Assembly (NCBI GenBank): GCA_040004125.1
Contig: JBDUBL010000001.1
Coordinates: forward strand, 3,850-67,849
Length of the DNA stretch: 64,000 nucleotides
From: Actinomycetota bacterium
GTDB lineage: Bacteria > Actinomycetota > UBA4738 > HRBIN12
Direction of reading: 5' to 3'
Part shown: piece by piece, positions 1-64,000 of the stretch
Position numbering within the stretch: the stretch's first letter is position 1
Layout: the number at the start of each line of letters is the position of its first letter
The notes under the pieces: model-generated
Told to the model about the DNA's origin: nothing
The model's database searches: none
Seen by the model: only the letters and a program-made list of their open reading frames with translations
Translations under genes and position numbers: made by a program

Positions 1-404
1 ACGGCGACCGCCCGACGACCGACGCCAAGCGCGGCCAGTGCCTGCTGGCGGCGCCAGATCGCGATGCCCGCTGCCACCGCGGCGCGCAGCTCCGGGTTCT
101 CGTCGCGGATCGCACTAGAGGTGATGACGACATCCGGTCGCGCAACGCCCTCGAGAACGTGCGCAGCGTCGTGGCCGACCCACACCGTCGCCCCATCCGC
201 GCGAAGCTCCGCAAGGGATCGGGAATCCTTCAGGTCCGAACCGTGCACCTGGAGGCCTCGTGCGAGCAGCAACCGCGCGAGGTTCCGCATCCCGGCTCCC
301 CCGACCCCGATCAGATGGACGCAGCGCACCCCCGCGAGCGGCGGGATCGCAAGCGTGGGGATGGATCCGGCCGGCGGATCCCAGAGGCCCTCACGGTCGG
401 TCAT
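1..404 (-). CDS. murC: UDP-N-acetylmuramate--L-alanine ligase MurC, N-terminal part; the gene runs off the left edge of the window
   Basis: Minus-strand translation from the ATG at 404 gives MTDREGLWDPPAGSIPTLAIPPLAGVRCVHLIGVGGAGM, the classic MurC N-terminus (HxIGxGGxGM). The start overlaps the murG stop at 391-393. It is not in the ORF track because it has no stop inside the window. Confidence 0.75.
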   Translation of the reverse strand, partial: MTDREGLWDPPAGSIPTLAIPPLAGVRCVHLIGVGGAGMRNLARLLLARGLQVHGSDLKDSRSLAELRADGATVWVGHDAAHVLEGVARPDVVITSSAIRDENPELRAAVAAGIAIWRRQQALAALGVGRRAVA

Positions 405-1509
405 CCGCGACCCCCGCGAGTTCCGCGGCCAACGCCGCGATCCGATCCGCCGCGTCCGGCCGAGACCACGCTCGAGCCGCAGCCGCCATTGCACGACGCC
501 GCTCATCCGCATCCACGAGGGACAGGATGGCCTCTGCGAGTGCCGACGGCGACAAGTCGGCATCCAGGAGCAGCTCGGCGGCGCCGGCTGCCACGAGCTC
601 ACGCGCGTTGGCTTCCTGGTGGTTCTCCGTCGCGTACGGGTACGGCACGAGGATCGACGGCACCGCGCAAGCCGCCAGTTCGGCGACGCTTCCTCCGGCG
701 CGCGAGACGGCGATGTCGGCGATCGCGAGCGCTCGGTCCATCCGATCGATGAAGGGCACGCAACGCACGACCAGCGCAGCGTCGTGCTCGATCGCGCGAC
801 GCACGACCTCGAGGTGATCGGGACCGGTGCTCACCAGCAGCTGCAGATCCGCGCGATCCCGTAACAGCGGGAGCGCGCCGGCGATCGCCCGGTCGATGTG
901 CAGCGCCCCCTGGCTGCCGCCGAAGACCAGCACCGTGGTGCGATCTGCACTCAGGTCCAACGACGACCGCGCCTCGGCGCGCAGCCGGTCGCGGGCGGCC
1001 GCCACCGCGGTGATCTCCGGACGGATCGGGTTGCCTGTTCGCTCGAGGCGCGTGCCGGCGGGCAGCCGGGCTGCGGTCCCGTCGAACCCCGTCGCCACGA
1101 CCGCCGCCCACCGCGCCGCGACCCGATTCACGACGCCGGGAACCGTATTCGGCTCGATCAGGACGAGCGGACGCCGACACCGACGCGCAGCGAGCGCTAC
1201 GGGAGCACTCGCGAAACCGCCGATACTGATCACCACGTCGGCGTTGCGGACCAGCGCACGGCACGCTCGCGACCCGCGGAGTGCCATGGCGATGGCGCGC
1301 AGCGTTGCGGGCGAGAGCCGTGACTGCGCGGCCACGACGCGAAGCCCCACGAACGGGAATCCGGCGGCGGGCACGAGCGTCGCCTCTTGGCCGTCGGTGG
1401 CTCCGATGAATGTGACTGACGCGTCGTACCGGTCGCGCATCGCTCGGGCCACCGCGAGCGCCGGGAACACATGTCCCGCGGTGCCGCCGCCGGTGACGAT
1501 GACGTTCAT
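391..1509 (-). CDS. murG: undecaprenyldiphospho-muramoylpentapeptide beta-N-acetylglucosaminyltransferase MurG
   Basis: Internal M (MNVIVTGGGTAGHVFPALAVA...) of ORF 391..2022. GT28 N- and C-terminal motifs are present. The ATG at 1507-1509 overlaps the ftsW stop (ATGA). Confidence 0.9.
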   Translation of the reverse strand: MNVIVTGGGTAGHVFPALAVARAMRDRYDASVTFIGATDGQEATLVPAAGFPFVGLRVVAAQSRLSPATLRAIAMALRGSRACRALVRNADVVISIGGFASAPVALAARRCRRPLVLIEPNTVPGVVNRVAARWAAVVATGFDGTAARLPAGTRLERTGNPIRPEITAVAAARDRLRAEARSSLDLSADRTTVLVFGGSQGALHIDRAIAGALPLLRDRADLQLLVSTGPDHLEVVRRAIEHDAALVVRCVPFIDRMDRALAIADIAVSRAGGSVAELAACAVPSILVPYPYATENHQEANARELVAAGAAELLLDADLSPSALAEAILSLVDADERRRAMAAAARAWSRPDAADRIAALAAELAGVADDRP

Positions 1510-2843
1510 CGCGACCGGGTGCGGGCCGGATCCTTCGCTGGTCGAGACGAGGGTGTCCGCGGCGGGTTCGCGGCGGCATCGCGCGCCACGCTGGCCAACA
1601 CCCCGATGCCTGCCAAGGTGACCACCAAGGCCGTGCCACCGAAGGACACGAGCGGCAACGGAACGCCGGTGATCGGCAACAAGCCGGTCACCGCCCCCAT
1701 ATTGACGATCGCCTGCAGCCCGATCCAGCCGATCACGCCGGCCGCCAGCAGTCGCTCGAAGGTGCCGCGGGCGTGCAGGGAGATGCGCACCCCGGCGTAG
1801 ATCAGCACACCAAAAGCGACCAGCACGACGAGGGCCCCGAGCAAACCCAGTTCCTCGCCGATCACCGCATAGATGAAGTCCGAGTGCGCGTTGGGAAGGA
1901 AGTCCCACTTCGCGCGGCTCGTTCCCAGACCCGTGCCGAGCCAGCCGCCGGAGCCGATCGCGATCAGGCCCTGGATCAGCTGGAACCCATTGCCCTGCCG
2001 ATCGGCCCACGGATTGAGCCATGCGTCGAAGAAGCGCGTCCGCCGATACGTCTCACCCAGGATCAGCAGCATCGCGCCGAGCAGCCCGATCCCGGTGACC
2101 ACGGCCAGGTAGCGCATGCGGATGCCCGCCACGAACAGCATGATCACGACCAGCCCCAACAGGATCAGGGTCGTCCCCAAATCACGCTGCGCGATGCCGA
2201 GGATTCCGACGACACCGGCGATCACGCCCAGAGGGAACAGAACCTGCATCGGGTCATCCAGACGATTCCATTTGTTCGTCAGGATGGAGGCAGTGACGGC
2301 GACAAGGCCGAGTTTGGCGAACTCGGAAGGCTGCAAGGTGATCGGCCCCAGATCGATCCATCGCGAAGCGCCGTAGAGCGCGGTCCCGGAGGTCGGGCGT
2401 GCCGCGATCACCATGAGCACCGTGGCCGCACCGAGCAGCGGCAGCCCGAGCGTCTTCCACGCCCGGGGAGACAGCCGCGCCACGAACAGCGCCGCACCGA
2501 CACCGACCCCCGCGTACAACACCTGTCGCTGGAAGTACCAGAAGCTGTTGCCCCCGTACCCTTGCGCCGCCGATACCGACCCTGCCGAGAGCACCATGAC
2601 CAGGCCCACGAGCGTGAGGAAGCCCGCCGTGGACCCGAGCAGTGCTAGGTCGCGGCGGGTCAGCCGCTTCACCTCCGCCGGCGTTCGGCGCCGCGGCGGT
2701 TCGAGGACGCGCAGGTGGCGCCTTCCCTCGGCGCCGCGGGCCTGCGAGCGTCTTGGAGCCTGCGTGCGCCGGGAAACGCTCGTCGAGGCGCCTTTCCCAC
2801 TCGTTCGCCGTGCGGCGTTGGATGTGCGCTCAGCCACGCCCAT
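1506..2843 (-). CDS. ftsW: SEDS-family peptidoglycan glycosyltransferase FtsW
   Basis: FtsW/RodA multi-TM protein in dcw gene order. The start was chosen at the internal ATG (MGVAERTS...) overlapping the murD stop. The longer ORF start at 3104 would overlap murD by 275 nt. Confidence 0.8.
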   Translation of the reverse strand: MGVAERTSNAARRTSGKGASTSVSRRTQAPRRSQARGAEGRRHLRVLEPPRRRTPAEVKRLTRRDLALLGSTAGFLTLVGLVMVLSAGSVSAAQGYGGNSFWYFQRQVLYAGVGVGAALFVARLSPRAWKTLGLPLLGAATVLMVIAARPTSGTALYGASRWIDLGPITLQPSEFAKLGLVAVTASILTNKWNRLDDPMQVLFPLGVIAGVVGILGIAQRDLGTTLILLGLVVIMLFVAGIRMRYLAVVTGIGLLGAMLLILGETYRRTRFFDAWLNPWADRQGNGFQLIQGLIAIGSGGWLGTGLGTSRAKWDFLPNAHSDFIYAVIGEELGLLGALVVLVAFGVLIYAGVRISLHARGTFERLLAAGVIGWIGLQAIVNMGAVTGLLPITGVPLPLVSFGGTALVVTLAGIGVLASVARDAAANPPRTPSSRPAKDPARTRSR

Positions 2844-4182
2844 CGACCTCCCTGGGCAAGGCGCGTGCTGCGGCCGCGAAGCGATCGCCGCGCTCGACGT
2901 AGGACGCGAACTGATCCCAGCTCGCACATCCCGGGGCGAGCAACACCACGCCGGGGCGAGGCGCCAACGCGAACGCCGCGGCGACCGCGTCTTCGATCGA
3001 GCCGGCTCTCGTGACACGCGCCAGACCCGCGAAGGCGGCCTCGACCTCGGGGGTGGCCTCGCCGATCGCGACAACACCGACCAGCTTGGTCGCGCCGGCG
3101 GCAAGCGGCGTCAGGTCCTGGCCCTTCGCACGGCCGCCGGCGATCAACACCGCGTCACGCACGCCCTGGATCGCCGCCAGGGCGGCATGGACGTTCGTTG
3201 CCTTGGAGTTGTCCAGAAAGCGCACGCCGTCGACCTCGGCAACCGTCTCGCCACGGTGCGCCGCCGGGGTGTACGCCGCGAGGCCGGCCGCGACTGCCGC
3301 CGGCTCGGCGCCGTAGGCGAGCGCCGCCGCCGCTGCGGCGGCCGCATCCTCACGAAAGCCCGCTCGCTCCGGGTCGATCGTGCCCAGCGCGGCATCGCCG
3401 TACTGCAATCGCGCGACGAGCTGCTCGCCGACGTAGCCGACATCGTCCCGGCCCGGAGGTCCCGCCCGGAACCATCGGACGTCGCAGGGAGCGACGGCCG
3501 ACACGGCCGCAGCCAACGCGTCGTCGCGGTTGCCCACATGCGTATCGCCCGCCCCCTGCCGGGCGAAGATCGCCGCCTTGGCCGCCCGGTACGCATCGAA
3601 GGACCCGTGATGGTCGAGGTGATCCGGCGCCAGATTGACGAGCACCGAGACCGTCGGATGGAAGCTGGTTTGCATGTCCAATTGGAAGGAGGACACCTCG
3701 ACGACCAGCGCCTCGTGTGAACTGCGGACGGCGGTCGTGAACGGGAACCCGATGTTGCCGCACGCGATGGCGTCGACCCCAGCGGCCCGCAGGCAGGACG
3801 CCAGCATGCCCGTCGTCGTCGTCTTGCCGTTCGTGCCGGTCACCGCGAGGTAGGGCACCGTGGCGAGGCGGGCGCCCAGCTCGAGCTCGCCCCAGGCGGG
3901 CAGCCCACGGTCCCGCGCCCACGCGAAGACCTCGGCAGACGGGGGGATCCCGGGGCTCGTCACCAGCAGATCGGCGCCGTCGAGGTCTTCGGGACGATGT
4001 CCGCCCATTCGCACGTCGATGCCGATCGCCTCGAGCTCGGAGACATCCCCGATCGCCGCGGCGTCTCGGACCTCGGTGACGACGACCGTCGCCCCCGCCG
4101 CGGCCAACGCCTCGGCGGCGGCCCGTCCGGCCACGCCCGCGCCAAGGACGACCGCGTGACGCCCCGCGAACACCCCGCTCAC
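2830..4182 (-). CDS. murD: UDP-N-acetylmuramoylalanine--D-glutamate ligase MurD
   Basis: Mur ligase motifs: Rossmann HAVVLGAGVAG, P-loop TGTNGKTTTTGML, and LAPDHLDHHGSFDAYRAAK. The start is approximate (GTG near 4182, abutting the mraY stop). The ORF's N-terminal extension is GC-rich run-on. Confidence 0.8.
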   Translation of the reverse strand: MSGVFAGRHAVVLGAGVAGRAAAEALAAAGATVVVTEVRDAAAIGDVSELEAIGIDVRMGGHRPEDLDGADLLVTSPGIPPSAEVFAWARDRGLPAWGELELGARLATVPYLAVTGTNGKTTTTGMLASCLRAAGVDAIACGNIGFPFTTAVRSSHEALVVEVSSFQLDMQTSFHPTVSVLVNLAPDHLDHHGSFDAYRAAKAAIFARQGAGDTHVGNRDDALAAAVSAVAPCDVRWFRAGPPGRDDVGYVGEQLVARLQYGDAALGTIDPERAGFREDAAAAAAAALAYGAEPAAVAAGLAAYTPAAHRGETVAEVDGVRFLDNSKATNVHAALAAIQGVRDAVLIAGGRAKGQDLTPLAAGATKLVGVVAIGEATPEVEAAFAGLARVTRAGSIEDAVAAAFALAPRPGVVLLAPGCASWDQFASYVERGDRFAAAARALPREVDGRG

Positions 4183-5240
4183 CCAAGACCCCCCCGCGCG
4201 ATGAAGTCCGCGTAGAACAGCCCGATGCCGACCGCCGAGCACAACCCGGCGATGATCCAGAAACGGACGATCACCGTGAACTCCGGCCACCCGGCGAGCT
4301 CGAAGTGATGGTGGATCGGCGACATGCGGAAGATGCGCCGACCGAACCCCCGGTAGGAGATCACCTGCGCGATCACGGAGAGCGTTTCCAGGACGAAGAG
4401 ACCGCCGATGATCACCAACAGCAGCACCGTGTTGGTCACCAGTGCGAGCGCGCCGAACAGCCCGCCCAGCGCCAGCGCGCCCGTATCCCCCATGAAGATC
4501 CGTGCCGGCGCGGCGTTCCACCAGAGGAACCCGGTCGCAGCGCCCATCATCGCCGCCGCGACGATCGCCGCGTCCTGCAGATCGGCCCCGCGGACCGCGT
4601 AGCAGCCCGCCGCGTTGCCCAAGAGCCCGCACGTGTGGCGGAACTGCCAGAAGCTGATGAAGATGTAGGCCGCCGAAACCAGGATCGAGGAACCTGCCGC
4701 GAGCCCGTCGAGACCGTCGGTGAGGTTGACCGCGTTGGACGATCCTGTCAGCACGAAGAAGGCCCACACGGCGAACGCGCCGCCCAGAGCGATCGCGGTC
4801 GGGCGCACGAACGACACATGCGTCGAGATGCCGGCGTCGGCCCCGTAGTGCATCACGAGCCCGGCGAACAACAGCGAGACGATCGCGGTCCCCACGAACT
4901 TCTGGGTCTTCGTCAGACCGAGCGAGCGCCGACGTTTGACCTTGGCATAGTCATCGAAGAAGCCCACGATGCCGAAACCGACGGCGGCCAACACGAGCGC
5001 GATCCCGGTGGCGGTGATCCGCTGCGTCGTGACCCGGGACGCCACGTAGCCGAGCACGAAACCGATCAAGATCACGATGCCGCCCATCGTGGGCGTCCCC
5101 ATCTTCTCGAGGTGGGTATGCGGACCGTCTTCTCGGATCCGTTGCCCCCAGCCCCAGGTGCTGAAGGCGTGGATCGCGACCGGTGTGCCAAGCAGCACGA
5201 CCGCGAGCGCCACTCCGGCCGCGATCAGGATCGAGATCAC
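4179..5240 (-). CDS. mraY: phospho-N-acetylmuramoyl-pentapeptide transferase MraY
   Basis: MraY C-terminal signature (MSPIHHHFELAGWPE...). GTG start at 5240 in a GTGA overlap with the murF stop. About 353 aa, which is typical. Confidence 0.9.
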   Translation of the reverse strand: MISILIAAGVALAVVLLGTPVAIHAFSTWGWGQRIREDGPHTHLEKMGTPTMGGIVILIGFVLGYVASRVTTQRITATGIALVLAAVGFGIVGFFDDYAKVKRRRSLGLTKTQKFVGTAIVSLLFAGLVMHYGADAGISTHVSFVRPTAIALGGAFAVWAFFVLTGSSNAVNLTDGLDGLAAGSSILVSAAYIFISFWQFRHTCGLLGNAAGCYAVRGADLQDAAIVAAAMMGAATGFLWWNAAPARIFMGDTGALALGGLFGALALVTNTVLLLVIIGGLFVLETLSVIAQVISYRGFGRRIFRMSPIHHHFELAGWPEFTVIVRFWIIAGLCSAVGIGLFYADFIARGGLG

Positions 5241-6616
5241 GACAGATCCTCCACGAGCCGAGCGGCGAGCCGCTCGAGCCCCGTCACCCGAGAGCCCTTG
5301 ACCAGGACGACGTCGCCGTCGCGCACGACGGCCAGCACATCGGCCGCCGCAGCGTCGGCATCGTCGTAGTCCGCCACGTTGTCGGGCTCGACCCCTTCGC
5401 GCACCCCGGCGGCCGCGATCGCTTTTGCCTCGGGACCGATCGTGATCAGCCGGTCGACGTGCAAGCGTGCGGCGAGCTCCCCGATGCGCTCGTGCTCGTC
5501 GGCGGCGATCGGGCCGAGCTCGGCCATCTGCCCTAGCACGGCGATCAGCCGGCCATCGCCGGCCATCCACCGCGTGGTCCTCAGCGCGGCGGCCATCGAC
5601 TCCGGGTTCGCGTTGTACGCGTCGTTCACGATCCGCACACCCGATCGCGTGACCGTCACCTGCATCCGCCACGGCGTGATCGTGGCCGCCGACAGTGCAG
5701 CCGCGCACGCAGGAAGTGCCACGGCCAGCTCGAGCCCGACGGCCGCGGCCGCCAACGCGTTGGCGATCATGTGCTCGCCGGGCACGGCCAGCGTCACGCG
5801 CTCGCGGCCGTTCGCCGCCACGAGATCGAACGACGCGCAGCCATCGCGGCCGAGGGTCACCGCCTCGGCGCGCACCGCGGCGCCGTTGCCACGACCGAAT
5901 GTCGTGACGCGCGCCGATGTTCGCGCGGCGTAGCTGGCCACCACCGGATCATCGACGTTCAGGATGGCGACGGCGTCGGCCCTCAGCACGTCGATCGGCT
6001 CGGCGGACGCCTCCACGATCGCATCCCAGGACCCGAACACCTCGATGTGCGCCACCCCGACGTTGGTCACGACGACGACCGAGGGGTCGGCGATCGGCAT
6101 GAGACTGGCCACGTCGCCCACGTGTCGCGCGCCGAGCTCTGCCACGATCACCTCGGCGTCCGGCGGCGCACCGAGCAGCGTCATCGGCACACCCACCTCG
6201 TTGTTGAACGAGGACGGGCTGGCGTGCGTGCGGTGGCGCTGGGCGCACACCGTCGCGGTCATGTCCTTGGTGGAGGTTTTGCCGTTGGCGCCGGTGATGG
6301 CGACCACGGTGCCGCCGAACCCTCGGCGCTCGTCTGCGGCGAGGTCCAGCAGTGCCTGACCGGTGTCCGCGACCCGGACGGTCGGCGCATCCACGGCGAA
6401 GCCCGTGCGCACCATCGCGGCCGCGGCACCCTGCGCGAGGGCATCGGCGACGAATGCGTGCCCGTCGCGACGTTCCCCGGCGAGCGCGACGAACAGCGCG
6501 CCCGCATGCACCAGACGCGAGTCGGTCTCGACGCTGCGGATCGCGACATCCCCGCCCGCTTCGGCTTCGCCACCCACTGCGGCGGCGACGGCGGCGAGCG
6601 CCCGGGGCTTCAACAA
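5237..6616 (-). CDS. murF: UDP-N-acetylmuramoyl-tripeptide--D-alanyl-D-alanine ligase MurF
   Basis: Mur ligase P-loop ITGANGKTSTK plus MurF-like domains. Position in the dcw order fits. Confidence 0.85.
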   Translation of the reverse strand: MLKPRALAAVAAAVGGEAEAGGDVAIRSVETDSRLVHAGALFVALAGERRDGHAFVADALAQGAAAAMVRTGFAVDAPTVRVADTGQALLDLAADERRGFGGTVVAITGANGKTSTKDMTATVCAQRHRTHASPSSFNNEVGVPMTLLGAPPDAEVIVAELGARHVGDVASLMPIADPSVVVVTNVGVAHIEVFGSWDAIVEASAEPIDVLRADAVAILNVDDPVVASYAARTSARVTTFGRGNGAAVRAEAVTLGRDGCASFDLVAANGRERVTLAVPGEHMIANALAAAAVGLELAVALPACAAALSAATITPWRMQVTVTRSGVRIVNDAYNANPESMAAALRTTRWMAGDGRLIAVLGQMAELGPIAADEHERIGELAARLHVDRLITIGPEAKAIAAAGVREGVEPDNVADYDDADAAAADVLAVVRDGDVVLVKGSRVTGLERLAARLVEDLS

Positions 6617-8085
6617 GCACCCGATCGCGCCGCGATCGCCTCGCGGGCCGCGACACGGTCGTCGAACGCCAGCACGTCGACACCGACCTCTTGATACGTC
6701 TCGTGACCCTTCCCGGCGATCACGACCACATCGCCGTCGCGCGCCTCGGCGATCCCGAGCGCGATCGCCGAGCGCCGATCCGGCTCGACCAGGTACGACG
6801 CGCCGGCCGCCATGCCTGCCACGACCTGATCGATGATCGCAGCGGGGTCCTCGGATCGTGGGTTGTCGCTGGTCACGATGGCCAGGTCCGACTCCTCGGC
6901 GGCGACGCGCCCCATGATCGGTCGCTTCGCACGGTCGCGATCACCTCCGCAACCGAACACCACGATCACCCGGCCAGCGGCCAGCGCACGTGCACCCCGG
7001 AGCACGTTGAGGATGCTATCCGGCGTGTGTGCGTAATCCACTACCACCGCGTACCCCTGTCCAGCCTCGACCGGCTCCATCCGGCCCGGCACGAGCGGCA
7101 CCGAGGCGATCGCCGACACCGCGTCATCGCCCGGGATGCCGAGCACCCGGGAGACCGCGAGCGCGCCCAGACAGTTCTCGATATTGAAACGACCCCGCAG
7201 TGCACTGCGCACCTCGAGGCCGTCCACGGCGAACCCAACCCCATCCTCGCGCACCTCGATATCGCGGGCCCGCAGGTCGGCCTGCGCGTCGAGGGCAAAG
7301 GTCGTCGTCGGGATCGACGGCTCCTCGAGCAGGCGCCGCCCCCAAACGTCGTCGGCGTTCACGACGCCGTGGCGCGCATGCGAGGGCGCAAAGAGCAACG
7401 CCTTGGCTCCGAAGTAGTCCTGCATCGACCCGTGGAAGTCCAGGTGGTCTTGCGAAAGGTTGGTGAACAGCGCTACATCCATGACGACGCCGTCGACGCG
7501 GTGCTGTGCGAGCGCGTGCGACGAGACCTCCAGCGCAACGGCCCGGACCCCGGCGACACGCATGCGCGCCAGCAGGCGCTGCAGGTCCGGAGCCTCCGGT
7601 GTCGTGCGTGCCAGCGGGCCGGGGTTCCCGTCGATGCGGACGCCGGTCGTCCCCACCACGCCGGGCATCCTGCCCGCCGCAGACAGGATCGATTCGAGGA
7701 GATAGCTCGTCGTGGTCTTGCCGTTGGTTCCCGTGATCCCGACCAGGGTCATCCCCGCACCCGGGTCCCCGAAGATCACGGCCGACATCGGACCGATCGC
7801 GCGTCGGACGGATGGCACCACGATCTGTGGCACCCCGATCTGTGGCACCCCGATGTCGACCGGGTGCTCCACGACGAGCGCCACCGCACCGGATGCCACC
7901 GCGGCGGAAGCGAAGTCGTGGCCGTCGGCCGTGGCGCCGGGGATACAGAAGAAGACGCTGCCGGGAGGCACAGTTCGGGAGTCGTACGCCGCGTCACGCA
8001 CGAAGGTCTGCGGATCACCCCGCACCTCGGCGCCCACGACCGCGGCGACGTCGGCGAGGCGCACCAGGGGGAAGGTCGCGTCCAC
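6610..8085 (-). CDS. murE: UDP-N-acetylmuramoyl-L-alanyl-D-glutamate--2,6-diaminopimelate ligase MurE
   Basis: ITGTNGKTTTSYLL, NLSQDHLDFHGSMQDYFGAK and DNPR motifs. Contains an in-frame IGVPQ-IGVPQ tandem duplication. Confidence 0.9.
   Translation of the reverse strand: MDATFPLVRLADVAAVVGAEVRGDPQTFVRDAAYDSRTVPPGSVFFCIPGATADGHDFASAAVASGAVALVVEHPVDIGVPQIGVPQIVVPSVRRAIGPMSAVIFGDPGAGMTLVGITGTNGKTTTSYLLESILSAAGRMPGVVGTTGVRIDGNPGPLARTTPEAPDLQRLLARMRVAGVRAVALEVSSHALAQHRVDGVVMDVALFTNLSQDHLDFHGSMQDYFGAKALLFAPSHARHGVVNADDVWGRRLLEEPSIPTTTFALDAQADLRARDIEVREDGVGFAVDGLEVRSALRGRFNIENCLGALAVSRVLGIPGDDAVSAIASVPLVPGRMEPVEAGQGYAVVVDYAHTPDSILNVLRGARALAAGRVIVVFGCGGDRDRAKRPIMGRVAAEESDLAIVTSDNPRSEDPAAIIDQVVAGMAAGASYLVEPDRRSAIALGIAEARDGDVVVIAGKGHETYQEVGVDVLAFDDRVAAREAIAARSGAC
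7820..7849. repeat. Perfect 2 x 15-bp tandem duplication (cgatctgtggcaccc) inside murE, with a third degenerate copy to ~7860. It is in-frame and encodes IGVPQ-IGVPQ-IVVPS
   Basis: Read directly from the sequence at 7818-7860. Confidence 0.6.
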
Positions 8086-8117
8086 CGGTGGCGAGCCTAC
8101 ACGCCTCGTCGGCCCGG

Positions 8118-9830
8118 TCAGGGAGCCGGGAGCGCGTGCGGCGGCAGGGCGACCGGCGCGCTCGGCTCGATGCCGAGGCGCTGGATCGCGTACCGCGCCA
8201 CGTGCTGGAACAAGGGGGCGGATGCCACGCCGCCGTAGATCGTGTCGGGCTCATCCAGGATCGCGGCCACGACCACGCGCGGACGCGACGCCGGTAGGAA
8301 TCCGATGAACGACGCGACGTAACGATCGATGTAGTTGCCCTGCGCGTCGACCTTCTTCGCGGTTCCGGTCTTGCCCGCCACCTGATAGCCGGGGATCTGC
8401 GCGTTGTATCCGGTCCCGTCTTGGACGGCGTAGGCGAGCATCTCGGTGAGGGTGCGGGTCGAATCGACGCTGAGGACCCGGTGCTCGGCGCCCGCGGGTG
8501 CCGCTGAGAACGAGCCGTCGTCGCCGACCGTTCCTTGCACGAGCCTCGGCTGCACGTACACACCGCCGTTGGCGATCGTTGCGTACACGGTCGCCATCTG
8601 CAGCGGGGACACGGCGACCCCGGCGCCGAACGAGACGGTGGCCCGCGTGATATCGCTCCAATCGTTCGAGCTCGGCATCAGGCCGGCAGCCTCGCCGGGG
8701 AACCCGACCCCCGTGGGCGAACCAAACCCGAAGCTCTGGAACGTCCGCTGCAACGCCTCGTTGCCGGTGCGGTCTGCCACCATCGAGATGCCCACATTGC
8801 TGGAGTGGGCGATGATGTCGCCCAACGTCATCCGTTCGGTCGCGTGCGGTTCGGCGTCGTGGATCGTGTAGCCCTCGATGTCCCGGGTCGCCGGCACCTG
8901 GAATCGCTCGGTCGGCGAGACGGCCCCGGACTCCAAGGCCGCGCCAGCCGTGATCGTCTTGTTCACGGAGCCGGGCTCCCATGTGTCCGTGACGGCGCGG
9001 TTCACCAAGAGGCTCGGGTCGGCGTGCGAGAAGTCGTTGGGGTCGAAGCTCGGGCACGTCGCCATGGCATAGATCTCCCCCGTGCGCGGGTCCATCACGA
9101 TCACCGTGCCGCCTTTTGCGTGGTTCTGGCGGATCGCCAGCCGCAAGTATTGCTGCGCCTGGAACTGGATCTGCCGGTCGATCGTGAGCCGGAGGTCCCC
9201 GCCCGGTTGCGGCTGCTGTTGGATCTGTACACCGCCCGCGATCTCTTGGCCCATCGCTGACAGCTCGAGCGTGCGCGCGCCAGGGGTGCCGGTCAGCGCG
9301 GTGTTGTATTGCTGCTCCAGCCCGGTGAAGCCGACCCCGTCGACGTTCACGAGACCGACCACCTGCGCGGCGATAGAGCCTCCCGGGTAGGAGCGCTTTT
9401 CGGAGGGCAACAGCCCGATCCCTGGCAGGTGGAGGTCGGCGATGCGGGCGGCGACATCCACATCGATGCCACGCGCGATGTAGACGAAGGTCGTGTCGGG
9501 CGTGGCGAGCTCGGTTGCGACGTCCGCGCTCTTGAGACCCAGCCCGGTCGCGAGCTGCACGGACTCGCCCACCGGGTCGATCACGCTGCTCGGATCCGCG
9601 TAGACGTCGCGTGCCTCGAGCGTGACGGCGAGCGGGCTGCCGGTGCGATCGAGGATCTTCGCGCGGGTCGCATCCAGCTGTTCGGTTCGCAGCCGTTGTT
9701 CGGCGCCGAGCGCGGCGTACGTGCCGGACTCTCGAACCTGCAACATCGCGAGGCGAACCACGATCCCGCCTAGCGCGAGGGACATCCCGACAAGCAGGGC
9801 GATCAGCCGCCCCGCCGGAGGTCGCTTCAC
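8118..9830 (-). CDS. ftsI: penicillin-binding protein / peptidoglycan D,D-transpeptidase FtsI
   Basis: N-terminal TM helix, PBP dimerisation and transpeptidase domains (SxxK, SxN, KTG-like KTGTA). Position in the dcw order fits. Confidence 0.85.
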   Translation of the reverse strand: MKRPPAGRLIALLVGMSLALGGIVVRLAMLQVRESGTYAALGAEQRLRTEQLDATRAKILDRTGSPLAVTLEARDVYADPSSVIDPVGESVQLATGLGLKSADVATELATPDTTFVYIARGIDVDVAARIADLHLPGIGLLPSEKRSYPGGSIAAQVVGLVNVDGVGFTGLEQQYNTALTGTPGARTLELSAMGQEIAGGVQIQQQPQPGGDLRLTIDRQIQFQAQQYLRLAIRQNHAKGGTVIVMDPRTGEIYAMATCPSFDPNDFSHADPSLLVNRAVTDTWEPGSVNKTITAGAALESGAVSPTERFQVPATRDIEGYTIHDAEPHATERMTLGDIIAHSSNVGISMVADRTGNEALQRTFQSFGFGSPTGVGFPGEAAGLMPSSNDWSDITRATVSFGAGVAVSPLQMATVYATIANGGVYVQPRLVQGTVGDDGSFSAAPAGAEHRVLSVDSTRTLTEMLAYAVQDGTGYNAQIPGYQVAGKTGTAKKVDAQGNYIDRYVASFIGFLPASRPRVVVAAILDEPDTIYGGVASAPLFQHVARYAIQRLGIEPSAPVALPPHALPAP

Positions 9831-10240
9831 GCGGGCTTCCCGTTACGGACGGCGGGCAGCGGCAAGATCACCACGTGCTCCGGCATCTGCATCCCTCGTT
9901 GTCTGGCCCATTGCATGATCCGCTGCGGCGAGGATGCCGCCGCCACTTGCTCGCGCAGCGTTGCCTGCTGCTCCTGCAACGAACTCAGGTTGGTCCGCAG
10001 ATCATCCACGTGAAAGCTGGTCTGTACCAGCAACGCAGACAATGAAGCGATGCCGATGACCAAGACGCCGGACATGACCGCGACCAGAACCCAGAACGCG
10101 ACGGGGGAGCCGCGGCGCGCCCGCCGATGAGGGTGGGGAGGGGTGGTGCGTGGCGGGCGCGCCGCGGGCGTGCGCGTGGGGCGCACACGGGTGTCCGGCA
10201 CGGGGGCGGGCGTTTGGAGCGTGCGGGCCGCCGTGCTCAT
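9827..10240 (-). CDS. ftsL: cell division protein FtsL-like: Pro/Arg-rich N-terminus, one TM helix, then a short coiled coil
   Basis: Lies between rsmH and ftsI with ATGA overlaps at both ends. Topology matches FtsL. Confidence 0.6.
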   Translation of the reverse strand: MSTAARTLQTPAPVPDTRVRPTRTPAARPPRTTPPHPHRRARRGSPVAFWVLVAVMSGVLVIGIASLSALLVQTSFHVDDLRTNLSSLQEQQATLREQVAAASSPQRIMQWARQRGMQMPEHVVILPLPAVRNGKPA

Positions 10241-11103
10241 GCTGCTTCCTCGATCCGCTCGGCCGCACGCAGCTTGGCGGCGCGCGAGCGGGGGTTCGAC
10301 ACGCGCTCCCCGTCGGTGGCGACCAGGGGCTTCTTGGTGAGGATGTGCCAGGCGGGGTCGTCACGGAAGGCGCGCTTGACGATACCGTCCTCCAGCGAGT
10401 GATAGGAGATGACCACCACGCGGCCGCCGGGACCGAGGAGCCCAGCCGCGTGCGGCAGGGCCGCGGTGAGCTCCTCGAGCTCCCGGTTGACCGCGATGCG
10501 GAGCGCCTGGAACGTTCGGCGTGCGGGGTGGGGGCCCCCCGGACGCCGTCCCACGGCACCCACGACGACCCCGGCGAGTTCGTCGGTCGTAGTGATCGGT
10601 CGTTTGCGAACGATCGCGGCGGCGATCCGGCGCGACTGCCGTTCGTCGCCGAAGCGATAGATCAGGTCGGCGAGTTCCCGCTCCGACAACCCGTTGACGA
10701 GGTCGGTCGCCGACGGCTCATCCGCGCTCGCCCCCGCCATGCGCATGTCCAGGGGGGCGTCTTCCCGGAAGGAGAATCCGCGTGCGGGCTCGTCCAGCTG
10801 CATCGACGACACCCCCAGATCGAAGAGCACGCCGCCGGCGGGCCCGCCCACGTCGTCCTCATCGATCTGGGAAAAGCGCGCCTGCACGACGCGCACGCGG
10901 TGACCAAAGGCCGCGAGGTGCTCGGTGGCGATGGCCAGCGCCGAGGGATCGCGGTCCACGCCGACGACCGACAGGACGCCGGCCTCGAGCAAGGCGGCGG
11001 CGTGCCCGCCGGCGCCCAGCGTCATGTCCACCACGACATCGGCGCCGCCCAGTATCTGCACGACTTCCTCGACCATGACGGGTCGGTGCGGGGGCTCGGT
11101 CAC
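10237..11103 (-). CDS. rsmH: 16S rRNA (cytosine1402-N4)-methyltransferase RsmH (MraW)
   Basis: SAM methyltransferase motifs (DMTLGAGGH, FDLGVSSMQLD, YHSLED) conserved in MraW. Confidence 0.9.
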   Translation of the reverse strand: MTEPPHRPVMVEEVVQILGGADVVVDMTLGAGGHAAALLEAGVLSVVGVDRDPSALAIATEHLAAFGHRVRVVQARFSQIDEDDVGGPAGGVLFDLGVSSMQLDEPARGFSFREDAPLDMRMAGASADEPSATDLVNGLSERELADLIYRFGDERQSRRIAAAIVRKRPITTTDELAGVVVGAVGRRPGGPHPARRTFQALRIAVNRELEELTAALPHAAGLLGPGGRVVVISYHSLEDGIVKRAFRDDPAWHILTKKPLVATDGERVSNPRSRAAKLRAAERIEEAA

Positions 11104-11234
11104 CCGACGTGTCCGACGAACAGCCCGAACGCGATCGATGCCGCGAGCGTGAGCACGGTCATCCCGATCAGCGACAGGCTCTGTCGCACCTCCGCTCCCA
11201 GCTTGCTGGGCGTTTCCTGGACCCTGCTGGCCAT
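11100..11234 (-). CDS. small (44 aa) single-TM protein encoded between mraZ and rsmH
   Basis: Internal ATG of ORF 11100..11312. It is preceded by TGA-AGGAGG-caacgtg-ATG, a consensus Shine-Dalgarno with a 7-nt spacer directly after the mraZ stop. Its stop overlaps the rsmH start (ATGA). One hydrophobic helix. Confidence 0.5.
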   Translation of the reverse strand: MASRVQETPSKLGAEVRQSLSLIGMTVLTLAASIAFGLFVGHVG

Positions 11235-11247
11235 CACGTTGCCTCCT

Positions 11248-11676
11248 TCATCGGTGGGTCTCAAGCGTCCCTGCTTGGTAGGCGCCGGTGTAGGCGGCCT
11301 CGTAGCGCTCATAGGTGGCTCGGTCCCAGATCTCCATGCGTTCCCGCACGCCCAGCACGATCACGTCCTTGCCGATGCCGACCGCCTCCCGCAATCGGCC
11401 GGGCAACGTGAGCCGTCCCTGGCTGTCGAGCTTCAGTTCGTCGGAAGACCCGAAGAACAACCGCGCGTACGCGCGGCCCGGCGCGTCGGAAAGGGGGGAC
11501 GCCGAGACCTCGCCGGCGCGGCGCTCCCATTCGACCCTGGGGAAGGCGAAGAGACAGCCGTCTTGACCGATCGTGATCCAGGCCCCGTCGACGAAGGCCT
11601 CGCGGAACCTCGCCGACAACGACAGCCGCCCTTTCGGGTCGAGCTGGTAGCTGTGCGTGCCGAGCAGTTCGGACAC
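11248..11676 (-). CDS. mraZ: transcriptional regulator MraZ
   Basis: Tandem MraZ repeats with the LDxKGRL motif (LDPKGRLSL and KLDSQGRLTLP). GTG start at 11676 with AGGGGAGGA upstream. The longer ORF start is just that SD sequence being translated. Confidence 0.85.
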   Translation of the reverse strand: MSELLGTHSYQLDPKGRLSLSARFREAFVDGAWITIGQDGCLFAFPRVEWERRAGEVSASPLSDAPGRAYARLFFGSSDELKLDSQGRLTLPGRLREAVGIGKDVIVLGVRERMEIWDRATYERYEAAYTGAYQAGTLETHR

Positions 11677-11750
11677 GCGTCCTCCCCTTTCCTCCACTGT
11701 GGCCCCCGTTTATGCCACCTACACTCCACTTCGTCAACATGGTCTGCGCC

Positions 11751-11779
11751 CGAACTGTTGTTCGAACGGCCGTTTGAAC
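11751..11779. promoter_or_regulatory. Cheo/LexA-box-like palindrome cCGAAC-TGTT-GTTCGAAC-GGCC-GTTTGAAC in the mraZ promoter region. It also reads as three 12-bp-phased GTTCRRAC direct repeats on the minus strand
   Basis: Seen at ~11751-11779, about 75-100 nt upstream of the mraZ start. GAAC-N4-GTTC core with TCGAAC-like flanks. Confidence 0.35.
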
Positions 11780-11830
11780 ATGGCGAAGCGGCCGGAAAGC
11801 ACTGGAGAGGGGCGCCGCGAGGTGGTGGTG

Positions 11831-12313
11831 TTAGGTGAGGTAGGGCTCCCAGCCCGGTTCAACCAGGCCGAGGGTCAGGCGGAAGCCGTCGGATGGCGCG
11901 AAGGGCGACCGCGTGAGATGGAATCCGGCCTCCGCAGGGGTGCGATCCATCTTCTTGGCGTTGCAGCGCCGGCAGGCGGCCACGACGTTCTCCCAGACAT
12001 GGAGTCCGCCACGAGAACGAGGCACCACGTGGTCGAGGTTCTCCGCGGTCGCGCCGCAGTACTGGCACGCCCAGGCATCGCGCGCGAACACGGCCCGGCG
12101 CGTGAGCGGTGCGTGCTGTCGATACGGAACGCGCACGAATCGGCGCAGCCGTACGACCGAGGGCGCATCCAGGTGCAGCCGCTCGCTGCGGAAGATCGCG
12201 CCGTTGGACACAACGACGTCGGCTTTCTCCTTGAGCACGAGCACGACCGCCCGTCTCGCGGGAAGCACCGCGAGGGGCACCTCGGTTACGTTCAGGACGA
12301 GCGCCCTTCCCAT
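11831..12313 (-). CDS. HNH endonuclease family protein
   Basis: HNH motif: CQYCG...DHVVPRSRGG...NVVAACRRCNAKK. Confidence 0.7.
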   Translation of the reverse strand: MGRALVLNVTEVPLAVLPARRAVVLVLKEKADVVVSNGAIFRSERLHLDAPSVVRLRRFVRVPYRQHAPLTRRAVFARDAWACQYCGATAENLDHVVPRSRGGLHVWENVVAACRRCNAKKMDRTPAEAGFHLTRSPFAPSDGFRLTLGLVEPGWEPYLT

Positions 12314-12577
12314 GGAGGGAGTCTACGGCTCGCCGGGTGAATCACAAGCGTGTAACCTTGCCCCTGGGGCCGGCCCGGTCGGGATGCCTGGAGTTGCGAA
12401 CAGGGGCCGCGCGGGGCGTCCGCACGTCCGGGTCGGTCCCTCTCTTCCACCGCTCCGTCCGCTCCCCTGCGGCAACGACGTCGCCGTGCGGCGCTCGATC
12501 CACGACGGTTACGCAACTTCGAAGGGGGCGTACCATAGAGCGCAACCACGAGCGCGTCGAGCACACGGGGGTCACGG

Positions 12578-13552
12578 TTGGAGCTGCGCGAAGAAGCACT
12601 CGACTGGCAGTCCTTCGGCGATCGGTTCAGCGCGCTCGAACACAATATCGAGAAGGTCGTGCGCGGCAAACACCCGCAGATCCGGCTGGCGCTCGTCGCC
12701 TTGGTCGCCGAGGGCCATCTGCTGATCGAAGACGTCCCCGGGGTCGGCAAGACGATGCTCGCCAAAGCGCTGGCCAGGTCCATCGACTGCTCGTTCCGGC
12801 GGATCCAGTTCACCCCCGACATGCTGCCCACCGACATCACCGGCGTGAACGTGTTCAATCAGGAACGCGGCGACTTCGAGTTCCGCCCGGGAGCGGTCTT
12901 CGCCAACGTGGTCCTGGGCGATGAGATCAACCGCGCCTCCCCCAAGACCCAGTCCGCTCTGCTGGAGTGTATGGAGGAGCGCCAGGTCACGATCGATGCC
13001 GAGACCCATACCCTCGGCACGCCGTTCATCGTGGTTGCGACGCAGAACCCCGTGGAGCACGAGGGCACCTATCCGCTGCCCGAGGCACAGCTCGACCGGT
13101 TCATGATGCGGTTGTCCGTGGGCTATCCCACGGCCGAGATCGAATCGGAGATCCTAGCCAGCCACAGCGTTGGGGAGCCGCTGGCCGAGATCACGTCGGT
13201 CTGCGATGCGATGGCGGTCGCCGAGCTGATCGCACAGGCGCAGCGGGTGCACGTTGCCCCCGCGATCCGCTCCTATATCGTCAGCCTGGCCGAGGCCTCG
13301 CGCCAGCACGCCGACGTCTTCCTCGGGGCGAGCCCGCGTGCGTCGATCATGCTGTTGCGTGCGGCCCGTGCTTACGCGGCCGCCGACCGGCGTGATTTCG
13401 TCATCCCCGACGACGTGAAAGCGCTCGCGATCCCGGTGCTCGGTCACCGGATCATCGTCACGGCCGATGCGTCGATGAACGGACGCGATACCGCGGCGGT
13501 GATCGAGGACATCCTCGCGAGCGTCGACGTTCCGGTCTCGGAGCGGGAATGA
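12578..13552 (+). CDS. moxR: MoxR-family AAA+ ATPase
   Basis: Walker A GVGKT, Walker B VVLGDEINRASPKTQSALLE, plus the MoxR C-terminal domain. Confidence 0.9.
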   Translation: MELREEALDWQSFGDRFSALEHNIEKVVRGKHPQIRLALVALVAEGHLLIEDVPGVGKTMLAKALARSIDCSFRRIQFTPDMLPTDITGVNVFNQERGDFEFRPGAVFANVVLGDEINRASPKTQSALLECMEERQVTIDAETHTLGTPFIVVATQNPVEHEGTYPLPEAQLDRFMMRLSVGYPTAEIESEILASHSVGEPLAEITSVCDAMAVAELIAQAQRVHVAPAIRSYIVSLAEASRQHADVFLGASPRASIMLLRAARAYAAADRRDFVIPDDVKALAIPVLGHRIIVTADASMNGRDTAAVIEDILASVDVPVSERE

Positions 13553-14781
13553 CGCTCACGCCGCGCGGGATCAGTGTGGCCGTCGCGGGGGTCTTGATGT
13601 GGCTGACGGCCCGGTTCCTCGGGTCCCCCGGACTCGAGGTGATCGCGATCGGCCTGCTCGCGCTCCCGTTCATCGCCGGTGCCAACCTGCGATGGGGCAA
13701 CCGGGCGGTCTCGGTCGGCCGGCACCTGTCCGATGCGCGAGTCACCCCCGGCACGCGGGTCACGGTGCGGCTCGATGTGTCGAACCCGTCGGGGGGATCG
13801 ACTTCGTTCCTGCTCTTGGAAGATCGCCTGCCGCCGGCGCTCGGCAGACCGGCTCGCCTCGTGGTCACCGGCGTCGGGCCCAGGGGTACGCAACGCGTGT
13901 CGTACTCGATCGTTCCACAGACGCGAGGCCGCTACGGGATCGGACCGCTCACCGTGGACCGGACCGACGCGTTCGGCCTCACGCGCCGGCGCATCGTGCT
14001 GGAGGGCCGCGAGGAACTTTTGGTCACACCCGAGATCGAGGATCTGCGGGTCCCTGCCGACGCGGCGAGTGGCAGCAACCTCGGCAGCCAGCGAGCGCGG
14101 CAGTTGCTCCGAAGCGGCGAGGAGTACTACACGATGCGCGGCTACCAGGAGGGTGACGACCTGCGTCGCATCCACTGGCCGTCCGTCGCTCGCACGGGTG
14201 AGCTGATGATCCGACAGGACGAGGCCTCGAGACGGACCGGAGCGCTGATCTACCTGGACAGTCGGGAGGCGACGCTCGGGCCCGCCCGAGGGCCTGCGTT
14301 CGAGCGCGCGATCTCGTGCGCGGCAAGCGTCGGCGCGCTGTTCGCGCGCAACGGCTTCACGTTGCAATTGGGAGCCGACGAGACGCCGATCCACGCGGTG
14401 ACCGAAGAGCTTTTCCTCGACACGCTATCGGGGCTCTCGCACGGCCGCGGGCGCACGATCGCGCGCGCGTTGACCGCGCTGCGGGTCGCGGGCGGGGCCG
14501 ACACCTCGCTCGTGTACATCGCAGCGCCGCCTGCCCCACAGGAACTGCCGCAGCTGGTCCGGGCGGGCGGCGGGTTCGGACCGAAACTGGCGATCCTCGT
14601 GCACCCGGTCGATCCCGCGACCGCGCCGGTGAATCGCCGCACCCAATTGGAAACGCGGGCGACGCAAGCCCATCTCACGCTGATCCGGGCAGGCTGGGAC
14701 TGCCTGGTACTCACCCCGACGACGAGGTTGCGAGAACGATGGCACACACCCCGGGCACACCGGCGCGCATCCAGCGCCTGA
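13549..14781 (+). CDS. DUF58 (vWA-like) protein, MoxR partner
   Basis: DUF58 signature region (QEGDDLRRIHWPSVARTGELMIRQDE). ATGA overlap with moxR. Confidence 0.8.
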   Translation: MTLTPRGISVAVAGVLMWLTARFLGSPGLEVIAIGLLALPFIAGANLRWGNRAVSVGRHLSDARVTPGTRVTVRLDVSNPSGGSTSFLLLEDRLPPALGRPARLVVTGVGPRGTQRVSYSIVPQTRGRYGIGPLTVDRTDAFGLTRRRIVLEGREELLVTPEIEDLRVPADAASGSNLGSQRARQLLRSGEEYYTMRGYQEGDDLRRIHWPSVARTGELMIRQDEASRRTGALIYLDSREATLGPARGPAFERAISCAASVGALFARNGFTLQLGADETPIHAVTEELFLDTLSGLSHGRGRTIARALTALRVAGGADTSLVYIAAPPAPQELPQLVRAGGGFGPKLAILVHPVDPATAPVNRRTQLETRATQAHLTLIRAGWDCLVLTPTTRLRERWHTPRAHRRASSA

Positions 14782-16997
14782 GCGCACTCGTAGCGATCGT
14801 CGCCGTCGCGTTCGCGATCGCGCTGGCGTTCGGCCGCATCCTGCAAGGCTCCGGCGCGACATCCCGCCTGCTCGCCGTGGGATTGGCCTCCGGTGCGATC
14901 GCGTGGGCCACCGAACGCCGAGGCATGCTGCTGGCGACCGTCTGCAGCGCCGCCGGCCTGCTGCTGGCGCTTACGTGGCTAGCCGCCCCGCACACGACGT
15001 GGTTCGGATTGCCGACGATCGAGACCCTGCGCACCCTCGGCTCTTTGGCCACCCAGGTCGGCGGGCAGGCGCGCGAGTACGTGTCACCCGCACCCGCAAC
15101 GCCCGCATTGATCCTCGCCGGCACGATCGCGGTGTGGGCGGCGGTGTTCTCCTGCTTCGCGCTCGCGTTTCGGGCACAGAGCCCATTGCTCGCCCTCGTC
15201 CCCCCGCTGGCTCTCATCGTGTTCGCCGACAGCGTGCTCGAGGAGATCGTCCGTCCGGTGTTCGGCGTGTGGTTCCTCATAGCCGCGCTCGCCGTGTTGT
15301 TCGCCGATTCGTTACGTCGCATCCGCGGATGGGGGCCGGTCTGGTCGCCCACCGCGACGCGCGACCGGTTGTTCCCCGCAGCCGGGCGCAACGCGCGCCG
15401 CGTCGGCCTGACGGCGGTGACGGTGGCCGCCCTCGCCCCGCTGTTGGTGCCGGGCTTCGGCACGAAGCCGGTCTGGGACCTCTCCTCGATCAACAGCGAC
15501 GGACGGATCCGCGTGAGCCCGTTGGTGTCGATGGGTGCCATCCTCAACCAGTCCCGAGACAGCAACCAGGAGGTCGTCCGGGTGCAGACCGATCACCCGA
15601 CCTATTGGCGGATGGAGTCTCTCAGCGTGTTCGACGGCAACACTTGGGAGGCCGCGCCCGATGACGGCGTCGCGCTGCAGTCCGGTCAATCGATCCCGAA
15701 CGGGCTCGCGTCCGGCCTCCCGCTGACCCAGACGTTCACGGTGAGCAAGGACCTTGGGTTCTCGTGGCTCCTGGGCGCGGCCGATCCGACGTCGATCACG
15801 ATCGATCACCAGGTGACCTGGCATCCCGCATCGTCGTCGCTGCAGATGGACGGATGGCCCGATCAAGGGGAGAGCTACACGGTGACGTCGTTGCGGGCCG
15901 ATCCGAGCGCCGATGATCTGCGCACGGCCGGCGTGGCGCAGGAGCCGGGAAGCATGGTGCAGCTTCCTGCCGACATCCCCCCGGTGATCGCGGCGACGGC
16001 CCTGGACTGGACCCGGGGCGCGAAGACCGACTACGACCGTGTGATGGCCATCGCCACCAACCTGACCAACGGCCAATTCGCCTATAGCCTGGATGTCGAC
16101 TATAAGGACGACTCGACGTCGTTGGCGTATTTCCTGACGACGAGTAAGCGCGGTTTCTGTCAGCAGTTCGCCAGTCTGATGGCGGTCATGCTGCGGAGCC
16201 TGCCCCATCCGATCGCTTCGCGAGTCGCGCTCGGCTTCACGCCGGGCACACCGGTCGGCGGAGCCAGCTCCTCCTATGCGGTCACGATGCGCAACTACCA
16301 CAGCTGGGTCGAGGTGCCGTTCCAGGGGTACGGATGGCTCTCGTTCGATCCGACGCCGGGGTTCGTCGACCCCGCCGCCTCGGGGTATCAACAACTCAAG
16401 GGGGCAGGGGATGTGTCGTGTCCGCCGGGCGGCCACGGGTGCGGTAGTAACCTCAAGGGCGGGACGGGGCTGACCGGTCCGCACGGCGGGCTGACCCCCA
16501 AGGACCCGACCGTGGCCCAGCAGGGGAACGGAGACCTCTCGGCGCTCACCCCGCCATCGGCGAAGCGTTCTGTCCCGTTGAGCATCATCGCGACGACGCT
16601 CGCCCTTCTCGGCCTCATCGCGGCGCTCTCGATCCCACTGCTCCGCCGAGCCTCGCGGCGATCGCGCTTGCACGCCGCGCATAACCCTCGGACCCTGATC
16701 CTGGCCACGTACGACGTGTTCGGGGAGCGGGCCGGTGAGCTCGGCTGGGCTCGGTCGCCCGGCGAGACACCGGAGGAGTTCCGCCGCAGGCTGGCATCCA
16801 GCGGGGCCTTTGCCGACGAGAACGACGCGCAGCTCGCTCGCATGACCACCGCGGTCGTGCTGGCGGCCTACGCCCCGGGGCGGCCAGATGACGCCGCCGC
16901 GACGGACATGGCCTCGGATAGTGACGGTGTGCTTCGAGAGCTTCGGGACGCGGCGCCGTTGCGTCAGCGCGTGCTGGGTCTGTATCGGCGGGACTGA
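14739..16997 (+). CDS. transglutaminase-like membrane protein (TgpA/DUF3488-type)
   Basis: N-terminal multi-TM region and a transglutaminase core (KRGFCQQFASLMAVMLRSLP ... YHSWVEV ... FDPT). Start at the internal ATG (MAHTPGTPARIQRLSALVAIVAV). It overlaps the DUF58 gene by ~43 nt. Confidence 0.8.
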   Translation: MAHTPGTPARIQRLSALVAIVAVAFAIALAFGRILQGSGATSRLLAVGLASGAIAWATERRGMLLATVCSAAGLLLALTWLAAPHTTWFGLPTIETLRTLGSLATQVGGQAREYVSPAPATPALILAGTIAVWAAVFSCFALAFRAQSPLLALVPPLALIVFADSVLEEIVRPVFGVWFLIAALAVLFADSLRRIRGWGPVWSPTATRDRLFPAAGRNARRVGLTAVTVAALAPLLVPGFGTKPVWDLSSINSDGRIRVSPLVSMGAILNQSRDSNQEVVRVQTDHPTYWRMESLSVFDGNTWEAAPDDGVALQSGQSIPNGLASGLPLTQTFTVSKDLGFSWLLGAADPTSITIDHQVTWHPASSSLQMDGWPDQGESYTVTSLRADPSADDLRTAGVAQEPGSMVQLPADIPPVIAATALDWTRGAKTDYDRVMAIATNLTNGQFAYSLDVDYKDDSTSLAYFLTTSKRGFCQQFASLMAVMLRSLPHPIASRVALGFTPGTPVGGASSSYAVTMRNYHSWVEVPFQGYGWLSFDPTPGFVDPAASGYQQLKGAGDVSCPPGGHGCGSNLKGGTGLTGPHGGLTPKDPTVAQQGNGDLSALTPPSAKRSVPLSIIATTLALLGLIAALSIPLLRRASRRSRLHAAHNPRTLILATYDVFGERAGELGWARSPGETPEEFRRRLASSGAFADENDAQLARMTTAVVLAAYAPGRPDDAAATDMASDSDGVLRELRDAAPLRQRVLGLYRRD

Positions 16998-17003
16998 CGA
17001 GAC

Positions 17004-17486
17004 CTAAGAGCCGGTTGCCGTGACGACCGCGGCCTGGCGCAGCGCCCGCACGAAGCGCTCTCGGTCCTCCTGGAAGGACCGCACGTTGGAGTCAACCGAG
17101 GTCGCGATGTCGTCGATCGCCACGAAGAAGGCCATCTGACCCTCTTTCAGGGCGTCCATGACCTCGCCGTCGCGGCGACAGATCTTGAAGATGCTTTGAC
17201 CGTCGGTCACCAGCTGAACCTCGGACAGATGCTGGTCGAGGCCGGCGCGCTTGTTGAGGAACTCCCACGATCGACGCACGCGCTGCAGCGACATGCCACC
17301 GTCGAGCAGCGATTTCACGACACGGAGCGCCACGAGGTCGCGGAAGGCATACAAGCGAGGAACGCCGGGGCGACCACCGGTGCCTTGCACCGCGGGTGAC
17401 ACTAGACCGATCTGATCCCAATAGCGGAGCTGACGGGCGGAACAGCCGGTGAACTTGCTTGCTTGGTGAGCGGTGAACCCCTCCAT
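17004..17486 (-). CDS. MerR-family transcriptional regulator
   Basis: N-terminal MerR HTH (ASKFTGCSARQLRYWDQIGLV). Confidence 0.75.
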   Translation of the reverse strand: MEGFTAHQASKFTGCSARQLRYWDQIGLVSPAVQGTGGRPGVPRLYAFRDLVALRVVKSLLDGGMSLQRVRRSWEFLNKRAGLDQHLSEVQLVTDGQSIFKICRRDGEVMDALKEGQMAFFVAIDDIATSVDSNVRSFQEDRERFVRALRQAAVVTATGS

Positions 17487-17699
17487 GCGAACGCCCGTCC
17501 TCCGTTCCCGATCCTCGCCAACTCACGCATCCGGGCGCCGCCTTGCGCGGAGAGGAAGGAACACATCCGGCTGTTGCGTGTCGCACGCCCCCATGGGGAA
17601 GGGGAACCCGTTGTACACCGCGCGTTCACTCGGTGGCAAGCGTCGAGCTAGGGACGCATGCGCGCGTCTTCGTTCGTGCTCGCCGAGGCGGCGGGAACA

Positions 17700-18050
17700 C
17701 TACGGACGACGGAAGCGAGATGCGATCCGACCGAGCAGACCCGACAGGGTGGAGCCATCGTTTTGCATCAGGCGGAGCTGGTCGCGACCCAGCTGTCCGA
17801 CGTAGCGGTACAACAGCACCGCCGACAACACCGTGATGACGAATCCCGCCGCAGCCACGAGCACCGACCAGACGAAGAGCATGATCATCACGAGACCCGC
17901 GACGAACGCGATCGATGCCCAGCGGATACGCCGCGCCAGATGGGTATACAGGTCGGTACGGCCCACCTGTTCGACGAACGCGGGGTCGTCTTCGGTCAGG
18001 CGTCGCTCGATCTCGTCGAGGATGCGTTGTTCGTGATCGTTCAGTGGCAT
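17700..18050 (-). CDS. DUF3040 domain membrane protein
   Basis: MPLNDHEQRILDEIERRL motif followed by two TM helices. A small protein family conserved in actinobacteria. Confidence 0.65.
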   Translation of the reverse strand: MPLNDHEQRILDEIERRLTEDDPAFVEQVGRTDLYTHLARRIRWASIAFVAGLVMIMLFVWSVLVAAAGFVITVLSAVLLYRYVGQLGRDQLRLMQNDGSTLSGLLGRIASRFRRP

Positions 18051-18079
18051 TGATCCTCCGGCCGATCGGGGTGCGACCG

Positions 18080-19333
18080 CTATCGATTATAGGAAGGACC
18101 TGCGGAAGGTGGAACGAAAGATACGGATCGTTGTGGTTTGGGCTCGGGCGGTTGCACGCGTTCATCCCGACGATCTAACAGGGTGGCTTGTGTCGCAGCG
18201 CCTTTGCCGAACCGCCGCTCGATGCGATCCATCGCGCGTTCGACGTCGCCCCAACGCTCGCCACGGAGCAATGCGAGCTGTTCGGCGCCCGCTTGTTGCA
18301 GACCGGACCCCTGGACACCCAGCAAACGCACCCGGCGACCCGCTCCCGGGAGGGCCCGATAAAGTTCTGCGACCACGTGATAGAGGTCGGCGCCGATGTC
18401 GGTCGCGTCCGAGAGCGTGCGAGCCCGCGACAGGGTCGTGAAGTTCGCGAGACGTACCTTGAGGGTCACGGTGCGGGCTCGATAACCATCGTCGCGCAGC
18501 CGCGACGCCACGCGCCCCGACAGGTGCAACAGCTCGCGCAGGATCTCGCCCGTATCGTCTAGGTCACGCTCGAAGGTCTCCTCGTGCCCGACGGACTTCG
18601 GCGCCTCGTAGGGGATCACCGATCGATCGTCGATGCCGTGGGCCAGCTCGGTCAGATGTCGGGTCGAGACCTCACCGATCAGACGTTCCAGCACCGCCGG
18701 TGGTGTTCGCGCGAGGTCACCGATCGTCCGGATGGCCAAGCGCCCCAACAGTTCGGTGGTCTTCGCGCCGACACCCCACAGGCGTCCGACCGGCAACGGG
18801 TCTAGGAACGCGAGCGTCTGTTCTACCGGCACGTGCACGAGCGCGTCGGGTTTGCGGTGATCGGACGCGAGCTTCGCGACGAACTTCGTGGCCGCGACGC
18901 CCGCAGAGCATGTGACGCCGACCTCGGCCGCGACCTCGCCGCGGATCTTCTCGGCGATCTGCGACGGCTCGCCGAACAACGTCGTTGCGCCGCTCACATC
19001 GAGGAAAGCCTCATCGAGTGAGATCGGCTCGACCAACGGGGTGTGTGCGAGCAAGACCTCACGGAAGCGGTTGGAGTGCATCCGGTAGGCCTCGAAGTCC
19101 GGCGGCAGGAACACCGCGTCGGGACAAAGCCTCCGGGCGCGCACCGACGGCATCGCGGAGTGCACTCCGGCCCGGCGGGCTTCGTAGGAGGCGCTGGACA
19201 CGACGCCGCGCGGTCCCGTGCCCCCGACCACCACGGGCTTGCCGCGCAAGGAGGGGTCCTTCAGCACCTCGACCCCGGCGTAGAATGCGTCGAGATCGAC
19301 ATGCAGGATCGGCTCGAGCGGCCGGATCGTCAT
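18080..19333 (-). CDS. dinB: DNA polymerase IV (Y-family) DinB
   Basis: ILHVDLDAFYAGVE ... SIDEAFLD motifs. Start at the internal ATG (MTIRPLEP), 11 nt after the dnaE2 stop, so the two are co-transcribed. Confidence 0.9.
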   Translation of the reverse strand: MTIRPLEPILHVDLDAFYAGVEVLKDPSLRGKPVVVGGTGPRGVVSSASYEARRAGVHSAMPSVRARRLCPDAVFLPPDFEAYRMHSNRFREVLLAHTPLVEPISLDEAFLDVSGATTLFGEPSQIAEKIRGEVAAEVGVTCSAGVAATKFVAKLASDHRKPDALVHVPVEQTLAFLDPLPVGRLWGVGAKTTELLGRLAIRTIGDLARTPPAVLERLIGEVSTRHLTELAHGIDDRSVIPYEAPKSVGHEETFERDLDDTGEILRELLHLSGRVASRLRDDGYRARTVTLKVRLANFTTLSRARTLSDATDIGADLYHVVAELYRALPGAGRRVRLLGVQGSGLQQAGAEQLALLRGERWGDVERAMDRIERRFGKGAATQATLLDRRDERVQPPEPKPQRSVSFVPPSAGPSYNR

Positions 19334-19343
19334 CCCTGACACC

Positions 19344-22300
19344 CTAGCCTGCGGAGCCCGGGCTCGCGTGCCACAAGCGGCGCCCCGACGTGGCGGCCGT
19401 GGGCTGGATCGGGTCGCCCATCGCTTGGCGAAGGTGGCCATCGCGCCGGGCCTCCTGAAGGGCCACGAGATCCCAGACGTCTTCGGCGATCACGCTGACC
19501 CCTTGCTTGCCGGTGCGGCGTAGCTGTCCCCAGACCGCCATCGCGTAGGCATGGAACACCGTGCGCGCCACCTTGTGCTGCACCGACGGGAAAACGGTGA
19601 CCTCGATGGGCCCCGTGGCGTCATCGAGCGAGACGAAGATGATCCGTTGGCCGCTGCGCACCGCCGGAGTCTGCGAGGCGATCTTGACCCCGGCGACCAT
19701 GACCCACTCCCCTTGACGCTTGCGTGGCAGGTCGGCGGCCCGCGTGACGCCGAGATCCTGCAGGAGCGGCTCGTAGAAGCTGACGAGGTGACGCGTGGCG
19801 TCCATGCCGAAGACATCCAGCTCGGCGCGCACCACCTCGGCGTCGCTGTAGGCGGGAAAGAAGTGGCGCGGCGCGGCGGTCTCGGTGATGGTGAGCTGAT
19901 CGCCTTCGCGCGGCGCCGCGACCGTGATCGCCTCATACAGGTGGGAACGACGCCCCCCGGGCAGCGCATCGAACGCGCCGGCGTGCGCCAATGCCTCGGC
20001 AACCGGTCGCGACACCGTGGTGCGCCGCAGGAAATCCCCCACGTCGGCGAACGCACGCTCGGCACGTGCGATCAGGATCGAGCGGATGTCGGCCGCCGCG
20101 ATCCCGTGCACATCCTGCAGACCGATCCGGATCCCCAAGATGTCGTCGGCGGTCTCTTCCGTGACGTACTCGGGCTCGCTGCGATGGACATCGATCGGCA
20201 AGATCGGCACCCCGGCCCGCCGAGCGTCATCGAGCAGCAGACGCCGCGGATACATACCCGGATCATGGGTCAAGATCCCGGCCAGGAACTGCGCGCGGTA
20301 GTGGGTCTTGAGCCACGCCGAGCGGTAGGTGGGCACGGCGAACGCGGCCGCATGCGCCTTGCAGAAGCCGAAGCTCGCGAACTGCGAGACGTCGTCCCAG
20401 GTCTGTTCGGCCGCAGCCGGGTCGACGCCCCGGCCGATCGCGCGCGCCAGGAAGTCTGCGCGCAGCGCGGGCAGCATCGCGTCATCGTCCAGATGCCGGC
20501 GCACGTGATCGGCGTAGGTGAGGTCGTAACCGGCGAGCGCCGCGAGCGTGCGGATCACCTGTTCGTGAAACACGATCACCCCGAAGGTCTCCTGCAGCGC
20601 TGGACGCAGATCGGGGTGCGCGTAGGTCGGGCGTTCGAGCCCGGCGCGCCGAGCGATATAGGGGCGGATCATGTCGGACTTCACCGGGCCCGGGCGGAAC
20701 AACGAGATGTCGACGATCAGGTCCTCGAACCGTTCGGGCTGGAGCTTCTGGAGCAGCTCGCGCTGCCCCGGCGACTCGATCTGGAAACAACCGAGCGTGT
20801 CGGAGGCGCGGATCAGCTCGAACGTCGGCTCATCGTCGAGCGCGATCCGGTCGAGGTCGACCTTCTGGCCGGTGGTGCGGGCGATCTCGTCGATCGCGTG
20901 ACGCATCGACGAGAGCATGCGCACCCCCAGGATGTCGAGCTTGAGGTAGCCGAGCGCCTCGACGTCGTCCTTGTCGGCTTGGATCATGCGATGCCCGCCG
21001 GCGCTGCGCTCCAACGGCACCCGCTGCACCAGGTCGTGGCTGGCCAGCACGATGCCGCACGGGTGCAACGCGATGTGCCGCGGGAACCCGTCGAGCCGCT
21101 CGGCCACCCGGAAAAGCAGGTCGAGCTGGCGCATCGGCAGCTGGAGCCCCTGCAACTCGGGCAGGTGCTCGAGGCCCTCGCGCAGGTCGCGCGCCGAGAT
21201 GTGCGGGAAGGCCTTGGCGACGACACCGACCTCGACGTCGGGCAGACCCAGCGCCTTGCCGACCTCACGGACCGCCGAGCGCGCCCGATAGGTGTCGACC
21301 ATCGCGACGCACGCCGCCCGTTCATGGCCGTGTCGCGAAAGGATCATGTCGTAGACGTCCTCGCGGCGGGCGGACTCCACGTCGATGTCGACATCGGGCA
21401 GTCCGTCGCGCATCGGGTTCAAGAACCGCTCGAAAGAAAGATCGTGCCGAAGCGCATCGACGTCGGAGATGCCGGTCACCGAGCACACGAGCGATCCCGC
21501 GGCACTGCCGCGGCAGGCCGCGAAGATGCCCATCGTCTTGATGTCGGCCACGATGTCGGCCACGGTCAGGAAGTAGGCCGCGTACCCCATCTGCCGGATC
21601 ATCGAAAGTTCCAGATGCATGCGGGCGCGCAGACGTTCGTCGTCGCGCAGACCGCGTTCGTGGACCCCGCGCCAGCAACGCTCGGCGAGCACGGCGTCGG
21701 GGCTTCGGCCGCCCTGCGTCGGAAAATCGGGGAAATGCACCTGCGCGAGCCCCAGATCGAACGAGACGCGCTCGGTGATCGCCAGGGTTCGGTCGCAGAG
21801 CTGTGGCCGCTCGGCGAACAGCGCGCGCATCGCGTCGGACCCTTTGAGCCAGCCTTCGGCGTTGGTGCGCGTGATGTTGGACGACGCGATCGGCACGATG
21901 CGGCGCATGCACTCCAACGCGTCGGCCACGAACGCGTCCGCCTGCCGCAGGTAGCGCACGGGGTTGGTGGCGACCGCCGTAGCGTCGAGCCGGTCGGCGA
22001 AGCGCAGCATCGCGCGGATCTCGGTGTCGGAGCCGGCCTCGACGCGATGCTCGACGGCGATCACACAGCGCTCGGCGCCGAACGCCTCGCGGTAGGGCCC
22101 GGCCAGCGACGCGGCGGCATCGAGACGGCCGGCGGCCGCGAGACGTCCCGGGTGGGAGCGCGGTCCGAGCAGCACCGTCAGCCCGGCGGCGTGTGCGCAG
22201 ATCTGCTCGGTGGCGACCCAGGGATCGCCGCGCTCGCCGAGCAGGTGCGCATCGGTGAGCAACCGGCACATGTTCGCGTACCCGGTCGCATCTTCTGCCA

Positions 22301-22565
22301 GCAACACGACGTGCGCACTTTGTTGTCCCCGCCCACCCGGCGACGGCGCGCGCACGGTGAGCGACGCGCCCAGGATCGGGTGGATACCTTCGCGCTGACA
22401 CGCGGCGACGAACCGGACCGCGCCGTAGAGCCCGTCTCGATCGGTCAAGGCGACCGCCGGCATCTCCAGCTGTGCGGCGTGCGCCACGAGCTGCTCGGGC
22501 GTGAACGCGCCTTCCTTCAGCGAAAAACAGGAGCGGACATCGAGGTGGGCGAAGGAGGAGGCCAC
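19344..22565 (-). CDS. dnaE2: error-prone DNA polymerase III alpha, DnaE2 (ImuC)
   Basis: PHP domain (FAHLDVRSCFSLKEG), polIII alpha core and OB fold. Start set at the GTG at 22565 (VASSFAHLD), just after the stop of the small upstream ORF. Confidence 0.9.
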   Translation of the reverse strand: MASSFAHLDVRSCFSLKEGAFTPEQLVAHAAQLEMPAVALTDRDGLYGAVRFVAACQREGIHPILGASLTVRAPSPGGRGQQSAHVVLLAEDATGYANMCRLLTDAHLLGERGDPWVATEQICAHAAGLTVLLGPRSHPGRLAAAGRLDAAASLAGPYREAFGAERCVIAVEHRVEAGSDTEIRAMLRFADRLDATAVATNPVRYLRQADAFVADALECMRRIVPIASSNITRTNAEGWLKGSDAMRALFAERPQLCDRTLAITERVSFDLGLAQVHFPDFPTQGGRSPDAVLAERCWRGVHERGLRDDERLRARMHLELSMIRQMGYAAYFLTVADIVADIKTMGIFAACRGSAAGSLVCSVTGISDVDALRHDLSFERFLNPMRDGLPDVDIDVESARREDVYDMILSRHGHERAACVAMVDTYRARSAVREVGKALGLPDVEVGVVAKAFPHISARDLREGLEHLPELQGLQLPMRQLDLLFRVAERLDGFPRHIALHPCGIVLASHDLVQRVPLERSAGGHRMIQADKDDVEALGYLKLDILGVRMLSSMRHAIDEIARTTGQKVDLDRIALDDEPTFELIRASDTLGCFQIESPGQRELLQKLQPERFEDLIVDISLFRPGPVKSDMIRPYIARRAGLERPTYAHPDLRPALQETFGVIVFHEQVIRTLAALAGYDLTYADHVRRHLDDDAMLPALRADFLARAIGRGVDPAAAEQTWDDVSQFASFGFCKAHAAAFAVPTYRSAWLKTHYRAQFLAGILTHDPGMYPRRLLLDDARRAGVPILPIDVHRSEPEYVTEETADDILGIRIGLQDVHGIAAADIRSILIARAERAFADVGDFLRRTTVSRPVAEALAHAGAFDALPGGRRSHLYEAITVAAPREGDQLTITETAAPRHFFPAYSDAEVVRAELDVFGMDATRHLVSFYEPLLQDLGVTRAADLPRKRQGEWVMVAGVKIASQTPAVRSGQRIIFVSLDDATGPIEVTVFPSVQHKVARTVFHAYAMAVWGQLRRTGKQGVSVIAEDVWDLVALQEARRDGHLRQAMGDPIQPTAATSGRRLWHASPGSAG

Positions 22566-22575
22566 GGCGCCCGCC

Positions 22576-22821
22576 TTAGTCCCACAAGCGTTCCATGTGC
22601 CACAGATCCCGCTGCCGATCGAAGTAGAGGTCCCACACCGCGCCGCCGCGGGCCTCGACACGCCAGTACTCGCGGTCGCGCCCGTCGGCCCACCAGCGCC
22701 CCTCGATCCTCCACTTCCCGATCACGTCGGCGACCTCGTATCGGTGCCCCCGCCATTCGAACGCAGCCGGTAACCCGGCGTCGCGTTCGACCCGAACCTC
22801 CTCATCGAAGCGCTTCGTCAT
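22576..22821 (-). CDS. small (81 aa) Trp/Arg-rich protein, first gene of the SOS-regulated dnaE2-dinB operon
   Basis: C-terminal part of ORF 22576..23631 from the internal ATG (MTKRFDEEVRVERDAGLPAAFEWRGHRYEV...GKWRIEGRWW...WDLYFDRQRDLWHMERLWD). Its stop is 10 nt before the dnaE2 GTG. A LexA box lies ~35 nt upstream. Confidence 0.5.
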   Translation of the reverse strand: MTKRFDEEVRVERDAGLPAAFEWRGHRYEVADVIGKWRIEGRWWADGRDREYWRVEARGGAVWDLYFDRQRDLWHMERLWD

Positions 22822-22855
22822 CCCCGGTCGTACCTCGCTCCTCACCCCTTCGGAA

Positions 22856-22871
22856 TCGAACGTATGTTCGA
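22856..22871. promoter_or_regulatory. LexA (SOS/Cheo) box TCGAACGTATGTTCGA in the divergent intergenic region, overlapping the DUF402 start codon
   Basis: Perfect match to the actinobacterial TCGAAC-N4-GTTCGA consensus. It sits ~35 nt upstream of the small-ORF/dnaE2/dinB operon. Confidence 0.7.
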
Positions 22872-23607
22872 GGGGAGGATGAAAGTACTCCTCAGCTGTG
22901 ACATCCGTCAAGACCGTCATCGAAGCTCTTCGGGCGGCGGTAGGCTCGATGCCATGGGGGGAACACAACACGGCGCGGGCGAGGTCGAGGGCCTCGCGCC
23001 GTTCGTCCCCGGCGACCCGGTCGCGATCCGCGAGATCTGGAACGGCCGCGTCTGGTATGCCCGCCCGGCAACGGTCGTGCGCGACGAGCCGAACCTGACG
23101 ATGCTGCTCGTACCGCCGCATGTGCGTGCGAAGGAACCGGTTGACGCGACGGGCGAACCTCTCCGGATCCCGACGACGGACTGGGGCTTCCGCGACACCG
23201 ATCGGGGCGACACGTGGAACCTCTCCTTCGCCTTTCCCGACACCCCGTACTCGGTGATCATCGGGTTCGAGGCCTCCGGCACGCTGCGCGAGTACTACAT
23301 CAACCTGCAGACGCCGCTCGTGCGCTCCCCCGCCGGCTTCGACACCGTCGAGCACCTGCTGGACGTCACGATCCCACCCGATCGCAGCACCTGGGCGTGG
23401 AAGGACGAAGATGAGCTTGCCGAGGCCGTCGAGCTCGGCTTGTTCACCGAAGAAGACACCGCCTGGTTCCGCTACTGGGGCGAGCGCGCGGTCGAGCATG
23501 TGTTGCTCCGGGAGCCGCCCTTCGACGAGGATTGGATGGACTGGCGACCCGACCCCGCATGGCCCGAACCGGTCCTGCCCACCAACTGGGATCTGGTCCC
23601 GGTCTGA
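22864..23607 (+). CDS. DUF402 domain protein (FomD-like nucleotide hydrolase family)
   Basis: YYINLQTP...FDTVEHLLDVTI...DEDELAEAVELGLFTEEDTAW resembles DUF402. Preferred over the antisense N-terminal extension of ORF 22576..23631. Confidence 0.6.
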   Translation: MFEGRMKVLLSCDIRQDRHRSSSGGGRLDAMGGTQHGAGEVEGLAPFVPGDPVAIREIWNGRVWYARPATVVRDEPNLTMLLVPPHVRAKEPVDATGEPLRIPTTDWGFRDTDRGDTWNLSFAFPDTPYSVIIGFEASGTLREYYINLQTPLVRSPAGFDTVEHLLDVTIPPDRSTWAWKDEDELAEAVELGLFTEEDTAWFRYWGERAVEHVLLREPPFDEDWMDWRPDPAWPEPVLPTNWDLVPV

Positions 23608-23690
23608 GGCTGGTTGGCACCACCTCCCCACGCCGGCCCGCCCGGGGCGTAGTATCCGGCCGTCCTTGCAGCCCAGAGGAGGGTTGGGTT

Positions 23691-24572
23691 ATGTCTGGTT
23701 TCGACAATGGTGGCGCGGCTCCCCCGCCGCCACCCCCACCGAGCGCCGGAGGCGGCGGTGCGATCCCGCAGCGCGGCCTCGGCGACATCCTGACGACGGC
23801 GTTCGAGCTTTACCGCGCGAACGCCGCCAAGCTGATCACGATCGTCGCCATCGTGGTCGTGCCGCTCACGTTCCTGATCGCGTTGTTCACATCGATCCTG
23901 TCGAACAACGTCGAGAAGGTCGCGAGCTCCGTGACCGTCGATCCGAACACGGGTCAGATCTCGGTCTCGGGCGGCACGACGCTCGGCACGAGCTTCGCCA
24001 ACTCGATCCTGCTGCTGTTGTTGACCTACCTGTTGTCGTACGTCATCCAGTACCTGTTGACCGGCGCGCTCACCCGTGGTGCGGCCGGATCATTGCTCGG
24101 TCGTCCGGTCGACGTGAAGGCGAGCTACAGCTACGCGTTCTCACGCCTCGTGCCACTGATCGGGCTCGCGATCCTAGTGGGCCTCGTCGTCGCCGGCGGT
24201 CTCATCCTGTTGATCATCCCGGGAATCATCTTCGCGGTGTTCCTCTCGATGGCGGTGCCTGCGTTCATCGTTGAGCGCCTGGGCGTCACCGCGTCGATGT
24301 CGCGCTCCTGGAATCTCGTGAAGGGCGCTTGGTGGCACACGCTGGGTGTGATCGTGGTCGCCGGCATCATTGCCGGGATCGTGACGAGCATCCTGCGGGC
24401 GATCGGCGGCGATACGTTCATCGGGACGTGGATCATGTCGGCCATCGGCCAGATCATCACCGCGCCGTTCGTCGCGCTCGTTGGCGTGGTCTTGTACGTC
24501 GATCTTCGGTCGCGTCACGAAGGGCTCACGGCAGACCAGCTCGGCGCACAGCTGGATTCCGCACAGGCATAA
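23691..24572 (+). CDS. membrane protein of unknown function, Gly/Pro-rich N-terminus with ~5-6 TM helices
   Basis: Internal ATG (MSGFDNGG) preceded by AGGAGGG. Multiple TM helices. The upstream ORF extension is GC-rich run-on. Confidence 0.55.
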   Translation: MSGFDNGGAAPPPPPPPSAGGGGAIPQRGLGDILTTAFELYRANAAKLITIVAIVVVPLTFLIALFTSILSNNVEKVASSVTVDPNTGQISVSGGTTLGTSFANSILLLLLTYLLSYVIQYLLTGALTRGAAGSLLGRPVDVKASYSYAFSRLVPLIGLAILVGLVVAGGLILLIIPGIIFAVFLSMAVPAFIVERLGVTASMSRSWNLVKGAWWHTLGVIVVAGIIAGIVTSILRAIGGDTFIGTWIMSAIGQIITAPFVALVGVVLYVDLRSRHEGLTADQLGAQLDSAQA

Positions 24573-24589
24573 CGGCAACCGTCTCGACC

Positions 24590-24615
24590 GAAGGCGCCCC
24601 TCCGGGGGCGCCTTC
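24590..24615 (+). terminator. GC-rich hairpin GAAGGCGCCCC-tccg-GGGGCGCCTTC (11-bp perfect stem) 18 nt after the membrane-protein stop
   Basis: Perfect inverted repeat read from the sequence. No T-tract, which is common in high-GC actinobacteria. Confidence 0.4.
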
Positions 24616-24664
24616 CGGCGTTGCGGGCTCGGCACCCCGACGGCCGGTGTGGGAACCTCGGGCG

Positions 24665-27132
<2,468 letters not shown>

Positions 27133-27139
27133 GCGCCCG

Positions 27140-28186
27140 GTGACGACCGTCCGCATCCTCGGTGTCGTCGCCGCGGTCGCCTGTCTGTTCCTGGCCGCAC
27201 GCGCATACGATCGGCGACGGATCAGCCGCTTCAGCCTGCTGATCGTCGCCGCGCTGGTGCTTGGAACGGTGGTGCTCGCCATCAGGCCGTCGGTCTTCGG
27301 TCCGTTGTTCGAGTGGTTCGACGTCGCACCCGGCAACGAGCGCCGCGTGTTGTTCGTCGCGATCCTCGCGATCATCGTGCTGTTCTTCCTGATCGTTCGC
27401 GTGCAGTCCGAGGGCGACACGAACGAACGCATGATCCGGCTGCTGGTCGAGGCGCTGGGCCGTGAGCGGTTCGACTGGGATCGGGCGGCGGCGCTGCCCG
27501 AGGGCCGGCGTCTGGTCGTCGTGCTGCCGGCGTTCAACGAGGCCGACAACGTCGGCCCGGTCGTCGCGTCGCTGCCCCCGCAACTCGACGACCTGCGGGT
27601 GATCCCGGTCGTCGTCAGCGACGGCAGCGTCGATGCGACGGCCGCGCGGGCGCGAGCAGCCGGCGCCCTCGTCACCGAGCTGCCGATCAACCGCGGCGGC
27701 GGCCTGGCGCTTCGGGTCGGCTACGAGATCGCGCTGCAGCTCGGCGCCGAGATCGTGGTCACGATGGATGCCGACGGGCAACACCGAGCCGAGGAGCTGC
27801 CGGTGATGATCGCACCGATCCTGGACGGGACCGCCGACTACGTCAGCGGCTCTCGGCTGCTGGGCGACTTCGAGCGCGACAGCCTGATCCGTCACATCGG
27901 CGTGCATCTGTTCTCGCGGATCGTGTCGATCCTGACCGGGCGACGGATCACGGATCCGTCCAGCGGTTACCGGGCGGCTCGCGCAGACCTGCTGCAGCGC
28001 CTCGTGCTCGAGCAAGACCAGTTTTGGACCAGCGAGATCTTGATCGAGGCGCTGCGACACCGCGCCAACGTCGTCGAGGTCCCGATCACGATCGTGGCAC
28101 GCGCGAGCGGCATCTCGAAGAAGCCCGCGTCGCTGCGCTACGGCTGGAACTTCTCGAAGGTGATCATCCAAACCTGGCTGCGATGA
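27140..28186 (+). CDS. GT2 glycosyltransferase with an N-terminal 3-TM domain, DPM1/ArnC/GtrB-like polyprenyl-phosphate sugar transferase type
   Basis: LVVVLPAFNEADNVGPVV, VVSDGSVD and TMDADGQH motifs. GTG start 7 nt after the sqdB stop. Confidence 0.8.
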   Translation: MTTVRILGVVAAVACLFLAARAYDRRRISRFSLLIVAALVLGTVVLAIRPSVFGPLFEWFDVAPGNERRVLFVAILAIIVLFFLIVRVQSEGDTNERMIRLLVEALGRERFDWDRAAALPEGRRLVVVLPAFNEADNVGPVVASLPPQLDDLRVIPVVVSDGSVDATAARARAAGALVTELPINRGGGLALRVGYEIALQLGAEIVVTMDADGQHRAEELPVMIAPILDGTADYVSGSRLLGDFERDSLIRHIGVHLFSRIVSILTGRRITDPSSGYRAARADLLQRLVLEQDQFWTSEILIEALRHRANVVEVPITIVARASGISKKPASLRYGWNFSKVIIQTWLR

Positions 28187-29993
28187 ACGCCGCCGGGGTG
28201 ACGATCTCGACGCCTGCCGGATCGGACACGTTCGACGCCGCATCGCGCGCACGTACGGAGTAGCTGTATGTGCTCGCAGGAGCAGCGGTCGTGTCGGTAT
28301 ACGCGGTGTCGGTCACGATGGCGAGCAACACGCCGTCACGCTTGACCGTGTAGTCCTCGACGCCTCGGTCATCCGTCGCATCGTCCCAATCCAGCGACAC
28401 GGTGTTCGCATCGGGCGCGAGCGCGGTGAGGTTGGGCGGCGCATCCGGCGGCGTCGTGTCGGGCGCCTGCGAGGTGGTGACCGTCACCGCATTCGACGCG
28501 GTTGCATGTCCCGATGCGTCGCGAGCCCTGACGGTGTAGTCATAGCCCGTGTTCGCCGCAAGGCCATCGTCGGTGAAGCCCGATGTCGACGCGGGCAGCG
28601 TGGCGATCGCGACGCCATCGCGCACCACGACGTAGGAGGTCACGCCGATGTCATCGGATGACGCCGTCCACGACAGGTCGACCGAGGTCGAGGACGTCGC
28701 AACGGCGTCGAGCACCGGCGCGCTCGGCGGATCGTGATCGACCGGCAGGCTGCAGGCCCGCGTTGCGGTGTCCAGCACCGTCCCGCCGGCGGTCATGAAG
28801 GTCGTCTGCGCCGTCCCCGGCGACAGCCGCAGACGCAGCGCCCCGAACTTCGTGTCACTCCAAGCATCCATCCGCGGCGGCGTGGCAGACATCTTGTACA
28901 GCGACATCCCGCCCGTGCCCACGACGTATTGGGTTGGGCCCGACGCGTCTACGACGCCGTCGGCGTCCATCGGCTTCCATCGCTCATAGCGATGCTGGTG
29001 GCCGCTGAGCACGACGTCCACCCCTTCATTGGCCAGGAGCCGCCACATCGGAGCGAGACGCGCGTCGGGGGCGGCGCCGGCCGAGTACACGGGGTGGTGG
29101 AAGTACACGAGTGTGCACGCAGGCGCGTCGTGGAGGTCGTTCACCAGCCAGTCGAACTGCGCGGTGCCACGCGCGACCTGCGCGAACTCCTCGGTCGAAT
29201 CGAGCGCGATCAGGTGCCACGCACCGACGTCGAACGAGTACCTGTGCGGCGGATCGCCCCAATAGTCGCGATAGCCGGTGGCGGAGGGATCGTCGGTGTA
29301 CTCGTGGTTCCCGGGGACGGGATCCGTGATCGAACGGAACCGGGAATACCACGTCGATCCGCCGCCGTACCAGTTGCGGAACTCCGTGAAGGTTCCGCGT
29401 TCATAGACGTCGCCCAGATACAAGAAGACATCCGGGCTCCATGCCGCGATCCGGTTCACGACGGTCTTGGACACACCTCGTCCTGCCGCGCCGTCGCCCA
29501 CGGCGGCGACCGTGAAGGTGTCTCCGGGGCTACCCGGGGGCTCATACGCGGAAAAGGGTGCCGCGCTGGACCCGCCAGCAGCATTCTGGAACACCGCGCT
29601 GACAGGGGTCTTGGCCGACATCCACCACTTCGGCCCATTCTTGATGATGGCCCGAGCGCTGAGGGTGTGCGACCCGTCGGCCCACCGGTCCGTGGGGATC
29701 ACCACGCTCCAGGGGTACGCCAGATCGCTCGCAAGGTACTCCGAGCCGAGGAACAGCTGAACCGTCCGCACGGTGTGCACGGGCGTGACGGAGACCGTGA
29801 CGAGCACGGTGGTCTCCCCCGACAGGGTGTCTCCCGGCGCCACGCCGTCGATACACACGGTCGCAGTGAACGCCGCAGAGGGCGGAGCCGACGTCGCGCA
29901 GGTAACCGCGCCGGCACGCGGAGCACCCGCGACCGACGCCGCGGCGATCATCGAGAGTGCCACGGAGGCGAGGGATGCGCGACGAGTCATCAC
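28164..29993 (-). CDS. secreted calcineurin-like metallophosphoesterase (purple acid phosphatase-like) with two C-terminal fibronectin type III domains
   Basis: Signal peptide. GDxY...GNHE...GHQH metallophosphoesterase motifs. Two FN3-like repeats (DTTPP...LDWDDATDD...YSVRARDA). Confidence 0.8.
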   Translation of the reverse strand: MMTRRASLASVALSMIAAASVAGAPRAGAVTCATSAPPSAAFTATVCIDGVAPGDTLSGETTVLVTVSVTPVHTVRTVQLFLGSEYLASDLAYPWSVVIPTDRWADGSHTLSARAIIKNGPKWWMSAKTPVSAVFQNAAGGSSAAPFSAYEPPGSPGDTFTVAAVGDGAAGRGVSKTVVNRIAAWSPDVFLYLGDVYERGTFTEFRNWYGGGSTWYSRFRSITDPVPGNHEYTDDPSATGYRDYWGDPPHRYSFDVGAWHLIALDSTEEFAQVARGTAQFDWLVNDLHDAPACTLVYFHHPVYSAGAAPDARLAPMWRLLANEGVDVVLSGHQHRYERWKPMDADGVVDASGPTQYVVGTGGMSLYKMSATPPRMDAWSDTKFGALRLRLSPGTAQTTFMTAGGTVLDTATRACSLPVDHDPPSAPVLDAVATSSTSVDLSWTASSDDIGVTSYVVVRDGVAIATLPASTSGFTDDGLAANTGYDYTVRARDASGHATASNAVTVTTSQAPDTTPPDAPPNLTALAPDANTVSLDWDDATDDRGVEDYTVKRDGVLLAIVTDTAYTDTTAAPASTYSYSVRARDAASNVSDPAGVEIVTPAAFIAARFG

Positions 29994-30013
29994 CGCATCC
30001 TAACGACGCGGTC

Positions 30014-30757
30014 TCAGCCTGGCTTCGGCCGAACGTATGAACGTTGGAGGTTCTTGGCCACGGTCCGCTCGCGGCGGAACTTCTTCCAGTCGCTGCTCTT
30101 CGTGCTGAGGGTCACGTCGGTGCCGATCTGGATCGCCCCGACGGCGAGCAGCGCCCACGCGGACCACATGGGCGCGTTCGTGCTGGGCCACAACGCCAAC
30201 GCGACGAACGGGGCAAGCTTCGTCGCGATCGCGCCGCTGGCATGGAACCACGCCCGCATCGACGGCTCAGCCTTCAGATAGGTGGCGTAGTCGGTCTTGA
30301 TCCCGGGTCGAGGGGGCGGGGGCCCGCCGAGGAAGGCGTCGGTGTAGCGGATGCCAGCGAGCCATCCCACGAACGCGTGGGCCGGCAGGTGCCACCCGAT
30401 CGACCATGCAACCCCGGCGCCGAGGAGGGCGAGTCCGGCCCACGCATCGGTCCAGGTCGCGGCCAAGGCAACGCCGACGACGCCGGCGGCCGACAGCACG
30501 AGCATCCCCACGACGCCGATCCACGGTCGAACACGGGTTCGGACGCCGGCGCGGAATGCGGCTGTGTCGATCCGCCCTGCCTGGTCGGCATGGCGCACGA
30601 TCGCCGCCCGATCGCGCTTGATCGCTCCGATGACCTTCCAGAAGCCGAGGGACCGCAGATCCCGGTCGCCGGCGGCCACCGCGGCCTCGATCCGTTCCAG
30701 GTCCACGCCCATCTGGGCGATCGCCGCCTGGTCGGGAGTTGGTCGCAGCGGTTCCAC
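30014..30757 (-). CDS. hypothetical integral membrane protein
   Basis: ORF with several TM helices. No recognisable family. Confidence 0.45.
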   Translation of the reverse strand: MEPLRPTPDQAAIAQMGVDLERIEAAVAAGDRDLRSLGFWKVIGAIKRDRAAIVRHADQAGRIDTAAFRAGVRTRVRPWIGVVGMLVLSAAGVVGVALAATWTDAWAGLALLGAGVAWSIGWHLPAHAFVGWLAGIRYTDAFLGGPPPPRPGIKTDYATYLKAEPSMRAWFHASGAIATKLAPFVALALWPSTNAPMWSAWALLAVGAIQIGTDVTLSTKSSDWKKFRRERTVAKNLQRSYVRPKPG

Positions 30758-30835
30758 GGTCCGGCCCCTCCTCGGGTCTAGGATTCGATTCGACGCGCTC
30801 CTCCCTGGAACGAGCGCTTCCCCGATGGGAGGTCG

Positions 30836-32722
<1,887 letters not shown>

Positions 32723-32725
32723 GAC

Positions 32726-33349
32726 CTACGTCTCGAGCTCGGCGCCCGGACTTTCCTGATAGCTGTAGCGCTCCTCGGCGAAGGGCTCCGCGTGGATGTG
32801 GTAGCCCCGCACCTCCCAGAAGCCACGGACGTTTTTAGCGGCGAACTCCAGGCCGGTGAGCCATTTCGCGCTCTTCCAAGCGTAGCGTTTCGGAACGACC
32901 AGACGAAGCGGCCAACCGTGGTCGGGCGTGAGGTCCTCGCCGTCCTTGCGCCAGGCGACCAGCACGTCGTCGCCGGCCATCGCCTCGAGTGACAGGTTGG
33001 AGGTGTAGCCGTGGGCGCAGTGGGCGATCACCCATTTCGCCTCGGCGGTGGGGCGTGCCATCTCCATCAGCGTTCGAAACGAGACGCCCTCCCAGTCGTT
33101 GTCCAGCTGGGACCAGCCGGTCACACAGTGCATGTCCGCATGGACCGTGGTGCTCGGCATCGCGCGCAGCTGCTCGTAGGACAGCGTGAAGGGCTCCTGC
33201 ACCAACCCGTAGACGTCGAGATCCCAGTTGGCGCCGTCGAAGCTCGGCACCGGCCCGTAGTGCAGGACCGGCCACGTCTTGACCAGGCGCTGACCCGGTG
33301 GCACGCGATCGGCGATCTCGGGCGGGTAGTTCTTCTGGAACAGACTCAC
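32726..33349 (-). CDS. sulfite oxidase-like molybdopterin oxidoreductase (small YedY/MsrP-like form)
   Basis: Mo-binding core HCVTGWS, plus WRKDGEDL and [23 protein letters not shown] start in a GTGA overlap with the ltaE stop. The longer ORF N-terminus is run-on. Confidence 0.7.
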
Positions 33350-34407
33350 GAAGCCTCCTTCGCGGCGTCGGCGGCGATCGCTTTCCATGCGTCGATCGCG
33401 ATGCCGATGCCCTCGTCGTTCACGTCGAGGTGGGTCACCATGCGGACGCCCCGTGCAACGGGAACCGCCCCCACCCCGGCGGCCGCGAGCCGGTCCAGCA
33501 CCTGATCGGTTCGCAGCCCCAAGGCATCCGTGTCGACGAAGACCATGTTCGTTACGACCTGATCCAGCGAGACGCTGCCCGGCAGCAGCTCCGCGAGGGT
33601 CTCGCCGAGGCGACGGGCGCGCACGTGGTCCTCGAGGAGGCGCTCGCGCCCGGTTTCGAGGGCGACGAGACCGGCGGCTGCCATCAGCCCCGCCTGCCGC
33701 CAGGCTCCCCCGTAGAGGATCCAGATGCGGCGCGCCTCGCGGATCTGCTCGGCCGGCCCGCACAGCATCGAGCCGATCGGCGCGCCGAGGCCCTTCGAGA
33801 GGCAGAACATCATCGTGTCGACCTTGGAGGTCCACGCCGTGATCGGCTCCGCGGTGGCAGCGACGGCGTTCCAGACACGGGCGCCGTCCATGTGGATCGG
33901 CACACCGGCATCCGCAGCGATCGCGCGCACCCGGCGAAGCTCGGCGGAGGGCAGGATCGTCCCGCCGGAACCGCCGACCGTGTTCTCGACCGCCAGCAGG
34001 TCGACCACCTCGACGTCGAAGTAGTCGTCGGGCTCGAGGAGGCGCTCGGTCAGCGCCGCGGTCATGAAGCCGTGCGGATGATCGCTACCCGTCCGGAAGG
34101 AGATACCGGCCAAGCTCGCGCTGGTCATGACCTCGGTGGTCGCAACGTGCGCGCCCTGTTCGGCGGCGACCAGGTGTCCGTGGCCGGTGATGTGGAGTCG
34201 CAGGCCGATCTGGTTAGCCATGGTCCCGGTCGCGACGTAGAGGGAGGCCTCCATGCCGGTAAGCTCCGCCGCGCGCTCCTGCAGCCGGTTCACGGTCGGG
34301 TCGTCGCCGTACCAGGCGTCACCGACCTCGGCCGCGGCCATCGCTGCTCGCATCGCCGCCGACGGTGTCGACACGGTGTCTGAGCGCAGGTCCACCCGGA
34401 AGCCCAT
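33346..34407 (-). CDS. ltaE: low-specificity L-threonine aldolase
   Basis: [10 protein letters not shown]...GTMANQ...[12 protein letters not shown] motifs. Confidence 0.85.
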
Positions 34408-34457
34408 CGGGGAAGTCTATCCGCCCGTCGCGGTGCCCTTTGCGCTCACGCCGCTGC

Positions 34458-35486
34458 TCAGCCGAAGAAGATCTCGGCCTCGCGGTAGAGCTCCTGCGGA
34501 ACGACCTTGCGCGGACCGGTGGCTTCGACCAGCGCCACGTCGGCGACATCCTGGCCTTGGCGCGAAACCATCCTGCCCCAGCCACCGGCGTACACGAGCT
34601 CAACCGCCGCGATGCCGAAGCGAGTGGCGAGCAGCCGGTCGAACGCCACGGGTGTCCCTCCGCGCTGGACGTGGCCGAGGATCGTCACGCGGGTCTGGTA
34701 GCCCGTCCGCTGCTCGATCTCGGGCGCGATCAGGTTGGAGATGCCCCCCAGTCGGGGGAACCCGTTCTCATCCAGCGGGTACTCGGGCTGGGTCATCGTG
34801 CCGGCGATCGGCTCCGCACCCTCGGCGACCACGACGATCGAGAACGAGTGCCGATGCATGTGGCGGTGACGCAGGTGCCGGCACGCGTCCTCGATGTCGA
34901 AGGGCCTCTCCGGGATCAACAGCATGTCGGCGCCGCCGGTCATCGCGGCGTACAGCGCGATCCACCCCGCGTGACGGCCCATGACCTCGATCACCATCAC
35001 CCGGTCGTGACTTTCCGCCGTCGTGTGCAACCGGTCGATCGCGTCGGTCGCGATCTGCACGGCCGTGTGGAACCCGACGGTGACGTCGGTGCCCGGAAGG
35101 TCATTGTCGATCGTCTTGGGAACGCCGACGATCGGGACGCCGAGATCGGCGAGCTCGGCCGCCGCGCCTAACGTGCCCTCTCCCCCGATCACGACGAACC
35201 CGTCCAGCTCGTGGCGCTGCATCGCCGTGCGGACGAGCTCCGGACCATCCTCGCGGCGCATCGGGTTCGTGCCGGAGCTGCCCAGCATCGTGCCGCCGCG
35301 GTGCAGCAGACCGCGTGTCGTCTGCAGATCCAGCACGACCGTTTGATCCTCGAGCACGCCGAGCCATCCGTCGTTGAACCCCACGAAGGTGGCATCGCCG
35401 CGGGCCTCCCCGGTGCGTATGGCGGCGCGGATCACGGCGTTCAGACCGGGACAATCACCCCCACCCGTCAGCACGCCCAATCGCAT
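34458..35486 (-). CDS. pfkA: 6-phosphofructokinase
   Basis: [36 protein letters not shown] and [10 protein letters not shown] motifs. Confidence 0.9.
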
Positions 35487-35544
35487 CCGTGCACCCTACC
35501 GGACGGTTGCGTCGCCCCCGGGGAACGCCCGGTAGGATGGCGAG

Positions 35545-35694
35545 ATGCTCGCTCGGTTGCTCCCCGAACACATCGGCATCCTCGAAGGCATCTTCCTGTT
35601 GGGGCTGCTCGCTTTGACCGCCATCGTCGGCATCTTCTCGCTCTACGTCGTGACCCAGCAGTTCCGCAACCCGGGTCGCTCCGAGCGCCGCTAA
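35545..35694 (+). CDS. candidate small (49 aa) hydrophobic peptide, convergent with arcC and overlapping its stop
   Basis: ATG with AGGA ~7 nt upstream. Encodes MLARLLPEHIGILEGIFLLGLLALTAIVGIFSLYVVTQQFRNPGRSERR. Very high GC3. Too short for the ORF track. Confidence 0.3.
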   Translation: MLARLLPEHIGILEGIFLLGLLALTAIVGIFSLYVVTQQFRNPGRSERR

Positions 35695-36635
35695 GTTCTC
35701 GAACCCACGATCTCGGTGCCGGCAAGGCCCGCGAGCGCAGCGCCGGATTGTTCCAGATCGGCGATCACGGCCCGCCCGGCGCCGCCTCGCACGAACGCGA
35801 CCGCCGCTTCGACCTTCGGCCCCATCGACCCTGTCCCGAACTCGCCGCGCTTGAGCAGCCGCGTCGCTTCCGCGATGTTCATCCGCTCGATGTCCTCGGG
35901 CATCAAGGAGCCGAACCCCCGTTGCACACGCGGCACGTCGGTCAGGATCAGCAGGACCTGCGCACCGACCTCGCGCGCCAGGATCGCGGCCGCGAGGTCT
36001 TTGTCGACGACGCCTTCCTTGCCGATCAGCCGCGGGCCCTTCTCGATCACGGGCACGCCGCCGCCCCCGGCGGCGATCACGATCACGCCATCGGCGATCA
36101 GCTGCCGGATCACCGGCGTTTCGACGATCGAGTAGGGCTTCGGGCTCGGCACGACGCGACGCCAGCCCCCATGCGGATCGGGGCGCATCGCCCAGCCACG
36201 CTGCGCTTCCCGACGGTGCGCCTGCGCCTCGGTGAAGTAAGGCCCGATGTACTTCGTGGGGTTGCGGAATGCGGGATCCTGCGCGCGCACCCGCGTCAGG
36301 GTGAGCATCGTCACGACCGGTCGCTCCATGGCTCGCTCGAAGAACACGTCGCCGATCGTTACCTGCAGCAGATAGCCGATCTGGCCCTGACTCTCGGCAC
36401 CACACACATCCAGCGGCATCGGGTGCACCTGCTTGGCGGCGGCCTCCTGCTGGATCAGGATGCGGCCGACCTGCGGGCCGTTGCCGTGCGTGACCACGAC
36501 CTCCCACCCGTCTGCGGCGATGTCGGCGATGCGCTCGGCGGCGATCCGCGCCGCGGCATACATCTCGTCGTACGTGTCGGCGGCCCCTCGGCGCAACAGC
36601 GCGTTGCCGCCCAGAGCGATCACGACCCGCTGCAT
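35691..36635 (-). CDS. arcC: carbamate kinase
   Basis: MQRVVIALGGNAL...VVTHGNGPQVG...GGGGVPV match carbamate kinase. Start at the internal ATG with GGAAGGAG 5 nt upstream. The upstream ORF extension is run-on. Confidence 0.9.
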   Translation of the reverse strand: MQRVVIALGGNALLRRGAADTYDEMYAAARIAAERIADIAADGWEVVVTHGNGPQVGRILIQQEAAAKQVHPMPLDVCGAESQGQIGYLLQVTIGDVFFERAMERPVVTMLTLTRVRAQDPAFRNPTKYIGPYFTEAQAHRREAQRGWAMRPDPHGGWRRVVPSPKPYSIVETPVIRQLIADGVIVIAAGGGGVPVIEKGPRLIGKEGVVDKDLAAAILAREVGAQVLLILTDVPRVQRGFGSLMPEDIERMNIAEATRLLKRGEFGTGSMGPKVEAAVAFVRGGAGRAVIADLEQSGAALAGLAGTEIVGSRT

Positions 36636-36661
36636 CGCACTCCTTCCGGGCGTCTCCTGTG

Positions 36662-37984
36662 TTACGCCGGCGCTGCCAGCACCGGAGCGAGGATATCGGT
36701 GAGCTGCGGCGAATCGGGGAGCATCTCGAGGTCGTAGCGCACCCGCACCGCGGGCTTGGAGATCGCGATCACGCTGCGCAGGTCGATCGGCGTACCGATC
36801 ACGACAACGTCGACATCGGCCGCATCGATGATGGCGGCCATCTCGGCCAGCTGTCCGTCCGAGTAGCCCATCGCCGGCAAGACGTGACCGACGTCGTACT
36901 TCTCGAATGTCTCCGCGATCGATCCGACCGCCCATGGGCGCGGGTCGACGATCTCGGCCGCCCCCATCCGCTGGGCGGCCACGACGCCCGCGCCGATCTT
37001 CATCTCGCCGTGTGTCAATGTCGGGCCGTCCTCGATCACCAGCACCCGCTTGCCGGCGATCGCGTCCGGGTCGTCGCAGGTCACGTTCGAATTGGCCTTG
37101 GCGATCGTCGCGGACGGGTTCACGTCGGCGATCGTCGCTTCCAGCTGGGCAACGTGCTCGGCCGTCGCCGAGTCGATCTTGTTGATCAACACGACATCGG
37201 CACCGCGCAGGTTGGTCTCGCCCGGGTAGTAGGTCAGCTCGTGGCCGACGCGAAGCGGGTCGACCAGCGTGATCCAGACGTCGGGCGTGTAGAACGGGAT
37301 ATCGTTGTTCCCGCCGTCCCACAACAACACGTCGCATTCGGCCTGTGCCTGCTCCAGGATCGCCCCGTAGTCAACACCCGCATAGATCACGGTGCCGCTC
37401 GTGATATGCGGCTCATATTCCTCGCGCTCCTCGATCGTGCACCGATGCAGGTCGAGGTCCGACAACGCCGCGAATCGCTGCACCGCCTGGGCGGCCAGGT
37501 CGCCGTATGGCATCGGGTGGCGCACCGCGACGACGCGCTTGCCGGCCTGCTTCAGGGCGCCCGCAACCGCGCGGGTCGTCTGGGACTTGCCGACACCCGT
37601 ACGAACGGCGGTGACCGCCACGGTCGGCACGGTCGCCTTGAGCATCGTTGCGTTGGGCCCGAGCAGAACGAAGTTCGCGCCAGCCGCCCCCACGATCGAA
37701 GCCTTGTGCATCACGTACTCATGCCGCACGTCGGAGTAGCTGAACACGACGTCGTCGACCTCGAGCTCACGGATCAACCGCACGAGCTCGGACTCGTCAT
37801 AGATCTGGATGCCGTCGGGGTACAGCGCTCCGGCAAGCGAGGCCGGGTAGCGCCGGTCGTTGATGAACGGGATCTGGGTCGCGGTGAACGCAACGACCGT
37901 CGAGGCGGCGTCGCCGCGATAGACGGTGTTGAAGTTGTGGAAGTCGCGCCCGGCGGCCCCCATGATCAAAACACGACGAGACAT
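36662..37984 (-). CDS. P-loop-containing protein of unknown function (DUF1611 / cyclic-2,3-diphosphoglycerate-synthetase-like), likely co-transcribed with arcC
   Basis: P-loop-like VRTGVGKSQTT. ~440 aa, conserved-looking throughout. It ends 27 nt before arcC. Confidence 0.55.
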   Translation of the reverse strand: MSRRVLIMGAAGRDFHNFNTVYRGDAASTVVAFTATQIPFINDRRYPASLAGALYPDGIQIYDESELVRLIRELEVDDVVFSYSDVRHEYVMHKASIVGAAGANFVLLGPNATMLKATVPTVAVTAVRTGVGKSQTTRAVAGALKQAGKRVVAVRHPMPYGDLAAQAVQRFAALSDLDLHRCTIEEREEYEPHITSGTVIYAGVDYGAILEQAQAECDVLLWDGGNNDIPFYTPDVWITLVDPLRVGHELTYYPGETNLRGADVVLINKIDSATAEHVAQLEATIADVNPSATIAKANSNVTCDDPDAIAGKRVLVIEDGPTLTHGEMKIGAGVVAAQRMGAAEIVDPRPWAVGSIAETFEKYDVGHVLPAMGYSDGQLAEMAAIIDAADVDVVVIGTPIDLRSVIAISKPAVRVRYDLEMLPDSPQLTDILAPVLAAPA

Positions 37985-38099
37985 AGCTCGGATCCTTTCC
38001 GCTCGAATGCTTCTGATGCGCGGAAGGCCCGGGCCGGATCACGCAAGCCCCGCTCTTCGGCCCGACTCTACCCGACGGGCGCGACCGGGGTCCGCCGGA

Positions 38100-39194
38100 T
38101 CAACGACACGTCAGGAGCTGCTCGTCCAGGAGCGTCCCGGACTCCGTCAGCAACGCGGTGCGAAGGCTGCCGGCCGCGGTGTCGGCCTCCATGCGCAGCA
38201 CGCCGAAGTGCTGCAGGTCGACGAACGCCGCCCGAGTGGGGGCGGGACCTGCGTACGACACGCCGGCGATCTCTCGGCCGCCGGCGCCCGCCACGATCTC
38301 GACGATCCCGTCGGGCTTGGCCCGTCCGCCGGTGCCGAGCGCGGGCATCCGCTCGTAGAGGTGATCGTGCCCGTTCACGACGAGGTCGGGCCGCTGGGCC
38401 GGCTTCGTGCGGTACAACGCCCGCCACACGGGATCGACATAGCCGATGTCCCCATGCCCCGCGTCGGACCATCGCGCCTGGTGCCACGCGACGATCGTGC
38501 ATGCCGCCGGCGGGTTCACTTGCGGGTCCGCGAGCGCCCGCTCGAGGAACGACGTGGTACGCGAGCCCGCCGAGCAGACCGCCGGATCGTGCTCGCACAC
38601 ACCCACATCGAGCATGATGACGGCCAGCGGATGAGCGGTCTGCGCGGCGAACGTCCGTGCGTAGTCCCCGACGCCGTCTGACAGCTCTCCCGCGAACGCC
38701 GCATCGCCGAAGTAGGACTCGAAGCCGCAGGCGTTGCGGCCCGCATGCTGGAACACGCAACCGCTCCCGGTGGGGTCGGGGTCATACCACTCGTGGTTGC
38801 CCGCGACCGGCAGCACCGCTGTGCCGGGCAGGGCACGGAGAGCGGCGCCCCACGTCATGTCGAACGATGCATAGTCCTGGGTGCGTCCCGACTCGTACTG
38901 CGTGTCGCCGAGCAGGAGCACGGCGACCGGAGCGCCCCCAGGCCCGCCGGCCACGAGCGACGCCGTCGTGGCCTGGTGACAACCGGTCGGGATCGCCGGG
39001 CTGCCGGGGGCACACGCGATGTCGCCGCTCGCGATCAGGACCATCGGGTTCCCGTGAGCGTCCGGCCCCGCCGTCGGCGCCGGCGTCGCGGTCGCCGCAG
39101 GGGCCGTCGTTACGGGGGGTGACGGGGTCTGGGTCGACTGCTCGTTCACCCGGCCGGTGCAGGCCGCCGACACGATCGCGAGCGCCACGATCAC
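38100..39194 (-). CDS. secreted/lipoprotein calcineurin-like metallophosphoesterase
   Basis: Lipobox-like AIVSAAC. GD...GNHE...GHDH motifs. The start is uncertain. The GTG at 39194 leaves a 27-nt gap to the upstream MBL gene, whereas the ATG at 39380 would overlap it. Confidence 0.65.
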   Translation of the reverse strand: MIVALAIVSAACTGRVNEQSTQTPSPPVTTAPAATATPAPTAGPDAHGNPMVLIASGDIACAPGSPAIPTGCHQATTASLVAGGPGGAPVAVLLLGDTQYESGRTQDYASFDMTWGAALRALPGTAVLPVAGNHEWYDPDPTGSGCVFQHAGRNACGFESYFGDAAFAGELSDGVGDYARTFAAQTAHPLAVIMLDVGVCEHDPAVCSAGSRTTSFLERALADPQVNPPAACTIVAWHQARWSDAGHGDIGYVDPVWRALYRTKPAQRPDLVVNGHDHLYERMPALGTGGRAKPDGIVEIVAGAGGREIAGVSYAGPAPTRAAFVDLQHFGVLRMEADTAAGSLRTALLTESGTLLDEQLLTCR

Positions 39195-39220
39195 GGAGCG
39201 CAGCTCGTGACGACCGCGAG

Positions 39221-40033
39221 TTAGACCGGGTCGCTCGTCCACCGACCCTCGTCGATCGACCCGAACGGGTGCGCGAAGTGCGTCACGCCGACGCGATACG
39301 CGTGGGTTTCCGCCCGCCACAGCAGGACACGACGCGACGCGACGCCCAGCAGCGCGTCTTCGTCGTGCTCGGAGAACCACATGCGTTCTGCGACCTGGAT
39401 CGGCTGGTGCAGCAGGTCCCCCGTCAGCAACAACCCGTCATCGCCGTCCACGACGAGCGCCGCGCGGTGCCCGGGCGTGTGTCCGGGCGCGTGGATCACG
39501 CGCACCCCTGACGCCACATCGTGATTGGTGTCGACCGCCCGCAGCACACCGAGCGATTCGAGGCGCTCGGCTGGCCGGACCGCGACGTAGGCGTTTTCGT
39601 GCGCCTCTTCGAAATGACGAAGATCGGCGGGATGCAAGTGGTAGGCGGCATTGGGGAACCGCGGTTCGAATTCGGCCGCCTCGATCCCGCCGGCGTGATC
39701 CGCGTGCAGATGTGTAAGCACGACATGGCCGACCGCGGCCAGATCCTCATCGCCCCATGCCTCCGCGTTCCAGTGCTCCCATGGGCGGTACGGCCCGAAG
39801 GGTCCGACCCCCGTGTCGACCACGACGACCCCGTCAGGCCCGTCGACGACGAACGCGTGCACGTGCCACGCCCACGCGTCCAGACCGTGGTAGCCCCACG
39901 GGTACCGTGCACGCTCCCGTGCCCAGTCGACCTGCACGCCCGGGAACTCCTCGGCGAGTGGCAGCGGTGCGAATCCCTCGCAGATGGTGCGGATCTCGAA
40001 CCGCCCGATATGGATCGGTGCCACGTGCGTCAT
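39221..40033 (-). CDS. MBL-fold metallo-hydrolase
   Basis: THLHADHAGG and HAPGHTPGH motifs. Confidence 0.8.
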   Translation of the reverse strand: MTHVAPIHIGRFEIRTICEGFAPLPLAEEFPGVQVDWARERARYPWGYHGLDAWAWHVHAFVVDGPDGVVVVDTGVGPFGPYRPWEHWNAEAWGDEDLAAVGHVVLTHLHADHAGGIEAAEFEPRFPNAAYHLHPADLRHFEEAHENAYVAVRPAERLESLGVLRAVDTNHDVASGVRVIHAPGHTPGHRAALVVDGDDGLLLTGDLLHQPIQVAERMWFSEHDEDALLGVASRRVLLWRAETHAYRVGVTHFAHPFGSIDEGRWTSDPV

Positions 40034-40044
40034 GACGCGGCAGC

Positions 40045-40635
40045 CTACCCCTTCAGGTCGCCCGGCTCATCCACGTCGAACACGGTGCGCCGTGCCGGGT
40101 CCAGCGCCGTCCACGTTGCCTCGTCGATCACCGCGATCCGCAGCCCGTCGAGCACGTCGCGGAGCCGACGCCTGCCCGCATGCAGCAGCGTATGGGTCAT
40201 ATCGGCCGCCGGCCACGTGCGCAGGACGCACGGCAAGGGTCGGGTCCGGCCGCCGTCGGCAAGCGCGACCGCATCGACCCCGGCCTCTTCCAGCACGCGG
40301 ACCATCTCGCTCAGCACGATCTGTTGCAGATCAGGCATATCGCCGGCGGCGACGATCACGATGTCGGACCGCACCGCCGCCATCAGCCCGGTGTGAAGCC
40401 CTGCGAGCGGGCCCTCGCCCTCGGTCGCGTCGTTCGCGGTACGCACGCCGGGCGGCAGCCCCGTGCCGTCCGCACCGGGCGCGAGCACGACGATCACCTC
40501 GTCGCAGACCGCCGCCAGCCGATGCACCGCGTGGTGCAACAGCGGCTGTCCGTGATAGTCGGCTACAAGCTTGTCGGTGCCGAATCGGGTCGAGCGACCG
40601 CCGGCAAGCACCAGCCCGCTAACGTTGGGCGGCAC
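40045..40635 (-). CDS. mobA: molybdenum cofactor guanylyltransferase MobA
   Basis: LVLAGGRSTRFGTDKL and DMP motifs. Overlaps the upstream Fe-S gene by 17 nt. Confidence 0.8.
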   Translation of the reverse strand: MPPNVSGLVLAGGRSTRFGTDKLVADYHGQPLLHHAVHRLAAVCDEVIVVLAPGADGTGLPPGVRTANDATEGEGPLAGLHTGLMAAVRSDIVIVAAGDMPDLQQIVLSEMVRVLEEAGVDAVALADGGRTRPLPCVLRTWPAADMTHTLLHAGRRRLRDVLDGLRIAVIDEATWTALDPARRTVFDVDEPGDLKG

Positions 40636-41578
40636 CGTCTCGGCGCTTCCGCCGCTGCACGAACTGGAACCCGAATCGGCCCTTCACACACAGATGCCCG
40701 TTCGTCACGACGTTGTCCGCGGGCGAGGTGACCTTGACTATCGAGTTGTCCTGAACGTGCAGCTCGAGCTCGCAGCCCACACCGCAATACGGACAGATCG
40801 TGTTCGTCACGCGTTGCGCGTCCTCGTCCCACGTGCCGGCTAAGCGCATGTCGTGTTCGCTGGTGAACATCAAGGCGCCGGTCGGACACACCCCGATGCA
40901 GTTGCCGCAATACACACAAGCGCTCGCATCGAGCGGCACGGCATATTCGGTCGAGATCCGGGCATCGAACCCGCGCCCGGCGACCGCGATCGCGAAGGTG
41001 AACTGCGCGTCGGTGCCGCAGGCCTCGACGCACTTGTAGCAGAGCACGCAACGCCCGTAGTCGCGCACGTACAGCTCGTTGTCGACCTTCACCGGCTGCG
41101 CGACCGTCTCGGCCGCCGCCGGGTTGGGCGCGTGGTGATGGCCCGGCTCGCGTCCGTCTCGCTCCCCAGTCGGCAAAGGGGTCATGCGCGCGCCGAATCG
41201 ATCCGGATCGGCGGCGTAGGCATCCTGCCAGCGGTGCCACTCGGGGCTCGCGAGCGACGTATCGACCGAGGACGCAAGGAACTCGATCACGAGTTTCCGC
41301 GAGCGACGCACCCGCTCGGTGTCGGTCGAGATCTTCATGCCCGCCTCCGCGGTTCGCGAGCACGCCGGCACGAGCACTCGCGAGCCTTCGACCTCGACCA
41401 CGCACACACGGCAGGCATTGATGGGGGTGAGGTTCTGCGCGTAGCACATCGTTGGGGTGTCGATGCCCTCGGCCGTACACGCGTCCAAGATCGTCGCGCC
41501 CTGCGGAACCCGCGCGGTGCGGCCATCGAGCTCGACGTCGATCAAGGTACGCGGCATCCCGAGCGGCACGGCGCTCAC
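40619..41578 (-). CDS. NuoG-like iron-sulfur subunit of formate dehydrogenase: 2Fe-2S, two 4Fe-4S ferredoxin motifs, plus the N-terminal 4Fe-4S cap of the molybdopterin (MopB) domain
   Basis: 2Fe-2S cysteines (CYAQNLTPINACRVC). Two CxxCxxCxxxCP motifs. Ends with CPYCGVGC...GHLCVKGRFGF, homologous to FdhF residues ~8-50. ATGA overlap with the NuoE/F gene. Confidence 0.8.
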   Translation of the reverse strand: MSAVPLGMPRTLIDVELDGRTARVPQGATILDACTAEGIDTPTMCYAQNLTPINACRVCVVEVEGSRVLVPACSRTAEAGMKISTDTERVRRSRKLVIEFLASSVDTSLASPEWHRWQDAYAADPDRFGARMTPLPTGERDGREPGHHHAPNPAAAETVAQPVKVDNELYVRDYGRCVLCYKCVEACGTDAQFTFAIAVAGRGFDARISTEYAVPLDASACVYCGNCIGVCPTGALMFTSEHDMRLAGTWDEDAQRVTNTICPYCGVGCELELHVQDNSIVKVTSPADNVVTNGHLCVKGRFGFQFVQRRKRRDGAAQR

Positions 41579-43395
41579 GCGGGCACCTCCCCGCCGAACA
41601 ACCCGAAGGTCGTGATCGCCGATTGCACGGCGCTTGCCGCGGTCTGCCCCAGGCCGCAGATGGACGCGTCGCGCATCACGGCGGCCACGTCCTCGAGCAG
41701 CGCGAGCTCATCGGGGGTGGAGCCCACCGTGCGACCGGCGACCAGCCGGTGAAGCGCCTCCTCCTGACGCACGGTCCCGACTCGACATGGCACGCACTGA
41801 CCACAGGACTCGTCGCGGAAGAACCGCGCGATCCGCAGACACAGGTCGACCAGATCGACGCCCTCGTCGAGCACCATGATCACCCCGGAGCCTAGGGTGT
41901 AGCCGCCGGTCCGCGCGTCCTCGAAGGTCAGCCGCACATCCAGTCGGTCGGGGCCGAGGAAGCCGCCGGCCGCGCCGCCCAGCAAGACGGCTTTGATGCC
42001 GGCGCCGTCGCGCGGGCCACCGGCAAGCGTGATCGCTTCGCGCAACGTGATTCCGTGCTCGGCCTCATAGACTCCGGGGTGCTCGATGTGACCCGACAGG
42101 CAGAAGAGCCGGGTGCCGGTCGATCCCTCGGTGCCGAGGGCCGCGTACGCGTCGGCCCCGAGCTCCATGATCGGGAGCACGTTGATCAGCGTCTCGACGT
42201 TGTTGATCGCCGTCGGTCGCCCGAAGACCCCGTGTGTGACGGGGAAGGGCGGCTTGTTCCGCGGCTCACCGCGCTTGCCCTCGATCGAGTTGAACAGCGA
42301 CGTCTCCTCGCCGCAGATGTAGGCGCCGGCGCCCCGGCGCAGCTCGATATCGAACGCGAAACCGCCGTGCATCACGTCGGGACCGAGGAGGGCTGCGTCA
42401 CGGGCATCCTCGATCGCGGCGAGCAGGTGCTTCGTTGCACGCGGGTACTCGCCACGGATGTACAGGTAGCCGGTCTCGGCCCCGGTGGCGAACCCCGCGA
42501 TCGTGAGCGCTTCGATGACCGCGAACGGATCGTGTTCCATGATCACACGGTCCTTGAAGGTGCCCGGCTCGGATTCGTCGGCGTTGCAGACCACGTGCTT
42601 GGGTCCCGGGGGCTGATCGGCGACCGCTCGCCACTTCACGCCGGTGGGGAATGCAGCACCACCTCGGCCGAGCAGCCTCGCATCGGTGACCTGTTGGATC
42701 ACGGCGTCTGGGCCCAGCTCGATCGCGCGCGCGAGTCCCGCGTACCCACCGTGCGCGCGGTAGTCGTGCAGCGATGCGGGATCGACCGAACCGACGCGTC
42801 GCAGCAGACGCTCGCCGCCGTGACGGGGGGCAAGCGCGGGAGGCGCCATCAGCGTGCGGTCGCCACGCACGGAGCCAACGATGTGCTCGGCGTCGGCGGG
42901 CGCGACCACGTGCGAGACCGCGCCGGCGCCGGCCTCCTGGAAGAACACCGCGGGCGCGGCGTCGCACATGCCGAGACACGGGCTCCGCACGACCCGAGCG
43001 TCGCCGGCAAGCTCAGCCTCCACGCGCGCCGCCATCGCGTCGCCGCCACGGATCCGGCAGGCCAGGTCGTCACAGACGTGCACGACCGTCGTCGGCTGCG
43101 GGGCGACGCTGAACATCGCGTAGAACGTCGCGACGCCGTAGGCCTCGGCGGGTGGCACGACCAGGCGCTCGCATGCGTAGCTGAGACCGCCCTCGCTGAT
43201 CCACCCGACGCGCGCCTGAAGCGCATGCAGTACGGGCAACAGCAAGGTGCGACGCTCTTCGGGGGCGCGCGACACGCGGAGATCGCGCTCCGTGCGCTCC
43301 CCGCCATCCCAGCCGGTCTCCGGCGCGCCAAGCACCGTATCGACCGCCGAACGCTCCTCGGCGGTTGGCTCCGCGGTCATCAGGTGCAGGTCCAC
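41575..43395 (-). CDS. NuoE-NuoF fusion, the NAD(H)-binding diaphorase subunit of formate dehydrogenase (FdsG/FdsB-like)
   Basis: N-terminal NuoE-like 2Fe-2S region (CDDLACRIRGG...CLGMCDAAP). NuoF FMN/NAD motifs (GRGGAAFPTGVKW, CNADESEPGTFKDR). C-terminal 4Fe-4S cysteines (ESCGQCVPCR...C). Confidence 0.85.
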   Translation of the reverse strand: MDLHLMTAEPTAEERSAVDTVLGAPETGWDGGERTERDLRVSRAPEERRTLLLPVLHALQARVGWISEGGLSYACERLVVPPAEAYGVATFYAMFSVAPQPTTVVHVCDDLACRIRGGDAMAARVEAELAGDARVVRSPCLGMCDAAPAVFFQEAGAGAVSHVVAPADAEHIVGSVRGDRTLMAPPALAPRHGGERLLRRVGSVDPASLHDYRAHGGYAGLARAIELGPDAVIQQVTDARLLGRGGAAFPTGVKWRAVADQPPGPKHVVCNADESEPGTFKDRVIMEHDPFAVIEALTIAGFATGAETGYLYIRGEYPRATKHLLAAIEDARDAALLGPDVMHGGFAFDIELRRGAGAYICGEETSLFNSIEGKRGEPRNKPPFPVTHGVFGRPTAINNVETLINVLPIMELGADAYAALGTEGSTGTRLFCLSGHIEHPGVYEAEHGITLREAITLAGGPRDGAGIKAVLLGGAAGGFLGPDRLDVRLTFEDARTGGYTLGSGVIMVLDEGVDLVDLCLRIARFFRDESCGQCVPCRVGTVRQEEALHRLVAGRTVGSTPDELALLEDVAAVMRDASICGLGQTAASAVQSAITTFGLFGGEVPA

Positions 43396-43405
43396 GCCGC
43401 GCAGG

Positions 43406-45325
43406 CTACCGTTCCGCCGCGACCGCGAGCTTCTCCACCCGGATCGCCGTGGCCTTGAACTCCGAGGTTCCGGACTTCGGGTCAGAGACGTCGTTCGTGA
43501 TCCGGTTGGTCGCGACCTGCTCCGGGAAGTGGAAGGTCATGAACGCGAGCCCCGCCCGCAGGGCGGTCGTGACGTGGACCGGGGCCTCGATCGCCCCACG
43601 GCGCGAGATGATCCGCACGACCTCGCCCTCGCCGACGTCCAGCGTGCGCGCGTCCTCGGGGCACAGATCGAGCGACTCCCCTCGGTGCAATGGCGAGGAG
43701 AACGCGTTGGTCTGCACACCGGTGTTATAGGACTCCAGCCGGCGTCCGGTCGTGAGGCGCATCGGGAATTCCTCGGTCAAGGTATCGGCCGGTGCCACGT
43801 CCTCCACCACCGAGAAGGGGGCCTTGCGCCCCTGCGCGTCGGGGTCCTCAAACGCCCACAGGCGCGCGTGCAGGAACTGCGCGCCATCGGGAAACTGCTC
43901 GTTGCAGGGCCATTGGATGCCACCGAGCTCCTCGATGCGCGCCCACGACATCAAGGTGTGCATGGGTGACAGCGCTCGGAGCTCGTCCCAGGCCTGTTCG
44001 GATGTCACGTCGCCCCAGTCGTTGCCCAGACGCGCGGCGAGCTGCGCGATGATCCACATATCGTCGCGCGCCTCACCGGGCGGCTCGAGCGCTTTGCGCA
44101 CGCGTTGGACCCGACGCTCGGAGTTCGTCACGGTGCCATCGGTCTCGAACGCGCCGTTCGCGGCCGGGAACACGACGTCGGCGAGCTCGGCGGTCTTAGT
44201 GAGAAAGATATCCTGCACGATCAGGGTGTCGAGCCCTTGGAGCAGGTGCACCGCGTGATCCTGGTCGGCCTCCGACGTGGCGGGGTTCTCGCCGATGCAG
44301 TACACGGCCGTGAGTTCGCCGCGGTCCATCGCCTCGAACATCTCGGTGAGGTGCCACCCGGTGCGCGGCTCGATCGGCACACCCCACGCCGCCTCGAACC
44401 GCGCGCGAGCGGCGGCATCGCTCTCGATGTCCTGGAACCCCGGCAGCTTGTTCGGGATCGCGCCCATGTCGCCGCCGCCCTGCACGTTGTTCTGGCCGCG
44501 GAGCGGGTTCAGACCGCTGCCGTAGCGACCCACATGACCGGTGAGCAGTCCGAGGTTGATCAACGACAGCACGTTGTCGACCGCGTTGCGGTGCTCGGTG
44601 ATACCGAGCGTCCAGCAGATCATGGCGTTCTCTGCCTCGGCCAATCCGTGTGCGAGATCTCGGATGACGTCGCTCGGAACGCCCGTGACCTCGGCGCCCC
44701 GCTCCAGTGTCCATTCCTCGACGCTCGAGGCGTACTCGGGGAAGTGCAGGGTCGCGCCTTCGATGAAGTCGGTCCGTGCGAGCCCCGCATGGATGATCTC
44801 GCGAGCGATCGTATTGGACAGACCCACGTCCGTGCCCACGTCGATGCCCAACCAGAGATCCGCGAATTCGGCCGTCTCGGTACGCCGCGGATCCACGACG
44901 ATCAGCCGGGCCTCACGCTGCATCGCCTTGAGGACATGGTGGAAGAAGATCGGATGCGCGGCGCGCGCATTCGACCCCCACAGCACGATGAGGTCCGTGT
45001 GCTCGACCTCTTCGTACGAGCTGGTACCGCCCCCGGCACCGAACACGGTCGCCAGACCGACGACCGAAGGTGCGTGTCAGGTGCGGTTGCAGCTATCGAT
45101 GTTGTTCGTTCGAAGGACTTGGCGAGCGAACTTCCCTGCGATGAAGTTCATCTCGTTCGTGGCCTTCGAGCAGCTGAAGATCCCTGCCCCCCAGCCGGGG
45201 TTCCGCTCCATCGCGCGACGCAGCCCCCCGGCGGCCCGGTCAAGGGCCTCATCCCAGGTGGCGGCACGCAGCGCTCCGTTCTCACGGACCATCGGCTCGG
45301 TCAGCCGGGTCATCGATGCCGACAT
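43406..45325 (-). CDS. fdhA: formate dehydrogenase molybdopterin catalytic subunit, selenocysteine-containing (in-frame TGA at 45077-45079). It lacks its own N-terminal 4Fe-4S cap
   Basis: Track ORFs 45077..45361 and 43406..45046 are in the same frame and separated only by a TGA. The context ...KFARQVLRTNNIDSCNRT-U-HAPSVVGL aligns with E. coli FdhF ...[27 protein letters not shown]. Downstream MopB domains are intact. Start at ATG 45325 with GGAGGAAGGAG 9 nt upstream. Confidence 0.75.
45035..45076 (-). promoter_or_regulatory. bacterial SECIS-like hairpin immediately 3' of the UGA
   Basis: mRNA reads UGA-CAC-GCA-CCU-UCG-GUC-GUC-GGU-CUG-GCG-ACC. CGGUCGUCGGUCUGGCGACCG folds into a ~9-bp stem with the apical GGUCUG at +22..+27 from the U of UGA, the same motif and spacing as the E. 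coli fdhF SECIS. Confidence 0.55.
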
Positions 45326-45421
45326 CGATCGGCGCTCCTTCCTCCGGCGCGAAACTCGCACCGGACGCCTCGATTGTAGGACCGCCGGGACTCGGTTCGG
45401 GAACCGGCGGTTGACCCGCGT

Positions 45422-45994
45422 TCAAAGCATCCCGACCTCGCGGTAGCGGTAGCAACCCGTGATGTGGTCGTTCACGAAGCCCGCGGCCTGCATGAAGGCG
45501 TAGCAGACGGTCGGGCCCACGAACCGGAACCCTCGGGCCTTGAGCTCCTTGGACATCGTGCGGGACTCCGACGTTTCGGCGGGAACGTCGGACTGATCTC
45601 GCCAGCGGTTGACCTTCGCGGCGCCTCCCACGAAGCCCCACAGCAGCGTGTCGAGCGTCAGCCCTTCCTCGGCAAGGCCGAGCACCGCGCGCGCATTCGA
45701 CACTGTCGAGGTAACCTTCAGCCGGTTGCGCACGATCGAAGGGTCCCCGAGCAGTCGCTCGATGCGGGCGGGGTCGAACCGGGCCACGGCTGCCGCGTCG
45801 AACCCGGCGAACGCCCGCCGGTAGCCCTCCCGCTTGGACAGGATCGTTCGCCACGACAACCCGGCCTGAGCGCCCTCGAGGGTCAGCATCTCGAACAGGT
45901 GGCGCTCGTCGTGCACCGGCACGCCCCACTCGTCGTCGTGATACACGAGGTAGACCGGCTCGTCGAGAGGCACCCACGCACACCGAGGCGGCAT
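45422..45994 (-). CDS. tag: DNA-3-methyladenine glycosylase I
   Basis: RCAWV...YHDDEWGVP...Zn-site C/H residues typical of Tag. Confidence 0.8.
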   Translation of the reverse strand: MPPRCAWVPLDEPVYLVYHDDEWGVPVHDERHLFEMLTLEGAQAGLSWRTILSKREGYRRAFAGFDAAAVARFDPARIERLLGDPSIVRNRLKVTSTVSNARAVLGLAEEGLTLDTLLWGFVGGAAKVNRWRDQSDVPAETSESRTMSKELKARGFRFVGPTVCYAFMQAAGFVNDHITGCYRYREVGML

Positions 45995-46066
45995 CGGCAC
46001 ACGCTACGACACGGCGCCGACGGGGTCGGGTGGACCCTTGGGGCGGAACGGGTCCATGATGGGTCG

Positions 46067-46915
46067 ATGCACGAGCCGACCCCGATCCCCATCCACGAGC
46101 TCCCGACGGACCCCGATCCGTCGGGAGAGGCGCCCGGCACGGCGGTCCCGCCCGGGGTCGAACAGGCGATCGACGTCCTGATCGGCCTCGTCACGCTGGC
46201 CACGAACGCCGCCGCCTCGATCCTGCGTGGTGACGAGGAGCCGGGCGCCGGGGCTGAGGGCGCCACCCTTGTGACCGGTGCGGCCGCCGGGTTCCTGATC
46301 GAAGGCCTGCGCGCCGCCGGCGCGGTGCTCACCGCATTCGAGCGCACCCTCGTCGCGCCGGCCACCACCGTGGCGGGTGCCGCCGCCGAGCGCCCCGAGA
46401 TCCGCGAGCTCCTGGAGCACTGGCAGGCTTCGTGGGAGGAACAGCGCGATCAGAGCGAGCCCGTCGCGGCCGACACCCTGCGTCGCGGGATCCGCCGAGG
46501 CGCGGACGCTCTCATGGACCAGCTCGATCTGACCCAGCTGGTGATCGATCACCTCGACATCCAACGGGTCGCCGAGCAGATCGACATCGACGCCCTCGTC
46601 GGAGGTCTCGACATCGATCGGCTGATCGATCGCATGGACATGGACCGTTTGGCATCGCGGATCGACATCGACGCGCTCGTTGCCCGGCTCGACGTCGAGG
46701 CCGTTGTCGACAACCTCGACGTTGCGGCGATCGCCGCCGACGTGATCGATGAGCTCGACTTGCCACAGCTGATCCGAGATGCGACCGCCGACATCACCTC
46801 CGACGGCGTGCGCACCGCGCGTCTTCGTGGGGTCGGGGCCGATCGCGCGCTCCGGCGCGCGGTCGATCGCATCCTGGCCCGGTCCGAGGCGACGGACACC
46901 GGGGAGCGCCGATGA
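46067..46915 (+). CDS. protein with eight or more tandem nonapeptide repeats (hD-h-D-x-L-h-x-x, e.g. LDIDRLIDR / MDMDRLASR / IDIDALVAR)
   Basis: Internal ATG (MHEPTPIPI). N-terminal Ala/Gly-rich region, then the repeat array, then an Arg-rich tail. ATGA overlap with the downstream RDD gene. Confidence 0.55.
   Translation: MHEPTPIPIHELPTDPDPSGEAPGTAVPPGVEQAIDVLIGLVTLATNAAASILRGDEEPGAGAEGATLVTGAAAGFLIEGLRAAGAVLTAFERTLVAPATTVAGAAAERPEIRELLEHWQASWEEQRDQSEPVAADTLRRGIRRGADALMDQLDLTQLVIDHLDIQRVAEQIDIDALVGGLDIDRLIDRMDMDRLASRIDIDALVARLDVEAVVDNLDVAAIAADVIDELDLPQLIRDATADITSDGVRTARLRGVGADRALRRAVDRILARSEATDTGERR
46524..46770. repeat. ~9 x 27-bp imperfect in-frame tandem repeats (consensus ctcgacatcgacgcgctcgtcgcccgg) encoding the nonapeptide array
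   Basis: Read from the sequence at 46524-46770. Confidence 0.65.
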
Positions 46916-47508
46916 CCGATCCGCGCTTCCGCGTCGAGACGGTGCCCCTGGAGGCGCGCGGCTTCCAAGGACAACCGGCGGGACTCATCACGCGGGTCGC
47001 CGCCAACGTGATCGACCTGGCCGCCGTGCTGGTCGCGCTGGTGGTCTGTTATCTCGCCACGGCGGGGGTCCTGTTCCTTCGCCGCGGCGCCCGGTTCTCG
47101 TTCCCGATCGTGTCGTATCCGACGGCGTTTTGGGCCGGGTTGCTCGCCCTGGTCGTCTATTTCGCGGTCTCCTGGGCAACGGGGGGTCGCACCTACGGCG
47201 ACCGCGTGCTCGGGTTGCGCGTCACCACCGCTGCCGGCCTCGGTCTCGGCGGTGCTCGAGCCACCGTGCGGGCCGTGCTGTCCGCGTTGTTCCCCGTGCT
47301 CCTCCTCTGGGTCGCGGTGAGTCGGGCCAGCCGTTCGATACAAGACCTCGTCGTTGGCACCGTCGTGATCTATGACTGGGGGCCGGCGAGACGCGTGATC
47401 GCCTCAGGCGACGCGATCGGGGTGGCTGTAGATGTTGCATCGCCCGTCGCGCACGAAGCCGAGGACCGTAACGCCGAGGCGGTTACCGGCCTCGACCGCG
47501 AGCGATGA
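46912..47508 (+). CDS. RDD family membrane protein
   Basis: RDD motif (RTYGDRVLGLRV) between TM helices. Translationally coupled to the repeat protein. The C-terminal ~35 codons overlap fdhD convergently. Confidence 0.6.
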   Translation: MTDPRFRVETVPLEARGFQGQPAGLITRVAANVIDLAAVLVALVVCYLATAGVLFLRRGARFSFPIVSYPTAFWAGLLALVVYFAVSWATGGRTYGDRVLGLRVTTAAGLGLGGARATVRAVLSALFPVLLLWVAVSRASRSIQDLVVGTVVIYDWGPARRVIASGDAIGVAVDVASPVAHEAEDRNAEAVTGLDRER

Positions 47509-48240
47509 CGGTGCGCTGACGGCGCTCACCACCGGGATCCCCGCCACGGCGGCCTTCTGCACGATCTCGAACGACGCGCGACCCGAGACCTGCAGGATCG
47601 CCTCGGACAGGGGCACCCGGCCGGCAAGCATCTGCTCGCCGATCACCTTGTCGACGGCGTTGTGCCTGCCCACGTCCTCGCGGATCGCGATCGGCTCGCC
47701 CGCGGCGGTGAACAGCCCCGCGGCGTGCAGGCCGCCGGTCCGGTCGAAGACCTGCTGGGCGGCGCGCAGTCGCTCGGGTAACCCGACCAGCACGGCGGCG
47801 GGCACCGTCAAGCCGAGCGGCACCACGGCGCATCGCACGGCGATGTCGTCCAGCGACGCCTTCCCGCACACACCGCAGGACGAGGTTGCGAAGAAGTTCC
47901 GACGGAGCCGCTCGGTGTCCACGGGCGTCGCCAGCGTGACCGTCACGACGTTGTAGCGCTGGTCTTCGTCATCGAGGTCGTCGCAATACGCGACCCGACG
48001 CACGTCCCCGGAACCCACCAACCCTTCCGTGAACAGGAACCCTGCGGCGAGTTCGAAGTCGCCGCCGGGCGTGCGCATCGTCACGGCGACCTGCGATGCC
48101 TCTTGCCCGGGCCCCTGGGCCCGGATCTCCAGCGGTTCCTCGGTCGCAAGGGTGTCTGCCCGCTCGCCCCGGGTGCCGTCGTGGACGGTCACCACCCGAA
48201 CGGGGGTCACGTTGCGACGGATCTGCTCGGGAGCGGCCAC
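47404..48240 (-). CDS. fdhD: formate dehydrogenase accessory sulfurtransferase FdhD
   Basis: SCGVCGK and GRHNAVDK motifs. Start approximate (GTG at 48240). The ORF N-terminus is run-on. Confidence 0.85.
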   Translation of the reverse strand: MAAPEQIRRNVTPVRVVTVHDGTRGERADTLATEEPLEIRAQGPGQEASQVAVTMRTPGGDFELAAGFLFTEGLVGSGDVRRVAYCDDLDDEDQRYNVVTVTLATPVDTERLRRNFFATSSCGVCGKASLDDIAVRCAVVPLGLTVPAAVLVGLPERLRAAQQVFDRTGGLHAAGLFTAAGEPIAIREDVGRHNAVDKVIGEQMLAGRVPLSEAILQVSGRASFEIVQKAAVAGIPVVSAVSAPSSLAVEAGNRLGVTVLGFVRDGRCNIYSHPDRVA

Positions 48241-48295
48241 GGCACCAAGCCTATCGCTCCGACACGCAGAGGCCGCTATCGGGCATGATGCGAGT

Positions 48296-48661
48296 ATGGC
48301 GACACCGGATGATCGCGAGTACGGCGACCCCACGCGGCGCACGTATCTGGCCGAGGAACGGACACTGCTCGCGTGGTGGCGCTCGGGACTGGCGGCCCTG
48401 GCCGTCGCGCTGGCGGTCGGCCGGTTACTCCCCGCCCTGCTGGACGAGCGCGAGGCGACGGGGTTCGTCCTGCTCGGCGCCGGGTTCGCCTTGGTCGGCG
48501 TGGCGTTGATCCTGCTCGGCGCGCTTCGCCATCGCGCCGTGGAGCACGCGCTCGCCCGGGGACAGTTCCACGCCTTGCCTGCCGTCGTGACCTGGGGGAT
48601 CACGGGGGCGATGCTCGTGCTCGCCGCCGGAACCTTGATCCTGGTGATCACCGAGACCTGA
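48296..48661 (+). CDS. DUF202 (YidH-like) membrane protein
   Basis: RTYLAEERTLLAWWRSGLAALAVALAVG is the DUF202 signature. Internal ATG. Divergent from fdhD. Confidence 0.6.
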   Translation: MATPDDREYGDPTRRTYLAEERTLLAWWRSGLAALAVALAVGRLLPALLDEREATGFVLLGAGFALVGVALILLGALRHRAVEHALARGQFHALPAVVTWGITGAMLVLAAGTLILVITET

Positions 48662-48767
48662 CCTGTGGTCAGAGGCCCTGCCGGACCGATTCTCTTGCGC
48701 GCGAGGCCTTGCGCTAAGGTCTCATGCGCCGTACACCATCCCACCTGCGAAGGAGTCGATCGCCACC

Positions 48768-50438
48768 ATGAAGTCCGGCCTCGAGATCGCCCAGGAAGCC
48801 ATCCTTCGCCCGATCGCCGACGTGGCCGCCGATGCCGGCATCCACCCCGACGAGCTCAAACCCTATGGCTCGACCCGAGCCAAGGTGTCCTTGTCGATCC
48901 TCGAGCGCCTGGCGGATCGAAGGGACGGGAAGCTCATCATCACGACCGCGATCACCCCGACGAAGGCCGGCGAAGGAAAGACGACCACCTCGGTGTCGCT
49001 CACCCAGGGCCTGGGGGCGATCGGCAAGCAGGTCGTCTTGGCCCTTCGCGAGCCGAGCATGGGCCCGGTGTTCGGGATCAAGGGCGGCGGGACCGGGGGT
49101 GGCTACGCGCAGGTCGTGCCGATGGAGGAGATCAACCTGCACTTCAACGGCGACTTCCACGCCATCACCGCCGCGCACAACCTCTTGTCCGCCGCACTGG
49201 ACGCCTCGATCTACCACGGCGATCCCCTCGGCATCGATCCGCAGTCGATCACCTGGCCGCGGACCCTCGACGTGAACGACCGCGAGTTGCGCAACACGGT
49301 GGTCGGCCTTGGCGGCAAGGCCCACGGCATCCCCCGTCAGGAGGGGTTCGTGATCACGGCGGCCTCCGAGATCATGGCGATCCTGGCGTTGGCGAGCGAT
49401 CTGCACGACCTTCGCGGCCGGCTCGGCCGTATCATCGTCGCCGCCACCTACGACGGCGCCCCGGTGACCGCCGAGGACCTTCGCGTCGCGGGCGCGATGA
49501 CCGTGATCATGCGCGATGCGATCGAGCCGAACCTCGTACAGACGCTCGAGCATCAACCCGTGCTGCTGCACGCGGGGCCGTTCGGCAATATCGCGCATGC
49601 GAACAACTCGATCATCGAGGATCGGATCGCCCTCAAACTCGCCGACTACGTCGTGACCGAAGCGGGCTTCGGAAGCGATCTCGGATTCCAGAAGTTCTGC
49701 GACATCGTGTGCCGCTTCGGCGGGTTCGTCCCGAGCGCCGGGGTGCTCGTCACCACCGTGCGGGCCACCAAATCTCACGGCGGGATGCCGTTCGCCGATC
49801 TCGGCAACGAGGATCTCGACGCGCTCAGCCGCGGGATCGACAACCTGACGGCCCACGTCGCTATCCTTCGCGAGTACGGCCTGCCGTGCGTCGTGTCCAT
49901 CAACAACTTCCCCGACGACACCGACGCCGAGATCGAGCTGATCCGCAGACTGGCGGTCGATGCCGGCGCTGAGACCGTCGTCGTGAACCGCGGGTTCGCC
50001 GAGGGTGGCCGGGGCGCCATCGAGCTGGCGGAAGCCGTGGTGACGGCCTGCGAGCGGCCGAACACCTTCCATCAGCTCACACCGCCGGACACGCCGCTGC
50101 GGGTGCAGATCGACACCATCGCGACGAAGCTCTACGGCGCCGAGGGCGTGGACTATCTGCCGCAGGCCGAGAAGGACCTCGCGCGCATGGACCAGCTCGG
50201 GTTCGGCACGGTACCGGTGTGCATGGCCAAGACCCACTTGTCCCTCAGCCACGATCCGCTGCTGCTGGATCGCCCAACCGGGTTCCGCCTGCCCGTACGC
50301 AGCGTGGTGCCGAGCGCGGGCGCCGGGTTCGTCGTCGCGCTGTGCGGCGACATGCAGCGGATGCCTGGGCTGGGGAAGACGCCGAACTACATGGGCGTGG
50401 ACATCGACGCCGACGGCACGACGACGGGGCTGTTCTGA
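48768..50438 (+). CDS. fhs: formate--tetrahydrofolate ligase
   Basis: TPTKAGEGKTTTSVSL and GPVFGIKGGGTGGGYAQV motifs. Full length (556 aa). Confidence 0.9.
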   Translation: MKSGLEIAQEAILRPIADVAADAGIHPDELKPYGSTRAKVSLSILERLADRRDGKLIITTAITPTKAGEGKTTTSVSLTQGLGAIGKQVVLALREPSMGPVFGIKGGGTGGGYAQVVPMEEINLHFNGDFHAITAAHNLLSAALDASIYHGDPLGIDPQSITWPRTLDVNDRELRNTVVGLGGKAHGIPRQEGFVITAASEIMAILALASDLHDLRGRLGRIIVAATYDGAPVTAEDLRVAGAMTVIMRDAIEPNLVQTLEHQPVLLHAGPFGNIAHANNSIIEDRIALKLADYVVTEAGFGSDLGFQKFCDIVCRFGGFVPSAGVLVTTVRATKSHGGMPFADLGNEDLDALSRGIDNLTAHVAILREYGLPCVVSINNFPDDTDAEIELIRRLAVDAGAETVVVNRGFAEGGRGAIELAEAVVTACERPNTFHQLTPPDTPLRVQIDTIATKLYGAEGVDYLPQAEKDLARMDQLGFGTVPVCMAKTHLSLSHDPLLLDRPTGFRLPVRSVVPSAGAGFVVALCGDMQRMPGLGKTPNYMGVDIDADGTTTGLF

Positions 50439-50442
50439 CCCG

Positions 50443-50856
50443 CTAGGCAACATCATCGTCAGCGGGCATGACGCAGAACTCGTTGCCCTCTGGGTCAAGC
50501 ATCACGCACCACACGCCCCCGTCGCCCTCGGCCCAGTTGTGGATCGAGGCGCCGATCCCCTCGAGCCGTTCCACCTCGGCCTCGAGGTCATCGTCGGCGA
50601 CCACGTCCAGATGCACGCGGTTCTTCGACATCTTGCCCTCCGGCACCTCGGTGAAAAACAGCACGGGCAGCGCCGTGCCCTCCGGCGGCTCGACCATCAC
50701 CGAGGGATCCTCCTCGGGGTCCGTGATGCCCTTGGCCGCCAGGCGCGTCAGCTCGACCTCGTCGTAGGGAGCGATCGTCCACCCTAACGTGGCCGCCCAG
50801 AATCGAGCCAACGGGGCCGCGTCGCGGCAGTCGAAGACGATCGCGTCGATCCGCAC
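50443..50856 (-). CDS. VOC (glyoxalase/bleomycin-resistance) family protein
   Basis: Fold-level match to the small VOC domain. Low sequence specificity. Confidence 0.6.
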   Translation of the reverse strand: MRIDAIVFDCRDAAPLARFWAATLGWTIAPYDEVELTRLAAKGITDPEEDPSVMVEPPEGTALPVLFFTEVPEGKMSKNRVHLDVVADDDLEAEVERLEGIGASIHNWAEGDGGVWCVMLDPEGNEFCVMPADDDVA

Positions 50857-50907
50857 GCAGGCAGCCTGGCGCGACGCGACGCCGAGCGCAAGCCCGCCCG
50901 GTGTTGA

Positions 50908-51687
50908 TCAGACGTGCAGCGCGATCATGAACGCCTCGCTGACATCGCGCAGGATCGACTGAGCACGATGCCGCAGGGAGTTCGCGGAGTCGGTGAGCTC
51001 GTGCTGGCGCGTTTTGTCCAGGAACGTGATCGCGTTGATATCGACGTTGGCCAGCGCCGACAGGGTCGCCGCGTGCAGCGATGTCGCCGCGCTCAGCGCG
51101 TCGGAGGCCGCGTTCGGGTTGCCGTTGGCCAGCGTCTCCTCGGCCAAGCTCATCAGGTACACGGAGCGCCGGGCCACTTCCAGCGGGATGTCCGCCGCGC
51201 GCTCCAATGCCTTCTGGAGTGTGAACCCCCATGTGTGCTGCTCCTCGGGGGTCGTCTTGGGCAGCTTGTAGGCCGCCATGACGGCCTGGTAGGCCTCGGC
51301 GTCCCTGTCCGCGAGGCCGAGCAGCGCGTAGCGTTCGTCGTCGCACTCGTCGGCGATCGTGCGCATGCGGTCGGCGACGGGTTCGAAACCCTTCTTCTTC
51401 AGAGTCAAGCGCGCGACCATCGCGATCAGGGAGGCGCCGGCGGCGGCCGAGACGGCGGCCCAGGCGCCGCCACCGGGCGTCGGCGAGTCCGACGCGAGGT
51501 CTTCCAGATAGGCGCCCACCCGAGATCCCGCCGTCGGCATGTCATCGATCGGCACCTTGCTGGGCGCCGAGGTCGTCGCCGGGCCGCCGCTGGCCCAGGT
51601 CCCCCCGGAGGTCTCCGCGGACATATCGGGGATCGGCGCCGGCGCGAGTTCCTGCTTCCGCTCGGGCGACATCCACTGGTCACTCAT
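50908..51687 (-). CDS. cyclodeaminase/cyclohydrolase family protein (FTCD C-terminal-like / FchA-like)
   Basis: GGGAWAAVSAAAGASLIAMVARLT and the following helical bundle match PF04961. Low-complexity N-terminal linker. ATGA overlap with the formimidoyltransferase gene. Confidence 0.7.
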   Translation of the reverse strand: MSDQWMSPERKQELAPAPIPDMSAETSGGTWASGGPATTSAPSKVPIDDMPTAGSRVGAYLEDLASDSPTPGGGAWAAVSAAAGASLIAMVARLTLKKKGFEPVADRMRTIADECDDERYALLGLADRDAEAYQAVMAAYKLPKTTPEEQHTWGFTLQKALERAADIPLEVARRSVYLMSLAEETLANGNPNAASDALSAATSLHAATLSALANVDINAITFLDKTRQHELTDSANSLRHRAQSILRDVSEAFMIALHV

Positions 51688-52586
51688 GACGCCTCCTCGA
51701 TCAGCCGCTCCAACACCTGCGTCGTTCGGTCGAACCCCTGAAGCCGCACCTGCTCGGCGGCCTCCTCGGGCAACGCCGCCTCCGGCACGAGACCCACGAT
51801 CTCGGAGTCGGTGACCTCTCCCCCACGTGCCTCAGCCTGTGCGACCACCGCATCGTATGCCGTTCGCACGCTCGTGACCTCGAAGTCGACCAAGTTCATC
51901 GAGACGGTTACACAACCCCGCTCCGGCACGTGGAATCCGATCGCCCGAACGGCCGGCAATCCACCGCCGGATGCGCGGATCGTCCGTGCGATGTCCTTGG
52001 CCGCGCTCTCGTCCACCCCGATGAGGTAGACGTTGAACGCCACGAGCGGGGAGCGTGCCCCGACCGCGGTCGCGCCGGCCCGACCGATCTGGTGCGGTCC
52101 GAAGTCGGGCAGGCGCTCCCCTCGGGACACCGCCTCGCGCAGCCCCTCGTACTCACCGCGGCGCACGTCGGCAAGCGACACGCGGTCTGGCGTGCGCGCC
52201 GCGCGGTCATACAGGTAGACGGGCAGATCCAACTCGGCCGCGAGGGTCTGGCCGACCTCGACGGCAAGCGAGACGCATTCCTGCATCGAGACATCCCGCA
52301 CGGGCATGAAGGGGATCACGTCGGCGGCGCCCATCCGGGGATGCCCGCCGTGGTGCTGCTCCATGTCGATCAGTGCGACGGCCACGCGTGTTCCGGCGAT
52401 CGCAGCTCGGCGCACCGCCTCGCGACTGCCGAGGACGGTGGCGTCGAGGCGATGATGATCGGGGTCGGCTTGGCGGTACACGAGATGCGCACCCGGAACG
52501 GCCAGGGCATCGCAGATCGCATCCATCACGTCCGCGCGCCGACCCTCGGAGAAGTTCGGCACGACACCGTAGATGGGTTCGTTCAC
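51684..52586 (-). CDS. ftcD: glutamate formimidoyltransferase
   Basis: VPNFSEGR motif and the FT N/C subdomains. Confidence 0.8.
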   Translation of the reverse strand: MNEPIYGVVPNFSEGRRADVMDAICDALAVPGAHLVYRQADPDHHRLDATVLGSREAVRRAAIAGTRVAVALIDMEQHHGGHPRMGAADVIPFMPVRDVSMQECVSLAVEVGQTLAAELDLPVYLYDRAARTPDRVSLADVRRGEYEGLREAVSRGERLPDFGPHQIGRAGATAVGARSPLVAFNVYLIGVDESAAKDIARTIRASGGGLPAVRAIGFHVPERGCVTVSMNLVDFEVTSVRTAYDAVVAQAEARGGEVTDSEIVGLVPEAALPEEAAEQVRLQGFDRTTQVLERLIEEAS

Positions 52587-52642
52587 GACCGACAGGATAG
52601 TGCCAGGGTCGGCGCCCGCCGACCCTGGGGACCCGCCCGACC

Positions 52643-53722
52643 TCAGGTCCGGGGGGTCTGCTTCTGTGGATCGAGGATCGACAGGGGCGCCACCGTTGCC
52701 ACCGCGCCGCCGACCTCGACCTTAGTCCCGTCGGTCGCGACCGCAGCGTCCAAGATGGCGAGCCCGATCGAGCCCACGCGCGGGCTCTCCGCGGGCGAGG
52801 TGACCACCCCGACCTCGGCGCCGTCCTTGGACACGACGGTTCCAGCCTCGGGCGCCGCGCCCTCGAATCGCAGGGTCTTGAACCGCTTCGGCGGGTTGGT
52901 GCCATAGGCGGCCAGGGCCTCTGCGCCCACGCACTCCGTGTCGGTCTTGATGAAGCGATCCATCGACAGGTCCCAGGGCGAGCGCTCGCCCGGGTCGTAG
53001 TCCATCGCGATGATGATCAAACCGACCTCGATGCGAGCCAAGTCGATCGCGGTCAACCCGAACGGGGTCGCGCCGGCGGCAAGAAGCGCGTCCCAGACCA
53101 CCTGTGCGTCAGCGGGGTCCAGCACGAGCTCATACCCGTGTTCGCCGCTGAACCCCGTACGCAAGACGTGCGCTGCGATACCGGCCACCGTCGTGGACTT
53201 CGGCCAGAACCGGAAGTATGAGAGATCGCCGAGATCACGCTCGGTCAGCGGCTGGAGCGTGGCCTGCGAGGTCGGCCCCTGCACGGCGATCATGGCGAGA
53301 TCCAGCGTCTTGTGCACGATCGAGGCGTCGAGGCCCTGCGCCGTCTCACGGAACCAGTCCTCGATCCCCGCGGAGTTGAGCGTGATCCAGAAGCGATCGT
53401 CGGCGAACTTGTACACGTTGCCCTCGTCGATCATCAGCCCGTCGGCGTTCACGAAGGCGCCGTAGCGCACCGAGCCCTCCGCCATACCCGCGAGGGTGTT
53501 CGTGAAGCGGCGCTGGATCAGTCCGGCGGCATCGGGGCCGGTCACCTCGTATTTGCAGGTCGAGAACAGATCCCAGATGCCCGTCGCGGTGCGCAGCGCC
53601 TCGTACTCGGCCATCGGGTCGCCGCCCTCGTGCATGTTCCAAGGGAACCCGTCTTCCCAGACGATGTCGGCGCCGTGGGCAACATGCCAGTCGTGCAGCG
53701 GCGAGCGTGCGTCCTCGGTCAT
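52643..53722 (-). CDS. aminomethyltransferase (GcvT) family folate-binding protein
   Basis: GcvT fold motifs. Start at the internal ATG (MTEDARSP) with GGAAGGAG 7 nt upstream. Confidence 0.75.
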   Translation of the reverse strand: MTEDARSPLHDWHVAHGADIVWEDGFPWNMHEGGDPMAEYEALRTATGIWDLFSTCKYEVTGPDAAGLIQRRFTNTLAGMAEGSVRYGAFVNADGLMIDEGNVYKFADDRFWITLNSAGIEDWFRETAQGLDASIVHKTLDLAMIAVQGPTSQATLQPLTERDLGDLSYFRFWPKSTTVAGIAAHVLRTGFSGEHGYELVLDPADAQVVWDALLAAGATPFGLTAIDLARIEVGLIIIAMDYDPGERSPWDLSMDRFIKTDTECVGAEALAAYGTNPPKRFKTLRFEGAAPEAGTVVSKDGAEVGVVTSPAESPRVGSIGLAILDAAVATDGTKVEVGGAVATVAPLSILDPQKQTPRT

Positions 53723-53839
53723 GGATCGCTCCTTCCTGCCGCTGCCTCGGTAGCGCGGCACCGTTCGTTCGGATCGTCGATGGATCGGCCCCCCGAAGGT
53801 ACCGGGGATCGGGCGCGCTGTGGTAACCGGCCCGCGCCG

Positions 53840-54481
53840 TCACGACGGGAACGACAGGCGCGCGAGGTCGCGAGCGGTCGGCGGGGCTCGGCCCGGAAGC
53901 TTGCCCACGAGGACCAGGAACAGCTGCGCGGTGACGAGGGCGTCGTCCAGGGCGTTGTGCGGGTCCGCGACCGGTATACCGTAGCGTTTGGCGGTCGCAC
54001 CGAGGGCGTACCCGCGCTCCCGCCGTGCCGCAGGGGGTGCGCGGTCCACGGCGATCGCGAGGTCGCGGACGTCGATCACGCGCCGCCCCCACCAGCGCTC
54101 GCTGCCGCCATAGAGCCCCCGAAGGAACGCAACCTCGACCTGCGCGAACCACGCCAGCACGAAGCGTCCCGCCAGCGCGGCCCGAAGATCCAGCGCGGCG
54201 GTCGCGCGGTCGGGGGCATCGACGAGGTCGACGGGCCGCAACAGGTGCACGGTTTGGGAGCGTCGCGACGGTTGCGTCGGCGGGCGCACCAGTTGGTGGC
54301 GCGCGGCGCCGACGAATACGCGGGCGTGTTCGATCGGCACGACGCCGTAGGACACGATGTGGTCGGTCGCGTAATCCAGACCGGTCGTCTCGAAGTCCAG
54401 TGCGACGTAGCGGGCATCGCGCCATGCCGCGCCGCGCGCCACACGCGGGCCTGGCGGCTTGCGTCCGCCTACGGCGAACAT
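53840..54481 (-). CDS. DEDDh 3'-5' exonuclease (DnaQ/epsilon-like)
   Basis: Exo I VALDFETTGL, Exo II, and Exo III HNALDDA motifs. Confidence 0.75.
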   Translation of the reverse strand: MFAVGGRKPPGPRVARGAAWRDARYVALDFETTGLDYATDHIVSYGVVPIEHARVFVGAARHQLVRPPTQPSRRSQTVHLLRPVDLVDAPDRATAALDLRAALAGRFVLAWFAQVEVAFLRGLYGGSERWWGRRVIDVRDLAIAVDRAPPAARRERGYALGATAKRYGIPVADPHNALDDALVTAQLFLVLVGKLPGRAPPTARDLARLSFPS

Positions 54482-55053
54482 CGCACGATCTCCTCCGGCG
54501 TCACGATGGCGTGCACGCGCAGGTCGAAATGCCCCGCAGGCAGGTCTTCGGCCAGGAGCTGCACGGGCGCGCCGATGCCGATGCGCCGAGCGTCCTCGCG
54601 CGTCCGCAGGAAGAAGCGGTCATAGAACCCGCCGCCATACCCCACGCGTCGCCCCGCGCGATCGAACGCGACCCCGGGCGTGACGATCACATCGATCGCC
54701 GCCGGTGGGATCGGAGCGCCGTCGGCCGGTTCCCGCGCCCCGAACGCCGTCGTGGTCGTCGGATCCCCCGGGCGGAAGGATCGAACCTGCAACTCGCCCT
54801 CGAGGATCCGCGGAAGGCCCACGAGGATCGAACGCTCGCATAGCCCCTCGATCAGCGGATCCATCGAAAGCTCGGAACCGAACGATGAAAACGCCATCAC
54901 CGTTCGGGCGTCGAGAACCTCGGCCAACGACAGGAACCGTTGCGCCGCGGCCGCCGACATCGCCTCGCGGGCCGCCGGGTCGATCGCGTCGCGGGCGGCC
55001 AGCACCCGCCGGCGCACCTCGCGCTTGGCCCGTTTCAGCTCGCCAGCGTTCAC
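54469..55053 (-). CDS. 5-formyltetrahydrofolate cyclo-ligase
   Basis: MTHFS family features (...VGYGGGFYDR...). Overlaps the exonuclease gene by 13 nt. Confidence 0.8.
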   Translation of the reverse strand: MNAGELKRAKREVRRRVLAARDAIDPAAREAMSAAAAQRFLSLAEVLDARTVMAFSSFGSELSMDPLIEGLCERSILVGLPRILEGELQVRSFRPGDPTTTTAFGAREPADGAPIPPAAIDVIVTPGVAFDRAGRRVGYGGGFYDRFFLRTREDARRIGIGAPVQLLAEDLPAGHFDLRVHAIVTPEEIVRCSP

Positions 55054-55931
55054 GAGCGAAGCGTATCGGCGATGAGTTCGAGCCGGTCGGCGGGGCCGGC
55101 CGCCAGCGGGATCATCCAGGTGGCCCCGACGGATGCGACCCGGTCGCGGAGCCGTCGCAGGTCCGCCACGGTGCCACGCCAGATGTCGAGCGATCCGCCG
55201 TTCGCGAGCCGGTCGCGCTCAAGAGTCTCCAGAGCCCGGGCATCCTCCCCGACCAGCGCGATCGCGGCCCAGGTGGCCGGCACCTCCGCCGGATCGCGGG
55301 CTGCCTCCGCCGCCCACGTGGCGAGCTCCCCCGCACGGGAGCAGAACGCATCGATGTCCATCCCCCAGCCGTTCCAGGCGTTCGCGGCCCGGGCCGCAAC
55401 CCGCACGACGCGTTCGGACGTGCCGCCGATCCAGACGTCGGCCGACCCCGCGGGGAGCAGGGGACCAGGCACCGGCCCGATCGCTTCACCGCCTGCCCAC
55501 GCCTCACCACGGAACAACGCCCGCAGGGCCAGCGAGGTTTCCTCCAACGCCACGGTCCGCTCGTCGGGCGGCGGGTACGGCAATCCGAGGACCGCGTGCT
55601 CGGCCTTGCCGAATCTGTCGCCGAGTCCGAGGCCGAGCACCCCGTTCCCGCCGGTGAGCTGCGCGAGCGACGCCGCCTCCTTCGCCAGGATCCCGAACGG
55701 GCGGAACCCCGGGCGGGTCACCAACACGCCAACGCCGAGGCCCGGGTTGGCAGCGGCCGCCGCCGACAGCAAGGTGAACGGTTCGATCGAGGGGCGGCGC
55801 GGGCCGCCGGGTGGGAACAGGTGGTCGTACACGAACACAGCGTCGAAGCCCGCCGCCGCCGCCCGGTTCGCCACGCGAAGCGGTGCACGAGGGTCGGACG
55901 TGAACGCCGCAAGGAACAGGCCGTACTTCAC
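55050..55931 (-). CDS. LLM-class (luciferase-like) flavin/F420-dependent oxidoreductase
   Basis: TIM-barrel LLM motifs (FDAVFVYDHL, GVLGLGLGDR). GTG start in a GTGA overlap with the ROK gene stop. Confidence 0.75.
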   Translation of the reverse strand: MKYGLFLAAFTSDPRAPLRVANRAAAAGFDAVFVYDHLFPPGGPRRPSIEPFTLLSAAAAANPGLGVGVLVTRPGFRPFGILAKEAASLAQLTGGNGVLGLGLGDRFGKAEHAVLGLPYPPPDERTVALEETSLALRALFRGEAWAGGEAIGPVPGPLLPAGSADVWIGGTSERVVRVAARAANAWNGWGMDIDAFCSRAGELATWAAEAARDPAEVPATWAAIALVGEDARALETLERDRLANGGSLDIWRGTVADLRRLRDRVASVGATWMIPLAAGPADRLELIADTLRS

Positions 55932-56830
55932 GCCGCGACCTCCAAGGCCCACAGTCCCGCGCCGATCGCCGCACCGTCGGCACCCAGACCCGCCGCCACG
56001 AGCGGCACGTCCGGTCGATGCCCGACACCCTCGACCGCCCGTCGGCACGCGATGCGAGCGGGGTCCAACAACAGGTCGCCCGCGCCGGCGGCGGCGCCAC
56101 CACCCACGATGACGAGCTCGGGGTCGAGCACGTTGATGAGCCCGGCGACGCCTTCCCCGAGTCGCCCGCCGACGTCTTGGAGGATCGCGCGTGCGGTCGC
56201 GTCCCCCGCCCGCGCGGCCGCCACCACCGCGCGCCCGTCGGCCTTCGGATCCAGTCGCTCCCGGCCGAGCCGCGACAGCGCCGAGCCGCTGGCGACGGTC
56301 TCCCAACATCCCTGATTCCCGCAACCGCAGAGCACGCCGCCCGGTTCGACCACGATGTGGCCGACCTCAGCGGCGAAACCGTTGGCGCCTCGCAGCACCC
56401 GGCCGCCGCTCACGATCCCCCCGCCGATCCCGGTCCCGACCCCGACGTAGAGCAGGTCGTCGATGCTGCGACCGGCGCCCACGAGGTGCTCACCGAGCGC
56501 GGCGACCGTGCAATCGTTGTCGGCGACAACCGGCACGCCGAGCACACCCAGCACACGTCCCAGGTCAACCTCGCGCCACGAGATGTTGGGCGCGTAGCGC
56601 ACACGCCCGGTGCCCGCCTCGACCAGCCCGGCGGCGCCGACGCCGATGGCCGCAACGTCCGGGCCCATGACAGAACGAGCGACGTCGACCATCGATGCGA
56701 GCAGCGCCGGAACGTCGTCGGCGGGTGTCTGGACGGCGGCGCGCGCCTGCACCACGCCGTCTCGGCCGACACGCACCGCGGCCGCCTTGGTCCCCCCGAC
56801 ATCCACCCCGATCGCGTGGACTGCGGTCAT
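55928..56830 (-). CDS. ROK family sugar kinase (glucokinase-like)
   Basis: GVDVGGTK, GVGTGIGGG and the CGCGNQGCWE zinc motif. Confidence 0.8.
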   Translation of the reverse strand: MTAVHAIGVDVGGTKAAAVRVGRDGVVQARAAVQTPADDVPALLASMVDVARSVMGPDVAAIGVGAAGLVEAGTGRVRYAPNISWREVDLGRVLGVLGVPVVADNDCTVAALGEHLVGAGRSIDDLLYVGVGTGIGGGIVSGGRVLRGANGFAAEVGHIVVEPGGVLCGCGNQGCWETVASGSALSRLGRERLDPKADGRAVVAAARAGDATARAILQDVGGRLGEGVAGLINVLDPELVIVGGGAAAGAGDLLLDPARIACRRAVEGVGHRPDVPLVAAGLGADGAAIGAGLWALEVAA

Positions 56831-57093
56831 CCGATATCGATCTTCTCCAGTCGAACGGGCTCAGCCGCGGGCTGGGTCAGATCGTCCGCCCGCGTTTCGA
56901 TCACGGCGCGGAACGCGAGGAACAGCTCGGTCCCCGCCTTGAGCAGATGCCCGACGACATCCGGCGAGATCGGCTGCACCGCCGATGCGGCCAGGCAGAA
57001 CGGACACCAGGCGACGGGACAGCTCGCGGCGGCGTGCTCCGGGCCATCGGGTGCGGACGTTGCCTCGGCGTTCGGCTCCTGCACGAACATCGG
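56827..57093 (-). CDS. small (~87 aa) Cys-containing protein downstream of the ArsA-like ATPase
   Basis: Internal ATG (MFVQEPNAEA...SCPVAWCPFC...) 2 nt after the ArsA-like stop. The ORF N-terminus is run-on. Confidence 0.4.
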   Translation of the reverse strand, partial: PMFVQEPNAEATSAPDGPEHAAASCPVAWCPFCLAASAVQPISPDVVGHLLKAGTELFLAFRAVIETRADDLTQPAAEPVRLEKIDIG

Positions 57094-57094
57094 A

Positions 57095-58306
57095 TCATCT
57101 CCCCTTCTGTTTCTTCGTCGGTGGCGCCTCGTCGAGCGGGCGCTCGAACACGATCTCCAGACGGTCTTGGACGAGATTCGCCCCACGAACCGTCATGCGC
57201 TTCAGGGTCTGTGGCAACAACATGTTCCGTTTGTACGGGCCGACGCGCACCACGAGCTCGTCGCCACGCCGATGCACGTCCAGGTCGCCGCCGGTCACGA
57301 ACGGCAAGCGCATCCGTAGCACGTAGCCATCGCCATCGCCGCGTTTCTGTACCTGGATCGGATCATCGAGATACAGCACCGAGGTGGCGTCGCGCTCGGC
57401 GTACACCTCACCGGCCATCTCCTCCAGCAGTCCAACGCCGACCATCTCACGGTCGAACAGCCGAGCCTCCAGGATCGGGACCGGTTCGAAGGATTCGTGC
57501 ACGGTGGCCAGATGTTCTGCCTGAATGTCCTTCCACTTCCCGAAGTACGGATCCGTGACATCGGTCGGCAGGATGCGGTTGACGATCACGGCGTCGACGC
57601 GATAGCCGAACAACCCGAGGTAGGTGTACGTGCGACGCGCCTCGGCAATCACCATCTTCTCGGGGTTCACGACCAATCGGACCGACGACATCGCCGCATC
57701 GGCCAGGATGTGGCGAACAGCCTCCAGGTTGTGGTGCAGCCGCTCGACCGCTTCGAACACCTTGTCACCGGCGATCGGAAGACTGGTCGTGCGCGACACG
57801 AGCGGGCGCACGACCTTCACGACCCGGCGCTGGACCGGGAAGATCCGCTCGATGTACCAGTTCATGATGTCGGGCAAGCTCAGGAGCCGGAGCGTCTCGG
57901 CGGTTGGGGCGCAATCGACGATCAACACGTCATAGGCACCGGATTCGACGTGGGACTTCACGTCGATCAGGGCGAAGATCTCGTCGATCCCGGGGATCAC
58001 GGTGAGCTCCTCGGCCTGCAGCGTCTCCGTACCGGCCCAATTCATGACCTGCACCATGTAGTCCTGGATCTCCCGCCAGTTGTCCTCGAGACGCTCCTGC
58101 GCGTCGACCTGCTGGGCCCAGAGGTTGGGCACGATCTCCGTCGGATCGTTGCCGATGATGACCTCGAAGGCGTCGGCGAGGGAGTGCGCGGGATCGGTGC
58201 TCATGATGAGCGTGCGCTGGCCCGCGGCGGCCGCACGTACCGCGGTCGAGGCCGCGATCGTCGTCTTTCCGACGCCTCCCTTGCCCGTGAACAGGATGAC
58301 TCGCAT
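57095..58306 (-). CDS. ArsA/GET3-family P-loop ATPase
   Basis: MRVILFTGKGGVGKTTIAASTA and STDPAHSLADAF signatures. Confidence 0.85.
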   Translation of the reverse strand: MRVILFTGKGGVGKTTIAASTAVRAAAAGQRTLIMSTDPAHSLADAFEVIIGNDPTEIVPNLWAQQVDAQERLEDNWREIQDYMVQVMNWAGTETLQAEELTVIPGIDEIFALIDVKSHVESGAYDVLIVDCAPTAETLRLLSLPDIMNWYIERIFPVQRRVVKVVRPLVSRTTSLPIAGDKVFEAVERLHHNLEAVRHILADAAMSSVRLVVNPEKMVIAEARRTYTYLGLFGYRVDAVIVNRILPTDVTDPYFGKWKDIQAEHLATVHESFEPVPILEARLFDREMVGVGLLEEMAGEVYAERDATSVLYLDDPIQVQKRGDGDGYVLRMRLPFVTGGDLDVHRRGDELVVRVGPYKRNMLLPQTLKRMTVRGANLVQDRLEIVFERPLDEAPPTKKQKGR

Positions 58307-58350
58307 CGGTCCAGCTTAGTCCGCTGCGCCGGAACCGGACCGAGCTTTGC

Positions 58351-58791
58351 TCAGCCCATCTCGACGCGGCGCTTGAGACGCTCGAGCGCGTTCTCGATCA
58401 CGCGTTTGGCACCCTCGGTCCGCAGGAACCCCGGCACCAGCGGGCCGAGCTCGACCGCGAGCCGGTACGTCACGTTGGTGGCATCGGGCTCGACGTCATC
58501 GAGCAGGTACTCTCCGCGGATCTCGCGCACGGCGCCGTGGGCCTCGATCGATTCCCACGAGATGGCGGTGCCGCCGGGAGCGTAGCGGTACCGCAGCGTG
58601 TAGGAGGCCTTGCCGAGCACGGGGACATCAACCTCGAACGCCACCTCGGTGCCGCGACCGCCCTCGCCACGCTGCCGCACATCGACGCGACGAACCTCGG
58701 CCCACTCCGGGTAGGCCTCGTAATCCTCAATCACGTCGACGACGTCATCGAGTGGGGCCTCGATCGTGATAGACCCCTCCGCGTGCTCCAT
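58351..58791 (-). CDS. SRPBCC (polyketide cyclase/dehydrase-like) family protein
   Basis: Bet v1-like length and pattern (YPEWA...). Confidence 0.65.
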   Translation of the reverse strand: MEHAEGSITIEAPLDDVVDVIEDYEAYPEWAEVRRVDVRQRGEGGRGTEVAFEVDVPVLGKASYTLRYRYAPGGTAISWESIEAHGAVREIRGEYLLDDVEPDATNVTYRLAVELGPLVPGFLRTEGAKRVIENALERLKRRVEMG

Positions 58792-58802
58792 ACGCGCGGA
58801 TA

Positions 58803-59468
58803 CTACCGTCGAGCGCTGGTCGCGACGGACACGGCGATCATCCCGACGATGAGGAACATCACGCCGACCGACGCCCAGAGGAGGTACTTCGAATCGACGA
58901 TGAGCCGTCCCCGTGAGGCCAGCTCTTTGATCTCGAGCGCCGACAGCACATACACGCCGACCGCCAGACCGAACGACAGCAGGATCGCAAGCAGTAACGG
59001 GCCGGAATGCAGACCGGCGATCAGCAAGAACAGAGCGACCCCGAGCGAGAGCGCGAACAGCACTCCCCGAGCGAACCCGTCGATCTGATAGCCGAGCATC
59101 GCGTGCCCCGCTCCCGGAAACAGCAAGGAACGCGTCAGCGCCGCATGTGGATCCACGTCGCGGCGAGTCACACCGCGCATGATCGTTGCGAACGGCGTGC
59201 CGCAGCTCTCACAGACCTCGAGGAAGATCGGGTTGCGCGCGCCGCACACAGGGCACGGCCAGAACGGGTCCTCCTTGGCTTCCACCGCGGGGCCAGCGTC
59301 CTCGTCGGCCACCTCGGTCACGGGCGATCGAGCGACTGCCGGAGGCGGCGCGGGTGCCGGAGGCGGCGCCGGCGGTTGGCGGAGATCGGCGAAACACTGC
59401 CCACACCATTCCGCGTCGACACTCACGAGGGCATCGCAGTTGGGGCATCGCCGTTCGTTTTGGCTCAC
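58803..59468 (-). CDS. double zinc-ribbon membrane protein
   Basis: CPNCD...CGQC and CPVCG...CESCG ribbons, a PAPPPAPAPPP linker, then 3-4 TM helices. GTG start chosen downstream of the GT4 stop. The ORF N-terminus overlaps GT4. Confidence 0.5.
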   Translation of the reverse strand: MSQNERRCPNCDALVSVDAEWCGQCFADLRQPPAPPPAPAPPPAVARSPVTEVADEDAGPAVEAKEDPFWPCPVCGARNPIFLEVCESCGTPFATIMRGVTRRDVDPHAALTRSLLFPGAGHAMLGYQIDGFARGVLFALSLGVALFLLIAGLHSGPLLLAILLSFGLAVGVYVLSALEIKELASRGRLIVDSKYLLWASVGVMFLIVGMIAVSVATSARR

Positions 59469-59532
59469 AACCGGCAGGGTACCCCCCGTTTTGGCCCGGG
59501 GGAACGAAGCGCCGCCGACCGCCCGCCGTTGC

Positions 59533-60669
59533 TCACCGCGGCGCGGCGTCGTGGAGCCACGTCGCGAGCCTTGCCGCGATGTCTGGCCATGTGTGTGCGT
59601 CAAGCACCCGCTGCCTGCCGGCGAGCCCCATCGCTCGCGCTCGGGCCGGATCTGCCAGCAGGTCCCCCACCGCTTCTGCCACGGCTTGCGTTCGGCGACC
59701 GTCCACCAGGATCCCGGTCTCGCCGTCCACGAGGGACTCGCGGGCACCGCCGGAGTCGCCGACCACGACCGGCTTCGCGCAGGCGGCGGCCTCGATGAAC
59801 ACGTTGCCCCACCCCTCGACCTCGAGACCGCCGAGACGGGTGCGGCACGGCATCGCGAACACATCGCCGGCCGCGTAGTACCGCGGCAGGTCCTCCTCCT
59901 TCACCTGGCCCGAGAAGGCGATGACGTCAGCCGGAAGCTCGCCGGCCATCGATCGCAAGCGCTCCTCATCGGGGCCGCCACCGACGATCAATAAGCACGC
60001 ACCGGGGACCCGCGAACGGATCGCCGGCATCGCGCGGATCAGCGTGTCTTGGCCTTTGCGAGCCACGAGCCGGCTCACGCACACCACAAGCGGACGATCG
60101 CCGATACGCAGGCGTTCCCGGATGTCCTGGGTCTGCAGGTCGGGACGGAACCGCTGCACGTCGGCTCCCGGATACAGCACCGACACCGGGACCGAGCCCT
60201 TCACCGCGGTGCGCACCGTTCGCGCGATGAAAGCCGAACACAGCACAGGCACTCGGGCGGCCCGCGAAGTTGCGTGACGCAGCAACGCGTGCGTTCCCGG
60301 TGCGATCGACAACCAGTACTCGAATCCGTGGGCCGCGCTGAGGTACGGCAACCCGCGCGCGGCTAGACGAGGCCCCAGCAGCGCGAGCGGGTACGTGGCC
60401 CCGAAGAGCACCACCTCGGCATCCATCGCCCGCGCCGCTGCCTCAATCCGATCCCTCACCGCCGGCGTGGGCCACAGGAACCGCTCGGGCTGACGCAACA
60501 TCCGGAACGGCGCGACCGCGTCGTAGGCCTCGGCTTCGTCCCAGTCCGGGCAGAAGACCCCGACACGATCGGCCGGCAGCTCCTTCACCAACGCTTCCAG
60601 GGTGCGCTGGATCCCTCCGACGCGGGGTGGGAAGTCATTCGTGACCAGCAATGTGCGGGGAACGTCCAC
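59533..60669 (-). CDS. GT4-family glycosyltransferase
   Basis: GT-B fold: N-terminal LLVTNDFPPRVGGIQ and C-terminal EGWGNVFIEAAACAKPVV (E-x7-E). Confidence 0.8.
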   Translation of the reverse strand: MDVPRTLLVTNDFPPRVGGIQRTLEALVKELPADRVGVFCPDWDEAEAYDAVAPFRMLRQPERFLWPTPAVRDRIEAAARAMDAEVVLFGATYPLALLGPRLAARGLPYLSAAHGFEYWLSIAPGTHALLRHATSRAARVPVLCSAFIARTVRTAVKGSVPVSVLYPGADVQRFRPDLQTQDIRERLRIGDRPLVVCVSRLVARKGQDTLIRAMPAIRSRVPGACLLIVGGGPDEERLRSMAGELPADVIAFSGQVKEEDLPRYYAAGDVFAMPCRTRLGGLEVEGWGNVFIEAAACAKPVVVGDSGGARESLVDGETGILVDGRRTQAVAEAVGDLLADPARARAMGLAGRQRVLDAHTWPDIAARLATWLHDAAPR

Positions 60670-60695
60670 GGTGCCGATAATGGCCCACGAGGGGG

Positions 60696-61580
60696 ATGTC
60701 CGACCACGCTGCCTTCGCGCACGACCTCGCCGCGCTGCTCCAGGGGCGCGGGTTCGTCGACCTGTCCGACTGGCGCAAGGTCCGACTCGACGGCGCGGAC
60801 GCCATCGGCTGGCTGCACGATCTTCTGACGGCCGATATCGCCGGGCTGTCGCCGGGCGCCTCGTGTCGATCGTTGTTGTTGACCCCCACCGGTCGGATCC
60901 GCGCCGACGTACAGGTGCTTCGACGCGACCACGATGTCGTGCTCGTGCAATCGCCCGATCAGCCCGAGCACGTCGGACTACTGCTGTCCCCGTACATCTT
61001 GTCCTCCGACGTGGTCCTCGAAGATGCCAGCGCGAGTCTCGATCTGCTCGCGATCCCCGGCGCGGGCGCCTCGGTCGTCGGGCTGCCGGGCACGATGCCG
61101 TCGGTTCTTGGACCCGGCGTCGATCTGCTCGCGGCCGCCGGGAAATCGGCTTGGCGTGCGGGCGACGCGCTTGTCAAGGCCGACCTGGTCGAGGTCAGTC
61201 ACGAGGCCGCCGACGCGTGGCGGATCCTCAACGGCATCCCCCGGATGGGCGCGGATTTCATGCAGGGATCGCTGCCTGCCGAAGCCGGCCTCGATGCGAC
61301 GATCGACAGCACGAAGGGATGCTTCCTCGGTCAGGAGTCCATCGCGAGGATCCGCAACCTTGGCCACCCGCCGCACGTGCTTCGCCACGTGCAAAGCGAT
61401 GTGCCGTTCGTCGCCGGTGCGCCGGTGCTCCTCGACGGTGCCGTGGTCGGTGAGGTGACGAGTTCTGCGCCCCTGCCGGATGCCTGCGTCGGTTTCGTCC
61501 GCGTGGTGTGGGCCGCGGCGACTCCCCGGTTGACCGACAGCCAAGGGCGTCCGCTGCAGGATGTCCCGGCCGTGGGCTAG
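60696..61580 (+). CDS. YgfZ/GcvT-like folate-binding protein
   Basis: GcvT-like fold with the KGCFLGQE motif characteristic of YgfZ. Confidence 0.7.
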   Translation: MSDHAAFAHDLAALLQGRGFVDLSDWRKVRLDGADAIGWLHDLLTADIAGLSPGASCRSLLLTPTGRIRADVQVLRRDHDVVLVQSPDQPEHVGLLLSPYILSSDVVLEDASASLDLLAIPGAGASVVGLPGTMPSVLGPGVDLLAAAGKSAWRAGDALVKADLVEVSHEAADAWRILNGIPRMGADFMQGSLPAEAGLDATIDSTKGCFLGQESIARIRNLGHPPHVLRHVQSDVPFVAGAPVLLDGAVVGEVTSSAPLPDACVGFVRVVWAAATPRLTDSQGRPLQDVPAVG

Positions 61581-61713
61581 TCCTTCCGTGTCATTTCCGC
61601 TCCCGGAGGCCGCCATCGGGCCATCACCTGCGCCGGACCCCTTCCGTTCCCGCCATGACTTCTGCTATGAAACGGTTCCCCGGTGATGCTGGGGGTGACA
61701 CGAGGGGGGATGT

Positions 61714-61992
61714 GTGAGGATCGAGCGGTTCCCGGACGTCGACCTGTCAGCCTTGCCGATACACCCCACACCCCCCGATTACTGGCAGGACCGCGCCGCC
61801 TGCTTCGGCGTCGAGCCCGACGTCTTCTTCCCGATCTCCGAGGAGGAGGCCGGCCCCGCGCTCGCGTTCTGCGGTTCGTGCCGGATCCGTGAGGAGTGCC
61901 TGTCGTGGGCCCTGAAGAACGGCGAGCGCTACGGCGTTTGGGGCGGTACGACCGAACAGCAGCGCCGTCGGCTCCAGCGTCACGTCGCGTGA
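61714..61992 (+). CDS. whiB: WhiB-family transcriptional regulator
   Basis: Four Cys (C-x-C...C-x2-C...C) and the GVWGG turn, followed by a basic tail. Confidence 0.85.
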   Translation: MRIERFPDVDLSALPIHPTPPDYWQDRAACFGVEPDVFFPISEEEAGPALAFCGSCRIREECLSWALKNGERYGVWGGTTEQQRRRLQRHVA

Positions 61993-62015
61993 GCGACACC
62001 CCCTAGACTGAGCAG

Positions 62016-63056
62016 ATGCCGCCCGATGGATCGATCGAGGTCGTCGCGCCGCTGCGCATCAGCTTCGTCGGGGGCGGCACGGATTTCCCACATTGGTACG
62101 AGGAGCACGGCGGCGCCGTCCTGTCGGCAACGATCGATCACGTCGTGCGTGTACGGATCACCCCGCGTGTCGATCGACTGGTCGAGGTGCGCTCGTTCGA
62201 TCTCGATCAGCTCGTCGCCTATCACCTCGACGAAGGTCCGGTGTATGACGGCGCGCTGGACCTCGTGAAGGCGGCGATCGCCGATGCGGGGACCGACGTC
62301 GGTATCTCGGTCGAGATCCGCAGCGAGGCGCCTCCCGGCAGCGGGCTCGGCGGTTCCTCAGCGCTCGTGACCGCGATCGTGGCCGGGCTCGCGATGCTGG
62401 CGGGCCGCGGCCTGGACGCCGACACCCTCGCCCGAACCGCCTATCGGATCGAGCGCGAGGACCTCGGCATCAGCGGCGGCTGGCAGGATCAGTACGCCGC
62501 CGCGTTCGGCGGCTGCAACCTGATCGAGTTCTCCGGCTCGAGCGTCCGCGTGCAGCCGGTGGCCGACCCGCCGCGGATGGCGACGCTCGCCGATGGCCTC
62601 CTGCTCTGCTACACCGGGCACGTTCGGCGAAACGTTGGGCTCATCGATCGTCAGATCGCCCTGCATCGAGAAGGGCGTGAGGAGACCGTGTTGGGTATGA
62701 AGCGGCTTCAGGCAATGGCCTACGCCATGCGCGACGTTGTCGAGCGCGTCGACCTGCCCGGGCTCGGTGCGATGCTGTGCGAGGCGTTCGCCGCGAAGAA
62801 ACAGATGAACCCCCACATCGCCGAGCACACGCCGATCGAAACGATGCTGGAGGCCGCGCAACGGGTCGGGGCGTACGGTGGAAAGGTCTGTGGCGCGGGA
62901 GGCGGCGGCTATCTCCTGGTCGCGGCGGCGCCAGCCAACCACGCGGCGATCCGCGCCGAACTCGTGGGGCTCGGCGGACAATTCGCCCGTTTCGCATTCA
63001 TCGACGACGGGGTGCACGCCTGGCAGGCCGAGCGAACGTGGACGCCCGATCGGTGA
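62016..63056 (+). CDS. hddA: GHMP kinase, D-glycero-alpha-D-manno-heptose 7-phosphate kinase-like (HddA)
   Basis: [14 protein letters not shown] and [16 protein letters not shown] motifs. Confidence 0.75.
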
Positions 63057-64000
63057 GTCGACGATTCGTGCTGCTCGACCGCGACGGGACGATCAACGAG
63101 GAGCGTCACCACCTGAGCGATCCCGGCGAGGTCGCGCTGATCCCCGGCTCTGCTGAGGCGCTGACTCGCCTGCGGGACGAGCTCGGCATGGGCATCGTGA
63201 TCGTGACCAACCAGGCCGAGATCGGCCGCGGCAACCTCACGGTCGAGGCCCTCCAGCGGATCCACGAACGACTCCTAGCGTTGCTGGCCACGACCGGCGC
63301 CGGCGTCGATGCGATCGAGGTCTGCCCGCATCGCCCGGAGGAGGGCTGCGATTGCCGCAAGCCCGCAACCGGCTTGGCTCGCGCGGCCGCCGAGCGCTTC
63401 GGTTTCGACCTCGCCGATTCCTTCGTGATCGGCGATCACGCCAGCGACATGGGGCTCGGTCGCGCCGTCGGCGCGACGACCGTGTTGGTGCGCACGGGTC
63501 ATGGCGTGGAGGAAGCCGGGGCCGCCGCGCCGCTCGCGGACCATGTCGCCGACGACCTGGCAGGTGCGGTCGCTATCATCGCCGGGCTCCTCGGAGAGGA
63601 GGGTCGCGTGGACCCCATACAGGCGCAGTACCGGGCTCGGGCGTATCTCGCAGACGCCGCGTCCGCGATGGCGGGGCTGACCGAGGCGTGCCTCGAGGAC
63701 ATTTTGGCCGCGGCGGAGATCCTCGTGACGTCGTTCCGTTCCGGTGGCACGCTGCTGATCTGTGGCAACGGCGGCAGCGCGGCCGACGCACAACACCTGG
63801 CGACGGAGTTCGTGAGCGCGCTCACGCTCGACCACCTTCGCCCGGCGATGCGGGCGATCGCCCTGACCACCGACACGTCGGCATTGACCGCGATCGCCAA
63901 CGACTTCGGTGTCGAGCGCATGTTCTCCCGCCAGGTCGAGGCGATCGGCAACCCGGGAGATGTCTTGCTCGCGATCTCGACGAGCGGCAACTCTGCCAAC
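63053..64000 (+). CDS. gmhB-gmhA: apparent fusion of D,D-heptose-1,7-bisphosphate phosphatase (GmhB, HAD) and sedoheptulose-7-phosphate isomerase (GmhA, SIS); partial, runs off the right edge
   Basis: Open frame from the GTG at 63053 (GTGA with the hddA stop) to the window end, with no stop. It encodes LLDRDGTIN...VTNQ...CxCRKP (GmhB), then without interruption ...[13 protein letters not shown]...[16 protein letters not shown] (GmhA SIS). Not in the track because it has no stop. Confidence 0.65.

Follow-up and report, generated by a model that had tools for sequence, protein, structure and literature searches.

A conserved SOS-box-like palindrome upstream of mraZ as a probable LexA operator in soil Actinomycetes

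We identified a 16-bp palindrome upstream of mraZ, at positions 11750-11765 of a 64-kb stretch of actinobacterial DNA (hereafter the window), which is probably a LexA operator acting on the mraZ promoter (PmraZ). A LexA operator was one of two readings offered in the original prediction, and it is supported computationally by a match to the actinobacterial SOS box, by a perfect SOS box preceding the dnaE2 operon of the same genome, and by the footprint of the palindrome across 80 mraZ promoters. In the best reading of these sequences, PmraZ would be controlled both by LexA, bound upstream, and by MraZ, repressing its own gene from the core promoter.

Results

The mraZ locus

The mraZ open reading frame as listed starts at 11697, and its likelier start is a GTG codon at 11676 on the minus strand. 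A strong Shine-Dalgarno sequence, GGAGGAAAGGGGAGGA, lies just before this GTG, and mraZ homologues encode proteins of 142 aa that start at the equivalent codon, for which reasons the GTG at 11676 is almost certainly the true start. The DXXXR DNA-binding motifs of MraZ (D13..R17 and D84..R88) are invariant in the MraZ proteins of the clade. On the same strand, 3' of mraZ, lie a 44-aa open reading frame, rsmH, an ftsL-like gene, a PBP gene, murE, murF and ftsW. An HNH endonuclease gene upstream of mraZ, also on the minus strand, ends at 11831, so that with the revised mraZ start the intergenic region spans 11677-11830. Its elements follow one another on the mraZ strand in the order GTTCAAAC GGCC GTTCGAAC AACA GTTCGGGC GCAGACCATG TTGACG AA GTGGAG TGTAG GTGGCA TAAAC GGGGGC CACA GTGGAG GAAAGGGGAGGACGC GTG. 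The features discussed below are as follows.

11248-11676, minus strand: mraZ; Pfam MraZ domain in the homologues, DXXXR motifs invariant.
11692-11729, minus strand: candidate MraZ operator of four GTGG boxes (GTGGAG at 11729-11724, GTGGCA at 11718-11713, GGGGGC at 11707-11702 and GTGGAG at 11697-11692).
11709-11717, minus strand: putative extended -10 element, TGG-CATAAA, 17 bp after the -35; GTGG[C/G]ATAA is invariant in relatives.
11732-11737, minus strand: putative -35 hexamer, TTGACG; TTGAC is fixed in the 80 aligned promoters, and the sixth base is C in three loci that lack the box.
11779-11748, minus strand: triple repeat GTTCAAAC-GGCC-GTTCGAAC-AACA-GTTCGGGC, with a 12-bp period, the sum of two overlapping palindromes.
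11750-11765: proximal SOS-box-like palindrome, candidate LexA operator; TCGAAC-AACA-GTTCGG on the mraZ strand, CCGAAC-TGTT-GTTCGA on the plus strand.
11762-11777: distal degenerate box TCGAACGGCCGTTTGA; TCAAAC-GGCC-GTTCGA on the mraZ strand, specific to the window.
22856-22871: perfect SOS box TCGAACGTATGTTCGA, 35 bp upstream of a minus-strand DUF6504-dnaE2-Y-family polymerase operon (22821 down to 18083).

Two overlapping palindromes upstream of mraZ

The plus strand at 11750-11780 reads CCGAAC-TGTT-GTTCGAAC-GGCC-GTTTGAAC, as had been reported. The flagged element (11748-11779) lies 72-103 nt upstream of the GTG at 11676, in agreement with the 75-100 nt first given. The proximal palindrome (11750-11765) carries a single mismatch to TCGAAC-N4-GTTCGA, at an outer position, and retains an exact GAAC/GTTC core, bearing out the 15/16 match that had been claimed; the midpoint of the palindrome is near -55.5, counted from the putative transcription start. 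The second, degenerate half-site of the original prediction likewise proved to be present, in the form of a distal box (11762-11777) with one mismatch to the same motif, which falls within the core (AAAC instead of GAAC). The distal box shares 4 bp with the proximal one, and in the window the overlapping inverted repeats combine into a near-perfect palindrome of 22 bp (11759-11780).

The same region had also been described as three GTTCRRAC direct repeats. Three units with a 12-bp period do occur, but the consensus is GTTCRRRC rather than GTTCRRAC, because the third unit is GTTCGGGC, and the distal unit is not conserved. Each GTTCRRRC unit is nearly self-complementary (GTTC/GAAC). Thus, the apparent direct repeats are two overlapping inverted repeats read another way.

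Counts of these patterns in the 64-kb window exceed those expected by chance. A scan for TCGAAC-N4-GTTCGA with at most one mismatch returned 6 matches where 0.27 would be expected; the exact CGAAC-N4-GTTCG core was found three times (0.19 expected) and the three-unit pattern once (0 expected). Further one-mismatch SOS-like sites in the window are found at 26795, 30527 and 46158; the first two lie inside genes, and the mismatch falls in the core at 26795 and at 46158.

A canonical SOS box at the dnaE2 operon

The dnaE2 mutagenesis operon is a classical LexA target. In the window, the sequence upstream of this operon, TCGAACGTATGTTCGA at 22856-22871, is the only perfect TCGAAC-N4-GTTCGA in the 64 kb, and lies 11 kb from the mraZ box. 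We found 38 related metagenomic dnaE2 loci and scanned 36 of these; TCGAAC-ATAY-GTTCGA (with at most one mismatch) was identified at the equivalent place in 21, indicating that this clade uses the canonical SOS box. The mycobacterial LexA consensus, reportedly defined by Davis and colleagues in 2002, is TCGAAC-N4-GTTCGA. The LexA motif recovered by ChIP-seq in Streptomyces venezuelae is tCGAAC-N4-GNNCGa (PMC9380542). Searches for lexA and recA by tblastn, using approximate Mycobacterium tuberculosis queries, returned no match in the window or in any of the 124 loci collected.

Conservation of the proximal palindrome across 80 promoters

We gathered mraZ loci from 80 MAG contigs (species-representative genomes), all from uncultured soil Actinomycetes/Actinomycetota, with MraZ proteins 65-95% identical to that of the window. 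Two MAGs have two loci each, and one incomplete locus was left out; the 79 relative loci, from 78 MAGs, together with the window gave 80 promoters. These were aligned on the near-invariant TTGACG hexamer. An exact GAAC-N4-GTTC was found no more than 60 bp upstream of TTGACG in 66 of the 80 promoters, with 67 matches in total, against a background of only 7 matches in the remaining ~406 kb of the same loci.

We identified 53 promoters, here termed group A, that have the same arrangement as the window. Their matrix reads Y-CGAAC-A-N-C-A-GTTCG-G, with C before GAAC in 53/53 and G after GTTC in 52/53 promoters. The spacer, A-N-C-A, is non-palindromic, its C being present in 51/53 and its A in 53/53. 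Information content in group A falls to approximately zero directly upstream of the palindrome, where the distal GTTCAAAC-GGCC of the window sits. This position-specific conservation next to a diverged flank implies that the proximal palindrome is under selection, and on this comparative evidence the palindrome at 11750-11765 is the selected part of the flagged element.

None of the 79 relatives has the distal unit (11772-11779), not even loci L007-L009, whose MraZ proteins are 93-95% identical to that of the window. Only the last two repeat units are conserved in relatives, and these together constitute an inverted repeat. Comparison with the mraZ promoters of relatives therefore has a divided outcome for the original prediction: the proximal palindrome is kept in 66 of 80 promoters, but the triple repeat is present in none of the 79 relatives. 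We conclude that the triple repeat is confined to this genome, and that its distal copy is at most a young, weak second box. The triple direct repeat was accordingly rejected as a functional unit, being unique in the window but without conservation in relatives.

The position of the box relative to the core promoter falls into two classes. In the window, 14 bp separate the candidate LexA core from the putative -35 downstream of it; this is the group A gap, and it was counted in 52 loci. In 12 loci belonging to a derived clade, here termed group B, the gap is 3 bp. The group B consensus is CCGAAC-ACAT-GTTCAC, with its centre at about -44.5. On a crude neighbour-joining tree of mraZ-rsmH DNA, group A is widespread and group B is confined to derived branches; the group A arrangement is probably ancestral. 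The shift from A to B amounts to 11 bp, or one helical turn, so that the box was kept and its helix face preserved. The tree and alignment additionally show at least five independent losses of the box, by decay and without compensatory changes. In the box-less loci, a T-rich, UP-element-like tract (CCTTTC, CATTTTC and similar) occupies the position of the box.

The same data bear on whether the palindrome might have no regulatory function, having arisen by chance or serving as a hairpin terminator or attenuator of the upstream HNH gene. A 6-bp stem with a 4-nt loop could form, and the palindrome does lie downstream of the HNH stop codon (11831). Neither chance nor a hairpin would account for conservation that is specific in both position and sequence in 66 of 80 promoters with unalignable flanks. 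No T-run follows and no terminator was called, and the losses of the box show decay rather than compensatory pairs. The fold energy of the palindrome region was no better than that of shuffled sequences (z = -0.31), and an Rfam search of the window returned no RNA family. An absence of regulatory function is, on this evidence, very improbable, and the reading of the palindrome as an RNA element, hairpin or terminator was rejected on the empty Rfam search, the fold z of -0.31 and the lack of a terminator call. We also rejected an ECF-sigma promoter reading of CGAACA...GTT, for which the spacing is unfit and unconserved.

The core promoter and a candidate MraZ operator

We infer that TTGACG and TGG-CATAAA are the -35 and extended -10 elements of the mraZ promoter, which would place the transcription start near 11702. 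A strict sigma-70 promoter scan gave no match at the mraZ promoter, because the conserved -10, [C/G]ATAA[A/C/G], has no T at position 6.

Four GTGG boxes at 11692-11729, near the palindrome, form a candidate MraZ operator. Their start-to-start spacing is 11, 11 and 10 bp, and they overlap the promoter spacer, the putative -10, the transcription start and the 5' UTR. The third box, GGGGGC in the window, is GTGG in most relatives. This four-box pattern is unique in the window, where 0 occurrences are expected, and near-invariant in the 80 loci. MraZ operators consist of GTG(G/T) direct repeats with approximately 6 nt between them, present in three copies in most bacteria and in four in Mycoplasma genitalium (PMC12957436). 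In Bacillus subtilis the MraZ boxes are three copies of GTGG[A/T]G-N4 (bioRxiv 10.1101/2022.02.09.479790).

These boxes bear directly on the second reading in the original prediction, in which the three 12-bp-phased GTTCRRRC units would themselves be the MraZ operator. It was right in expecting phased direct repeats of the MraZ type in this promoter, but these are the GTGG boxes at 11692-11729 and not the flagged GTTCRRAC repeats. MraZ binds phased direct repeats in its own promoter, and the three GTTCRRRC units do have a regular 12-bp period and are unique in the window. Against their being the MraZ operator, the distal unit is missing in all relatives, the two conserved units make an inverted repeat, and four near-invariant GTGG boxes lie 20-55 bp downstream. 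The published boxes are moreover GTG(G/T) with a period of approximately 10 bp, not 12 (PMC12957436; bioRxiv 10.1101/2022.02.09.479790). The DNA-contact residues of MraZ are unchanged, and a changed specificity is therefore not expected. We give hardly any credence to an MraZ operator built of GTTCRRRC units.

Could another regulator bind the palindrome?

Some features of the palindrome would suit a different dimeric regulator of the dcw promoter, whose half-sites resemble the SOS box by chance and which may activate from -55 or -44. The palindrome lies upstream of the -35, and its helical phase is kept between the two positional classes 11 bp apart. The C-A of the spacer is invariant and non-palindromic, unlike the dnaE2 boxes, and the T-rich UP-element-like tract of box-less relatives looks as if it substituted for a positive input. 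In addition, mraZ is not named in the searchable S. venezuelae LexA data (PMC9380542). The ten high-information positions of the LexA site (CGAAC/GTTCG) are, however, essentially invariant at the mraZ palindrome, the group B spacer ACAT is canonical for LexA, and the same genome uses the motif at dnaE2. No other regulator of Actinobacteria is known to us to bind a GAAC-N4-GTTC site. We accordingly regard another regulator as unlikely, and retain it as an alternative on account of the upstream position, the invariant C-A spacer and the lack of a named mraZ in the Streptomyces LexA data.

To our knowledge, neither mraZ nor the dcw cluster is among the LexA targets of Mycobacterium or Corynebacterium. 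A link between LexA and mraZ or the dcw cluster was not found in the text of the Streptomyces DAP-seq atlas. The text and supplementary tables of the S. venezuelae LexA ChIP-seq and RNA-seq study, as far as these are searchable, do not name mraZ, which is a weak check given that most genes there are listed by locus tag (PMC9380542).

Discussion

A possible route from DNA damage to mraZ

With the palindrome taken as a LexA operator, LexA binding, the sign of regulation, the promoter assignment and the physiological effect are all deduced from sequence, and the following scheme is to be read as a prediction. In undamaged cells, a LexA dimer on the box would lower initiation at PmraZ, leaving less room for sigma region 4 or the C-terminal domains of alpha. 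Upon DNA damage, RecA-stimulated self-cleavage of LexA would free the promoter, and transcription of mraZ and of some downstream dcw genes would go up. MraZ would then occupy the four GTGG boxes (11692-11729), and since MraZ-bound boxes would cover the -10 and the transcription start, the resulting pulse of MraZ would be self-limiting. Excess MraZ blocks division in Escherichia coli, B. subtilis and Mycoplasma, and such a pulse could thus plausibly delay division during repair. B. subtilis cells that overproduce MraZ show repression of the mra operon and inhibited division (bioRxiv 10.1101/2022.02.09.479790).

The original prediction had gone further, proposing that a LexA operator at this place would give SOS-coupled division arrest without a dedicated inhibitor. 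This does not follow directly. LexA is normally a repressor, and DNA damage would therefore raise, not lower, mraZ transcription. Arrest would then need excess MraZ, unless LexA instead activates the promoter from its site upstream of the -35. Simple repressors seldom bind in that position, which would better suit an activator. We consider it a tentative and rather doubtful possibility that SOS is wired directly into this division and cell-wall promoter, in one of two versions. In version (a), MraZ would itself be the SOS division inhibitor, with LexA cleavage leading to a self-limiting MraZ pulse and hence to repression of the dcw genes. In version (b), LexA bound in helical phase upstream of the -35 would activate PmraZ, and its cleavage would shut off dcw transcription with no inhibitor protein involved. 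Version (b) would fit the upstream, phase-preserved position and the T-rich UP-like tract where the box has been lost. In Streptomyces mobaraensis, LexA is reported to bind genes for division and morphology and to raise their expression (PMC11157053).

A LexA box preserved at this promoter over long evolutionary times would turn MraZ or the dcw promoter into a direct SOS effector in widespread soil actinomycetes, and MraZ, the conserved regulator that heads the dcw cluster, would gain a defined signal. Version (a), if true, would explain division arrest in actinomycetes without homologues of ChiZ, DivS or SulA. The study of the Streptomyces LexA regulon describes the mechanism of SOS division arrest in this genus as still unidentified (PMC9380542). 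The promoters additionally provide a natural series in operator evolution, from a box at -55, through a box at -44, to loss of the box and its replacement by a T-rich tract.

Comparison with known systems

The candidate operator resembles the actinobacterial and Gram-positive LexA operator (Cheo-type GAAC-N4-GTTC) in being a 16-bp imperfect palindrome with a CGAAC/GTTCG core, present as a single copy in its promoter. It differs in lying upstream of the -35 and not over the -35, -10 or +1, and in its outer bases, which are Y and G and not T and A. Its non-palindromic A-N-C-A spacer also departs from the ATAY of the dnaE2 boxes, which hints at an extra or different constraint on the mraZ spacer.

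Similarly, the four GTGG boxes share with the MraZ boxes of E. coli, B. subtilis (GTGG[A/T]G-N4, three copies) and Mycoplasma (AAAGTG[T/G]-N3, four copies) the placement of GTGG direct repeats over the mraZ core promoter, which is common to every species studied, and the MraZ of this clade keeps its DXXXR motifs. The boxes differ in numbering four at a spacing of 11/11/10 bp, instead of three at 10 bp.

SOS division arrest is known only through lineage-specific inhibitors, namely SulA, YneA, SosA, SidA, ChiZ and DivS. Among these, ChiZ (Rv2719c) of M. tuberculosis and DivS of Corynebacterium glutamicum are LexA-controlled division inhibitors (PMC5014011). As with ChiZ and DivS, SOS would here be coupled to division through a LexA-repressed gene; in contrast to them, the part of effector would fall to MraZ, the conserved regulator of the dcw genes, or to the dcw promoter, and not to a small lineage-specific inhibitor encoded beside lexA.

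The closest precedent is a LexA site upstream of a mraZ homologue (COG2001) in the human gut metagenome, for which EMSA showed binding of B. subtilis LexA (Cornish et al. 2014, PMC3998124). The link between LexA and mraZ is therefore not in itself new. Both cases are SOS boxes in front of mraZ that were found by comparative or metagenomic analysis. The gut case comes from gut bacteria and was assayed by EMSA with a Firmicutes-type LexA, whereas the present one is a predicted site in a large clade of soil Actinomycetes with 69% G+C, and has been traced over 80 promoters with gains, shifts and losses. What these sequences would add is a new lineage and a new target for the SOS box, together with a well-resolved evolutionary series.

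Spacer of the mraZ box and boxes elsewhere in the window

In group A promoters, which share the window's arrangement (box core 14 bp from the inferred -35), the spacer of the SOS-like box upstream of mraZ reads A-N-C-A among the related metagenomic loci L007-L086, with C in 51/53 and A in 53/53. The invariant C and A are non-palindromic, and in related loci the spacer of the dnaE2 box is ATAY instead. Together, these patterns point to a constraint on top of simple LexA half-site recognition.

The dnaE2 operon of the window, and a third exact CGAAC-N4-GTTCG match, lie in the following features:

18083-22871, minus strand: DUF6504-dnaE2-Y-family polymerase operon with its box
22864-23604, plus strand: DUF402 gene, divergent from the operon
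30017-30757, minus strand: 247-aa ORF carrying CGAAC-N4-GTTCG
30528-30541: third exact match, inside this ORF

A perfect SOS box (TCGAACGTATGTTCGA, 22856-22871) separates the operon from the DUF402 gene. In related metagenomic loci the box lies ~300 bp upstream of dnaE2 where DUF6504 is present, and ~40 bp upstream where it is absent. The operon opens with DUF6504 and closes with the Y-family polymerase, an order that differs from the usual imuA-imuB-dnaE2 cassette. The 247-aa ORF, which has no Pfam match, adjoins the gene for a PknB-like PASTA Ser/Thr kinase (30836-32719); LexA sites within genes are known in Streptomyces from ChIP-seq.

Variation at the mraZ promoter

In relatives that lack the box, whose genomes are about 70% G+C, a T-rich tract (CCTTTC, CATTTTC, CTTTTTTC) occupies the same place:

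~8-25 bp upstream of the TTGACG hexamer: T-rich tract, in relative loci L029, L035, L038, L044, L045, L048, L049, L063, L074, L078, L080 and L081

This tract is possibly an UP-like element, or a site for another factor, substituting for the box. In this genome only, the distal copy creates a 22-bp near-perfect palindrome (TGTTCGAACGG/CCGTTTGAACA, 11759-11780), which may represent a young second box or else a chance event; no sequence from the same species was found for comparison of this palindrome.

Downstream and start-proximal elements

11100-11234, minus strand: 44-aa ORF between mraZ and rsmH, overlapping the rsmH start
11692-11729, minus strand: four GTGG boxes, 11/11/10-bp spacing, mraZ promoter

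The 44-aa ORF, without a Pfam family, is predicted to contain one hydrophobic helix (MASRVQETPSKLGAEVRQSLSLIGMTVLTLAASIAFGLFVGHVG), and is called as a gene in 6/6 of the closest relative contigs (L001-L006, 3445-3579). The GTGG boxes overlap the inferred -10 and transcription start of mraZ, and are near-invariant across the 80 aligned promoters. MraZ operators described elsewhere mostly contain three boxes at 10-bp spacing, with four so far in Mycoplasma (PMC12957436).

Follow-up and report, generated by a model that had tools for sequence, protein, structure and literature searches.

Four genes lie on the minus strand of the window, by which we mean the whole 64-kb stretch of DNA that was analysed, and all four occupy the coordinates given to them in an initial annotation. 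In operon order they are a capless Mo gene, a NuoE/NuoF fusion, an Fe-S-cap gene and mobA. The Mo gene (43406..45325) encodes a catalytic Mo/W-bisPGD subunit of 639 aa with selenocysteine (Sec) at residue 83 and without an Fe4S4 cap, as assigned from Pfam, TIGR01591 and alignments. Its start is the ATG at 45325, which is preceded by GAAGGAG, and 5' of this start lie a 96-nt spacer and then a Tag glycosylase gene. The NuoE/NuoF fusion (41575..43395), the diaphorase, follows after a gap of 10 nt, correctly given in the initial annotation, and carries a [2Fe-2S] cluster, an FMN/NAD(P)H site and a [4Fe-4S] cluster. Its overlap with the Fe-S gene reads GTGA, and not ATGA as had been proposed. The Fe-S gene (40619..41578) encodes a NuoG/HoxU-like subunit of 319 aa with one [2Fe-2S] cluster, two [4Fe-4S] clusters and the cap [4Fe-4S] cluster, assigned from Pfam and an alignment to FdsA. 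The last gene (40045..40635) encodes a MobA-like molybdenum cofactor guanylyltransferase, identified through Pfam NTP_transf_3, TIGR02665 and the junction sequence; described initially as fused onto the operon end, it is a separate gene that shares a 17-nt overlap with the Fe-S gene, and among the related loci compared only those of the Actinomycetota clade have it 3' of the Fe-S gene.

Pfam divides the NuoE/NuoF subunit into 2Fe-2S_thioredx (residues 44–155), Complex1_51K, SLBB and NADH_4Fe-4S, and the alignment of residues 44–597 with residues 45–559 of Methylorubrum extorquens Fdh1B (7e5z_B) is full-length. The cysteines C108, C113, C140 and C144, together with C531, C534, C537 and C580, are invariant, and the FMN/NADH motifs are conserved.

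A gene for FdhD, the sulfurtransferase/chaperone needed in formate dehydrogenase maturation, lies on the same strand at 47404..48240, with an approximate start (Pfam FdhD-NarQ, E 5e-65); in most related loci, too, an fdhD gene lies no more than a few kb away. The operon also neighbours folate one-carbon genes (Fhs, FTCD, GcvT and 5-formyl-THF cyclo-ligase), suggesting that the enzyme may oxidise formate released from the folate pool.

The cap and the catalytic subunit

The initial annotation held that the Mo subunit lacks a cap, and profile searches bear this out. Pfam assigns to it a Molybdopterin domain (profile positions 1–352 of 353, E 3e-66) and a Molydop_binding domain (E 7.7e-24), and finds no Molybdop_Fe4S4 (PF04879) match on this protein. 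The NCBIfam model TIGR01591 (Fdh-alpha) opens its match only at position 50, with positions 50–672 covering Mo residues 4–630 at 615 bits, below the curated cutoff of 666.25 bits, a shortfall that fits the missing cap. The first 53 positions of the same model are found at the other end of the operon, where positions 1–53 match residues 260–312 of the Fe-S subunit. Pfam assigns Fer2_4, two Fer4 motifs and a C-terminal Molybdop_Fe4S4 to this protein; the last of these, the cap or FS0 domain, spans residues 256–308 (40655..40813, minus strand; E 5.5e-19) and reads CPYCGVGC...C297-V-K299-GRFGF. No sequence encoding a cap lies upstream of the Mo gene, either here (before 45325) or in 64 related loci.

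Alignment to FdsA places Fe-S residues 13–312 on FdsA 25–308 and Mo residues 6–630 on FdsA 307–931. As aligned, FdsA is divided cleanly between the two proteins, which together cover FdsA 25–931 with nothing missing or duplicated. The initial annotation had placed the cap at the N-terminus of both FdsA and FdhF; this is right for FdhF-type enzymes, whereas FdsA has an internal cap, near residues 255–306.

The division also concerns a residue of the active site. In E. coli FdhH, Lys44, which is strictly conserved between FS0 and the pterin, is essential (PMC12176258). Its counterpart in the Fe-S subunit is K299, which aligns with the lysine of the FdsA VKGRF motif and is invariant. Judged from these alignments, the essential lysine is supplied in trans, from the Fe-S subunit. 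Across 81 family members, sixteen cysteines of this subunit are invariant and no conserved cysteine occurs at residues 88–170. Correspondingly, a search for the His-ligated [4Fe-4S] cluster gave no NADH-G_4Fe-4S_3 match, and the segment aligned to FdsA is without cysteine; the loss of this cluster had been overlooked. In RcFDH, the equivalent cluster A4 (His117, Cys121, Cys124, Cys130) lies outside the path from bis-MGD to FMN (PMC7171172), indicating that the lost cluster would be dispensable. Predicted by itself, the Fe-S subunit yielded a model too poor to use (mean pLDDT 51); that the cap docks onto the Mo subunit we infer from homology.

An in-frame UGA and its hairpin

The initial annotation described the frames as intact, which does not hold for the Mo gene: an in-frame TGA lies at 45077..45079 (minus strand), within the motif SCNRT-U-HAPSV. 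We read it as selenocysteine at the catalytic position, a feature overlooked initially along with the SECIS element 3' of the UGA. The TGA occurs at the same place in each of the 65 related loci with a Mo gene, and the reading frame is conserved on both sides of it. A plain list of open reading frames consequently breaks the Mo gene into ORFs of 94 and 546 aa, and gene callers break it in relatives too (82 + 528 aa in locus L001, 61 + 518 aa in L084).

Just 3' of the UGA, a predicted fold and alignment covariation define a SECIS-like hairpin (45036..45073, minus strand). Its apical loop, GGUCU, is invariant and begins 18 nt past the UGA, a spacing that we take to match that of the E. coli fdhF SECIS. 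In the alignment, stem pair 18–30 is CG in 42 sequences and GC in 14, with zero mispairs, and 88% of stem cells are paired, compared to 30–65% when the partner is slid. Folding energy by itself is no better than that of shuffled sequence (z = −0.02), and Rfam returned no SECIS match at the gathering threshold.

Neither tRNA-Sec nor sel genes were found within the window. Among 60 related loci scanned, six have tRNA-Sec within a few kb, accounting for 6 of the 8 tRNAs found there, and in locus L032 selD, tRNA-Sec (selC), selA, selB and fdhD lie directly upstream of the operon. These relatives suggest that the present genome is competent for selenocysteine insertion.

Gene order and competing readings

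The order Mo, NuoE/NuoF, Fe-S-cap, together with the TGA, is kept in 65 of 65 related loci carrying a Mo gene, at identities of 62–82% for the Mo and 65–89% for the Fe-S subunit; none of these orthologues has the canonical order. The loci come from metagenome-assembled genomes whose labels span seven or more phyla, among them Actinomycetota, Acidobacteriota, Chloroflexota, Planctomycetota, Gemmatimonadota and Vulcanimicrobiota, and the order is kept also in a 53%-identical relative. A relative of the Fe-S subunit is encoded in at least 561 GTDB species genomes, single clusters at 90% identity hold up to 270 metagenome sequences, and no cultured organism appears among the best matches. The rearrangement noted initially is thus real, but it belongs to a large, multi-phylum family and is not peculiar to this locus. 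In Chloroflexia, 2–5 kb of unrelated genes lie between the Mo gene and the NuoE/NuoF and Fe-S genes, and locus L078 shows no Mo gene in the 8 kb upstream, indicating that co-transcription is not universal.

From sequence comparison, the order is best read as the canonical NuoE-NuoF-[FeS-cap-Mo] circularly permuted, with the break falling where the cap meets the Mo domain; it may have arisen by duplication and deletion. In our view, the locus very probably encodes a soluble, cytoplasmic, Sec-dependent, NAD(P)+-linked Mo/W formate dehydrogenase of three polypeptides in permuted order, whose cap would be provided in trans. This supports the initial proposal of a functional, rearranged NAD-type formate dehydrogenase that receives its cap from the diaphorase-side subunit.

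An arrangement in which the NuoE/NuoF and Fe-S subunits form a stand-alone NAD(P)H diaphorase for another partner, such as a hydrogenase, with the Mo subunit working separately on a different acceptor, could explain both the JGI label of the Fe-S subunit ('NADP-reducing hydrogenase subunit HndD') and the separation of the Mo gene in Chloroflexia. We consider it improbable, as Pfam finds no hydrogenase H-cluster domain in the Fe-S subunit, which instead ends in an FS0 module with the Lys44 counterpart, for which no role away from a pterin domain is known. Such a division would also leave the capless Mo subunit without an electron exit, and the Mo and Fe-S genes occur together on one strand in all 65 informative loci.

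Equally doubtful is flavin-based electron bifurcation by an enzyme like Bfu, HydABC or HylABC-FdhF. The best solved matches of the NuoE/NuoF subunit do include bifurcating B subunits (9bov_B, 7t2r_B, 9n5u_B, 7q4v_B); however, alignments to the Bfu B chains (584–602 aa) end at about residue 503–520, and the window protein stops 26 residues past its last (N3-type) cysteine with no C-terminal ferredoxin extension, indicating that it is without the Bfu C-terminal domain of two [4Fe-4S] clusters. Nor is there a conserved ferredoxin-type partner gene in the operon.

Less probable still is a Mo subunit with some substrate in place of formate, as in an enzyme resembling assimilatory nitrate reductases. 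Models for NasC and NasA match the subunit at 384 and 338 bits, far below the 615 bits of the Fdh-alpha model. A Sec/Cys-His dyad and the arginine of RGQNNVQG are defining residues of formate dehydrogenases (PMC8808070), and the protein carries both, in the Sec motif given above and in LRGQNNVQG, with U83, H84 and R276 invariant in 43 of 43 family members and fdhD adjacent. The solved structures that match best are all formate dehydrogenases or CO2 reductases, the closest being of FdhF type (491 bits against 7qv7_S).

The least probable reading takes the locus for a rearranged pseudo-operon or an artefact of assembly, the TGA for a genuine stop and the Mo gene, without its cap, for a decaying fragment. 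It has in its favour the splitting of the gene by the ORF list and gene callers, but is effectively refuted by the recurrence of the order and the TGA in 65 independent loci that span many phyla and keep both TGA flanks in frame, by the invariance of all ligands, by the covarying SECIS stem and by the linked Sec machinery in relatives.

Proposed electron path and comparison with known systems

In a three-polypeptide formate dehydrogenase of this kind, the bis-MGD metal site of the Mo subunit, with Sec83, His84 and Arg276, would be where formate is oxidised or CO2 is reduced. Electrons would pass to the proximal [4Fe-4S] cluster, FS0, whose four cysteine ligands, with Lys299, are contributed by the last ~55 residues of the Fe-S subunit, then to the two ferredoxin-type [4Fe-4S] clusters and the [2Fe-2S] cluster of that subunit, and finally through the [4Fe-4S] cluster and FMN of the NuoE/NuoF fusion to NAD(P)+. 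The choices between NAD and NADP, between Mo and W and between physiological directions are ones that we infer.

A literature search found no description of this split, reordered arrangement. On balance, we lean towards regarding it as the first recognised Mo/W-bisPGD enzyme in which the FS0 domain and the Lys44 equivalent are off the pterin chain and on the electron-wire subunit, encoded by a circularly permuted operon, in a family that depends obligately on Sec, occurs widely and in abundance among uncultured Actinomycetota, Acidobacteriota, Chloroflexota and members of other phyla in soil, and is missed by current annotation. If so, the FS0 cap, usually held to be integral to the catalytic subunit of formate dehydrogenases, can come from a partner protein, which bears on the folding, cofactor uptake and assembly of these enzymes and offers a natural split design to engineers of CO2-reducing enzymes. 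Among uncultured bacteria in soil the family is common, and its operon is mislabelled in standard annotation: the Fe-S subunit appears as 'HndD', 'YjgC' or '2Fe-2S cluster-binding protein'. With gene calls cut at the UGA and an Fdh-alpha score below threshold in addition, surveys of soil formate metabolism and selenium use could overlook the family and thereby underestimate how much formate/CO2 capacity soil communities have and how far they depend on selenium.

Among known systems, the NAD+-dependent FdsABG(D) enzymes of Rhodobacter capsulatus and Cupriavidus necator (6tg9, 6vw7) share the module set of the window: a NuoE-like [2Fe-2S] module, a NuoF-like module with FMN and [4Fe-4S], a HoxU/NuoG-like wire, the FS0 cap and the bis-MGD domain, as well as an FdhD-type chaperone. 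FdsA, however, is one polypeptide, which in the window is cut after the cap with the Mo part encoded first; FdsABG has a catalytic Cys in place of Sec, FdsA retains the His-ligated A4 cluster that is absent here, and NuoE and NuoF are not fused as they are in the window. No small conserved ORF that might encode a counterpart of FdsD was noticed in the operon. The beta subunit of the tungsten enzyme FDH1 from M. extorquens (Fdh1AB; 7e5z, 7vw6) is a NuoE/NuoF fusion, as in the window, whereas Fdh1A is a single 989-aa chain with Fe-S extension, cap and Mo domain. The NuoG/HoxU-like extension, N-terminal on FdsA and Fdh1A, is its own gene downstream of NuoE/NuoF here and in 65 of 65 related loci. 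An unsplit FdhA in the relative P0246, encoded in the order NuoE-NuoF-FdhA, is 41% identical to both halves and has Cys at the Sec position.

E. coli FdhH (1aa6) and the FdhF of the Thermoanaerobacter kivui HDCR (7qv7_S) share the U/C-H and Arg motifs with the window, and FdhH also has Sec, but in both the cap is at the N-terminus, at about residues 1–60, whereas the first residues of the window Mo subunit align with the equivalent of FdhF positions 60–62. Within the same superfamily, formylmethanofuran dehydrogenase FwdB/FwdD offers a precedent for dividing a bis-PGD enzyme; the Methanothermobacter enzyme has an additional subunit in place of the C-terminus (PMC7171172). There it is the C-terminal Molydop_binding domain that is split off and the catalytic subunit that keeps the cap (5t5i_B, aligned from residue 49), whereas in the window it is the cap that has been split off and joined to the electron-wire subunit. 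That subunit resembles HoxU (122 bits with the HoxU model), likewise a separate Fe-S protein of NuoG-N-terminal-like type, which serves as the wire between a NuoEF-type flavoprotein and a catalytic subunit; as solved in 6tg9 and in Pfam terms, HoxU contains the His-ligated cluster but lacks a Molybdop_Fe4S4 cap, and the window Fe-S subunit is the reverse.

Division of a formate dehydrogenase alpha chain between two genes

Four closely packed genes occupy the minus strand from 45325 to 40045. The first encodes the catalytic Mo/W-bisPGD protein (Mo subunit, 45325..43406, −), which matches Pfam Molybdopterin over profile positions 1-352 of 353 as well as Molydop_binding; a Pfam search found in it no Molybdop_Fe4S4 domain, the cap that holds the proximal [4Fe-4S] cluster FS0. 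It is followed by a NuoE/NuoF fusion (NuoEF, 43395..41575, −; 2Fe-2S_thioredx, Complex1_51K, SLBB and NADH_4Fe-4S) and by a 319-aa NuoG/HoxU-like protein (Fe-S subunit, 41578..40619, −) carrying Fer2_4, two ferredoxin-type 4Fe-4S motifs and, at its extreme C-terminus (residues 256-308), Molybdop_Fe4S4. A Pfam-assigned MobA (40635..40045, −) completes the set. The junction between Mo and NuoEF reads TAG, a 10-nt gap and GTG, the gap being as given in the initial annotation, NuoEF and the Fe-S gene share a GTGA overlap, and the Fe-S gene overlaps mobA by 17 nt. A promoter and terminator scan of 39000-46200 returned nothing informative.

Comparison with FdsA, the unsplit catalytic chain of FdsABG formate dehydrogenase, located the split precisely. 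Residues 13-312 of the Fe-S subunit align to FdsA residues 25-308 and residues 6-630 of the Mo subunit to residues 307-931 (solved chains 6tg9_A and 9wxb_B in both cases), so that the two proteins together reconstitute FdsA with no loss and no repeat. The NCBIfam Fdh-alpha model TIGR01591 is likewise divided: the C-terminus of the Fe-S subunit takes positions 1-53, the Mo subunit positions 50-672. It is because of this division that the latter, scoring 615 bits, falls short of the curated threshold of 666. The Mo start is preceded by a 96-nt spacer that leads directly to a Tag glycosylase gene, leaving no space for a hidden cap-containing exon. Pfam, the FdsA alignments and TIGR01591 therefore all bear out the initial annotation in placing the missing cap at the end of the Fe-S subunit, and its reading of a rearranged formate dehydrogenase is supported with amendments, among them that the overlap it gave as ATGA is GTGA, and that it overlooked a selenocysteine.

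Joining of the two halves by protein splicing or a split intein was considered and dropped, since the Fe-S proteins end in variable C-terminal tails of only some 10-45 residues, and no intein-sized segment was seen at either junction. The nearest unsplit relative found, the 904-aa FdhA P0246, which was chosen with P0131, P0121 and P0184 as unsplit or distant relatives from a protein search with the Fe-S subunit, is 41% identical to each half, has an active-site Cys and also lacks the His-ligated cluster of FdsA. Its gene order is canonical (NuoE, NuoF, FdhA); relative to NuoE-F / Fe-S-cap / Mo, the order in the window is therefore circularly permuted, the Mo domain now coming first. Such an order could have arisen if the operon was duplicated in tandem and then lost its terminal parts by deletion.

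Conservation of the arrangement and of the cofactor ligands

Relatives of the Fe-S subunit number in the thousands. The 120 best matches show 78-89% identity and share the same domain set, none of them with a Molybdopterin domain listed; nearly all measure 308-341 aa, and three have 382-392 aa. A scan of one genome per species found a relative in at least 561 GTDB species; the best 80 of these (65-89% identity) all come from MAGs, labelled Actinomycetota, Acidobacteriota, Chloroflexota, Planctomycetota (Isosphaeraceae), Verrucomicrobiia, Gemmatimonadales, Vulcanimicrobiota and Thermomicrobiaceae. A search with the Fe-S subunit against 1.84 billion representative proteins gave mainly metagenome fragments, a search for a cultured host using the version from a Streptosporangiaceae MAG returned MAG and metagenome proteins only, and an exact-sequence look-up of the window protein gave no record.

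The initial annotation had suggested synteny as a check, and tblastn with the window proteins recovered the permuted order Mo, NuoEF, Fe-S on a single strand, not the canonical one, in all 65 loci that carry the Mo gene. Of the remaining loci, 15 lack the region upstream of NuoEF and Fe-S, in almost every case through a contig end; in one Chloroflexia locus (L078), no Mo gene was found within 8 kb upstream. The order persists in a relative at only 53% identity, whose Mo gene is likewise split by UGA. Across the 81 family members the Fe-S gene terminates soon after the cap, and none of the Mo genes in the related loci is preceded by a cap motif. The arrangement is a conserved family rather than a local rearrangement. 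In Chloroflexia, 2-5 kb of unrelated, variable genes separate the Mo gene from NuoEF (L034:5603-7995, L052:4488-8052, L061:3035-7956, L066:2275-5267 and L071:4815-7938), among them an ABC ATPase and permease, a two-component regulator, a sigma factor, and antitoxin-like and GYD-like genes, which indicates that the Mo and NuoEF/Fe-S halves need not share one transcript. The mobA gene and a metallo-beta-lactamase-fold gene come next only in the Actinomycetota clade. In the window the latter (39221..40033, −) directly follows mobA, and it is co-conserved in many loci of that clade; we know of no connection between it and formate dehydrogenase function.

Sixteen Cys residues are invariant in the 81 Fe-S subunits, comprising ligands for a [2Fe-2S] cluster (C45/56/59/73), two [4Fe-4S] clusters (C177/180/183/187 and C221/224/227/231) and the cap cluster (C262/265/269/297). 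Lys299, in the motif C-V-K-G-R-F, is also invariant and corresponds in alignment to the lysine that FdsA has in this motif; its counterpart in E. coli FdhH, Lys44, is strictly conserved, with Arg the sole substitution retaining activity, at 7.1% of wild type (PMC12176258). Both the FS0 ligands and this second-sphere lysine would thus be supplied in trans to the Mo subunit, in which U83, H84 and R276 are invariant, as are the [2Fe-2S] and [4Fe-4S] ligands and FMN/NADH motifs of NuoEF. The segment of the Fe-S subunit matching the His-ligated cluster of FdsA (His117, Cys121, Cys124, Cys130) contains no Cys. In the Rhodobacter enzyme this cluster, A4, lies outside the path from bis-MGD to FMN, at the dimer interface (PMC7171172), so its loss would leave the main wire intact, and FdsA-style cross-talk between dimer halves is unlikely. 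The linker replacing the lost domain carries a G-H-H-H motif (residues 146-149; window 41132..41143, −), in which H148 and G146, like the nearby R140 and D141, vary little or not at all across the 81 members. The motif, absent from the unsplit P0246, is possibly a metal or partner contact.

A conserved selenocysteine codon

The Mo reading frame, previously described as intact, holds an in-frame TGA at 45077-45079 within the motif SCNRT-U-HAPSV, where the metal ligand of formate dehydrogenases, Sec or Cys, precedes a His (PMC8808070). All 65 related loci with the Mo gene have TGA at this codon. A hairpin lies directly 3' of the UGA. Its folding energy is no better than that of shuffled sequence (z = -0.02), and the case for a SECIS element therefore rests on covariation and an invariant loop. 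In an alignment of the same 48 nt from the 65 loci, the GGUCU apical loop is invariant, one stem pair is C-G in 42 sequences and G-C in 14 with zero mispairs, and pairing holds in 88% of cells, a share that drops to 30-65% on sliding the partner column. The loop sequence and its position 18 nt from the UGA appear to match the SECIS of E. coli fdhF.

Scanning 60 related loci gave eight tRNA genes, of which six are tRNA-Sec genes located some kb 5' of the Mo gene (L034:899-997, L035:1437-1535, L045:2754-2852, L046:2442-2538, L073:1475-1571 and within L032:1-6000). The order in L032 is SelD, tRNA-Sec, SelA, SelB, FdhD, Mo, NuoEF, Fe-S, and SelD and/or SelA adjoin tRNA-Sec in L034 and L046; in these genomes the Sec machinery appears to be linked in the genome to this single enzyme. 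The window itself gave no matches in Rfam and tRNA scans, and with sel genes and tRNAs absent from its 64 kb, the Sec competence of its genome is suggested by these relatives. Automatic gene calls in public assemblies break the Mo subunit at this codon into pieces of ~60-80 and ~520 aa (L001:4263-6188, L084:1255-3170), and the Fe-S subunit goes under the names 'HndD' and 'YjgC', both used by JGI, or '2Fe-2S iron-sulfur cluster-binding protein', which effectively hides the enzyme from routine annotation.

Proposed electron path, genomic setting and relation to known enzymes

Homology and co-conservation suggest a three-subunit complex, in which formate would be oxidised, or CO2 reduced, at a Sec-ligated Mo or W centre. 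Electrons would pass to FS0 on the Fe-S tail, through the two [4Fe-4S] clusters and the [2Fe-2S] cluster of the Fe-S subunit, and then via the NuoF [4Fe-4S] cluster and FMN to NAD(P)+. In the E. coli FdhH structure of Boyington et al. (1997), later segments of the catalytic chain reportedly complete domain I of the cap; if this applies here, the Fe-S tail must interlock tightly with the Mo subunit. An AlphaFold model of the Fe-S subunit alone (30 homologues) was too poor for use (mean pLDDT 51, pTM 0.48).

A folate one-carbon cluster adjoins the operon (48768..55053), comprising formate-THF ligase (48768..50438, +), cyclodeaminase (FTCD_C), formiminotransferase (FTCD_N), aminomethyltransferase GcvT, an RNase T-like exonuclease and 5-formyl-THF cyclo-ligase. 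This setting would be compatible with oxidation of formate released from the folate pool. On the other side, two ORFs of 440 and 426 aa (36662..37984, − and 38100..39380, −) have coding-like third-position GC and no Pfam match at E <= 1e-5; the former adjoins an amino-acid-kinase (carbamate-kinase-like) gene at about 35691..36500. The stretch 1506..16997 carries a cell-division and cell-wall cluster (FtsW, two Mur ligases, PBP transpeptidase, MraW, MraZ); next come a gene for an HNH endonuclease (11831..12313) and the trio MoxR-AAA / DUF58 / transglutaminase. Such content fits an ordinary actinobacterial chromosome region.

Judged from sequence, the operon product would work like FdsABG and Fdh1AB. 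As usually defined, however, these have a single alpha chain, split here, and a His-ligated cluster, absent here; their aerobic representatives use Cys where this enzyme has Sec. For NuoEF, the alignment to the NuoE/F-fusion beta subunit of Methylorubrum FDH1 spans the entire protein. Bfu-type bifurcating B subunits are also among its best structural matches but carry an extra ferredoxin domain, which NuoEF, ending 26 residues past its last Cys, lacks. Split bis-PGD enzymes are known, FwdB/FwdD being one, although there the C-terminal domain is split off, not the cap. We know of no described case of FS0 on a separate subunit, and a full-text search of literature outside subscription journals found no description of such a split. 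The nearest arrangement that it returned is the two-subunit FdhAB of deep-sea Chloroflexi, which has a NuoE/F-fusion beta subunit (PMC5736913).

Follow-up and report, generated by a model that had tools for sequence, protein, structure and literature searches.

A probable selenocysteine codon within the catalytic-subunit gene of a predicted NAD-linked formate dehydrogenase from an Actinomycetota bacterium

Two neighboring open reading frames (ORFs) in a 64-kb stretch of actinomycetotal DNA (64,000 nucleotides, the whole of which is termed here the window) almost certainly form one intact formate dehydrogenase (FDH) gene, whose internal UGA would encode selenocysteine (Sec). We are highly confident in the broader interpretation that this is a single selenoprotein gene, specifying the catalytic Mo/W-bis-pyranopterin subunit of a cytoplasmic, NAD-linked FDH, and that its UGA is read by means of a SECIS element. 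The gene and its signals are located as follows:

43406..45325, minus strand: coding sequence of the FDH catalytic subunit (Mo/W-bisPGD), 639 codons including the predicted Sec83
45077..45079, minus strand: in-frame UGA, codon 83, predicted Sec at the Mo/W ligand position (from alignment with E. coli FdhF)
45335..45345, minus strand: GGAGGAAGGAG, resembling a Shine-Dalgarno sequence, 9 nt ahead of ATG 45325, read from the sequence
45036..45073, minus strand: SECIS-type hairpin inside the coding sequence (minimum-free-energy fold and covariation)

Both ORFs, 45077..45361 (94 aa) and 43406..45046 (546 aa), are real and lie on the minus strand in a common frame, as a preliminary description of this DNA had it: translation of 45361..43406 meets a single stop, the TGA at 45079..45077 (between ...TNNIDSCNRT and HAPSVVGL...), and the coding sequence ends with the TAG at 43408..43406. 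The start is likely the ATG at 45325..45323, and since this codon has GGAGGAAGGAG upstream, 43406..45325 would represent the complete coding sequence, in agreement with the span originally proposed; purine-rich motifs akin to GGAGGAAGGAG also precede the aligned ATG in five orthologous loci (L001, L002, L003, L007 and L009). The catalytic ORF contains the molybdopterin oxidoreductase and molybdopterin dinucleotide-binding domains (Pfam PF00384, 3e-66, and PF01568, 7.7e-24), and its homology to FDHs runs continuously on both sides of the TGA. The TGA itself occupies the catalytic Sec/Cys position, as had been claimed: codon 83 aligns with Sec140 of E. coli FdhF, His84 and Arg276 are equivalent to FdhF His141 and Arg333, and U83-H84 and R276-G-Q align with U140-H141 and R333-G-Q, this U-H...R-G-Q motif being that of class I in PMC8808070.

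The preliminary description had held that TGC or TGT in orthologues would count against Sec. We retrieved 80 orthologous loci from species-representative genomes, most of them metagenome-assembled genomes (MAGs) of soil Actinomycetota, and the codon 83 position is TGA without exception (80/80, at 65–82% amino-acid identity); Sec is the rule in this clade. The same break recurs in public databases, where 118 of the 120 best homologues are ORF calls interrupted at this place (genome hits number at least 593 in all), and two further orthologues, L084 (Kutzneria) and L086, carry the Cys codon TGC. The 82 codons on the 5' side of the TGA are under purifying selection: their consensus fraction is 0.77, compared with 0.80 downstream, they differ from L001 by 23 synonymous and 7 non-synonymous changes, and synonymous differences outnumber non-synonymous ones in all five comparisons made (18–24 vs 7–15). 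In the window, 26 of the 35 likely genes end normally in TGA, and there is therefore no genome-wide reassignment of this codon. A scan of the window for other gene pairs separated by an in-frame TGA yielded no further credible selenoprotein candidate; a pair at 50910, consisting of an ORF with an FTCD_C domain and a glyoxalase-like ORF, was rejected as it looks like two neighboring genes.

The hairpin announced on the 3' side of the UGA is present, and its length, given earlier as about 9 bp, is close to that of the 8-bp upper stem in the minimum-free-energy fold (45066..45059 paired with 45053..45046), below which lies a 5-bp lower stem (45073..45069 with 45040..45036). The apical loop GGUCU (45058..45054) occupies positions +22 to +26 counted from the U of the UGA, and the claimed offset holds: GGUCUG starts at +22 in both the window gene and E. 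coli K-12 fdhF. The folding energy of this GC-rich sequence is not better than chance (z = -1.25; 20 of 200 shuffles fold equally well), and it is because of comparative data, not folding energy, that we take the hairpin to be more than a chance fold. In pair counts over 80 sequences, 90.7% of hairpin cells are paired, as against 28–67% when the structure is slid along the alignment, and the covariation score is reached by none of 500 shuffles. Stem pair 21-33, which joins two third-codon, synonymous positions, is CG in 42 distinct sequences, GC in 22 and unpaired in none. The loop codon for Gly90 is GGU in 81 of 81 sequences (of 42 conserved Gly codons, no other exceeds a T fraction of 0.37), only V89 GUC and G90 GGU out of 170 conserved four-fold codons are invariant at the third position, codons 87–96 mark the minimum of synonymous-site entropy for the whole gene, and the SECIS core is the same in all loci. 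In the Cys-type orthologues L084 and L086, GGC stands in place of GGU, four to six pairs are broken and the hairpin is lost; a covariance model built from this clade gives 79.6 bits on the window hairpin but 25–31 bits at the Cys-type sites. These patterns across orthologues place the hairpin under selection at the RNA level. Its designation as an fdhF-type SECIS stands for register and loop, which are like those of E. coli, and fails for the rest: our clade model did not find the E. coli fdhF SECIS, and the top two Rfam matches at the hairpin, SECIS_3 (18.7 bits, gathering threshold 63) and SECIS_2 (17.1 bits, gathering threshold 70), are in the correct register and far sub-threshold.

No selA, selB, selD or tRNA-Sec occurs within the 64-kb window, as was originally stated: tblastn with E. 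coli SelA, SelB and SelD gave no match there, Rfam at gathering threshold gave no hits, and the window holds no tRNA. Among the relatives, sel genes lie within 10 kb of the FDH orthologue in only 2 of 80 loci, namely L040, with selA (canonical, PF03841 and PF12390) and selB at a distance of 8–10 kb, and L050, in which selA, tRNA-Sec(UCA) and selD adjoin the orthologue. ARAGORN recovered one tRNA-Sec from all 80 loci, that of L050; a 'tRNA-???' call in L057 was dropped, as it was without Rfam support. A protein database search with the Gaiellales SelA of L040 found SelA to be abundant in related soil metagenomes, with no pair of SelA and FDH matches placed on one contig. The organism from which the window derives presumably possesses the Sec machinery. 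The preliminary description had called Sec usage uncommon in high-GC Actinobacteria, which overstates its rarity, given the TGA in every one of the 80 loci and published surveys: the most frequent selenoprotein of bacteria is the FDH alpha subunit (PMC5029168), and Sec-FDH is already documented in Actinobacteria, with about 40% of 244 mycobacterial genomes encoding Sec machinery plus Sec-FDH (PMC13449736).

The TGA might instead be a Cys codon (TGC or TGT) turned nonsense, or an assembly or sequencing error, such that the gene is dead or miscalled. Such an origin could draw on the existence of TGC orthologues in Kutzneria and L086 and on a window without visible Sec machinery, but the same TGA in 80 independent loci, intact flanks under purifying selection and a covarying hairpin restricted to the TGA forms leave it close to refuted and, in our estimation, highly improbable; on these grounds the original preference for Sec recoding over a pseudogene or sequencing error is upheld. 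The UGA could also be decoded as something other than Sec. A tRNA(Sec)-like tRNA-Cys(UCA) is able to insert Cys at UGA with a SelB-like factor, and low-level read-through by near-cognate tRNAs is a second route. Nothing in the window specifies the inserted amino acid, and a SelB-like factor would need the hairpin too. We nevertheless judge decoding of this kind, a rare alternative, to be very unlikely (if slightly less so than a decayed or misread Cys codon), as the genes beside the orthologues in L040 and L050 are those of canonical Sec insertion, the SECIS core is identical in all loci, and relatives already show the TGC solution where Cys is used.

The remaining explanation takes the ORF calls at face value and supposes two products: a peptide of 82 residues terminated at the TGA, and a protein of 546 residues initiated at GTG 45046. 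This is what automated callers report for nearly all of the nearest database entries, and GTG 45046 is possible as a start codon. However, the ten codons from the TGA to this GTG (HAPSVVGLAT) are in frame and nearly invariant, and include the catalytic His; a protein started at 45046 would be without the metal ligand, His84 and about 90 residues of the Mo domain that can be aligned to FdhF and FdsA; and the GTG sits within the stem of the hairpin and is not preceded by a Shine-Dalgarno sequence. Two separate products are thus the least probable of these possibilities, and a single selenoprotein gene remains our interpretation.

Three genes on the minus strand follow that of the catalytic subunit:

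41575..43395, minus strand: diaphorase subunit of 606 aa, a fusion of NuoE-like [2Fe-2S] and NuoF-like FMN/NADH/[4Fe-4S] parts (Pfam, NCBIfam)
40619..41578, minus strand: Fe-S subunit of 319 aa, equivalent to the N-terminal third of an FdsA-type alpha subunit (Pfam, TIGR01591, alignments)
40045..40635, minus strand: MobA-like molybdenum cofactor guanylyltransferase (Pfam PF12804, 1.4e-32)

The diaphorase gene, which begins 10 nt past the FDH stop and in almost every locus comes after the FDH gene, matches Pfam PF01257, PF01512, PF10531 and PF10589 along with the NCBIfam NuoF and NuoE/FDH gamma models, and residues 44–597 of its product align to the beta subunit of the tungsten FDH of Methylorubrum extorquens (7e5z_B), with an alignment also to C. 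necator FdsB (6vw7_B). The Fe-S gene has a GTG start that overlaps the stop of the preceding gene (GTGA), and encodes a [2Fe-2S] domain and two ferredoxin-type [4Fe-4S] motifs (PF13510, PF00037/PF12838), ending in the molybdopterin-oxidoreductase [4Fe-4S] domain (CPYCGVGC...C, PF04879). This last, proximal domain is absent from the catalytic ORF, in which there is no Fe-S binding domain, and the FDH profile TIGR01591 is divided accordingly between the two proteins: positions 50–672 score 615 bits on the catalytic ORF, which does not reach the curated equivalog cut-off of 666.25 bits, and the missing positions 1–53 score 55.8 bits on the C-terminus of the Fe-S subunit. Similarly, the Fe-S subunit aligns to residues 25–308 and the catalytic subunit to residues 307–931 of R. 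capsulatus FdsA, and the Fe-S subunit to residues 6–53 of E. coli FdhF, including Cys8, 11, 15 and 42. To judge from these alignments, the FDH alpha subunit is split: another polypeptide, whose gene lies two genes downstream, bears its proximal [4Fe-4S] domain. The FdhF-like enzyme initially envisaged thus gives way, on domain content and alignments, to a predicted three-gene complex of the NAD-linked FdsABG/Fdh1AB type, in which the selenoprotein would supply the catalytic portion of an FdsA-type subunit that is split.

The MobA-like gene overlaps the end of the Fe-S gene, comes after it in closer relatives, and probably closes the operon; its product matches the NCBIfam MobA models below their cut-offs. 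No PF02634 match (fdhD/fdsC) was obtained among the window ORFs scanned, and fdsD was likewise not seen in the window; a PF02634 gene adjoins the FDH orthologue in L086, and the genome behind the window may have one outside it. In L040, an ORF downstream of the operon appeared FdhD-like by eye. A formate-tetrahydrofolate ligase gene and genes of folate C1 metabolism are situated nearby, which fits a role in formate turnover. The composition profile has no GC anomaly around the operon and therefore offers no sign of a recent island.

If the UGA is read as Sec, translation would start at ATG 45325 and proceed to codon 83, where the hairpin in the approximately 45 nt after the UGA would act as a bacterial SECIS, with its GGUCU apical loop 21 nt past the UGA. 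SelB loaded with Sec-tRNA(Sec) would be recruited by this structure, Sec would be inserted, and translation would run on to the TAG at 43406. In the protein, Sec83 would ligate the metal, and His84 and Arg276 would complete the FDH active site. The catalytic subunit itself carries no Fe-S cluster. Formate oxidation would deliver electrons first to the proximal [4Fe-4S] cluster, in the C-terminal domain of the Fe-S subunit, and they would travel on through the other clusters of that subunit to the fused NuoE/NuoF subunit, and finally to NAD+, reduced at FMN; flow in the reverse direction, for CO2 reduction, is an alternative. This path is suggested by domain content and by the tiling of the subunits onto the solved FdsABG and Fdh1AB structures, and either Mo or W may occupy the active site, with NAD+ as the presumed electron acceptor.

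The annotation is thereby corrected to one 639-residue selenoprotein, of about 70 kDa, rather than two fragments, a correction that 118 of the 120 nearest database entries also require. By implication, the formate metabolism of this organism and of many related soil Actinomycetota would need selenium and Sec machinery. More tentatively, and with rather less than even confidence, we suggest that the gene belongs to a very large, largely unrecognized soil clade of Se-dependent, NAD-linked FDHs with an alpha subunit split at the junction of the [4Fe-4S] and Mo/W domains and a permuted gene order, comprising at least 80 species-level lineages, mostly of uncultured Actinomycetota, together with copies from bins assigned to Acidobacteriota, Chloroflexota and others. 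A literature search of limited scope found no description of an FDH with this split, permuted FdsA arrangement. If such a clade exists, the selenium use and formate-oxidizing capacity of soil Actinomycetota have been systematically under-counted, because ORF callers truncate almost every copy. The split is not tied to Sec, since the alpha subunit of the Cys-type Kutzneria enzyme is also split. The gene further provides a clean natural case of SECIS constraint within a strongly conserved coding sequence, for which the Cys-type orthologues serve as matched controls, and the placement of proximal cluster and Mo/W center on different polypeptides provides a natural variant for studies of cross-subunit electron transfer in a group of enzymes of biotechnological interest for CO2 reduction. 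The current understanding of Sec decoding is not overturned.

Among known systems, E. coli FdhF resembles the window enzyme in its catalytic domains (36% identity over FdhF residues 61–689), in the ...NN(I/V)D.C.R.-U-H.PSV.GL motif with conserved His and Arg, and in a hairpin after the UGA (there at codon 140) with GGUCUG at +22 to +27. It differs in being one polypeptide with its own [4Fe-4S] domain, which in the window resides on a separate protein, in feeding hydrogenase 3 rather than being accompanied by a NuoE/NuoF-type NAD module, and in the stem sequences of its SECIS. FdsABG of R. capsulatus and C. necator (PDB 6tg9/6tga, 6vw7) resembles the window enzyme in architecture: the Fe-S and catalytic subunits together tile FdsA, the NuoF-like part of the diaphorase matches FdsB, and the cofactor complement is alike by domain content. 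However, FdsA is a single chain of 958 aa whose metal ligand is Cys, whereas the window has two genes and a predicted Sec ligand, a permuted gene order (catalytic, diaphorase, Fe-S), and FdsG and FdsB fused. The alpha subunit of M. extorquens Fdh1AB also uses Cys, not Sec. In this tungsten enzyme (PDB 7e5z, 7vw6), the beta subunit is a NuoE-NuoF fusion like that of the window and alpha aligns with both window halves, but alpha is unsplit (989–995 aa).

The mycobacterial Sec-FDH (fdhA/fdoG type; PMC13449736) is likewise a Sec-FDH of high-GC actinobacteria, the sole selenoprotein of those genomes, and annotation regularly overlooks its UGA, since this codon serves there as the chief stop. It belongs, however, to another FDH branch, the 'alpha subunit precursor / FDH-O major subunit' type (NCBIfam formate_DH_Act and TIGR01553 match the window FDH weakly), and has selABCD adjacent to it, where the window has no sel genes. 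Further counterparts are the Cys-type enzymes of Kutzneria buriramensis (L084, QUNO01000002.1) and of a JGI contig (L086), both annotated generically as 'molybdopterin oxidoreductase family protein', which at 65–68% identity have the same order of the three genes and likewise a split alpha subunit, and differ from the window gene in having TGC for TGA, GGC for the GGU loop codon, and a disrupted hairpin.

The two minus-strand open reading frames that the preliminary description had paired, 45077..45361 and 43406..45046, are both present and are parts of one reading frame: translation of 45361..43406 (minus strand) meets a single internal stop, a TGA, in the context ...TNNIDSCNRT*HAPSVVGLATVF.... 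The most plausible start of the formate dehydrogenase (FDH) gene is the ATG at 45325, nine bases after GGAGGAAGGAG, which would make the TGA codon 83 of a 639-codon gene; in the relatives compared, this ATG is kept, as is a purine-rich ribosome-binding site.

Features of the predicted FDH operon
43406..45325, minus strand: catalytic subunit gene from its most plausible start
45079..45077, minus strand: in-frame TGA
45036..45073, minus strand: hairpin predicted as a SECIS, inside the coding sequence 3' of the UGA
40619..41578, minus strand: Fe-S protein gene, third in the operon

With E. coli K-12 fdhF (in-frame stop at codon 140) fetched as the reference, BLASTP aligned residues 61-689 of FdhF with residues 7-634 of the window protein at 36% identity, and U83, H84 and R276 align with Sec140, His141 and Arg333, so that the TGA lies at the catalytic Sec/Cys position, as had been proposed. 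The offset claimed for GGUCUG is likewise the same in both genes, beginning 22 nt after the U of the UGA. Because TGA is the ordinary stop of 26 of the 35 likely genes of the window, UGA is not reassigned genome-wide.

A search of the GTDB representatives, one genome for each species, found at least 593 relatives, from which the best 80 loci (65-82% amino-acid identity to the window protein) were retained. Most of these are MAGs from soil under the labels Actinomycetota, Actinomycetes, Thermoleophilia, Gaiellales or Acidimicrobiia, and a few were placed by binning in Vicinamibacteria, Chloroflexota, Chthonomonadia or Spirochaetia. The aligned codon is TGA in all 80 (79 by motif search, locus L035 by eye). 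Among the best 120 protein-database matches, 118 are ORF calls of 526-569 residues with 82-86% query coverage and the same cut point, and two are full-length, both of them Cys forms; such Cys versions of the split FDH are already in public genomes, annotated generically.

Full-length Cys forms among the best 120 protein matches
P0105 (locus L084), Kutzneria buriramensis: TGC
P0012 (locus L086), JGI contig: TGC

The 82 codons 5' of the TGA are about as conserved as the remainder of the gene (consensus fraction 0.77 vs 0.80), and differ from five relatives at 18-24 synonymous and 7-15 non-synonymous positions. A pseudogene as the source of the interrupted frame, a sequencing error as the source of the TGA, or two independent genes on either side of it cannot explain these data. 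Together with the covariation of the hairpin, the universal TGA and its conserved flanks bear out the earlier preference for recoding over a pseudogene or sequencing error, and UGA at codon 83 is very probably read as selenocysteine. The clade is systematically mis-annotated in JGI, ENA and NCBI MAG records, where 118 of the 120 closest proteins start after the same TGA. Separately, the same TGA and SECIS core occur in orthologues of 65-71% identity from MAGs (L033, L036, L038, L039, L050, L062, L067 and L071) labelled Vicinamibacteria/Acidobacteriota, Chthonomonadia, Chloroflexota, Spirochaetia or 'Marinacidobacterales', which suggests either that the operon has spread horizontally or that contigs were misbinned.

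The predicted fold 3' of the UGA comprises an 8-bp stem with the loop GGUCU and a 5-bp lower stem beneath. Because its folding energy is nothing unusual for a sequence of 69% G+C (z = -1.25), a SECIS cannot be proven from the window alone, and since the post-Sec peptide hardly varies, information can come only from synonymous positions. In the 80-sequence alignment, 90.7% of cells are paired under the proposed structure, as against 28-67% when the 3' partners are slid by 1-3 columns, and none of 500 column shuffles reached the observed covariation score. The key covarying pair joins the third bases of Val88 and Ala92: 42 distinct sequences have C-G there, 22 have G-C, and none has any other state. 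Of 170 conserved four-fold-degenerate codons (81 sequences), only two have an invariant third base: GUC of Val89, which belongs to the loop-closing pair, and GGU of Gly90, within the loop; the remaining conserved Gly codons (42 in all) end in U in at most 37% of sequences. Synonymous entropy, in 10-codon windows over the entire gene, is lowest at codons 87-96. In both TGC orthologues, which serve as negative controls, the Gly codon is GGC and the hairpin does not form; with a covariance model built for the clade, the window reaches 79.6 bits and the Cys sites 30.7 and 25.3 bits, 4-6 pairs being broken in the latter. That model found no further element in the window and missed the E. coli element, and the top Rfam families for the 151-nt region (SECIS_3, 18.7 bits; SECIS_2, 17.1 bits) align end to end, UGA on UGA, far below gathering. 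The label 'fdhF-type' thus holds for register and loop, but not for overall sequence.

As first noted, Sec machinery is missing from the window, which has no tRNA, no Rfam match at gathering threshold and nothing that tblastn matches to SelA, SelB or SelD of E. coli. In only two of the 80 loci do such genes occur in the 10 kb on either side of the FDH gene: selA and selB in L040 (Gaiellales; L040 18250..21050), 8-10 kb downstream, and selA, tRNA-Sec(UCA) and selD in L050 (a Chloroflexota bin; L050 1..1750), directly upstream. In the closest relatives of the window (L001-L032) the machinery must be sited elsewhere, and since the gene is intact and under selection and the TGA universal in the clade, we infer that the window's own genome would encode it too.

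Genes for formate-tetrahydrofolate ligase (FTHFS), formiminotransferase and cyclodeaminase, together with two GcvT-like ORFs of the aminomethyltransferase family, lie 3-8 kb from the operon and fit a role for it in formate and C1 turnover.

ORFs of the folate C1 neighbourhood
~48700..50438, plus strand
50908..52721, minus strand
52643..53839, minus strand
60681..61580, plus strand

FTHFS, GcvT and FdhD also adjoin the operon of the Cys-type locus L086, and the composition profile of the window gives no sign of a recent island. A cyclodeaminase (FTCD_C) ORF at 50908..51831 and a glyoxalase-like ORF at 50443..50907 (minus strand) share a frame with one TGA between them (50910), most likely as two adjacent genes without recoding. 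Downstream of the operon, two ORFs of 445 and 458 aa (36662..39437, minus strand) have no NCBIfam match and only marginal Pfam matches (Metallophos, 8.5e-4; cobW, 4.8e-5). Elsewhere, a division/cell-wall cluster (1506..11709 and 11831..12322, minus strand) contains mraZ, a MraW-family methyltransferase, a PBP transpeptidase, two Mur ligases and FtsW, with an HNH-endonuclease-domain ORF directly upstream of mraZ.

The catalytic ORF contains only molybdopterin and dinucleotide-binding domains, and its N-terminal edge aligns at residue ~60 of FdhF and 307 of R. capsulatus FdsA. Ten bases past its stop begins a 606-residue NuoE-like/NuoF-like fusion, which lines up along its length with FdsB and with the tungsten FDH of M. 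extorquens (beta subunit), and whose stop is overlapped (GTGA) by the gene for a 319-residue Fe-S protein; a MobA-like gene comes next. Besides a [2Fe-2S] domain and two ferredoxin-type cluster motifs, the Fe-S protein has at its C-terminus a CPYCGVGC...C domain, PF04879; this [4Fe-4S] domain is usually N-terminal and fused to the catalytic domain. The Fe-S protein aligns to FdsA 25-308 and FdhF 6-53. The NCBIfam model TIGR01591 is divided accordingly: the Fe-S protein matches positions 1-53 with 55.8 bits, and the catalytic protein positions 50-672 with 615 bits, which by itself falls short of the 666.25 cut-off. This gene order is kept in essentially all loci of sufficient length, Cys-type loci included. 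The enzyme is thus not a monomeric FdhF.

The preliminary description considered Sec usage uncommon in high-GC Actinobacteria, but a Sec-FDH in such a bacterium is expected, because no bacterial selenoprotein is more widespread than the FDH alpha subunit (1276 genes, 822 organisms; PMC5029168) and mycobacteria have Sec-FDHs: selABCD with a single Sec-FDH occurs in ~40% of 244 mycobacterial genomes, where annotation fails because UGA is the main actinobacterial stop codon (PMC13449736). Actinobacteria are also listed among those that have donated or received the Sec trait (PMC5029168). Less familiar is the branch and its size, a cytoplasmic NAD-linked enzyme in at least 80 species-level lineages, all Sec and nearly all mis-called. 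By its domains and gene order, the predicted complex is an NAD-linked FDH of the FdsABG/Fdh1AB type with its alpha subunit split and its gene order permuted: the FdsA-type subunit is encoded by two genes, catalytic first and Fe-S third, divided directly after the proximal [4Fe-4S] domain, leaving the Mo/W subunit without a cluster of its own. The split, too, is unfamiliar, and we found no account of it in the searchable literature. The arrangement is common to the 80 loci and Cys-type Kutzneria, and because Cys forms have it too, it is not an adaptation to Sec decoding. What is worth noting is the variant subunit architecture.

Follow-up and report, generated by a model that had tools for sequence, protein, structure and literature searches.

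An acidic nonapeptide-repeat protein encoded in an obligate gene pair with an RDD-family membrane protein in Actinomycetota

Introduction

Consecutive nonads in a coiled coil give rise to an alpha/beta structure, as in Thermosinus Tcar0761, with 14 copies of MATKDDIAN (PDB 5APZ), and Actinobacillus OMP100 (5APP) (Hartmann et al., eLife 2016, PMC4786415). The register of the beta-layer is a-b-c-b1-b2-b3-e-f-g, with the motif [aliphatic]-[A/V]-[DNTS]-[K/R]-polar-[D/E/Q] (PMC4786415). Units of nine residues also occur in RTX proteins (GGxGxDxUx), where they form a Ca2+-binding beta-roll. Helical repeats, e.g., HEAT, TPR, LRV and TALE, consist of tandem helix-turn units of 24–42 residues with helices of at least 10 residues. 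Among membrane proteins, the RDD family is common in bacteria, yet to our knowledge an activity has been proposed for just one member. This is a protein of Halobacillus andaensis, reported as a Na+(Li+,K+)/H+ antiporter with D154, R124, R129 and D158 as essential residues (PMC5996927). A partner protein of the family was never described in the literature searched.

Here, we describe a pair of genes in a 64,000-nt stretch of DNA from an Actinomycetota bacterium (GCA_040004125.1, contig JBDUBL010000001.1, positions 3,850 to 67,849; the window). Gene A encodes a nonad-repeat protein and is followed by gene B, which encodes an RDD protein of a subfamily that is always preceded by a repeat gene. 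Like the nonad coiled coils, the gene A protein has a strict period of nine, a long uninterrupted array and longer flanking helices. Common to both are about six helical residues and a short non-helical segment per unit, and the order aliphatic, small aliphatic, x, basic, x, Asp, aliphatic. Unlike them, it has an aliphatic residue at f, a weak b3 and helix breaks that AF2 places elsewhere, and homology is not detectable. The genomic partner (RDD) and the taxon also differ, and the solved coiled coils are trimeric, with the gene A structure modelled as a monomer. With RTX proteins, gene A shares the period, an Asp and aliphatic residues in each unit, and a variable copy number. It differs from the RTX consensus and the beta-roll in being predicted as helical rather than beta and in having no Gly-rich turn (Gly reaches at most 7% at any position); moreover, there are no T1SS genes nearby and no signal, and the host is Gram-positive and high-GC. 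With the helical repeats, it shares tandem helix-turn units, the pattern of a hydrophobic core, gain and loss of units and a likely role as a scaffold, but its unit is only nine residues long and contains one two-turn helix. We found no solved precedent for a helical unit of this length in a Foldseek search of the PDB (0 matches).

Results

The ATG of gene A lies in frame within a larger ORF (45464–46915), and its 282-aa product is identical to a protein from an NCBI MAG (P0001). The features of the locus are collected in Table 1. The product has a net charge of -26 and contains no Lys; in the repeat region (aa 153–233; DNA 46523–46765), 21 of 81 residues are acidic. BLOSUM62 self-similarity peaks at lags 9, 18 and 27 alone (z = 6.5, 5.9 and 6.0 against shuffled sequences), with |z| of about 3 or less at all other lags. 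The values at lags 5 and 6 (z = 0.7 and -1.4) set the repeat apart from pentapeptide and hexapeptide repeats, as the preliminary description had stated.

Table 1. Coordinates of the two genes and their parts (positions in the window).
Feature	Position	Strand	Evidence
Gene A, 282-aa acidic nonad-repeat protein	46067..46915	+	ORF and translation; identical NCBI MAG protein
N-terminal region, aa 1-152	46067..46522	+	Alignment; AF2 secondary structure
Opening 10-residue unit LDLTQLVIDH, aa 153-162	46523..46552	+	Anchor spacing; alignment
Seven in-register nonads, aa 163-225	46553..46741	+	Periodicity, family consensus, AF2
Conserved C-terminal module, aa 226-282: VIDELDLPQLIRDATADITSDGVRTARLRGVGADRALRRAVDRILAR	46742..46912	+	Alignment, AF2, charge
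ATGA, RDD start codon overlapping gene A stop codon	46912..46915	+	Sequence
Gene B, 198-aa RDD-family membrane protein	46912..47508	+	PF06271, AF2, hydropathy
Convergent overlap (105 nt) of the 3´ end of the RDD ORF with the 3´ end of an FdhD-like minus-strand ORF	47404..47508		ORF list

The array had been described as about nine tandem nonapeptides encoded by tandem 27-bp DNA repeats. The period of nine is clear, and the overall picture of a 282-aa repeat protein overlapping an RDD gene by ATGA holds. The nine 9-mers are, however, not strictly contiguous because H162 was skipped and the final unit is out of register. Instead, an opening unit of ten residues, in which D154 and T156 are nearly invariant among relatives, precedes seven in-register nonads (LDIQRVAEQ, IDIDALVGG, LDIDRLIDR, MDMDRLASR, IDIDALVAR, LDVEAVVDN and LDVAAIAAD). 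These are followed by a four-residue insertion, VIDE, and then LDLPQ, such that the closing unit counts 13 residues. At the DNA level, the 27-bp periodicity exists only because the period is present in the protein. The seven 27-nt units have a mean identity of 57%, or 44% at third codon positions, and Tandem Repeats Finder, run on the DNA of the window, reported nothing within the array. Judged from sequence, the units are old repeats under selection and not recent products of slippage.

The array is flanked on both sides by long predicted helices. The N-terminal region begins with a conserved MHEPxPIPIH and continues as an Ala/Gly-rich segment with predicted helices at residues 29–53, 63–106, 110–130 and 133–152. 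Its length varies from 73 to 217 aa across the family (5th to 95th percentile), and it is nearly missing from minimal homologs of 150–157 aa (L129 from Amycolatopsis, with 150 aa, and L132). The C-terminal module is net basic (+3) and carries most of the invariant residues in the alignment (I227, R237, R252, D259 and R272); its predicted long helix (232–279) has the highest pLDDT of the AF2 model.

Gene A has 82 homologs besides the identical P0001. At a threshold of E<=1e-3, a profile search returned 2,207 clusters (50% identity), all annotated as "hypothetical"; 617 of them reached E<=1e-30. Relatives in genomes were sought with a degenerate DNA pattern for DLPE[IL][IV]RE[ST]T and confirmed by the family profile, which brought up about 110 true members. 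Confirmed genera are Rhodococcus, Prescottella, Nocardioides, Pseudonocardia, Terrabacter, Actinoplanes and Amycolatopsis, along with many soil MAGs; matches to the pattern in Streptomyces, Verrucomicrobiota and Gemmatimonadota had no confirmation by the profile and were discarded as chance. No plasmid matches were found. On the strength of these comparisons, gene A is a member of a large, unnamed and widespread actinobacterial family and no artefact, which disposes of the concern that the gene might be absent from close relatives.

Searches of the gene A protein against Pfam, NCBIfam, PADLOC and PHROGs gave nothing significant, and Pfam had no matches among 10 diverse relatives. A defence-system or phage origin was rejected on the PADLOC and PHROGs results. 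When the family profile and a segment made up of the repeat and the C-terminal part were searched against PDB sequences, only noise came back, with no similarity to any chain, including those of the solved beta-layer proteins, and a Foldseek search with the AF2 model gave 0 matches in the PDB and only matches of E>1 in the viral BFVD. The repeat thus belongs to no catalogued class, as had been proposed. A literature search on the Prescottella equi homologue REQ_39240 and its neighbours found nothing.

The family consensus of the nonad is R-[VLI]-D-[LVI]-D-A-[IVL]-[VA]-x, with D3 conserved in 96%, R1 in 68% and D5 in 55% of units and with aliphatic residues at positions 2, 4, 7 and 8. Pro is tolerated mainly at positions 3, 4 and 6, in the first turn. 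Most Gly is found at positions 9 and 1, at the C-terminal end of the helix, where it reaches 5–7%, and is rarer elsewhere; together with the all-helical AF2 prediction, this bears out the initial distinction from RTX. The number of units per protein ranges from 3 to 21. Of the spacings between h-D anchors, 71% are exactly 9; those of 10 and 13 mark the opening and the closing unit and occur about once in each protein. A spacing of 10 corresponds to the opening QLDLTxLV unit in every example displayed (216 in 229 proteins by count). Insertions and deletions in the array are quantised, i.e., the number changes by whole units during evolution. Copy number does vary between strains, which had been suggested earlier as a check: at 97–99% identity, Prescottella equi strains differ by -27, -18, +9 or +18 aa, all whole 9-aa units.

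In the AF2 model, the array forms seven 7-residue helices (e.g., 165–171, 174–180, 183–189, 192–198, 201–207 and 210–216) separated by 2-residue breaks exactly at h-D, with a pLDDT of about 80. The monomer is extended (pTM 0.26), and the model does not inform on the packing of the mini-helices. In this model, Asp3 would sit at the helix N-cap, with the aliphatic residues at N' and N4 forming a hydrophobic staple. A continuous straight helix (18 residues making 5 turns) was considered and judged less likely because conservation is specific for Asp, Pro is tolerated inside the units and AF2 places breaks between them. A monomeric alpha-solenoid of 9-residue units is without confirmed precedent since Foldseek found no analogue. 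Furthermore, the four aliphatic positions of each nonad could equally be buried in an oligomer, which counts against a monomeric stack.

The last point leads to the nonad coiled coils. If the array were a homotrimeric alpha/beta coiled coil like Tcar0761, each nonad would place three residues in a beta-layer and six in a helix, and the protein could form a trimeric fibre or stalk on the RDD protein, possibly on three copies of it. The consecutive spacing of nine agrees with such an arrangement, and the best-fitting beta-layer register of the family consensus, I7-V8-x9-R1-h2-D3-L4-D5-A6, reproduces several of its features: I/V/L occupies b1 (position 7) in 93% of units and V/A occupies b2 (position 8) in 73%; R/K is found at e in 71% and D at g in 96%; an aliphatic residue stands at a, with polar or small residues at b and c. 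With about 6–7 helical and 2–3 non-helical residues per nonad, a low pTM and no Foldseek neighbour, the AF2 monomer is also what a fibre protomer would look like. However, f (unit position 2) should be exposed and polar but is occupied by V/L/I in 98% of units, and an N-capping residue is found at b3 in only about 30% (D 22%, S 8%), compared with 34% A. AF2 breaks the helices at h2-D3 and not at positions 7–9. Placing D3 at b3 does not help, as the central b2 would then be too bulky, with L or I in 55% of units, and e and g would fail as well. Likewise, E or Q hardly ever takes the place of Asp3, although g tolerates both, and the heptad-compatible spacings 16 and 23 do not occur among the anchor spacings of the family. 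Overall, we consider a trimeric coiled coil unlikely, though the strongest of the rival explanations.

The preliminary description read the alternation of hydrophobic residues and Asp as a solenoid or a metal-binding scaffold. A beta-solenoid is not supported by AF2, which predicts helices instead. In its wider form, this explanation holds that h-D-h-D builds a beta-solenoid or a Ca2+/Mg2+ scaffold with a ladder of Asp residues coordinating cations, and it draws on the acidic array, the frequency of Asp3 and Asp5 and the strand-like alternation of residues. A cation-binding partner is also conceivable because one RDD protein has been reported as a cation/proton antiporter (PMC5996927). Several observations nevertheless speak against it. 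The array is helical throughout in the model, lacks the Gly- or Asn-rich turns of RTX and other beta-solenoids, and carries an Arg1 that can form pairs with Asp; the placement of Asp, Pro, Gly and the aliphatic residues agrees with the rules of helix capping. Ca2+ is not needed to explain the conserved Asp since the model puts it at the N-cap. The repeat folds known to depend on Ca2+ function extracellularly, and free Ca2+ in the cytoplasm is low. The gene A protein has neither a signal peptide nor a convincing transmembrane helix (maximum KD19 of 1.83, which is borderline; family median 1.73, with just 13% reaching 2.0) and is for this reason probably cytoplasmic. A beta-solenoid or other metal scaffold is accordingly very unlikely.

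The RDD gene follows the repeat gene in all 97 loci with room downstream, in 93 as the directly adjoining ORF and in 4 within the same ORF. At 60 of the 88 non-redundant loci the two genes share a 4-nt RTGA overlap, and at almost all the rest they are within about 15 nt of each other. In the reverse direction, a repeat gene was directly upstream of the RDD gene in 3 of 3 cases tested. Genes A and B are a two-gene module conserved across Actinomycetota, and the pairing is obligate. The ATGA overlap with an RDD gene noted earlier is present, and a functional pairing is strongly supported. In P0082, repeats and RDD appear to be naturally fused, and three further fusions from long-read MAGs (L023, L062 and L086) were rejected as probable indel artefacts, L086 being a frameshifted copy of L131. 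A third conserved neighbour was sought across the loci and not found; the contexts differ. In 8 loci the pair is followed by a convergent FdhD-like ORF, and the 105-nt overlap with the RDD ORF recurs in loci L001 and L002; a placement between fdhA and fdhD applies to a minority of loci. Adjacency and overlap argue for co-expression and shared function, and the two proteins may form a physical complex.

Gene B belongs to the RDD family: PF06271 matches it with 41 bits (gathering cut-off 24.1, E = 2.9e-10) and likewise matches all 47 aligned relatives. Its AF2 model (pLDDT 79, pTM 0.69, with pLDDT > 90 over residues 20–130) contains helices at 25–61, 69–90 and 114–135, short strands at 102–106 and 150–154 and a disordered tail at 159–198 (pLDDT < 50). 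RDD partners in other lineages are only 155–179 aa. As in the RDD family at large, the first membrane helix has an invariant Arg at its beginning (R28) and an invariant Asp inside it (D35). Conserved Arg and Asp residues occupy the regions that flank the membrane helices, with Arg on both sides of TM1; we infer the sidedness of the loops relative to the membrane.

In a Foldseek comparison of the RDD model, the three chains of the peroxisomal retro-translocon 7T92 were the only matches of appreciable probability (0.82–0.92, E ~0.1). Pfam Pex2_Pex12 was the second most frequent match among the RDD partners (6 of 47 at E<0.1, all sub-threshold, best E = 0.0016). The RDD protein could on this basis be an oligomeric, translocon-like pore distantly resembling the transmembrane domains of Pex2/Pex10/Pex12, with the repeat protein as its substrate, plug or gate. 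All these matches are below significance: gene B scores 17.2 bits against PF04757 (cut-off 25.1), and the TM-scores are 0.33–0.39 at an rmsd of 6–11 A. RDD has 3 helices compared with 5 in the Pex proteins, the literature searched contains no RDD-Pex link, and nothing indicates translocation of the repeat protein. We regard such a pore, with the repeat protein as substrate, plug or gate, as very unlikely, and the resemblance to the Pex proteins as a lead only.

Discussion

The explanation we favour, with about an even chance of being right, is that the gene A protein is a cytoplasmic rod of Asp-capped mini-helices, variable in length and docked on its RDD membrane partner. Its core would comprise a 10-residue opener, n units of R-h-D-h-D-A-h-h-x, a 13-residue closer and the basic C-terminal module with the pattern DLPxhIRxxT...R...ADR...VDRhLxR. 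Each nonad would be a minimal two-turn alpha-helix, with the hydrophobic staple and the Asp N-cap at its start and Arg at its end, and the mini-helices would form a stack or rod, longer or shorter according to how many units there are. The protein would be produced together with a dedicated RDD subfamily through the stop/start overlap, and the RDD protein may anchor it in the membrane or be its partner there. The C-terminal module could use its invariant charged residues to dock on RDD at the juxtamembrane face, which is rich in Arg and Asp, and the acidic rod would project into the cytoplasm as a spacer, a scaffold or a regulator of the membrane activity of RDD.

A bolder proposal, which we put forward as tentative, is that the array represents a fold without solved representative, either an Asp-capped mini-helix solenoid or a new class of alpha/beta coiled coil, that it acts as a length-adjustable cytoplasmic arm of RDD, and that it is the first obligate RDD partner. 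For a helical class, the repeat has an unusually short unit and is very regular, and its copy number is variable even within the pathogen P. equi. This makes the array a good model for how the number of units tunes a rod-like protein, and it may itself be a naturally occurring alpha/beta coiled coil, which is a rare architecture, or something newly related to one.

With about 2,200 clusters at 50% identity, the family is a candidate new entry for domain databases and, having no Pfam or NCBIfam model, could be added immediately. A strictly co-inherited and translationally coupled partner offers a route to what at least one RDD subfamily does. If the gene A protein is indeed a length-adjustable arm of RDD, it would provide an experimental handle on this widespread and essentially unexplained family.

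A nine-residue repeat in a large protein family

The repeat protein is identical to a protein from a metagenome-assembled genome (P0001), which is annotated as "hypothetical protein, Actinomycetota bacterium". It is rich in Ala (16%), Asp (11%), Leu (11%) and Arg (10%), has no Lys, and carries a net charge of -26. When residues 150-242 were compared with themselves under BLOSUM62, similarity peaked only at lags of 9, 18 and 27 (z = 6.5, 5.9 and 6.0 against shuffles), which establishes the nine-residue period as real. The preliminary description counted about nine nonapeptides; the period was right, but the array is made up of a 10-residue unit, seven nonads, an insertion and a closing motif (see the table). 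The 27-bp tandem DNA repeats it described do exist as 27-nt units, but they are weak in the DNA: the seven units have a mean identity of 57% (44% at third codon positions), and Tandem Repeats Finder reported no repeat in the array. The units are old and kept at the protein level.

Features of the repeat/RDD gene pair
Feature	Position	Strand	Evidence or remark
Repeat protein ORF, 282 codons	46067-46915	+	ORF and translation
Opening 10-residue unit, LDLTQLVIDH	aa 153-162		
Seven in-register nonads	aa 163-225		
Four-residue insertion, VIDE	C-terminal to the nonads		
LDLPQ motif	after VIDE		start of conserved C-terminal module
ATGA stop/start overlap of the two genes	46912-46915	+	sequence
RDD gene, 198-aa protein	46912-47508	+	Pfam RDD, 41 bits (threshold 24.1)

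A word-indexed search found 83 relatives, every one "hypothetical", and a full HMMER scan of the family profile against 1.84 billion cluster representatives yielded 2,207 clusters at E<=1e-3, of which 617 reach E<=1e-30. The protein has no match in Pfam, NCBIfam, PADLOC or PHROGs, ten diverse relatives have none in Pfam, and PDB sequence searches with the family returned only noise. By library standards this is a new repeat class, as had been suspected. To gather genomic loci, the C-terminal motif was turned into a degenerate DNA pattern, which retrieved 120; about 110 of these were confirmed with the family profile. Confirmed members come from Nocardioides, Rhodococcus, Rhodococcoides, Pseudonocardia, Terrabacter, Nostocoides, Actinoplanes and many metagenome-assembled genomes from soil, and a search that started from a Rhodococcus member added Prescottella equi (REQ_39240 in strain 103S), R. 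ruber and others. The family is real, large and without a name.

Its conserved core is the array plus a basic C-terminal module, where most invariant residues lie (I227, R237, R252, D259 and R272). The length of the N-terminal region varies between about 70 and 220 residues, and almost nothing of it is present in versions of 150-157 aa, the Amycolatopsis protein being a minimal 150-aa version. Within the clade of the window, the N-terminus MHEPxPIPIH(D/E)L (46067-46100, aa 1-11) is strongly conserved and could be a short docking motif; more distant members have a related MEQIPIGG, and Rhodococcus/Prescottella and minimal versions lack it.

The consensus drawn from 1,987 units reads R(68%)-[V/L/I]-D(96%)-[L/V/I/M]-D(55%)-A(54%)-[I/V/L]-[V/A]-[A/D/E]. 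Spacing between the aliphatic-Asp anchors is nine residues in 71%, 10 in 10% (the opening unit in all examples printed) and 13 in 11% (the closing unit in all examples printed), the remainder being 18 or 27 at degenerate units. In-register units number from 3 to 21 per protein among 229 representatives. Copy number varies between strains, a point the preliminary description had proposed to check: 13 P. equi variants, 97-99% identical, differ only by -27, -18, +9 or +18 residues within the array, that is, by whole units.

Predicted structure of the array

AlphaFold2, run on the monomer with a 53-sequence alignment, predicts an extended, all-helical protein (pLDDT 72, pTM 0.26) and speaks for helices rather than beta structure. 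Each nonad forms a helix of seven residues and then a break of two, at positions 2 and 3 (pLDDT about 80), and long helices flank the array (29-53, 63-106, 110-130, 133-152 and 232-279). The unit pattern seems to fit established helix-capping rules: Asp3 would be the N-cap, and the aliphatic positions 2 (N') and 7 (N4) would form a hydrophobic staple. The first turn holds acidic residues and the helix C-end Arg; Pro is accepted at positions 3, 4 and 6, and Gly occurs mostly at positions 9 and 1. As modelled, this is a short helical tandem-repeat protein. Unlike RTX proteins, the family lacks a Gly-rich turn and is predicted to be helical, and its period of nine sets it apart from penta- and hexapeptide repeats, both distinctions having been drawn correctly before. 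Metal binding by the array is conceivable but unsupported, and we consider it very improbable.

The main rival is a trimeric alpha/beta coiled coil, in which consecutive nonads, e.g., MATKDDIAN, assemble as trimeric fibres in which every unit contributes a beta-layer of three residues (PMC4786415). Read as I-V-x-R-h-D-L-D-A, the consensus fits positions b1, b2, e, g and a of that register; however, position f is aliphatic rather than polar, b3 matches only in part, the predicted helix breaks fall elsewhere, and the family has no sequence homology to solved proteins of this type. We regard such a coiled coil as rather unlikely.

An obligate partnership with an RDD protein

The reported ATGA coupling to an RDD gene holds, with a downstream protein above the Pfam threshold, and so does conservation of the pair. 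Of the loci with 650 nt or more of downstream sequence, all 97 have an RDD-like ORF next to the repeat gene on that strand, as a separate ORF in 93 and within the repeat ORF in 4. A 4-nt RTGA overlap joins the genes in 60 of 88 non-redundant loci, and nearly all others lie within about 15 nt. Conversely, starting from the RDD protein, the repeat gene was directly upstream in 3/3 relatives (Amycolatopsis and two metagenomic contigs). No third conserved gene was found at the pair, and surrounding genes vary by lineage. This strong partnership is an obligate two-gene module.

Long-read soil assemblies (MFD series; loci L023, L062 and L086) show both genes as one ORF, or garbled downstream sequence. 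Most such fusions are probably indel errors and should not be taken at face value: L131 has two separate, overlapping genes, and L086 is that sequence with a frameshift. The related protein P0082, with repeats and RDD in one chain and a different linker, looks like a genuine single-chain version.

The RDD model is confident (pTM 0.69; pLDDT 79 overall and above 90 over residues 20-130) and shows three membrane helices with two short strands; R28, D35 and several Arg/Asp in flanking segments are invariant. The sole characterised RDD protein is reported to be a Na+(Li+,K+)/H+ antiporter (PMC5996927). In the Foldseek PDB search, the only matches of appreciable probability were the three transmembrane subunits of the peroxisomal Pex2/Pex10/Pex12 retro-translocon (7T92; prob 0.82-0.92, E about 0.1, TM 0.33-0.39), and Pfam Pex2_Pex12 was the commonest sub-threshold match among 47 RDD partners (6 members). 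A literature search for an RDD-Pex2/Pex12 family link found no paper.

Genomic surroundings

One-carbon metabolism genes surround the pair (41575-51687), syntenic with the related locus L001: NuoF-like and FdhA-like formate dehydrogenase subunits, Tag glycosylase, FdhD, DUF202, formate-tetrahydrofolate ligase, a glyoxalase and FTCD-like genes. Other lineages have unrelated contexts; the position between fdhA and fdhD that the pair has in the window recurs in only a minority of loci, 8 of them with a convergent FdhD-like ORF downstream. In the window, the last 35 RDD codons (47404-47508) overlap the 3´ end of the FdhD-like ORF by 105 nt, as also in L001 and L002. The tail so encoded is predicted to be disordered (pLDDT < 50), is missing from RDD partners of other lineages (155-179 aa), and may be an overprinting by-product rather than a functional extension. 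Small membrane/stress-type genes lie upstream in a minority of loci (e.g., L121, L131, L129 and L037), namely PLDc_N/SHOCT in about 12, DUF1269 in about 7 and DUF7144 in others; they occur too inconsistently to be called module members.

The formate-dehydrogenase alpha-like gene (43406-45361, minus strand) is a single frame with one in-frame TGA (45077-45079) at the active-site position (NIDSCNRT-TGA-HAPSVVGL). L001 and L002 show the same 82 + 546 aa split, which makes a selenocysteine codon more likely than a pseudogene. About 14 nt past the UGA, a hairpin with the apical loop GGUCU starts; its folding energy is no better than that of shuffles (z = -0.5). The 64-kb window has no tRNA or tmRNA gene (ARAGORN) and no Rfam family at gathering score.

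Conclusion

The repeat protein has no signal peptide and only a borderline hydrophobic segment (maximum KD19 1.83); across the family the median is 1.73, and just 13% of the proteins are at 2.0 or above. In the best-supported reading, it would be a cytoplasmic acidic rod of capped mini-helices, as the monomer prediction and capping rules suggest, co-translated with the RDD protein, onto which its C-terminal module would dock, as genomic linkage suggests; the copy-number variation is consistent with a rod whose length is tuned by unit number. The array is possibly a new short-repeat architecture, and the pair offers a tractable handle on RDD function.
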